A stretch of 64,000 bases of DNA, taken from contig CM097883.1 of assembly GCA_044892505.1 (NCBI GenBank), positions 258,912,001-258,976,000 on the forward strand, in the 5' to 3' direction. Each line of letters opens with the position of its first letter. The first letter of the stretch is position 1. The stretch is from Schmidtea nova (Eukaryota). A program made the position numbers and the translations under genes. The notes beneath the pieces were generated by a model. It ran no database searches. It saw nothing but the letters and a program-made list of their open reading frames with translations, and had not been told where the DNA came from. Of this stretch, positions 1 through 64,000 are shown one piece after another.

Positions 1-678
1 TAAACAGAAATAATTGTTGATTAATTTCTTCGATTAAAACATTCAAATGAATATATATAGCTCCCAGTTTCCAATTTATTAAAAACGAAATTGTACTGGT
101 GATAGAAATTTTTTCTGATATGATAATTTCAAATATAAAACTTAATGAGACAAAATAAATTATTTTTATTTTTAAAATAAAGCAAAAACAGTAACTGTTT
201 TAAACGAGCACAAAGGTTACTTTAGTTTTTCTAATTATCGAGTCTCAATAAAATTGCTAAAATTGAAATTTAACTAATATGTAATATTTAATGAAATAAA
301 AAACTTTTGTTTTACTGATGTTGATGTAAAAAAGGGACTTAAGGCTGTTGCTGTAAGTAGTCAAAATGACTTTCAAACTCATTAGTATAAACGCGCACCC
401 TTTTTATTCTAGACTGGAAGATATGGATGATATTGACCACTCAGCTCATAGTGACATCAAAATAAAATTCATAATCTTTATTTTCAAGTTTACTTTTGAT
501 GGATGCGGAAATCTTTTTATAATCTCATCGAGGGCATGTAATGATAAAGGTTTAGAGTGAATGATATAGATCAAATATCTCCTAAAAATTTATGTGAAAT
601 ATCGCCAACAAAATTGTTTTTAAATACCACATTTATGTGTAATATTTATGCAATTGTTTTGTTATTGGTCATACAAAT

Positions 679-709
<31 letters not shown>

Positions 710-1500
710 TCGCAGCTAAAAAGAAAGAATATGTTTTGTTCAACGAACTGAAAGTTAACTAAAAATTTGAGTGACTGAGCCTTCGTCAAGGTAACCAAAA
801 TTAAAGACATATAGAACTCTGCTAAATAATGGCGCTCATTTATGACGACATGATTTTATTAATAAATAGAAGCAAAAATATCAATCCATCGAAGATAAGG
901 TGGTGTGTGAAACCAAAGTACTATTGAGTGAAATATAACTGGAAATTATTTATAATTTATTTCTAGAAATGCATTGAATTGTCAAATTTACATATATTAA
1001 AATGCTTAACATAACGATCTTCGATTTAAACAAAAAAAGTAATTTCAAAAATTTACAAATAGTTTCGAAATATTAGATTGAAAAATTAATCATTTTCTTA
1101 GTACATTGAAAAAGACAAATTTATTTTCTTATGTAGTTTGTTTGATTAACTCATTGCGTTCCAATGGTGAGTCTTCTCTTTTCTTTGCATAAACTACGAC
1201 AGTGAGGTGTAAATATAATATTTCTAAAACGTAAAACTGAATGAAACGTCCAAATATGGAGTTTATTTTTAACTTGAGTATATTATATTTTTAATTCTTT
1301 CAAAATATATCCCAGAATTGCTAGTCCCCCAATATAAAAAACTTAAAGTTCACAACAGAGTTTGTCGAGCAACAAATACTGCTTAAATATTTATTATTAT
1401 AAATTCTCTTTATTAAGGAAACTGGTGATTTAAAATCATTAGTTTTTTTCTTTTCAGGAACTAAAAAAGCCGAAAAATAAGATGGCAAAGTTAGCATAAA

Positions 1501-1507
<7 letters not shown>

Positions 1508-1579
<72 letters not shown>
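1508..1579. repeat. (TA)n microsatellite (others at about 683, 18355, 41443, 41679, 53174)
   Basis: Direct reading of the sequence. Confidence 0.95.
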
Positions 1580-1583
<4 letters not shown>

Positions 1584-1708
1584 TTCTATACAAATGTAGT
1601 AAACCCAAAAATAGTTGTTAATTACTTGTAATTATCTGTAAGAATTATTTTATCAGTAAAATATGTGGATAATCATGGCTCATGTTGTGAGTTCATTTTT
1701 GCCAACCT

Positions 1709-1832
1709 CGCGTCAGTATGCGCAATAATATTTTTGCATGCTAGCGTCTGTGTGCACATATTTTTATTTCGTTTCTTTCGCGTCTGTGTGCGCACTCGAC
1801 CTATTTTTTGGGACTCGCGTTTGTGTGCGCGG
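1709..1832 (+). repeat. Four copies of a 16-bp core CGCGTCTGTGTGCGCA spaced every 35-37 bp by unrelated T-rich spacers
   Basis: Cores at about 1709, 1744, 1779 and 1816; the same core recurs on the minus strand at 53101-53340. Confidence 0.7.
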
Positions 1833-2151
1833 TTCGGCTCGGTTTTGTACTGCTCTTCGAGAATCTCGAAAGAATTGTAAATTATTAACGCTGTTTTCTG
1901 GAGATTGTTTAGGTCCGTCCATGATTAGTACAATAACCCAAGGAGTTCACATGCTAGAAACTTTGAATGTATTCGATATCGATGTGGCTGTGTATGGCAA
2001 TCATGATTTTGACTTCGGTGTTGACAAGTTAATGCAATGTGTGGACAAAATGAATTTCGAATGGTTGAATAGTGATATCTTTGACAATATGACAGAGGAA
2101 TTGTTCGCTGATGAAATAAACGCTTTAACCATTGTTGTATTTGTGCGATAA
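1825..2151 (+). pseudogene. 5'-nucleotidase / calcineurin-like metallophosphoesterase N-terminal fragment (intronless, truncated)
   Basis: Frame of ORF 1738-2151 reads RGSARFCTAL...LFSGDCLGPSMISTITQGVHML...VAVYGNHDFDFG...FEWLNSDIFDN, matching the GGxARF, GD, GNHDFD and FPWL-S/N motifs of 5'-nucleotidases. The N-terminal HxND motif and everything after about 2115 are missing. Confidence 0.8.
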
Positions 2152-4221
2152 AAACAATATGTATTAAAGGTTTGGTTCCCCGGTTTTACAGTGAAATATT
2201 AAATTCTTCCATTTTTTTTTCTATTAATGCTTTTTTACGAAATTTTAACATATTCAGTAATTGGTAGCCAAAATAAGTGTAAAATATTTTTTTATTTATC
2301 ATTGTTTTTTCATAATACTTGGTCTTGTTGATATTATTCAATTTCTTTTTAAAATAATTCACTTTGTTATTCTTTTTTAAATTTTACATATTATTTTTGC
2401 AAAAATAGAAAAATTCTTCCTACATCATATACATTGGTGAAAGCATTTTTAACTAATGTGAGAAAACAGAAAAAAATGTTCAATAGAAAAAAGATTATCA
2501 TTATTGTCACTTATTTTGTTCACCTTTGATCTTTTCTTTCCTAGTTCAGAAATTTTTCATTTTTCAAGACTTTGAAAATACAAATTTGGAAAAAGTTCAC
2601 AAAAATGCATGCATCAATGGAAAAAATATTTGATCGAGTCTAATAAAATGAACATTATTTTCATCATTTCGAAAGAATGCCGCATTTAAAGGAGATCTTT
2701 CATCAGCTTTGAAATGCAATAAAGAAGATGGATCATTATATCTATATTTTGTGAAGAATGAAGAAATTACGAAAAAAGTCTTAAGTCATTCAATATTAGA
2801 AGAATAATTCAAATTATTCTTATTGGATGATAAAAAATAGTAAAAGATATATAAAAACGAATCAGATAGCATTAAAGAATAACGAAAAAATGTCTATAAA
2901 GTTCGCGAAAAAGTGGATAAGAAATTATTTTGGAAAATGAAAAAAAGAAGCTATGTCGAAACAGTTAAAAATAATGATAGTGAGAATAAACATTATGTTG
3001 AGAAAATTTTATATGATAATACTTCATGTCGTGGTTATTAGTTTTATAAACAAAGTATGTTCAGCGTGCCACTGCATCAAATTTGTGTGCAATAGATATT
3101 TAGGTAATGTTTGTTTAATATAAGTCGAAGTCAAAGCTCAAACAGTTGAAATGACAGTTTAATTGTCCAAATGAAGTCAGTAAAATTTTTAAATGGCTTA
3201 GAAAATTAGGAAATTATTACAAAATAATACTGATGTATGTGTGTGACGGTGAGGTTGGAATGAAATGAAAAGAATAGTCCATTCCATTCACTAAATTATC
3301 AAAGGAAGACAATTTATCAGCGCAATCATTTGATAGTATTCAAGTGGTTAGATAAGAGACATTTATTTTCTTATTTCACTTCGTACTTCACAAATATTCG
3401 AAATAGGTAAAATTCATCACAATACACACAAATGCATTTCAAAAATGTATTATTGCTGGTAATCAGTGGTTATCGTGTTCAAATCATCTGACTCCAAATC
3501 AACTAAAAAAGAATATAAGTTCCAAAAATGTATTCAGCGAAAACTTGTAAAAAATAAAATCTGCTCTTTTAGAAAAGTTTTATTGATACATTTTTAAAAA
3601 TAATTAAATTAGCAATTTTATACAACAATTTTTAAGTGGACAAGTCCATGAAATTAGTTAAATTGAAATTTGAAAAAATTATCATATCTTTGTAATCAAT
3701 TAGTCGTTATGAAAAAGAAATTTGTTTTCTTTGAGAACATGAAAAGGCGATTAATGTCAAGTATTATTAAAGACTGTTCTGTTCTAGAATCGATTTGGCA
3801 TCAATTGGACTGATATGCTCTAAAGATTCGCCTTTTGGAAGTCACAGAATTCAAAAAATCACTGTAAATTTTTCGTTATTTAGTTTTTAACGGAAATCTT
3901 ACTTTACATTATTGTGATGATTGTTGCACATATCGCTGAAAATTTCAAAAGGATCATTTGTGTGGTTTCAGAGTTATATCGTTTTTTAGCTAACAAAAAA
4001 AAGAAAGATGTATTTTTGTGAAAAAATGGTTTTATCTAAATACTTGTTATCCTTGTTAGTGAAAACATGACAAATTAACAGCAACAGTGTAGTATTTTAT
4101 GTCAAAACATTTATGATACATAAACAACCCTTCTGTCTGCTTTTTTCCTTTCCTACGCTTGTTGCACTAGTCACTTATGTCTTTTGAATTTTACAGTTGA
4201 TCACTGATTGTACTGAGTAAT

Positions 4222-5137
4222 GTGTTTGAAATCTTTGTACTTTGCTCTGCAAAGAGATTTTTGAACGACGGGAATTCCTGCTGCATTATGTATTGCATTA
4301 TGTATTACTCATGGCAAAATAAATCAATGTCAGTCTCTGGAATTGACAAACATTATTGGAGATGCAAGGGCAAAAGTCGCAAAATTGGTTTACCGGTCAG
4401 AAAGAGAAATTTTTTCTCTGGTTCTCATCTAATTGTACGTGATATTCTCAGAATAATCTATTACTGGAGCCCAGATACGCCTTGCAAAATTATTAAGTAA
4501 ATATTGGAGAACCCACTTATATCGATTGAATGAATTTCATTCGTGATATCTGTGGAAATTATTTTTTCATCGATCACCCCATTATTCATATTGGTAGACC
4601 GGGACGAATTGTCGCAATTGATGAATCCAAATGCTTTCATAGAAAGTATCAACGGGGATCATATCGCGAAAGTCAGTGGGTTTTCGGCGCTGTCAATGTG
4701 GATAATCACGCTGACTGTCTACTTATTGTTCCCATTGATCATCCTAATAGAGGGACTCTAGAGCCTCTAATTCAAGAGTATAAAATTCCTGGAACAAATA
4801 TTTTGGGTGATGAGTTGCGTGCTTACTCAAACCTTTGTAATTTGGGACATGCACATTACACCGTAAATCACTCGGAAACCTTTCTATATCCCATAATGAA
4901 TATACATAAAAATCGCATAGAAAGAATGTGGAGTTGTGCAAAAGAAAAAATAAGACGCGTACATGGCATCTCTGCATCATTATTCCCTAATTATTTGGAA
5001 GAGTAGCACAGAAGACATCCTAAATTTAAATTTCAACATATTCTGCTACACATTTCCGAGCAGTATGAGTATATATATATTCTGATATATATATTCTGAA
5101 TATGAAAAATTGTGGGGGCGAAACGTAAGGATCGCTG
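4222..5137 (+). mobile_element. Merlin (IS1016/ISXO2-like) DNA transposon, decayed transposase
   Basis: ORFs 4222-4500 and 4530-5006: WRC..., IVAIDESK...RKYQRG...QWVFG, ILGDELRAYSNL, HYTVNHSETF, IERMWS are typical ISXO2-like DDE motifs. In-frame stops are present; the left TIR was not found. Confidence 0.88.
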
Positions 5138-5204
5138 AATAATATTATTGATAGCCATTTTATCTCTGACATCAGCTAACAAATATATTCATCAAAAATA
5201 TGTA

Positions 5205-5428
5205 ATTTGCAACTTTAAATCTTTATTAGATGAAATATTTCTATTTTAAAAAGTTCCTGATCACTCCAATACGAAATTCTTTCCAATTGGCATATCGATT
5301 TTTTCAGTATAATTTTAGAAAGAAAATACACACGAAGAAGTGATAAGTTAATTGGAAAGAATTTTGTATTGGAGTAATCAGGATCTTTTAAAGATCGAGA
5401 TATTTCATAGGAATAAACATTGCAGAGA
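5205..5428. mobile_element. MITE-like inverted repeat with arms of about 85 bp
   Basis: gatcactccaatacgaaattctttccaatt (about 5260) is the near reverse complement of aattggaaagaattttgtattggagtaatc (about 5350); similarity extends outward. Confidence 0.6.
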
Positions 5429-5461
5429 AAGGCTCAACACTTTTACGTTATTATATTTTAA

Positions 5462-5531
5462 CTCTTTGAGCCCTATAGGTCGGTAAATCTGTCTGATTTA
5501 GCTTGTACAATGAACGTCCGTGTTCAAAGGG
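5462..5531. mobile_element. 70-bp piggyBac-like mini-element
   Basis: TTAA|CTCTTTGAGC ... GTTCAAAGGG|TTAA: TTAA on both sides and imperfect CCCTTTGAAC-type termini. Confidence 0.55.
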
Positions 5532-5866
5532 TTAATAATCTTTGCTAACTAAAAAAAATACAAGTATTCTATATTTTAATAATAATAATAATAAAAACAA
5601 TAATATTAATATCAATAATTCACATAATGGTAAGACTATAGATCAAAATTACTTTAAATAAGTGCACAATACACACTTGATAAAGGCTGTGCCGAAATAT
5701 TGTGTACCTATTTAAAGAAATTGGAATTATTGATATTAATATTAAAAAAGATCAAAGGTAAAACAAAAAGATAATTATGATAATAATAATAATAAATTAA
5801 TAATAAAAATAATAATAAAAATAAAATTATATTAATAAATTATAATAAAATTCAATTGAAACTCAC

Positions 5867-6477
5867 TAAAGCGTTTTTCATTCAAAACTACAGATGTTAT
5901 AATTGGATCATTGAGTAATATACAACTGGGAGAAGATTCTACTGAGTGTGTTTTATCACTTTCCGCATAAGATGGAGCATTCGACAAGCTCTCATCATTA
6001 TATACACCATCATTATCATTGTCAATGTTTACTTCAATGGAATCATTTGTGAGATAATAATTATCCTCTTTCGGATAATAAAAAGATTTCACTCTATTTA
6101 CACAAGGATTTTTATCAGCTGCTGTCAATTTGATTATTTTAGTGCATCTATCATTCTTTATAAAATGATTTTCCAAGCTTGCTAGATTTCGTTTCAATGG
6201 TAACCTTCCTATATTGTTATTTCTGACTAAATGATACATTTGATCGCATTTCATATCCTTAGCAATCCATGATGGAATGGTATTTCGATTTCTCTTATTA
6301 GCTACTGAATGTGAGGGTTGATGTTCTGTCATTATACTATCGACCATAAAATCATCATCACTGTCGGAATTAGGTGATGAATCTAATAATATAATTTTAT
6401 AAGATTATTATTTCAATTTTTAATTTCAAAAAAAGATAAATATTCTTACCAAATGAATTATTGTAGAGAGTTGTCAT
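5867..6477 (-). CDS. Orphan spliced gene, exons 1-2 (6477-6450, 6382-5867), continuing leftward; acidic/Ser/Asn-rich protein
   Basis: ATG at 6477; 67-nt GTAAG...TTAG intron joins in frame (MTTLYNNSF-D-SSPNSDSDDDFMVDS...) to ORF 5832-6347; GTGAGT donor at 5866. Confidence 0.6.
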
Positions 6478-7356
6478 TTCTAAAATAAATAACAATTTAT
6501 TACTTTAAATACAAATTTTCATGAATATTGTAGTAAAGTAAAAAGAATAATTTTATTAAATGAATACATTAGATAATAAAAAATTGAAAAATATTTTACG
6601 TATTTTTTAACTATTCAAAACTTTTGTGATTTAATTTTTATACCTATATTAAAACAAATACATTTATTTGTCATATTTTTCAACGATATTATTTCAGTTT
6701 TAGTTTGACTAAAAAGGCATTTACTGTCATATTTAAATTATTTATTAAAGTCATAATAAAAGATTAAGTAATAAGAAAGTCCCTTTGTATTTGAAGCATT
6801 AAAATTTAAAGAATGAAAAGTTAACATTTCATTAAAAGTTGATATTGTGAAAAAAATATTTGTCATATTCTTATATCAAAATATATTTTCAATGCATATT
6901 TTTAATACTTTTCGAGAACAATTTATTTAATTTCATTATGTCATAAAATTTTAAAAATTATTTGTAATGTGTTGGGTTTCGTATACCAACACTTTTCAAT
7001 TACGTTCATCCACGAAACTCATTCATACCTTTTTAGTCCTCATTTAGGTATCCAAAAACAACTCAATTTTGAGATATTCTCATTCGTAAATATATCTTTT
7101 CTGGGACAGATGGATCGGATTCTTAGTGTCAACTCTTTTTCAATGTAAACATTGATCGAGGGCGTCGCGGAAATTCCTTAGTTTAGGTCTAGTGGCGTAA
7201 ATCAGATTGTAACATCTCCTTGGCTTATTGGCATAGGAATAATTTCTGTTGCATCCCTTATACGTATAATGGAATGAAATATATCGATCTTAATTTGATT
7301 ATACGATTCTTGAACTTTTTCTGAGCGTGTTGGTTCAGTTTCTCCTGTATTTTGGA

Positions 7357-10090
7357 TAGGGATTGCAAAATTACCGAGTTTTGGTGTTACTGGTAAAAGG
7401 TAAACCGGTTCGCCGGTGAATTACCGGTAAAATCTTTTCAATTAAAAATTAGGTATTAGCAATAGCCAAGAAGTAAAAAATTCAAAAAATTGTATGTACA
7501 AGAAATAATTAACAATAACTTTATAATATATTATAATAAAAGCATAATTAATAAATACAAGAAAATGAAAACATATACATTAATTTATTCAATAATAATA
7601 AAACAACACAAAAGAATTAAAAATCGTGTAAATATCTAATAGAATATCTTTTTGTGCATTGACATACACGGAGCAGACAGGTCAAATCTATTGTAGTATC
7701 ACTAAGTCTGGATCATATATTTTTGCATATTACCTCTGCTGATGAAAAAGCTCGCTTGGATTCAACACTTGTTGGTTTTATTGATGAAAGATGATTGAAC
7801 GCCAGCGTTAAATATCTACCACGGCTTTGTTCCTTTTCAAACACAGAGATTTCTTTTTTAACCAGTTTTGTTAAGGTTGCAGTGTTTTTTTGTTATTGTA
7901 GTGCGGGGAATTTTATTTAATTTTAAGTCAATCTTTTGTTTCATAGCCAATTGCAACCTGCCCTTCATGGTTGATGGTGTTTGTTCAAAGACTTCAGATA
8001 CACGATCATCAGATGAATGAGTCATTATAACTGAATCATTGGATTCATTATCTCATTGACTGTCATTTATAACTTTCAAGCGTTCTATAAGAGACACAAT
8101 AATTTTTGTAATTTCAGGTTTTTTAAATTTAATTAAATTGTAATTATCCTCTAGATGAATATTCCTAAAATCAAGGGGATTAGGCAAAAACTGGATAAAA
8201 TTGGAAAAACCTGTGCAACGCTCTTGTACTCGTAAAATTAATTCATATTTTAATTCTCAGCTTAGAGTACTAATTTGTGCAGACAATTCATCAAGCATGA
8301 ATTTTATGGTGACATCGGCATTCAAAAATGTACAATTAGATGCACCTAAGGCTTCTACAGCCATTTTTACATGTAGTAACATAGATATTATCGAGCTAAT
8401 AAAATCAATTTCATTTTCTGAAAAAGAAATTTTAATATTTAAATCAATAATGCTCTTTCTGGAACATGATTATAATTGATAGAAACGTTCAACCATATCT
8501 AATAGGCTGCTTCATCTTGTCCTCCTATCCAAAATAAAACATATTTCTTTCCCAAATTCATTTTCACGTAATGTTGAAGAACATCATTTTTCATGGTGGA
8601 ACGATGAAATAATTTTACCACTCGTAGAACTTTTGTTATAATTGGTAATATAGTTTCGTTTGAAACATCACTTTCATCCATTAAGCCATACTCTAAGCTG
8701 AAATCTTCATGTAGGTATTTTTCTTCTCTCTCTTCCTCTTCATCATCCTCTTCACAATCATTTTCACAATCCTCTTCACTTGACTCCCAGATACTGATAC
8801 TGGTTTTACTATATTCTTTTTATATAGGACTTAATTAATAGCAAGCTGTATTCCATGTGCTAAACATAACTGATGATTTGTGTTCAAGCTTAAGTCTAAC
8901 TTCTTCATAACCGCCGCACCGTCTGTTGTTATTGAAACTATACTATTAAACTTTAGTCCGAATTATTCTAATTTAATTTCAACTAGATCCCATTATATGT
9001 TGGCGTTCATGGATCCATGTGTCCGATTGAGGCCTAGATTCCATATTTTGTTTCCGGCCGTATGAACATTATTGTTTATATATTTTCGATTTTTAATGGA
9101 AGTCCACTCATCGAAGGTAAGTCTAAATCGACCACCATTTTTTATCACGTCTGAAATATTTCCACAAATTTCACTGAGAATTTTAACACAATACTCCATT
9201 ACAAAGTCTTTTATAGAATTTGCAGATTTCGGCACCGTAATGCCTTTAGCTTTAAGAAGTCGTCTTAAGTCGAATGAGGAGCAAAATATTTTTGAAACCA
9301 TCTTTTGCCACCATTCTGGAAATCACTGTAGAAAGTGAGTCGTCAATAGTCCTTTAGAAATAATATGCTAAGGTATTGCGAGATGAACCCGCTCCTGATG
9401 AGCTATCTTCTAGATGAGCAAACATAATTAGTATGGATACATCTATTTCCGCCCAATTTAATAGATTGACTTGGTGGTTGCTTTTTAGAAGAGCATGTAG
9501 TCCACTTATTGAACCTCCACCAGCTTTCAATATTTTTTTGCATTTGTTGCATTTGGCCTTATCTTTTCCATCCCGATTAAAGTAGTCCCATACAGTCTTC
9601 TTTGTTTTTTCAGTCTCCACGGATTTAAATTAAAATGTATATTATGGTAAAATGTTTTGTAAATAAAAAAAATCAAATATAATAAATACTTACTACACAA
9701 CTATATTAAATTCTAGTAACAATATTTAAATAAAGACAACAGCATTAAACTGACTTTAATTAAACTTCAAGATTTTCAAGACTTCAAAACTTTAATATAA
9801 CTTCACAATTTAAAACGAATTTCTACTATGACCTCAAATTAACACAATTAAAAAATACTTAAACAAATATTTAAAATAATATTTAAAAATTAACACAATT
9901 TTTAGGACATACAATTTTAATTGGTGAATTTGGATAACGGATATGAATTTAAAATATAGTTCAGTAATTTTTAAAGGATAATATTGAAATAAATTTTTAA
10001 AAATTACCAAAAGAACCGGTAATTTCGGTAATAAAATTGGCCAGTAAAATCGGTAAATCGGTTAACCGTTTATCGGTTTTGCAATCCCTA
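7357..10090 (-). mobile_element. Complete hAT DNA transposon (2734 bp) with decayed transposase
   Basis: TIRs TAGGGATTGCAAAA / TTTTGCAATCCCTA; 8-bp TSD ATTTTGGA on both sides. BED finger (VWDYF...AKCNKCKK) at 9354-9620, FDEWTS catalytic block at 8993-9301, dimerisation motif PTSVESKRAFSSA at about 7735-7790. Confidence 0.95.
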
Positions 10091-10099
10091 ATTTTGGAT

Positions 10100-10176
10100 C
10101 ATTTTCAGGCCGTTATTTTCAGGCCGTTATTTTCAGGCCGTTATTTTCAGGCCGTTATTTTCACGCCGTTATTTTC
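10100..10176 (+). repeat. 14-bp tandem repeat (TTTTCAGGCCGTTA) x about 5
   Basis: Direct reading; starts just outside the right TSD of the hAT element. Confidence 0.9.
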
Positions 10177-10865
10177 TTGTTTGCTATGTTAATAAAAATA
10201 TCTCTAAAGTATAACGATGAATAAATACGAAACAACAATTTAATTGAAAGTTATCAAGCCCTCAAGCTCTATTATCCTCAGATCATTGAAAAACTATTTA
10301 AAATATTAATATATGTACGAGAATTGCCATCGAAACTATTATAGGTGCACAATGGTTTGATTTTTGGCCAACTTTATAGTTTTAGCTTGATACCTGGCTT
10401 GACATTAATCTTTTTTGTTTGGTACTCGTTGCGTGACAAAGTTGATACTGTACTAAGTGGTTGAATATTTGTAAAAGGATGAGCTGCGTGTCCAAAAGCC
10501 CTAAAACCTAGTCAATTCATTTAAGTTCAGGTACCAGTGACAAAAGGTTATGGTATTCTTAATTTCTGGTTCATTCATCATATATTTAGCATGATCTTTA
10601 TTTATTAATACTTTCCAAAAATAGAAATTTCTAAAAACTACTATTCTGATGTTGTTTATAACCCTCAGACATATTTCATTTTCCCTTCAAACTCACTGAT
10701 ATTCTATTTCATCTAAACTGGTTACTAATACAATCATAAACTCCTGACAATTTATTATTGTTTCATTAACTCACAAACAGAAGACAAAAATTAAAATGAA
10801 AACGCTGATTTAAACAAAATATATTTAAATTATCTATCGCAACAGCAGTTGGTCTACTATCCTTA

Positions 10866-11282
10866 CTAAATTTGCAAGTTATTCACTTTTCTCTCAGCTT
10901 TTCCGGGTCTTAGTTTTCGAGGTTTGCCCTCTTCTATGAACCTATTTGTCGATGCATCTATTCTATCAAGAAATAATTCTTGCTCTAAGTAAGACAATGG
11001 TTTTATCGTCTTGTTCAGGGTGTCTTGTATCTTTTCTGGTTTGCTTGATATTGCTGCTCTCGTAACTTAACCTTTTACGCACAAATTTCGATTTCATCAA
11101 GGTGCACTTGGATTTTTAAACTTCGATTTATTTCCGCGTGCGCAGTATCTTACCAGATTTGTACCAAGAATATTCAATTTTTTTGCAACGCTGTAGGAGA
11201 CTTGTCGCCCTTTCCTCTGCATCTGGTTTTGTTGGGTCACTTTTTCAGGAGAGATTTTAAGTCGTTTTTTTATCGTGCACAT
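10866..11282 (-). pseudogene. Decayed copy of the orphan ORF-X family
   Basis: QELFLDRIDASTNRFIEEGKPRKLRPGKAER aligns without gaps to QELFPVRVEEEIQKPSVPEKPKRWKPIKGMR of ORF 25132-25650; an upstream REQ block is in a shifted frame; stops and frameshifts are present. Confidence 0.55.
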
Positions 11283-13150
11283 CTATAAAAAAGAAATTCA
11301 TAAACCTTCGTAATTATAACAGTAAGTCATTTTTTCTTATACAAAATCAGATTATTTCCTATATAATATATGAAAAGGTAAGATACAAAATTGAAAGTAA
11401 AAGCTGTCCTAACAGAAAAAAATAATATTATTAAAACTACAAAAATTAAAAACATTCATCTACGGAAATCTTTGTTTAAATGTATTCTGATCTTGGCTTG
11501 ATGCTTCTCGCAATTTGCTACATATGAACTGTTCCTCCGTAGCATCTACTTCTCTTTTTTATGTAAACGACGACGCGTTCGTTTACCTGGTTTGTTTTTG
11601 ATTCATTTTGATTTATTCGAGTTTACTTTCCTATTGCTCTGGCTGACATGAAATCTGTCTTTGCACTTCTAATTTAGTCATGATTTGTGGCATATTTTCC
11701 ATAGTAGTCACTTCTGGTTCAGATGGTTCCCGCTTGATAATAACTATCTTTGGAACCGATTGGGATTGATAATGCTCCATGAGAATCGGACATTTCTTTT
11801 CTCCTTTAAAGACCACACGAAATACGCGCTCGTAGAACATTCTTCTCGTCAGCGGTAGAGTCAGGAAAGCGTTCATTACCTCCATGAGAGCTTACTTAAG
11901 CGTGAGAGTTCTATGTACTTGATCTAATTCTGAGTGGTTAGCTTACTGTTTCGTTTGTTAGAACATGATTACAAAGGTTAAAGTAGTTTATAACTACTGA
12001 ATACTGGTTAGGAAATTGGTTTTACAGTTAATTAGCTGCGAGAGGCCACTGTAGAATGGACAGAAACTCGTCTTCAGGAATTTTACAAATTATTAAGATT
12101 TTTGGTCGAGCCTTGAATGATTTGTTTATATTTCAGTTAAATCATTTATTCGATTAATTTACCTTTGTTATGATTAGGTTCACGAGTATTTTTTCCCTTT
12201 TTTGCTGTTTATTTAATGAATTTATTTAAAAATGGAATTTATTTAATGATTAGATTTCTTTATCGATTTTGTAATTAAATGATCAATTATTTACATAATT
12301 AATTATTTACATGATTAATTATTTACATTATTTGAATTTTACTTTTAGTTGATAATTGATGGAGTAAACGGTGTGATGTTATGAAATTCAGAGAAGAAAA
12401 AATGAGGGCAATGAATTAAGAAATGAGAAGATCACACTAAAAATTGATGAAATCAAACTAACTACTAGATATTACTAAAACATCTTCTAAATTATTTTCT
12501 AAATTAGATTGAGAAGTTGAAGTCACAATTCCAAGTTTTTATTTTAAGAAATATTATATAATTTTCAAACAAATTTTCAGCCTTGAACAAAAATATTTTA
12601 AAATATATAAATTTAAAATTATTTATAAAAATTATATTTTATTAAAATTTAATTATATATTTTATCGACTTTTAAAAATTTAAATTATAAAAATTTAAAT
12701 ACGCATTTAATTATAACAATTATTTTAAAACTTATTAAATTTAAATTATTTATCATTTCAAATTATTTTAATAAATCATTAAAATATTCAGTTCTCAGCT
12801 ACAAACACTTCACACAAATAAAATAAAAAAGGTCATTAATAACTAATAAGTTAATACCAAAGGAATACCAAAATCAAAAACAAAATCAAGAAGGTAATTC
12901 ATAATTTGACAGCTTGTCAAAGATAATAAGAGTGCAGAAAAAAAGTCTGAACCGAAAAAAGGAAAGAATAGAATACCTCGACAGTTGTCAGAGATAAAGG
13001 AGGAGCTATGAAAAAAGTATGGAGTAGGCTTGAGGTAAGTAAATGGAAAAACAAAAATAATTTCAAGTACCAGTGAAGGGCAAACTATAAAAGGGATAAG
13101 CCACAGTTGTTGAATCAGAAAAAAATAAGAAGAAGAGAAAATGTTAGAAG

Positions 13151-13963
13151 TGTTGGGGTTGGTTGAAAAGGTTTGAAAAAAAATTAAAAAGCACAAAATT
13201 TATGTGCAAATCGATAAAAATACGAAAATTGGAAAAATAATAATTAAAGTGCAAACATTAATTAAAAATTTACAAAAGTCAAAAATACAGATTCAACGGA
13301 CGAAACTGGTATGGGAGGATGCCAAATGATGAGATGAATTCAAATATGGGTTTATAAAATTAAAAAGGCACCCTCAGAAAAAAAATATTTAGAAAATACA
13401 AATTAATTAAATAATTAATTACCTAATAGAAAACCGGAGCTAATGGGAAACTCGAGCGATGTGGGAAACCCGGGGCATCAACAAATTCATTTAATTATCT
13501 AAATAAATTGAAAGACTGAAAGATTCACTGGGAAGAGTCGCAAAATCAATTTGTTCAAATCAAATTATGTAGCGACAAAAACAATTGAATTATTTTGTCT
13601 TGGCAGACGACAGGAAGAAAGGAAAAAGGCAGTATATAAACTGAGGGCAATTTGCCGATATTGCCAGTTGGTCGAAGAAATTTTAAAGAATTGAATGGAA
13701 AAATAAATAAAAAAGAGGCAGAAACGATAACTGAAAGTTAAAGAGTATCGATTGATCAATTTTCTCTACAAACTATAAAGGGAGATCTCCCATTGGGTTT
13801 TCTACCCTAACGTAAGAGAGCAGACAAATATTGTAACTTTCTGTGATTTAGATTGTTGTGATTGAATTGAAAAATAAAAATTATTGTGTTGGGTCTAATT
13901 TATTTTGTGAACGAAAGAACACCGGAGTCAGGTACCAACCGACTACTCATTAATAACCCAACA
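13151..13963 (+). mobile_element. Solo LTR (813 bp)
   Basis: Termini TGTTGGGG...CCCAACA; 4-bp TSD GAAG; internal TATA (gcagtatataaa) and AATAAA; homologous along its length to 39865-41210. Confidence 0.8.
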
Positions 13964-14779
13964 GAAGAATAAAAATAAATTAGAAATGGAGACAAATTCG
14001 GAGAAAAAATATAGAAGAATTTGTAGAACATAGTTAAAACGAGTTACTGAGTGATTTTCTGAGTTCAAGATAGAAGCAGCGAATTCAAGGATAAATCGAA
14101 TAATAAAAGAGAAAGACATAACGAGTAAGGTAACCATGACAAAGCATATATCCGGATCAATTGATAATCATTGAATCCAATTCAACAGTCATTAAATGTT
14201 ATGTGTAATACGCTGGTGATATTCTTCACGAAGTGCCGTAATAAGCACTGTATAATAACCTGTAGTAATATTGATTTGATCGTGTCATTGTATTTTGCTT
14301 AGTCAAATGATAATTAATAAAGGTTTATATCGTCTGAAAATGGCTATTTAGTGATCGGTATAATAATACTAATCGCCAATATTTTCAATCATTTAACCGG
14401 TTCTAGGACAAAATGGCATTTTTGATGTATGGATTGTTTAAAAATTGTTTTTCTATGGATTACTATAACCCACACACCATCCTGAAAATGTTAAATCTCC
14501 CTCACTTGCGTACCCATTGTTACTCCTTGGTAAACTTTGTTGGTAATATACACAGTGATGCGAGAATTCTGTTCATTAAATAATAATATTTATAATTAGT
14601 AGGAGGCTATGAGGAGTCTGGATCCGTATGAGTTATCACGCGTTTTTATAAAAATTTTCAACTGTGTTTTGTTTAAATCTTTGGATTTCATTATTATTAT
14701 GTTTATTTATTTATTATTATTTGTTTATTTATTTTTATTTATTATTTTTTTAAATTAGTTAGTTATTTATTTTTTTGTA

Positions 14780-14815
<36 letters not shown>

Positions 14816-15009
14816 GAATCTACGTAAAAATTACAAAAATTAAAGAGATATTAAAATTTTGATTATAAAAAGTGTCCGAAGTTGAGCGCAGTGGTACAGT
14901 GGTGTAGTGATTATGTAATGAGTTACCACGTGTTTAAGTGAGTACACGTGACACCACATAGCAACTAAAGGTCAAGGTGTAAAGGTCACCCGAGTCAAAG
15001 GTCTAATTT

Positions 15010-15275
15010 GATGCAATAGGGGTCAAAGACGAATGATGATATAATTGGGGTCAAAGTTCAAGAATGAGTTAATAAATATCAAATATAACATGATGAAGAC
15101 CAAATATGACATAATTTGGGTCAAATATGACGCGATTGGGGTCAAATATTATATGGTCGGGGTCAGATTTGGCGTAACTGGGGACAAATGTGATGTAATT
15201 GGAGTCAAATATGTCATATTCTGGGTAAAATATGACATAGCCGGGTTAAATGTTAAGTAACCGGGTTCAATATTA
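15010..15275 (+). repeat. Degenerate 21-bp minisatellite (about TGGGGTCAAATATGACGTAAT), about 12 copies
   Basis: Recurrent GGGGTCAAA at about 21-bp period; explains the repetitive ORF 15045-15260. Confidence 0.85.
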
Positions 15276-16942
15276 TGTAACATAATCAATAAAGGTCAAA
15301 GACCACTTGTTACGTAATCATTGGGGGGTACTGTATCTGACATGAGCACATTATACTACTAAAATTTAACTAATATTTATTTTAATATTTAATTATTTAT
15401 TTTAATAAATGAATTATTTATTTGTTTTTCCATAAATTTAGTTTTATAATTTATTTTCTAAATATTTATTTTTAATTCTTCTAAATAATGTGTGTATTCA
15501 ATATGGCGTCGTTGTGCGCGCGATAACCTATAATTTTATCGAAATTTCCTATTTTTGTTCCTATCTCTGCAATTTTAACGATATTTTAAAAGGGGGTTTT
15601 CTTCTATAATTTTTAATAAATTATTCTTTATTTTAATACCAAATTTATCTTCGATGATGCTTTTTCGTGTTTAACATACAAGCATAATTTGTTCTCGATA
15701 AGTGTTCTCGTGATTTTTGATATTTGCCTCATTTTGCGAGTATTTATTTTACGACGCATTAAAAGAAAGTTTTTGCTTTACTTCTACTAGCCCAACAGTA
15801 TAGACAAAATAGTGGTGAGACAAAATGGTAAGGTCAAAATTGAACTAATAGGATTAAATTGTATACTATAATGTATAAAATGATATAGATTTTAATAGAA
15901 TAAATTTTTTTAATGGAGGTACTTACTTAGTGCCCTAACCTGCACACCATTAATTTTGAAGGAATAGTTTCAGGATCTCTATTTAATACAAATGACTGTG
16001 TTAACTCTTTCCGCTTATTTATTCCTTATAATTTGTACATTTTTATTTTACTAGTCTTGATTTATTTATTGTTTTTTTATTATTACCATTAACCGAAAAA
16101 CAAAGAGCTAACACAAACATTTATTTAAAATAAATGCAAAATACTAGTTAATTACCTACATTAAAAGAAAACTGTTATCCTATTAAAATAAACTCAAATC
16201 TAAACCATTCATTCCAAGCAGTTCCAGTTTGACCGCTACCATTTAACCACATGAGCAATAACGTATCACAAGTTGCTATTTAAGTCGAAAATATCAGATA
16301 CCTGGAACGGGTAAACAGTTATGATTAAGTGGAGGGGTTAAAAATGTTGTCTTGTAAAATAGGCGGTGGTCCCAAAATGTTTGGGAACAATTGCTTTACA
16401 AATTTCTGATTATTAATTTTTTCGAGATCTCATAGAAATTCGGTCGAAAAAATCTAGAAATAAAACTGGCGAATCCAAAAAACTCGAAACCGTTGCAAAT
16501 AATAATCTTGAATCTTCATCATGTCCAGACGATGATAGTTTCATTCAGATTCGGAAGGTCCCAGATTTTTTAGAGATGAAATGAAGAGTCAAAGTTCATG
16601 GCAATTTGGCTCTTCAAATGATTCTTTCCCTCAGAAAAGAAGAGAATTCAGCGCCGACAAAGTTAAGCACAGGGTCGGTTCTTAATGCGTTACTAAATAG
16701 ATCTTTACTCTCAATAAAACTACTGCATTTCAATATTACATTCCTAAACTTCCTGATATTCAATTCCATCATTATGATTAATATAGAATAAAAACGAACT
16801 CAATAGAACACTTGTATTAGTAAAATCAGCATTCACTTATCCAGCTCAAATAGAGCTGTACAAGATAATGAAACAGCGAAAACACAAAAGAATCACAGGA
16901 TTGATAAATTGTACTGCATTTAAATACACTAATAAAACACTA

Positions 16943-18350
16943 TTATATCTCCCCATTCATGATGGCCATGAATTCTTCCATGTTTACTACAATTGCAATA
17001 ATCAACAAAAATAATCATCAAAACGGATACTTGATCCATCTCCATCTTTATCGAATTCCTCAATCATCGCTCGTATTTCGTGATCAGTTAATGTTTCTCC
17101 CAACTCTCTGACGGAAATTATTTAACAATATTTCTCCTGACAACAAAAGTCACACAAACCTTGCAACTTTTTTCAAATTACGATAGCTAATTTTACCGGA
17201 TTCATCATCGTCGAACAATTTGAAAGCACGAATCATTTCGGTTGTTGGGTCTCGTTCGAGAATCATCTCAGAAACTAACAATTAATTTTACAACAAATCC
17301 ATCGTCATCAGTAAAAGCTTATATCGTTTTCACTATGGATCTCTTACAATTTCTATTTCTACTTCTATCCATATCTTTTTGGATCGTAGAGAAATATTTT
17401 GATTTTAATAAATATTTTTTTAGCAAGAATTTTTGAAACAGTCTTTTATCCAGTGTACGAAAGAAAGTAATGAAGATAAAGGGAAATTTAATTATTGCCA
17501 ATTTTAATAGTTTATATGCTTTACTGAACTCGAAGGACTATCTCGAGCACGTAATGAGAGAATGTAGATCAACATATTTTTCAGATCAATTTTCATGTAT
17601 TTTTCATTATTACAATTTCAAATTTTTTCGAAAGTTTTTTTATTGAAGAAATTGTTAAAGATAATTTATTGCTTTAATTAAACTGTTAACACAAGTATAA
17701 ATAAGATTTAATTGGCTAGCCAACAAAAATTTGGAATTCCCATAACTCTAAAGTAGTCGAAGTAATCAACATCTGGGATAATTTTTACGGCTTTAAAATA
17801 AGTTTTTCGCTTCGCAAATAATACTTCATTTCTTAAAACTAACAATTTCCTCTTCGTTATCTTCTTTCTTTATCACCAGTGCCGGATTTAGGCTTTTTAC
17901 ACTTGTATAAAAGCAAATAATTGCCATCATCTTTCAAACATATATGGAGGGAGAATGGCGCCATAGCTGAGTTGCCTCGGAACTCCAGTTNNNNNNNNNN
18001 NNNNNNNNNNNNNNNNNNNNNNNNNNNNNNNNNNNNNNNNNNNNNNNNNNNNNNNNNNNNNNNNNNNNNNNNNNNNNNNNNNNNNNNNNNNNNNNNNNNN
18101 NNNNNNNNNNNNNNNNNNNNNNNNNNNNNNNNNNNNTCATAATGATGACTATAGATCAAAATATTTTTATAAACAATAACACAATATTTCGGCACAACCT
18201 TTATCAAGTGTGTATATATACACACTTGATAAAGGCTGTGCCGAAATATTGTGTTATTGTTTATAAAAAAATTTTGATCTATAGTCATCATTATGGGAAT
18301 TATTGATAATAATAATAAAAGAAGATCAAAGGCGAAAAAAGATAATTATG

Positions 18351-18429
<79 letters not shown>

Positions 18430-21400
18430 CGCTGGTATGAGGGAAAGCCGAACACTACTCCTGCATATGGCACAGTATCTCAAGGGGCTCTGAAACAATG
18501 ATCAGTTTTTAATAAATTTTTCTAAAATTTTCGAATTTTGATTATTGAAATTGCGTTAAGTATTTTTTGAAAATGTAAGCAACATCTGCATCTTGCAAAA
18601 GATCTTTCAGTAAATTGTAATTAATAAAAAATCTATTTAAGATCAAAATTAGGGCAAGAAAATGTAAAAAATTTAAGCATTATCTCAATTGAAGCTGATT
18701 TAGCAAATAAAATTAATTTTGATGGGATAATTAATGAATTTGCTTCATTGAAAGCATGGAAAGTTAATGTCTTATAACTCTAGAGGTAGCTATTTATCCT
18801 TGTTGTTCTTTTCAATAGATATATTGTTACAAAATCATATATTTACTATTTCACTGCAAAAAACTGATTTCTTTCTTAATGTATACAATTTTCTTTGAAA
18901 AGGCGTAAATTTTGTAACTTGCTTAGGGCGCCAGTTTAGATTGTCCAACCTGTAAGATGTATTTATATAAACTATTCATATTTATATCATATATATTTTA
19001 TTATTTGAATGTTGTGGTATGTTGAAATTGAATGTTGGAATTGTTCGAAATATTATTTAAATTTAAATTAATTCTCCATAGATGAATTAAGAAAATACTT
19101 TGTTTAAATAATAAATAGTTTTTCACGTCTTTGAAATTTTAATGTATAAATCTAAAATGAATCCTAACATGGCGACCACGCCTATGCTGCAGTTTATTAG
19201 ACCGCCAGAAACATTCGAAATCGGTGATGACATAGAAAAATTTATCGAAGAAGCAGATAAATATTTTGAACTTAACCAAACAGCTGAAGAACACAGAGGA
19301 GTTTTTATTAAAGCATTTTTTTCGATGGAAGCAACGCGAAAGTTAGATGAAATGGATCCTGAAATTCATTACAAGAAAAGAATCCACAATGCCTTTATGA
19401 AGCCATCCAATTTAGTGATATTTCGAATTTAAGTGATATTTCGAACAATGTTTGCATGGATTTAAATGATTGTGAATGTATGTATGATTTGAATGTGAAT
19501 GAATGTAATTTGAATGTTGATATGTATTTTGATAATAGTTTGAATGAACTTAATAATTATAATATTTATGATTTAAATAATTTAAATGAAAATAAATTAA
19601 TATTTAAGCCATATCACCATAGTAAAGCTAAAAGTACTAATATTTGCAATCTAAAAGTGGAAAATCCTAAATAATTTATAATTAATTATAACCATATGGG
19701 AGGAAGACCTAGTGTTGAAATTGAAATAAACAAAGAAAAAGCAATATGTATGCTTGATACAGGGGCAAAGATTAGTATTTTAGAATACGAGATTTTTAAA
19801 AAAATTTGAAAACGTAATATTGGAAAAATGTCATATTGAAGTGAAATGTGCAAATGGCAGTGGAATAATTGTAATGGTAAGGATAAATATAACTGTAACT
19901 GTAGGGGGTATTTCAAAACCAATAGAATTTTATGTTACTCGAGGAGTTATTTCAAAAATAATTGGGGGTATAAATTTTTTAATGGAATTTAATATATATT
20001 AACAAAGAACCAATATTGAGAAATATCAGATAAGTTATATTTAAAAAAAGAAAGATGATTTCAAAAAAATGGAAAGAGAAGACAAAGAAATCGAGAAATT
20101 GATTGAAGAATATGAAACGGTATTTATGAAACATAAATGGGACATTGGTAAAACAGAAATAGTACGACATGAGATAAATACGACAGGGCCTCCAATTGTT
20201 ATTAATCCAAGACGTCAACCAGTACACCTATTATCGAAAGTAGAAGAAAATATTAAAGAGATGGAAAAGAATGGTATTATAAAGAAATGTGAATCACCGT
20301 GGAATTCGCCACTGGTGTGCATTAAAAAGAAAGACAAAGATGAGATAAGGATTTGCTTAGATTTTCGAGCATTAAATTTAGTAACAGAGCGACCTATTTT
20401 TCCTATACCAAATACAGAAGAAATGATGGACGCTTTTAATGGATCGAGATTTTTCACAACACTGGATTTAGGCAGTGCATATTACCAAGTGGAGTTAACT
20501 GAAGATTCAAAAAAGAAAACGGCATTTTTTACAAAGAATGAGCAATACTATTTCAATCGTATGTCATTTGGAATAGCAGCGGCTTCTGCTACTTTCCAGA
20601 AATTAATGAATAAAGTACTTGGATTACTAAATTGGAAAGAAGCTGTAGTGTATCTTGATGACATCCTAATATTTTGAAATACTAAAGAGGAACACATAAA
20701 AAGAGTAAAAAATGTTCTAGGCAGAATTAAAGTTGAGCCGAGAGAAATGTCATTTTTTGAAATTTGAAACTAAGTTTTTTTGGTCATATCATAAATAAAG
20801 ATGGTACAAGAACGGAGGATCGTAAAATTGACGCAATAAAAAAGTTAGAAAGACCAAAATGTTTAAAGAGGTTGAGGGTTTTTTTGGGACTTACGAATTA
20901 TTATCGAAGATTCATTGAAAATTATACAAAGTATTCTAAGAATTTGGAGAAACTATGTGGGGGTAATCAAAAAAAATTTATATGGACAGATGAATGTGAA
21001 ATAGCGTTTCAAGGAATGAAAGAACAATTAATGAGAGCTCTAATACTGGCTTTCCCTGATTTAAAAAAATAATTTATATTAGATACTGATGTAAGCTTTG
21101 ATAGAATAGGAACGGTGTTATCACAATTAGATTCTAATGGAAATGAAAGAGTGATTGCGTATGGATCACGTGCGATGAGTACACACAAATTAGTGTATTG
21201 CATCACTAGAAAAGAATAACTTGCAATTTATTATTTTACGTTAAATTTTAAACATTATTTATATGGGAAGCGATTTAGACTTCGAACGGATCACAAGGCA
21301 ATAACATTTATGCTTAAAACCAAAAAACCTATTACACCACAGTTTCAGACGTGGATTAACCATCTTAGTAGTATGGATATGGAATTAGAGTACAGGAAAG

Positions 21401-24204
21401 GCGAATTACATGTTAATGCTAATGTTTTATTACGGAACGAATGTGACACATGCATACAGTGTCAAACAATACACGAAGAACCAAAGAAAAGTAGTAGAAT
21501 CCTAGCGTTGATGCTAGGAGATGATGGTTCCATGTGGCAAAAGGATTCTATAGAGACTGCTGATATAAGAGAAAAAATACTGAAAGGAGAAGAGATCAAA
21601 TATGAAATTAACAATAATGTTATAACAACGAACAAAAGGAAAATATGGATACCAAAGGAAAAGATAAGAAAATTCGTAGAGCACACTCATCAAACGTTAT
21701 GCCGTGCAGGGGTGAAGAAAGTGCAAGATTATATTTCACAAACATTTGATTTTGAAAATAAACGTGAACAAATTGAAATTGTAATTCACAGTTGTAAAGA
21801 ATGCCAAAGAAGAAAAACATTGACAATACGACCGAAAGAAACTATTTTAAAACATAATAATTCGAATTTATTTGAGACGATTTTTATTGATTTTTGTGGA
21901 CCTTTAAAGACAACAATTCATGGAAAGAGATATATATTGGCAATTATGGATCAATTTCGTAGATATATATCATTAAATGCAGTATCAAGACAAGACGAGA
22001 ATACAACAACATCTACTTTGAAAAATAATTGGATTTTAAAATACGGAGCACCAAAGTTTATACACTGCGACAGAAAGAAAACATTCAAAGCAAAATTATT
22101 AAACAACTTAATGAACATTTCCCAAATTGAAATAGTATACTCAAGCGCTTATCATCATTCAGCTAATGGAATGATTGAAAGACAACTCAGAACCATAAGG
22201 GATGCAATTCAAATTTCCATAAAAGATAAAAATGTATAAAAATTGGGCAGATTTACTGCCAGAGGTGGAGTTTATGCTTAATTCGACGATTCAGAGTTCA
22301 ACAGGCTTTAGTCCTGAGCAAGAAGTATATGCCAAGAAAATATACAAAGAATGGTAATCAAGGGATAACAAGGATTCAGAAGTTAGAGAATACGTGAACA
22401 TTATGAATAAAAAAGAGAAACAATGACAGCACAATTGGAAAAGAATGAAAGAAAATTATAATATAACAATAAACTACGAACAAATCGAGAATTTAATGTT
22501 GCGAACTTTGTGTGGATAAAAGAGGATGTTATCTCAAAAAGAGGATAATAGATATGATGGTCCTGGTGAAATTATTGAGAAACGGCACAATCGTAGGAAT
22601 GTGGTAAAAATGCCAACTGGGAAAATAAAAATTAGAAATATAGAATGGCTAAAGGAATATAAAACTAAAAAAGATTATTGAAGGAGGGAGTGTAAGATGT
22701 ATTTATATAAACTATTCATATTTATTTTATTTATATTTTATTATTTGAATGTTGTGGTATGTTGAAATTTAATGTTGAAATTGTTCAAAATATTATTTGG
22801 ATTTAAATTATTTCTCCATATATGAATTAAGAAAATACTGTTTAAATAATAAATAGTTTTCACGTCTGAATTTTTAATGTATAAATCTAAAACGAATTCT
22901 AACAAAACCTATGTATATAATGAAAGAGAGAGAGAGAAAGAGAAAAGACAAAGACAAAGAGTATACATAGAGCACATTTCATTGAAGAACACAATTAGGT
23001 GTTTGTATTTATAGGCAACAAAAGGGTTATTTATCTCAATATAATTTTATTGGAGTAATAAGATAATCGAAGCATTTTGACTTTGGACAATTATGCCAAA
23101 AATAAGCGGATTTCATTGTATTACCTTAAAATGTTAATAAATTCATCATGTTAAAAAGCAGTAAAAAAGATTATATGCCACTCGTGTAGTAAAAATTATC
23201 ATATAAACACAGATATATAGCAAATATTGAAAAGTTTCTGAAATTTGATTGTCATGATAAAAACAATAAATTAAATTATTTCGAATTTTTAATCAAATTT
23301 GTCGGAACTGCCTTTTTCATGAGTTTATTTCAATAACATTATATTTTATTTAATCTTAAATATTTTTAAAATTTAAATACTATATAGAAGAAATCCATAT
23401 AATTTTCTACAATTGAAAGATATAAATTACAACGAACAAGTATGTAAGATAGTCTTATCTATTGATGAAACGAAATGTCAACTTTTTCAAGAAAAGTTTA
23501 AAAATACCTTAAAAAATTAGCCCCCGAAACCTTTTCAGCAAAAATCACAACACGTTCATCAACACTCAGCCGACATAAAATCACAGTTTTTTGTTAAATT
23601 ATCATCCAATTATATAAATTTTAAATTTCTTATCTAATATTAAATAAAATGATTGTAATAAATACTTGAAAAAAGCAGTACTGAAAATTTGTGTTGTTTA
23701 GGAAAACTTTTTGATTTATCGTCTTATAAAAGAAAATACCTGTAACTAATTGTTGGTACAATAATAAACTAAATAATGTTTTCTAAATTGCACAAAATGA
23801 AAATTAAGATTAGAAAATAAATTATAATTTTCAATTTAAGATACATTTTACTTGATAAAACACATTGTAAACTGTTTAATTTCCAATTAATAATCTTACC
23901 AATTTCATTAAAATCATCAAATTTAATTTTAGGTGATTCATCTTTAATATTATAATCATTCAGTATTTTAATTACATCTTGCTTTTTAACTTCGAAACCG
24001 AGAGCTCTTAACGAGACCTTAATAAATTTTTAATAAAAACGTAAAATGGATTTTATAAATATAAATTACTTTAAACTCGTACTGACTTAAAAGTCCATCT
24101 TTGTCTGAATCAAAAAGCTCAAAAGCTTCATTTATTTCATTTCTCTGATCGACAGTAAGTTTGCGTAAAGTTTTTTTCTTGGTTTTATTTATAGAATTTT
24201 CCAT
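16943..24204 (-). CDS. CETN3: Centrin-3 / Cdc31-type EF-hand protein, 162 aa; exons 24204-24070, 24017-23900, 17274-17160, 17107-17031, 16986-16943
   Basis: All four introns are GT-AG (52, 6625, 52, 44 nt) and the exons join in frame: MENS...[39 protein letters not shown]...[90 protein letters not shown] and [11 protein letters not shown] are centrin-3 hallmarks. Confidence 0.96.
17877..18950 (+). mobile_element. Non-autonomous hAT remnant (ZMYM1-like dimerisation domain) in centrin intron 2
   Basis: Starts with CAGTGCCGGATTTAGG, a hAT-type end. 18547-18776 reads, across a frameshift, [15 protein letters not shown]...[41 protein letters not shown]. Confidence 0.75.
18138..18295. repeat. 158-bp near-perfect palindrome; dispersed family with partial copies at about 5622-5800, 52040-52110 and 54632-54800
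   Basis: Left arm cataatgatgactatagatcaaaa...tttcggcacaacctttatcaagtgtgtata pairs with the right arm tatacacacttgataaaggctgtgccgaaa...ttttgatctatagtcatcattatg. Confidence 0.92.
18951..22904 (+). mobile_element. Ty3/Gypsy LTR retrotransposon, decayed, antisense within centrin intron 2
   Basis: LTRs 18951-19169 and 22691-22904 (TGTAAG...AACA); PBS TGGCGACCACG; PPT GAAGGAGGGAG; TSD caacc/aaacc (1 mismatch). Domain order PR (MLDTGA), RT (YLDD), RNaseH (TDVS, TDHKA), IN (IDFCGP, HCD); several stops. Confidence 0.95.
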
Positions 24205-25131
24205 AATTAAAGTGTGACTATTAAGTTATTGTTACTAGTAATGCACAATATAACAATTTAAAATTTAAGTGTACGCTATTGTAACTAACATCAAGTAAAT
24301 AATTTAAAACAAATAATGATTAAAGTCAAAAAATATTATATTTTGCTAATTATTTTACAAGTTAACAGATAGTTAATATAAATAATTATAAAATGTTCAA
24401 AAGATTGCCAATAGTGTTTACAAATTTTATATTCTATTGATTTTTTTGATTTACTTTCTTTTTTATAAAAATTAAATTTCTATTTCTATTTTTTGCTATT
24501 TCATTTAGTTTTAAAGCACCTATTTTACCATTTCAACTTCTTCCATTAATCGTTTGGCATTCACAGAGTCTCAAATTTTATGTTAAAAACTTCAAAATAA
24601 TTTTAAATTGAGAACTAAAAATACCGTTGTCACGAATATACTTAACAACTTTTGAGTTACCAGTGGTGGGTTGTTGACCGTCAATATGACCTTGACGTTG
24701 CTATGGCTCACATCAACAACTCAACATACAAAACATTAGAATAACCATCTGGTTGCCCGTCACAATGTAACAAATGAGTGGGCATTCGCAATCAGTCAGC
24801 GTCAATAACTCAACACCATGATTGACCGAATATCTCTTGGGTCCAAGGGCTACCGATAAAAGGTTTAATGCCCATTTTGTCCCTTCTTGCATAATTTAAT
24901 TTCAGATCTCAATTCAAAATTTGCAAAATTAAAAGCTTTGTCGATTCAAATTTACTAATCTGTTTCAGTTGATTTCTTTCACGAAAATGATTTTCTGTTT
25001 TTATCAATCTTATTCATATCACACATTATACATTCAAACAAATAAGTATTTTAAACACATGAGAAAACTTGTAATAATATCATATCACCACATAAACTAC
25101 AAGAAAAATGTTATCAATTCAAATCATTGAA

Positions 25132-25687
25132 TCACAATAGTGTTATGTCAATGAATTCAGATGATTTCTTACGCAATTGTCCCAGCAATCGCGCTTCTCG
25201 ACGATGTTTTCGTCGAGCCCTCATTCCTTTGATGGGCTTCCAGCGCTTGGGTTTTTCAGGAACCGACGGCTTCTGGATCTCTTCTTCGACTCTGACGGGA
25301 AACAATTCCTGAGATGGTTGCTGTATTCTTGGCAGTACGGCTGCGATGATGCCGCTTTCTACCCTTAACTTATCGATCAGGAGCTCCTGCTCCCGCATGA
25401 TCATTCTACAGGCGCGAAGTCTCAAGGCATCTTCCGCGGCCTGCTGCAATAACACATGGTTCTGCTTTTTCAACTTGTTGACCGTCTCTTTGTTGGACCA
25501 GGTCGATTCCATCTCCCGGCATCGAGCCCGAAACCTCTCCATGCGCGAGGTCATTATCTGCAATGCCTCCGCATTCGATGACTTCAGCATCTCCAGCTCG
25601 GCGAAACACTGATCTACCTTGCGATTGTGTTTAGTGTTTTCGACGGTCATCCGCCAAATTTCCTCTAATTTTGTTCTGAGTTCATTG
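25132..25687 (-). CDS. Orphan ORF-X (at least 172 aa; predicted helical N-terminus, Arg/Lys-rich C-terminus); probable terminal exon
   Basis: GC-richer open frame; extends in frame to a TTATTTTCAG acceptor at 25688 (NELRTKLEEIWR-MTVEN...); homologous decayed copies at 37671-38227 and 10866-11282. Confidence 0.55.
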
Positions 25688-25859
25688 CTGAAAATAAGTA
25701 TAACACCTTCAAAACGTATTTAGACAACTAATTAACATTAGAACGTATCGACAAAAAGTTATTTCAACATAGAATTTATTATTAGACTCAAGCAATGGTA
25801 GTGTCTCCATTGTCACTCTCAATTCGGAAAAACATCACGAAAAAGACCTGGGAAACAAT

Positions 25860-28800
25860 CCATTCACTTGCTATCTTTTCCTATTTAGCTATTGAAATTT
25901 TTTTTAAACTCCCTATATTTTCGTGTGTAAAAATTTAGTTGAAAAACTCGCTTGAATATTAATCCTAATGTCTATCTTGCCACATATTTTAAGATTTTAC
26001 AAAAATTTATTATTTTGATTTTTTAAAAATCTGCTGAGGCATTAGCGACGGTTAACGACGTAAGTTTTCCCGATATGACTAATTTTACCATTAAAAATTT
26101 ATCTAACATTTAAAATTTTATACTTTTTGAAATTTCAAACAAAATTTTATATTAGGAAAAACGATCCCCATCGTCCCCCATCCGAAACATCGGCGTTCTC
26201 CCTATAAGAAGGAATATTATATAAAGGGGAAACAAAATTTCATGAGTTCTGATTGGCTAATCCATAATATGTAAATTTAATTTCCATAATAAAATTATTG
26301 ATTTGAAATTATTTTTAGATCTCTGGAATTCCTTTTCTACTGGATGCTCGTAAGTAAATTGATTTTATGTTGTTACTGTATATCTAATGATTTTAGCCAA
26401 AGGTCAAATTCAGACTCCTGGATAAAAACTCTGAGTGGAACTGATGCAAACGAGAATCTGATTTTTTCTATCTGCTATAATAGAGGTAATTTTCTTGTTA
26501 CCAACAAAACACAGTAAATATGTAATTTTCTCCAGATTTTAAATTCGTTCTTTTATGAATTGTCAGTCAGCTTGACTTCCACTTCGAGGGTTCAACATTC
26601 TCTCTGGATAGTTTGAGGATGGAAGGTTTACTATCGCATTTTCCATACAGCTTACATTCACTCTCGTTGGATCATTCACTTCGTCAGTGTCTGGATGTCA
26701 CTATAATCTCAACTAATGGAATTTATCCTATTTGTGATGTGGCATTTTCCTAGCCAGTTTTCGTCGAAACTGTTGTAAGTGAATGTGGTTGAAACGTTTT
26801 ATTTTTTGTAAATATAATTTTCTGTTAATTGGATTTTACTAAGTCAATAACTTTTTAATATAATAATTTTTGACTGGAGTTTTAATTAAAATTAATACAA
26901 ATAAGGAGTGATGTTTTTAGGAATTGTAGTATGGCGAATTAATGATCGAAGTCCAAAATATGTTACCGAATAGCAGTAGAAGAATCTTGACGTCAGAATT
27001 CTACGCATGAACAGCTAAGCAACAATTTTAATAAAAAAAATTCGAGTTGCAATCAATTCTTGATACAAAATTTTGATCTTCTAAATAGGCAGCTAGGAAG
27101 TTGGGGTATTACTTTGGTGAGTGAATTAAGGGCATAAAGTTGAAAATACTATCTGAATGTATTTCATTGCTATAGGGTATGTTTAGCGAGTGAGGTGGGC
27201 TAATCTGTAGAGATATGTGGGGGATCTAACTCTCATAGGTGGTGCAATTGATGAAAATGCAGATTGTTGGTTACAATTGATCGAGTGGGGTTTATGAATC
27301 GGCGTGCTGTATTCTATAATGAGACTCTATATGGGATGTTGTAATTTGCTGTGGTTTTGTGAGATGGAATGGAGGAATTGCAAGTTTGTGCTTGCGTAAT
27401 ATTATAGATTTGAGATGAATGTCCTTTTTCTATGATTTATGTGATTGTATGTTGGATAGATTGTTAAATGCAATTGGTAATTCGATGTGAATGTTTGTGC
27501 AAAATCTGTATGTGTGATGCAAACAGGTACTAACGAATGGAATAAAGTGATGTATGTTGGTGAATGGATGTGTTGTCTATTGTAGAGCCTAGTATAGGAG
27601 ATGTTATTTATCGAAATATTAGAGTGTGTGTGTATTGGGAATTGAATGAACTTCTAAATGGCATTGTATATGGATGATGTTATTGAATGGTATGGATGTA
27701 TTGTTTTGCAAATATGGATGTAGTATATCTTTTGTGATATCGTGAGGGTTAGTTTATAAATTAATATATACATAAACATAAATAAACTTTACAATAAAAT
27801 AATAATTCTAGTATCCATAAATCTTCTTAGTTAAATTTTTAAAATTTGAATTTTATAAAGTTACAATAAAATTTTCGATTTATACTTTTTATATTTTAAT
27901 ATAATCATAATAAATAAAATTTTAATTTTACAAGCTAATACAAGGATTCGATTTATAATTTTTACTTTTTCAGGAGAATCTTGATAAAGAAAAATTTTGT
28001 ATTTTAAATTTTCCATGATAGAATACCTATAAAAGTAAATTTCGGTTTTATAATTAAAATTTATAATTTCCATGAAGTTTACACGATAAATGAAATTTCA
28101 ATTCATAAATTTTCCTAAATAAATTAAAATAAATGAATAACGTAAAATTTATCCACCGTTATACAAATGTTTTTATAATAAAATTCTTGATTGGTAATTT
28201 TTCACAGGGATTTGAATCTGCTGATCTAAAGTAATTTTCACAATGATATTGAGATTTCAGCTTTTGAATCTTCGTTCGGTTATCATTCAAAATCAACTCT
28301 CTAATGCATAATAGTTTTCGACATCAAGTGAGGTGAATTTTAGTTTCGTTCGAGCGTGAATTTCCCGAGCAAAGTGGCCGCAAATTTTTCGAGACACTTC
28401 ACTCGAGAACTTCAGTCTCCCGAAACTAAGGTTCACTGGAGTAAATTATTTAGATAACTATGCATTTAATGAGGTTTAATTCAAATAAATCAATACTTGC
28501 TCTCATATTTCATTTCGTTGTTAATGTTTTTATCGGTTTTGAGCATTATTTTGAACGATTTTTATAATATTGACTTTTATTCGACTTGTAGATTCTGATA
28601 AGATGATAATTATTGTGAGGGTGAAGGCGAATAACGAGTTGGAACTTTTTATTAAAATAGATTCTGTTAGATCAAAGACGATTGTTGGATGGAGTAACGA
28701 CATGTTTTATCGAGTTATCATTTTTGCCTTTCATTTTTATCTTATATAATATAATTCAGATATACTAAAATAATATAGTTAAAATCATCAGTATACACTC

Positions 28801-31800
28801 TTGCCCTTGGCCAAGCCACTGTTCCCCAGTTGGGATGATGTGAGCATGGATGTTTCAGCGTCACCTTGAGGCAGAAAAATGAGCTGGTCGATTACGAATC
28901 GAACAGCGATCCGCCCAGGCTACTTCCATCCGTACAGCACAAGGCCGGACGGATTTCAGATTGTATGGGAGCAAAAGAGATATTATTATTTAATAGATAT
29001 GATATATACAATAAATAAAATTGACATTCATGATGGGAATCTGTGACAGTAATTATAAAAATTTAAATCATAATGTAGAAATAATAAACGAAAATTCCAT
29101 ATAAGATTTGATATTTTTAAACAAAGTATCTTTATTAACAAGAAGTAATATTACACCTAAACTTCCTATATAAAAATTTGCACATAATTACATTAAGCAA
29201 AAACCTCATCAGGCATGGGATGTCCAAAGGGCATGACTTTTTGGGCCTCCCATACCGACAAAAGTATATAACGTTAATAAAATAAGATAAAAAGTGAATA
29301 AAAATAAAAATACCCTCACGTTAAAATGCGGCTTTCCTAATAGGCTTTTCTAAAGTTTTCTTGAATTATCCGATAAATTCTTGTAACTGAAGTTTTCACC
29401 AGTGTTATTGCGGTTTTCTTAATAAATTTGCCGAATCAGTTTAATGCGGCTCTCCTACTCGGTTTTCTAAAGTTTTCTCGAATTCTCCGATAAATTCTTG
29501 TACAGATAACTTCTCGGGGAAAAATAAATCAAATTAAAGATGGGTTTCGCCGAAATTTCTCTACAAAAATTTCTTCCGCAACCGAAAATTCAAAATTTTT
29601 AAACAATATTTTTGCACAAATTCTGCATTCTGCCATTTTGATGGCGGTATATATACCTCCTTCTGTGAATTATCTTCATTGATGTATTAAAACAAATTGT
29701 TCTAGAAGGAGTTTCTATTTTTTTCAAAATTAATTCCAACAATTTTTCGCAAAATTAAATTGATAATTTTACATCAAAATTTCATAAAACTTTAAATAAT
29801 TTATTTTCAATCCAAAATTTTACTTTTGAATTAAAGTTTATTCTAATTTGATTTAATTTGCTATATTTTCGATCAAAATTGTTTTCTTTTATATTTTTAC
29901 GAATTCTTTAGATAAAATCGCAATTTTCCTTCTAAAAACATGCTAAATGTCCACAACTGAGGTTTTATAACATGGATGCGTTCTCCACGTGCATATTCGA
30001 TGTGTTCTTTGCCTATTTTAGCTTTTTAGACATGTTTTTTTAACGACTTTTGGTTTTACTAGATGTTTTGATTAAAAGACGTTAGATTAGAATTTCGCAC
30101 GCTCTCTACTTGTGGTGTTACCGCTTTATTTAAACAATTTGCAGTTTTGACCCAACATTGCTTTAAATATAAAAAGATTTTTATTAAAAATCTAATCATT
30201 TTAATTTTTGAAAGTTTGCCAAGGCCTTAGCAATAGCAACAATATAAATTCTCTAAATAATTTAACCTTATCGATATTTCCCAAATTTGCGGATTTTATG
30301 TTTATTTCCAAATTTTAGGTCAAATTTCAAACTAGGAAATCCGATATTGATCGCATTTCCATCAAAATCATCAGCGTTCCCCCGAAATAAAAGAAATCTA
30401 TATAAATGGGGAAGTAAAAATCATTATTCCTAATTGTCCATTTACATTATGATTTTGTGTAGTTCTGGTTTTAGAATTCGGATTCTCAGATGACAGAAAT
30501 CTGGATATGCTAACCAGTAATTTGATTTGATTTTCTATATAGGAATTATTTAAAGCTAATTTGATTTTAGAGAGATTGTACAACCCACCGTGGATTTGGA
30601 GAGTTGGTGGAAACGTCCAGTTTTCCACTTTCATCGCTCTCAAAATACAATCTCAGAATTAACTTAATGACAGCAAACCAATTTTGTATTCAAATTTTCT
30701 ATCCCCTATCCCTACTCTTCTGGATTGTGGATTATGTAACTTGAGCACTCTCTCGCTCGATTCGCCAAAGAAAACAGTCAATCCACTGCAATAACCAACT
30801 CCAAGGCTTATTGTAGCCCCTCTTGTCTATGCAGGGTCGGAATTGTTATTTTTCGGAATTATTTTTCTCTCAATCCTCATTATGCCTGACTACCTAGTAA
30901 AGACTTATTTGTTACTTAACTAAAAGTTGGGTAAAAGTATATTGTTACTCTTTTATGAATTTTAAAAAAAATTTGTAAATTTTCTTTTCGTTTTCCCTTT
31001 TCTATATTTTGCTCGTCGGATTATGCAAACGCTTCCTAGCTATCATGTTTTTATGTGATCGAACTTAAATCACCTTACGAATGTTGGGATAGCCATTATT
31101 AGTGTGGATTTAGAAGATGTTAGTCACTAAATAAGTTTTCTCGTTTTAAGAATAGAATAATCAAATTATAGATCGAATAATCACTCCTCTGAATAGAGTA
31201 CTATAGAATAAATGTCTTATGTTATGAATGGCTTGTGGACGGCATAAGATAGCTGGACTTCCACAGAGACTATCTGGATGTTGTATGCCGTATGTGATGT
31301 ATTGAGGAATGAGATGGAGGGGTGAATTTTCATCTGTGATGTAAGGTGTAAATTACACTAAATTACAGTAATAATGGCNNNNNNNNNNNNNNNNNNNNNN
31401 NNNNNNNNNNNNNNNNNNNNNNNNNNNNNNNNNNNNNNNNNNNNNNNNNNNNNNNNNNNNNNNNNNNNNNNNNNNNNNNNNNNNNNNNNNNNNNNNNNNN
31501 NNNNNNNNNNNNNNNNNNNNNNNNNTATTATGAGTTTTCGTTGTGATAATTGTATGTGAATGCAGGTGATTGTATGTGATTGTATGTGATTGTATGTGAT
31601 TGTATGTAGGATATGATATTAATGCAATAGGCAATTCAAATAATGGATATGATTGTGTGAGTGCTTATGGTATTCCTGGATGTATGAATCAAATAGGTAC
31701 TATTGAGTGAAACAATATAGTGTGTGTGTTGGTAAATGAATGTGCTAATGAATGGTATTGATGTAATATATTGCAAACATGTATGTAAAATTATTTTCGT

Positions 31801-33942
31801 GATATCGTGAGGGGTATTTATAAAATAATATATATTTATATATAAAATAATTCTACAATGAAATAATATTTTTAATATTTATAGTACTTATAATTTTTCC
31901 TATTTAAATTTTTAAATTGCGAATTTTATAAAATAACAATAAAATTTTCGATTTATAATTTTTATATTCTAATAAAATAATAAAAAATTTTAATTTTGTA
32001 TTTTGTATTCTAATATAAGTTTTGATTTATAATTTTTACATTCTAGGAAAATTTAAATTTTATATTAAAATTTTTACATAATATATTATCTATAAAAGTA
32101 AATTTTATTTTTATAACCAAATCTGAAAATTTTATAAGATTTATACCATAATAAAATTTTTATTCACAAATTTCACAATCTAAATAATTCAATCAAAAAA
32201 AAATTTGCATATATTATATTATCTTTGAATGTAAATTATAATTTTTACGAAAATTAATCCCGATCATATATGAGTTTCTAAAAATAAGGTATAAAAATTC
32301 AAGCCGGTTCTTTTGGCGATCTCTAATTTTCAAAATTCTATATGCAGTTCTTAGAAGTTTTTATCAATGATGTTCACGATTTAGAGTAAAAATTCAACGA
32401 ACTATTATCGAGCATAATCTGTAAGCATAGTTCAATATAACTTTTTAATTGATCTTCGAGTTGTCATTTATGATCTTTTATACGTTTGACTCTCCGATCG
32501 ACTGTGCGAATTCTTTCATAGTGAAGTAAAGATGACGTTTATTAAGCGAAAGCGATTGGCGAGACGAATGAATATTTCCGATTCATTTTAATATGTTCGC
32601 ATTTTTATGTAGTTGTGAGAGCTATGTGATTTAATATAAATAAAAATAACTACAATATTATAAATAAAATATTCATTTGCGTCTTTGAATACCATTTCGC
32701 ATTTCAAAAAAATGTAATAGAATTCTAGACGTTAATTATTTTGAACAGACCTTGCACTTGGCCAATCCACTACTTCTCATATAGCCAGGTATGAGATGAA
32801 GCGTTTTTGGATGTTTGCGCTCACTTCGATGAAAATATGGATCAGAACACTGAAATGACTAGAGCAAACTGATGATTCACCAAAGCGACTAATGACGTTA
32901 CAACGACTAGGTGGACCATCATCAGACGTAAGGAAAGGGTTTTAATTAAAAAATAAATATATAAATATGCATATAAATAAATAAATGACTATCAATATAC
33001 GTATGTTAGGTTATGAGAAAATATGACCAAAGTAAAAATAAAACTTGAATAGAAAAAATTATAATAATCATTACATATTTTACCATAAGATAACACATTA
33101 TCAAACTTGAATAAAATTGAAAATCAAATCAGAATACTTACGGCAGGTTAACAGGGCATGATTTGCTAGCCTGCATAACATAAAATTCATGATTCTTACA
33201 TAATAGAATAGCTTCTCTGCTTGGTTCGGATACGAGTTCTAGAAATCTGTCGAGGGGTTCGAATTCCGAGAATTCTCACACGATTTTAAGCAAAGTTATT
33301 TCTTAAAATTTTACTGCTAAAAACGTTTCAAAATTTTTAGCAACAAAATTCCGGAAAATTCTGAGCAACTTCTCGTGAAATCCATTTTGATGGCGCTATA
33401 TATAGTTGCTCAGATTGTTATTTTCGTTAGTTTATTAAAACAAATTGTTCTAGGAATTTTTCGATTCTTGAAAATTAATTTTAATAATTTTACGCAAAAT
33501 TGAATTATTAATTTTGCATAAAATTCTAAAAAAACTCTAAATAATTTATTTTTGATCTAAGATTTCATTTTTAAATCAAAGCTTTTCCTAATTTAATTAA
33601 TTTATCATAATGTCTAACTAAAACAATTTTCTTTCATATTTTTTGAATTTCTACACTAAAATTTGAAAATTTCCTCCCGAAAAGTTGTTAATTTTTCCTA
33701 GTGTGCTATTCCATTACACGATTTATGTTCTCACGTTATACATGTGTTTTTCACATATACACTCAATGCGCTTTGGTTCGTTTTAATTTTTCAACGTGTT
33801 TTGATAGATTATTTCATTTTTTTCTGCTGTTACTGGGTCGTATTTGGTGTTTTAGGCCACATAATTTTAAATCTACTTCTTGCGCGCTTTCTACATGTTG
33901 CATTACCACGCCATTTAAACAAACCTCAGTTTTTGCCCAACA
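25860..33942 (+). repeat. Two head-to-tail copies of a decayed unit of about 3.75-3.8 kb
   Basis: Ordered homologous blocks at 26030/30215, 26190/30370, 26410/30475, 27730/31795, 28800/32755, 29225/33150, 29632/33382 and 30100/33885. Confidence 0.8.
26319..26760 (+). pseudogene. Decayed multi-exon gene segment (exons 26319-26349, 26397-26485, 26536-)
   Basis: 47-nt GTAAGT...TTTTAG and 50-nt GTAATT...CTCCAG introns give an open frame LWNSFSTGCSQRSNSDSWIKTLSGTDANENLIFSICYNRDFKFVLL, then one TGA and about 65 more open codons; paralogous sequence at about 30460-30660. Confidence 0.45.
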
Positions 33943-34243
33943 CCAGAAGTGAAATTTCTAATTTGTTTTAAGGCGTCGAAAATACACTCGCACCGCCAAA
34001 GGTTAATTCAAAATCCACGAAAACACTAAATAATACAAATTAAACACAACACAAAATGATCAATAAATACGGATAATTTAAGTAATGGAAAGCAAGAGTA
34101 CAAGTAACGATAGAAAAGTGTTGGGCAAAAACTAAATCCTATTGATTTGAAAGCGAGTGAGGACATAACATGTAGCGACTGTGAGAAAGTATACACATGT
34201 TAGGTGGTATGGGTATTGTTATAAAACTATTAACAATTTCTAG

Positions 34244-37200
34244 GGGTTAATACAACCCACATCACAACGTAAATATCAATCCATCACACACGTGTACCAA
34301 TAGTTATTCCACAAGTAACTATGTTGTTACTGTACACGGTTGCGAGAATCTAGTGAGCAGGTGAGCTTCATTGTCCAAACTACTCCTCACTAAATTCTCT
34401 CTTTCGGGTTGTTGCTGCTGATAGAAGGACTTATGTATCTGCTTTCTTTTCGGTCCTATCGCATGATTTCCCTCCTAACGATCTATTACTTTCCGCTATC
34501 AACAATATACCTTTATTCATTTTCAATTAATTTACCAACACGATGAATGCTCCTGACCATCACATTTTCTCTCGCCCAAACTTAGTTCAAGTACGCCGCA
34601 TCGCCTAACTCTCCGAAGAGAGTCAGGACGAGAGGCCGTTGCTTGCTCATCAGGTCGCGAGACCATCAGGACGTGCCCTTATATATTTTTCTCTTGAGGT
34701 TCTGAGGGTCTACCCACGAACAATCATAAATTTTTATGATTCAAAACATTTATTGAATATCATTCACATAACATGATTAAATCCGATGTTCTTTACAGAT
34801 TGCCATACACAAAACAAACCTACTCACCTAGGCTACTGGCTGTCGAAAATGAAATTCTGCAAACTTTTGCTTACTATCTATTTATTTTTATTGTGATTTT
34901 TCGCGTTTATTTATACTAAATAGACTGACACCCACGCATTTCCCATTCAAATAATTATATTATGATTTAAACTCAATTTATTTGTTTCAATAAACTATTA
35001 TTTATTTAATTTTTTGTAAATTTAATTTTATTATTTAATTTATTTATTTCTAAAATATTTGTTTTTAATTCCGATAAATGATGTGTGTGTGTCCATTGTT
35101 TTTGTACATTTATTGATTGATTAAAACAATCAACTTTAATTTAATTCTATTTTTATTCCTACCTCTGTTATTTTTCCGATATATGAATGGGGATTTAAAT
35201 TTGTAAATTTTAATAAATTATTTTCTTTATTCTGATATCAATTTTATTCTTTGATCATGCTTTTCGTTATTTTGTACAGCGATGATCTTCCCCATTCAAT
35301 TCTCGTGCGGTCCTTCGTGTGTAAATGCGACCTGCACTCAAATCGTGGGCTCTCTTTTGAGATGCCTCTTTTCTATCGTTTAAGCCCTATCTCGACCGAT
35401 TTATAGAATGCTTACTTATCGTATGTTTACTTTTGTACTTTACTGTTTTATTTTCATTTGCGTTAGTTTACTGCGTAATGCTTTATTGTGCGTTTTTAAA
35501 CTTGTTCCTTTTTAATTTTTGATGAATTCAAACAAAATTTTATTTTCGACTTCCCCAGCCAAACACTCAAATAACTGAAAAAAACACTGCTAACGTGTTT
35601 ATGTACCGATCTCAGGTTATTATCTTATTTAATTTACACTAGACGTTCATGACATTCTAATCCCTTGCACATGTACCCTCAATTATTCCTATACAATTGT
35701 GTTAGTAATGGTGTATTCATGATAGTTCTTGATGACCTTGACTGTTACCATGGCTCATCATCAACAACTCAACACATAAAACATTTATAACCATCTTGTC
35801 GCCCGCTACAATGTAATGTTGGTAATGCAAAAAATGGGTAGACATTCGCAAACAGTGAAGGTCGAAAAATTCGAAACTTTGATTGACCGAATGTCGCGGT
35901 GGGTTCAAGGTGCCCGTTTTAGTTCCAAACTGAACTCTCTATCTTCGGTTTGTAATATGTAACCAAAAAGTAAGATTTGATATTTGTCCCATATTCCTAA
36001 CTGTACACTTGCTACGGTAAACTTACATTATGTTATTATAAATAGCGATAGCTACCATTATTATAATCCTTGAAATCAAATAAGATTCATGCTGGGAAGT
36101 ATGAGTGTTGTTTAAAATGTATTATTGACTCTAGGGATGCATACAAACCCTCACCGCAACATAAATGTTATCTACCTCATCCGTGATCCCATAGTTACTC
36201 CTCGATAAGCTATGTTGGTAATGTATATGATGGGGAGAATCCAGTGAGCAGGTGAGCTTTGTTGTCGAAATTACTCCTTACGGTATCCTCTCTTTCGGGT
36301 TCTTGCTGCCGATAGAAAGTCTTACGCATCTAGTTACTCTCTATTTCTAAAGGTCCTTTAAATTTATCAATTCTCGATCTACTATATCCTCACACTATCT
36401 TATTCACAAATCCACACATTTTTATCCCAAAAATATATTATCAACACTCCTAAATTGTATTTTTGTCTTTTTTTTACCCCGCCATCCTATATGGTTTAAC
36501 GATAAAATGGTCCGGAGGAACCGATTTTTCGGCCCAAACAGTTCCTAACCATCGGAGATTCGTGACTGATGAGCCATCAAAGACTCTATTTGAATCAGTT
36601 TAATCGGGGCAAATCAATTTGAACAAGGCAAAACAAAACAAATTTATCGTTAAAATAAAATATTTATTATTAATTACAATTTACTAAAATGCAGTCACAA
36701 ATAATTACGTAATAATTACGTAATAATTACGTAAAACATTTAAAAGAATACATAAAATAAGAACTTACTTGTTACTGATGTACCACACAATTGAATAGAA
36801 AAATTACTGACCGGTGCTGACTGGCAGAATTGAAAATCGTGAATTAACGTGTTACTGTGTTCAAAATGTACTCAAGCGTGTCAAAAATTATTCAGGCGTT
36901 TGAAAAATTATAATTTTTCAGCGTCTATTTATACTATTTTTGGGTGACTCCTACCCATTGTTCATTAAAACAATAATGTTTAAAATTTAATTCATATATT
37001 TATTTTTATATTAACGTTTTTATTTTTCTAAATGATTTATTTATTTTTTTCCTTAAATTTAATTTTATAATTAATTTTATTTGTTTCTAAATATTTAATA
37101 TTAATTCTATTAAAATAATGTGTGTATCCGTATTTTAAGAGCGTTATTGATTGATTAAAAAATCAGATTTAATTTCAATTCTATTTTCATTCCTATCTCC

Positions 37201-37577
37201 GTTATTTTTACGATTTTTTAATGGGGATATTTTCTATAATTTTTAATAAATTATTATCTTTATTTTGATAATAGTTTTATTCTTTGATCAATCTTTTTAT
37301 TATCAATAATTTCACCAATTAAATTCTCGTGCGGCCTTTCGCGTGTAAATTTGACCTGTACTCAAATTGTGTGCTTTCCTTTGAAATGCATCTTTGTCAT
37401 CGTTTCTCCTTTATTCGACCGACTTATGAAAAGCGTTTCGTATGACTACTATTTATGCTTTAATATCCTACATCTTTCCATGCTATTTTCCTGTTTAGTT
37501 TTCTTACGTGTTACCGTGTGATATTAATTTTATTTGACGTATTAAAAAAACCGAACCTCAATTCCGCCAGTCCAACA
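34244..37577 (+). repeat. Two head-to-tail copies of a decayed unit of about 1.9-2.0 kb
   Basis: Homologous blocks at 34244/36135 (117-nt AG...GT exon-like block), 34570/36530 and 35060-35565/37100-37577; a third copy of the last block lies at 15470-15797. Confidence 0.8.
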
Positions 37578-37670
37578 TTCAAATCACACTTAAAATTTTA
37601 ATTAGAGCTAGGAATTACAATATTCTTCCACAGTGGAAACATCCATTAACATAAATCTAGACATATTCAG

Positions 37671-38227
37671 TCAGATCTTCTCGAGAATGGAAATGTCAAT
37701 GGACTTCGTTGAGGTTTTTCTAATCTGCCCAACACTTGAGCTTCTTGCCGTCTCCTCCAGTGAGCTCTTAACTCCTTGCTCGGCTTGAACAGTTTGAGCC
37801 GGGTGGTATCTCAGTCGAGGGGTTTTTTCCCTCTTTCCGAACTGGAAACAATTCTAGGGAGAGATTACAGAGTTTTGGGAGCACGGTGTCTGTTAGTCCT
37901 GATTCTACTCGTGTTCGTGCCAATTCAGTGTCCCTCTCCTGAATTGCCATCTTCAATGCCCTGTGCTGGGCGGCGTCCTCGACAGCTTGTTGTTGGAGTA
38001 GTTTGATTTGTTGAACTTTTCAGTACTATCAACGCTCGTCCATGTCGTTTCGGTGGTCTGACATCGGGAGCAAAATTTATTTATCCGCTTGACGAGAGAC
38101 TTATTTTAGACACAGAGGAGCTTCTTTTCCTCCTCCATGCTTAATAGGCGCAGATTTATTTTTGTCGGACGCTTTGTTCTATCTCTTTGACTGACTTGAT
38201 CAATTCCTCAATTTGAGAGTGTGACAT
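37671..38227 (-). pseudogene. Decayed copy of orphan ORF-X
   Basis: KLLQQQAVEDAAQHRALKMAIQE..RVESG...VLP....SLELFPVR and the frameshifted GQIRKTSTKSIDISIL match LLQQAAEDALRLRACRMIMRE..RVESG...VLP....SQELFPVR and GQLRKKSSEFIDITLL. Confidence 0.75.
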
Positions 38228-39098
38228 GTACAATTTAAAAAGGACAAATAAAATCGATGCGCTACATACGCTGACATCAGCTAAAAGCATTTCCTTCATC
38301 CTTCATTCAGACGATCCATCAATCAATATAAGTTTCATGCAACAACACAGAAATATATTTTGCAAATAGACCTCAAACGTTCAACCCATTTGAGCATCGT
38401 TCCGCAAACAGTCTTTCCCACGATCCAATTCAGAAATGATTTCATTTGGCATTAGTTCATGTTTAAAATTTTTACTCAGTTTATTAAAAGAAAGTCAGTT
38501 TCTGTTTGTATTTTCATGTCCAGATTCGATTCAAATGGATCCTTAAGATCCTTAAGATTTTTGGAGTTAAAAGCATTACAATTTATTGAGAACCTAAACT
38601 TATAATATATGGTGTCATTTGAGATTTTGTCTTTCCAAAATTTTATTTTATCTTCATTAAAATTGTCAATCTTACATTTACCTATAGAAAATTCTATTTA
38701 GGTTCCCTTAAAGTTTTATTATCAAATCCAAAAATTAAGATAACATTTAGAATTTAAAATTTCCACTTTAAAATTTTAATGCGATTAACTTGCTGTTAAG
38801 AAATCTTTCTTCAAGGGTGTTTTTGCTATTCATCTTTTATCTAAAACCTGGTAAATTAAAAGTAAAACAATAAAATTTCAGGGTTTAAACAATTTACTGC
38901 TAATACGCTGAATTAGAAACGGTTACTCAGTAACCTATGGCCTAAATTTTCGGGTTGGATATATGAATTTACTTTTCCTTCTCTCCGATACGTTCTGATT
39001 GGTCCGTTTATAAGATTCTGATGGTTTGATTTATTAATTTATAACATATAAAATGAATAATAATACAAAAAATTGAACATAAAAGTTTTGGTTTACAG

Positions 39099-39182
39099 AG
39101 TGTAGATTTTAACAGGCACATGGCTGTGGTAGATACTAAGTTCAGGAGAATACAGGAATTCTTTAATAGTTCGACTCCACAG
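39099..39182 (+). CDS. Candidate internal exon (84 nt, phase 0-0) of an unknown gene
   Basis: GTTTACAG acceptor, open frame SVDFNRHMAVVDTKFRRIQEFFNSSTPQ, CAG|GTGAGT donor. Confidence 0.4.

Positions 39183-64000: not shown

Follow-up and report, generated by a model that had tools for sequence, protein, structure and literature searches.

The reading frame ORF-X, found in a 64,000-nucleotide stretch of Schmidtea nova DNA (the window), is almost certainly a small gene that giant Ty3 retrotransposons of the Burro type carry within their long terminal repeat (LTR). The family features a protein gene provided with a putative promoter, a predicted intron and a selection history of its own, all within an LTR; the window locus itself is an ordinary decayed, dead repeat. 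The earlier note had described an orphan family of three copies: the gene is instead carried in the LTRs of thousands of retrotransposons. A search of the genome (1.25 Gb) with ORF-X produced 5,275 first-look candidates and, among the 150 that were scored, about 70, as counted by eye, contain no internal stop.

The window is AT-rich and full of repeats; its three ORF-X copies are reported in Table 1, along with the features surrounding them. In stop-free relatives the family protein is about 184 aa long, starting at an ATG equivalent to 25685. Copy 1, previously regarded as the intact one, does contain an ATG-to-stop frame of 172 aa (25650-25132, minus strand), and is frameshifted after the family ATG. 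Since the break falls within six codons of 25685, the open frame only appeared to extend upstream into the acceptor, and an upstream coding exon is unnecessary. When copy 1 is compared to its nearest relative, dN/dS is 0.54, with a range (0.23-1.52) that takes in 1. All three window copies, "intact" copy 1 included, are damaged remnants in solo LTRs. A family of orphan host genes whose coding sequence begins in an exon further upstream, or a copy domesticated at this site, would fit the 172 aa still open in copy 1 and the acceptor ahead of them; the thousands of dispersed copies, featuring LTR ends and target duplications, together with the broken frame and the dN/dS value just given, largely refute this explanation and leave it hardly any probability.

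Table 1. Localization of ORF-X copies, splicing signals and LTR features in the window
Feature	Position	Strand	Remarks
ORF-X copy 1	25132..25685	-	family ATG at 25685; break within first six codons; 172 aa open from ATG 25650
ORF-X copy 2	37671..38227	-	older subfamily; stops and frameshifts
ORF-X copy 3	10866..11282	-	old, nearly all-dead family; TTTTTATAG immediately precedes ATG
Separate decayed ORF	11450..11885	-	co-occurs with copy 3 in the repeat family of the latter
Splice acceptor AG	25688..25689	-	2 nt before family ATG; 20 of 21 loci; exact site used in intron-less L190
Predicted intron, 3.6 kb, inside LTR	25688..29319	-	GT at 29319-29318; deduced for copy 1 from aligned donor and L190
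TATA-like box and conserved promoter motif	29635..29658	-	about 500 nt into LTR; promoter activity putative
Complete LTR, 5,494 bp, TGTTGG...CCACCA	24664..30157	-	collinear with other ORF-X LTRs; both ends common to LTR of gag-env-pol element
Related LTR, 5' part	30158..33942	-	CTGG flanks 33942 and 24664
Conserved LTR 3'-end block, about 235 nt	24664..24900	-	last 14 nt followed by primer-binding site elsewhere in the genome, not here
Nested solo LTR, 1.5 kb, of another related family	36090..37577	-	behind copy 2; TGAA target duplication
LTR 3'-end block of copy 2	35709..35910	-	
LTR 3'-end-like block behind copy 3, weak	10419..10494	-	nhmmer E 0.0016

The kinship of copy 2, proposed from inspection of the sequence, is well supported: its local score against ORF-X is 128, the shuffled maximum is 62 (0 of 1000 shuffles reach the score), and a profile search gives E 1.3e-9. 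For copy 3, the direct similarity formerly claimed is not significant (score 40, reached by 208 of 1000 shuffles), and the relationship is recovered through a family profile, built from single-frame pieces of genomic relatives (24 of 25 loci fetched, out of 135 matches). This profile recognizes the window copy 3 with E 2.7e-7 and matches ORF-X at 95.5% (E 1.5e-8; 0 of 60 column shuffles as high), the copy-2 family at 96.3% and ORF-Y, a remote homolog described below, at 87.8%, the latter two each outscoring all 60 column shuffles. In the same comparison, nine unrelated internal ORFs, with several coiled-coil ones among them, reach at most 1.7%, and two reversed proteins at most 0.2%. Copy 3 is assigned to the ORF-X family because the profile matches exceed both the shuffles and the unrelated-ORF controls. 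The ORF at 11450-11885, where a weaker but similar basic tail had been noticed, has no detectable relationship to ORF-X: its score is matched by 375 of 1000 shuffles and its tail gives 4.5%. It matches neither ORF-X nor the other ORF that accompanies ORF-Y in its LTR, and is listed as a separate ORF.

The LTR setting is indicated by the boundaries of the repeats. A sharp common 3' end, at ...CAACCCACCA, is found about 470 nt past the ORF-X stop in 16 of 20 loci of one set and 15 of 20 of another, the two sets sharing five loci; the LTR start, TGTTGG..., lies 5-6 kb upstream. By a strict search, perfect target duplications of 4 bp flank 3 of the 7 older loci with both ends (the inner start of the window, at 30157, being a miss); 4-bp duplications are also present at 4 of 4 young paired elements. 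In the window, TGTTGG is found at 30157 and 33942, and CCACCA at 24664; these termini match those of the LTRs in L090/L093 and L084-L089. As CTGG is present at both 33942 and 24664, the region 24664-33942 is taken as one chimeric solo LTR, holding the complete 5,494-bp LTR.

The LTR end followed by the primer-binding site, which we take to resemble tRNA-Pro, has 1,970 exact matches in the genome (control, 0). ORF-X is located upstream of such a site in L076, L077, L181, L184 and L190; it is of the window type in L181 and L184, the former also featuring a Burro-type leader. The lack of a primer-binding site at the window copy is expected for a solo LTR. At 40 loci, 31 LTR ends were found behind ORF-X and none is followed by the site, indicating that most ORF-X LTRs are either solo or 3' LTRs. 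The "H module", which the earlier note had seen at a similar distance behind two copies, is probably the LTR 3'-end block; if so, the similar spacing is borne out, the gap from ORF-X being about 250-280 nt for copy 1 and about 275 nt for copy 2, once the nested LTR is subtracted. Behind copy 3, the block is weak and the gap is about 370 nt.

The LTR end block matches no Rfam family and has a folding z of -0.83; ribozyme, tRNA-like and Penelope readings were therefore dropped. Repeats of the Penelope-like/Terminon type were also evaluated by searching 144 kb for the hammerhead ribozyme: no Rfam match was found at the gathering score, and the target duplications and primer site indicate LTRs. 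Nesting of these LTRs in each other is frequent; a 29-kb element carrying ORF-Y, for instance, sits in an LTR of the same type as window 31815-33899 (L056:4005-5680, L059:5124-5556).

L090-L093, the one complete gag-env-pol element read from the ORF-X LTR group, is bounded by identical 4,107-bp LTRs, with the same ends as the ORF-X LTRs, and encodes Gag, MATH, a fusion glycoprotein, PR, RT, RH, IN and ankyrin repeats; ORF-X is absent from its LTR. L084-L089 is bounded by 99.9%-identical 5,830-bp LTRs with an open ORF-X, and contains BIR, RING, TRAF, ankyrin and protease genes; no gag, env, RT or IN match was found in its interior. Among the elements read, no complete gag-env-pol element was seen to have ORF-X in its LTR; the 10 kb that follow L181 yielded a single short match. 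ORF-X is present in 4 of 50 sampled LTR-plus-primer-site loci (2/20, 0/20 and 2/10), picked by end motifs and not at random. The existence of a complete element without ORF-X, and the presence of the gene in only these 4 of 50 loci, indicate that ORF-X is not needed in cis.

Planarian Burro elements (GYPSM1) are giant Ty3/gypsy retrotransposons with a Gag-MATH-Env-PR-RT-RH-IN-ankyrin order, according to the available text of PMC6431247. The elements described here are Burro-type, as assigned by domain order. As in that text, they are about 30 kb long and feature long LTRs, an env located between gag and pol, and BIR/RING/TRAF cargo; their Gag contains zinc knuckles. They differ from the published description, the text of which gives internal domains and accessory ORFs, in the LTR gene, the LTR intron and the non-autonomous derivatives. 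An LTR-borne gene or intron is not mentioned in the text available for the Burro literature searched (PMC6431247, PMC13465017, PMC8532177, PMC11410931, PMC13524379). Burro elements are already known; the LTR-borne gene may be new, an earlier mention in the two main Burro papers, or in figures and supplements, being possible. Young non-autonomous Burro derivatives (L084-L089, L094-L096, L173-L174) keep RING, TRAF, ankyrin and, in L085, BIR-RING cargo, and show no gag, env, RT or integrase match; one such derivative is a tandem with three LTRs.

ORF-Y has 9,481 candidates, which often form pairs on one strand with 21-44 kb between them. It occupies a comparable position: in a young 29-kb gag-env-pol element (L056-L059), whose 3,234-bp LTRs are identical, ORF-Y is found 390 nt short of the LTR end. 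The direct match to ORF-X is weak (3-10%); ORF-Y is considered a remote homolog because the copy-3 family links the two and because both have the same position and predicted layout. Upstream of ORF-Y, the same LTR holds another open ORF, about 210 aa long, at all ORF-Y loci scanned (L056:7108-7764, L033:4918-5637); it gave no convincing match in Pfam. Another diverged and decayed family member, 35% identical to ORF-Y, is present at L178:6994-7419 (minus strand).

The LTRs carry signals compatible with splicing. An AG is found 2 nt ahead of the ATG in 20 of 21 ORF-X loci, with variable adjacent bases; the corresponding gap is 3 nt for ORF-Y and 0 nt for copy 3. A TATA-like motif is located 500-600 nt into 8 of 8 LTRs of the ORF-X group and is followed, after 240-340 nt, by a GT(A/G)AG donor in 11 of 12 aligned LTRs. 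The leader in between is highly variable; in 4 of 8 LTRs it is free of ATGs, and in the other 4, the window LTR being among them, it holds at least one. Poly(A)-like signals are found 200-430 nt ahead of the LTR end.

For one subfamily, the spliced junction was predicted beforehand: two exact matches were found in the genome, at C2:138.22 and 138.24 Mb, on the same strand and 14.1 kb apart (control, 0). The match that was fetched, L190, features a 1,973-bp LTR lacking exactly a 3,854-nt GT-AG intron, with an open ORF of 190 aa and then the primer site; its ORF, of the spliced type, begins at the ATG just after the acceptor. As judged from the sequence, the simplest reading is that L190 is a copy reverse-transcribed from spliced RNA, and the second match would be the other LTR of the same insertion. 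Over its first 948 nt, L190 has 99% identity with the LTR of the complete element lacking ORF-X, which suggests that LTR modules recombine. For the window-type subfamily and for ORF-Y, a search with one exact junction pattern each found no match in the genome. Four sequencing runs showed no GT-AG joint among the joints listed, a result with no bearing on expression.

It is likely, from these features, that ORF-X is reached by splicing of an LTR transcript, the gene lying either within U3, with a promoter of its own, or within a very long R. An in-frame acceptor at 25688 had been read as the sign of an upstream exon: the acceptor is confirmed by the 20 of 21 loci, and the idea of a coding exon is contradicted by the ATG following 2 nt after it. 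The putative upstream exon is accordingly a short leader and does not extend the reading frame of ORF-X. A frame running upstream through the acceptor, as in a host coding exon, was rejected: relatives start at the ATG 2 nt past the acceptor, and so does L190.

Codon comparisons argue for purifying selection on ORF-X across lineages. For 26 non-redundant stop-free copies omega is 0.184 (lnL -5801.3, against -6107.3 at omega 1), and for 13 ORF-Y copies it is 0.174 (lnL -1864.4, against -1933.5 at omega 1), values that may be biased down somewhat by the use of stop-free copies only. Pairwise ORF-X ratios are 0.35 in close pairs and decrease to 0.07-0.13 in distant ones, within bins that hold 210 of the 325 pairs, the remainder being saturated or outside the bins. 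Such a trend is expected where selection acts on a gene in active source lineages and its copies drift once inserted. The dN/dS check indicated in the earlier note for the family thus gives 0.18 over the 26 stop-free copies, not a value near 1, in agreement with a selected protein. The presence of a gene inside the LTR accounts for an LTR length of 3-6 kb, and for solo LTRs possibly staying coding.

ORF-X proteins have a pI of 9.1-10.2. An Arg-rich stretch, with 5-7 Arg in 15 residues, is present in 26 of 26 ORF-X copies, and all 13 ORF-Y copies have 7. The structure models are poor (pTM 0.24 and 0.23) and predict a similar layout for ORF-X and ORF-Y; in the ORF-X model (pTM 0.24), three long helices with hydrophobic a/d faces are followed by a disordered linker and then by a C-terminal helix rich in Arg. 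The accessory protein envisaged from the first reading, with a helical N-terminus and a basic tail, is in line with both model and sequence. A C-terminal hydrophobic motif resembling an export signal can be seen by eye in ORF-X; it is absent from the database protein P0002 and not clearly common to ORF-Y.

Database comparisons yielded little beyond the family. Pfam gave nothing above cut-off for ORF-X, a PDB sequence profile found generic coiled coils only, and the ESM Atlas returned unnamed and generic coiled-coil clusters, with low recognition. The fold search suggested earlier, run with Foldseek against viral and PDB structures from the low-quality ORF-X model, gave no match at E 0.001. A full HMMER protein scan found two matches outside the genome, P0001 and P0002, which score 96-98% against the family profiles. 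Word-indexed protein searches found none for ORF-X, only itself for P0002, and none among longer proteins, the latter being weak evidence. P0001 is a database protein of 416 aa, with a calponin-homology domain and an ORF-X-family domain at its end, and is probably a gene model spliced into an LTR. Annotators should be aware that an acceptor-plus-ORF cassette of this kind can fuse to host gene models.

The earlier note had also thought of a capsid-like protein, and a structural or chaperone part of a particle, either matrix-like or a nucleic-acid chaperone, may be considered more generally. ORF-X is basic, helical and small, as such a protein would be, and the elements encode a fusion glycoprotein, as Burro does in the available text of PMC6431247, so that they may form particles. 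Yet no capsid or matrix fold was matched, the elements possess a zinc-knuckle Gag of their own, a complete young element lacks ORF-X, and derivatives without gag retain it. The capsid-like role is not supported, and a particle protein of any kind is quite improbable.

As to function, ORF-X is tentatively predicted, by analogy, to be a trans-acting factor of nuclear RNA export or splicing control, of the Rev/CERV kind, a guess that falls somewhat short of an even chance and is suggested by the modeled long helices, the Arg-rich tail and the precedent of CERV. Transcription would start at the TATA-like box in the LTR; a short non-coding leader would be spliced, over an intron of 3-4 kb, to the acceptor located 0-3 nt before the ATG; polyadenylation would take place near the LTR end, each LTR being a self-contained transcription unit. 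The helices are predicted to oligomerise and the Arg-rich helix to bind element RNA; the protein would then act in trans, protecting or exporting element RNA that retains the intron. Since the intron is retained in nearly all LTRs of the genome, the template for copying must usually be unspliced RNA, and the element would thereby meet the export problem of complex retroviruses. ORF-X may be regarded as a candidate for RNA regulation by giant, envelope-bearing Burro elements in planarian stem cells, where a contribution of Burro1 to regeneration has been reported.

Rev, HTLV Rex and HERV-K Rec are small, basic and helical proteins, made from spliced RNA and featuring an Arg-rich motif. ORF-X is similar to them in all these respects, splicing being predicted, and possibly in a terminal hydrophobic motif; it differs in the lack of a sequence or fold match, in much longer helices and in its LTR location. 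Genes within a terminal repeat, or overlapping it, are known from vertebrate retroviruses: MMTV sag and HIV nef encode proteins, are reached by splicing and are under selection. ORF-X shares with them position, splicing and selection, while its protein is unrelated, and a single LTR contains everything from donor and intron to ORF and poly(A)-like signals.

A precedent among Ty3 elements is CERV, from C. elegans Cer1: according to the available text of PMC10309623, which also refers to the role of HIV Rev in the export of unspliced RNA, CERV is produced from a spliced mRNA and is needed for the export of unspliced RNA. Both CERV, as described in that text, and ORF-X are Ty3 accessory proteins with a spliced mRNA (predicted for ORF-X), an acceptor before the ATG, zipper-like helices and a basic signal. 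CERV, in contrast, is 517 aa long, shares sequence with Gag, contains a Cys loop (M domain) and a G-like domain, and is internally encoded (PMC10309623), whereas ORF-X, of 184 aa, has an all-helical model with neither Cys loop nor G-like domain, and is located in the LTR.

Several results speak against an export factor. A complete young element lacks the gene, which is carried by 4 of the 50 LTR-plus-primer-site loci; no likeness to Rev, Rex or CERV was found, either in sequence or in fold; the tail resembling an export signal is not conserved, being absent from P0002; and spliced junctions were not found in two other subfamilies. A wider proposition would see Burro LTRs as self-contained, intron-bearing genes that encode a Rev-like regulator not described before, with thousands of solo LTRs and the non-autonomous derivatives supplying it in trans: an invertebrate env-bearing Ty3 lineage would have arrived independently at the switch between spliced and unspliced RNA known from complex retroviruses, outsourcing it to its own LTR debris. 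In this full form, the idea is doubtful.

The protein might instead be a transactivator or an anti-silencing factor, again encoded by a spliced LTR-borne gene: a coiled-coil oligomer with a basic helix lying on LTR DNA or nascent RNA, raising expression or blunting piRNA silencing in trans. Tat, Tax and Tas are transactivators that work through LTR DNA or nascent RNA. A basic helix following long amphipathic helices would suit such a protein, expression from solo LTRs fits a trans-acting factor, and the gene is kept by derivatives that lost gag and pol. However, no DNA-binding family or fold was matched, no acidic activation region was seen, and the basic region, C-terminal to the helices and behind a disordered linker, is in the reverse of the order of basic region and helix found in bZIP proteins. 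Burro RNA rises upon smedwi-2 RNAi, according to the available text of PMC8532177, which would be consistent with transactivation or anti-silencing; on the whole this explanation is unlikely.

Finally, ORF-X could be an LTR-borne, host-modulating cargo, active on stem-cell survival or innate defence, as Burro1 B-IAP may be, with no direct role in replication. Its patchy presence among LTRs (4/50) and the BIR, RING and TRAF cargo of Burro elements favor this idea, as does Burro1 B-IAP, which is reported second-hand, in the available text of PMC13465017, to aid regeneration. Word-indexed searches, the HMMER scan and the ESM Atlas found no host homolog, though, and position and splice geometry are conserved across distant LTR families, which suggests an old element function; cargo of this type has little probability. 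An RNA export or splicing-control factor is the reading preferred here.

Other sequences of the window may be briefly mentioned. An EF-hand, centrin-like host gene (24070-24204, minus strand, and following exons) is located 460 nt downstream of the solo LTR end, on the same strand, and the solo LTR could influence its promoter. A 4-kb Ty3 element lies at 46093-50095 (plus strand); its 132-bp repeats are identical, and its gag-pol occupies a single frame, interrupted by three stops. Further decayed pieces of Ty3 pol and fragments of DDE transposases are found at 20045-22239 (plus), 42889-44674 (minus), 4530-5006 (plus) and 59146-59718 (minus). Near-perfect palindromes, with spacers of 0-1 nt, are present at 18138-18295 and 51216-51750, the second being mostly N; the first matches a repeat end also found at 5669 and 54663.
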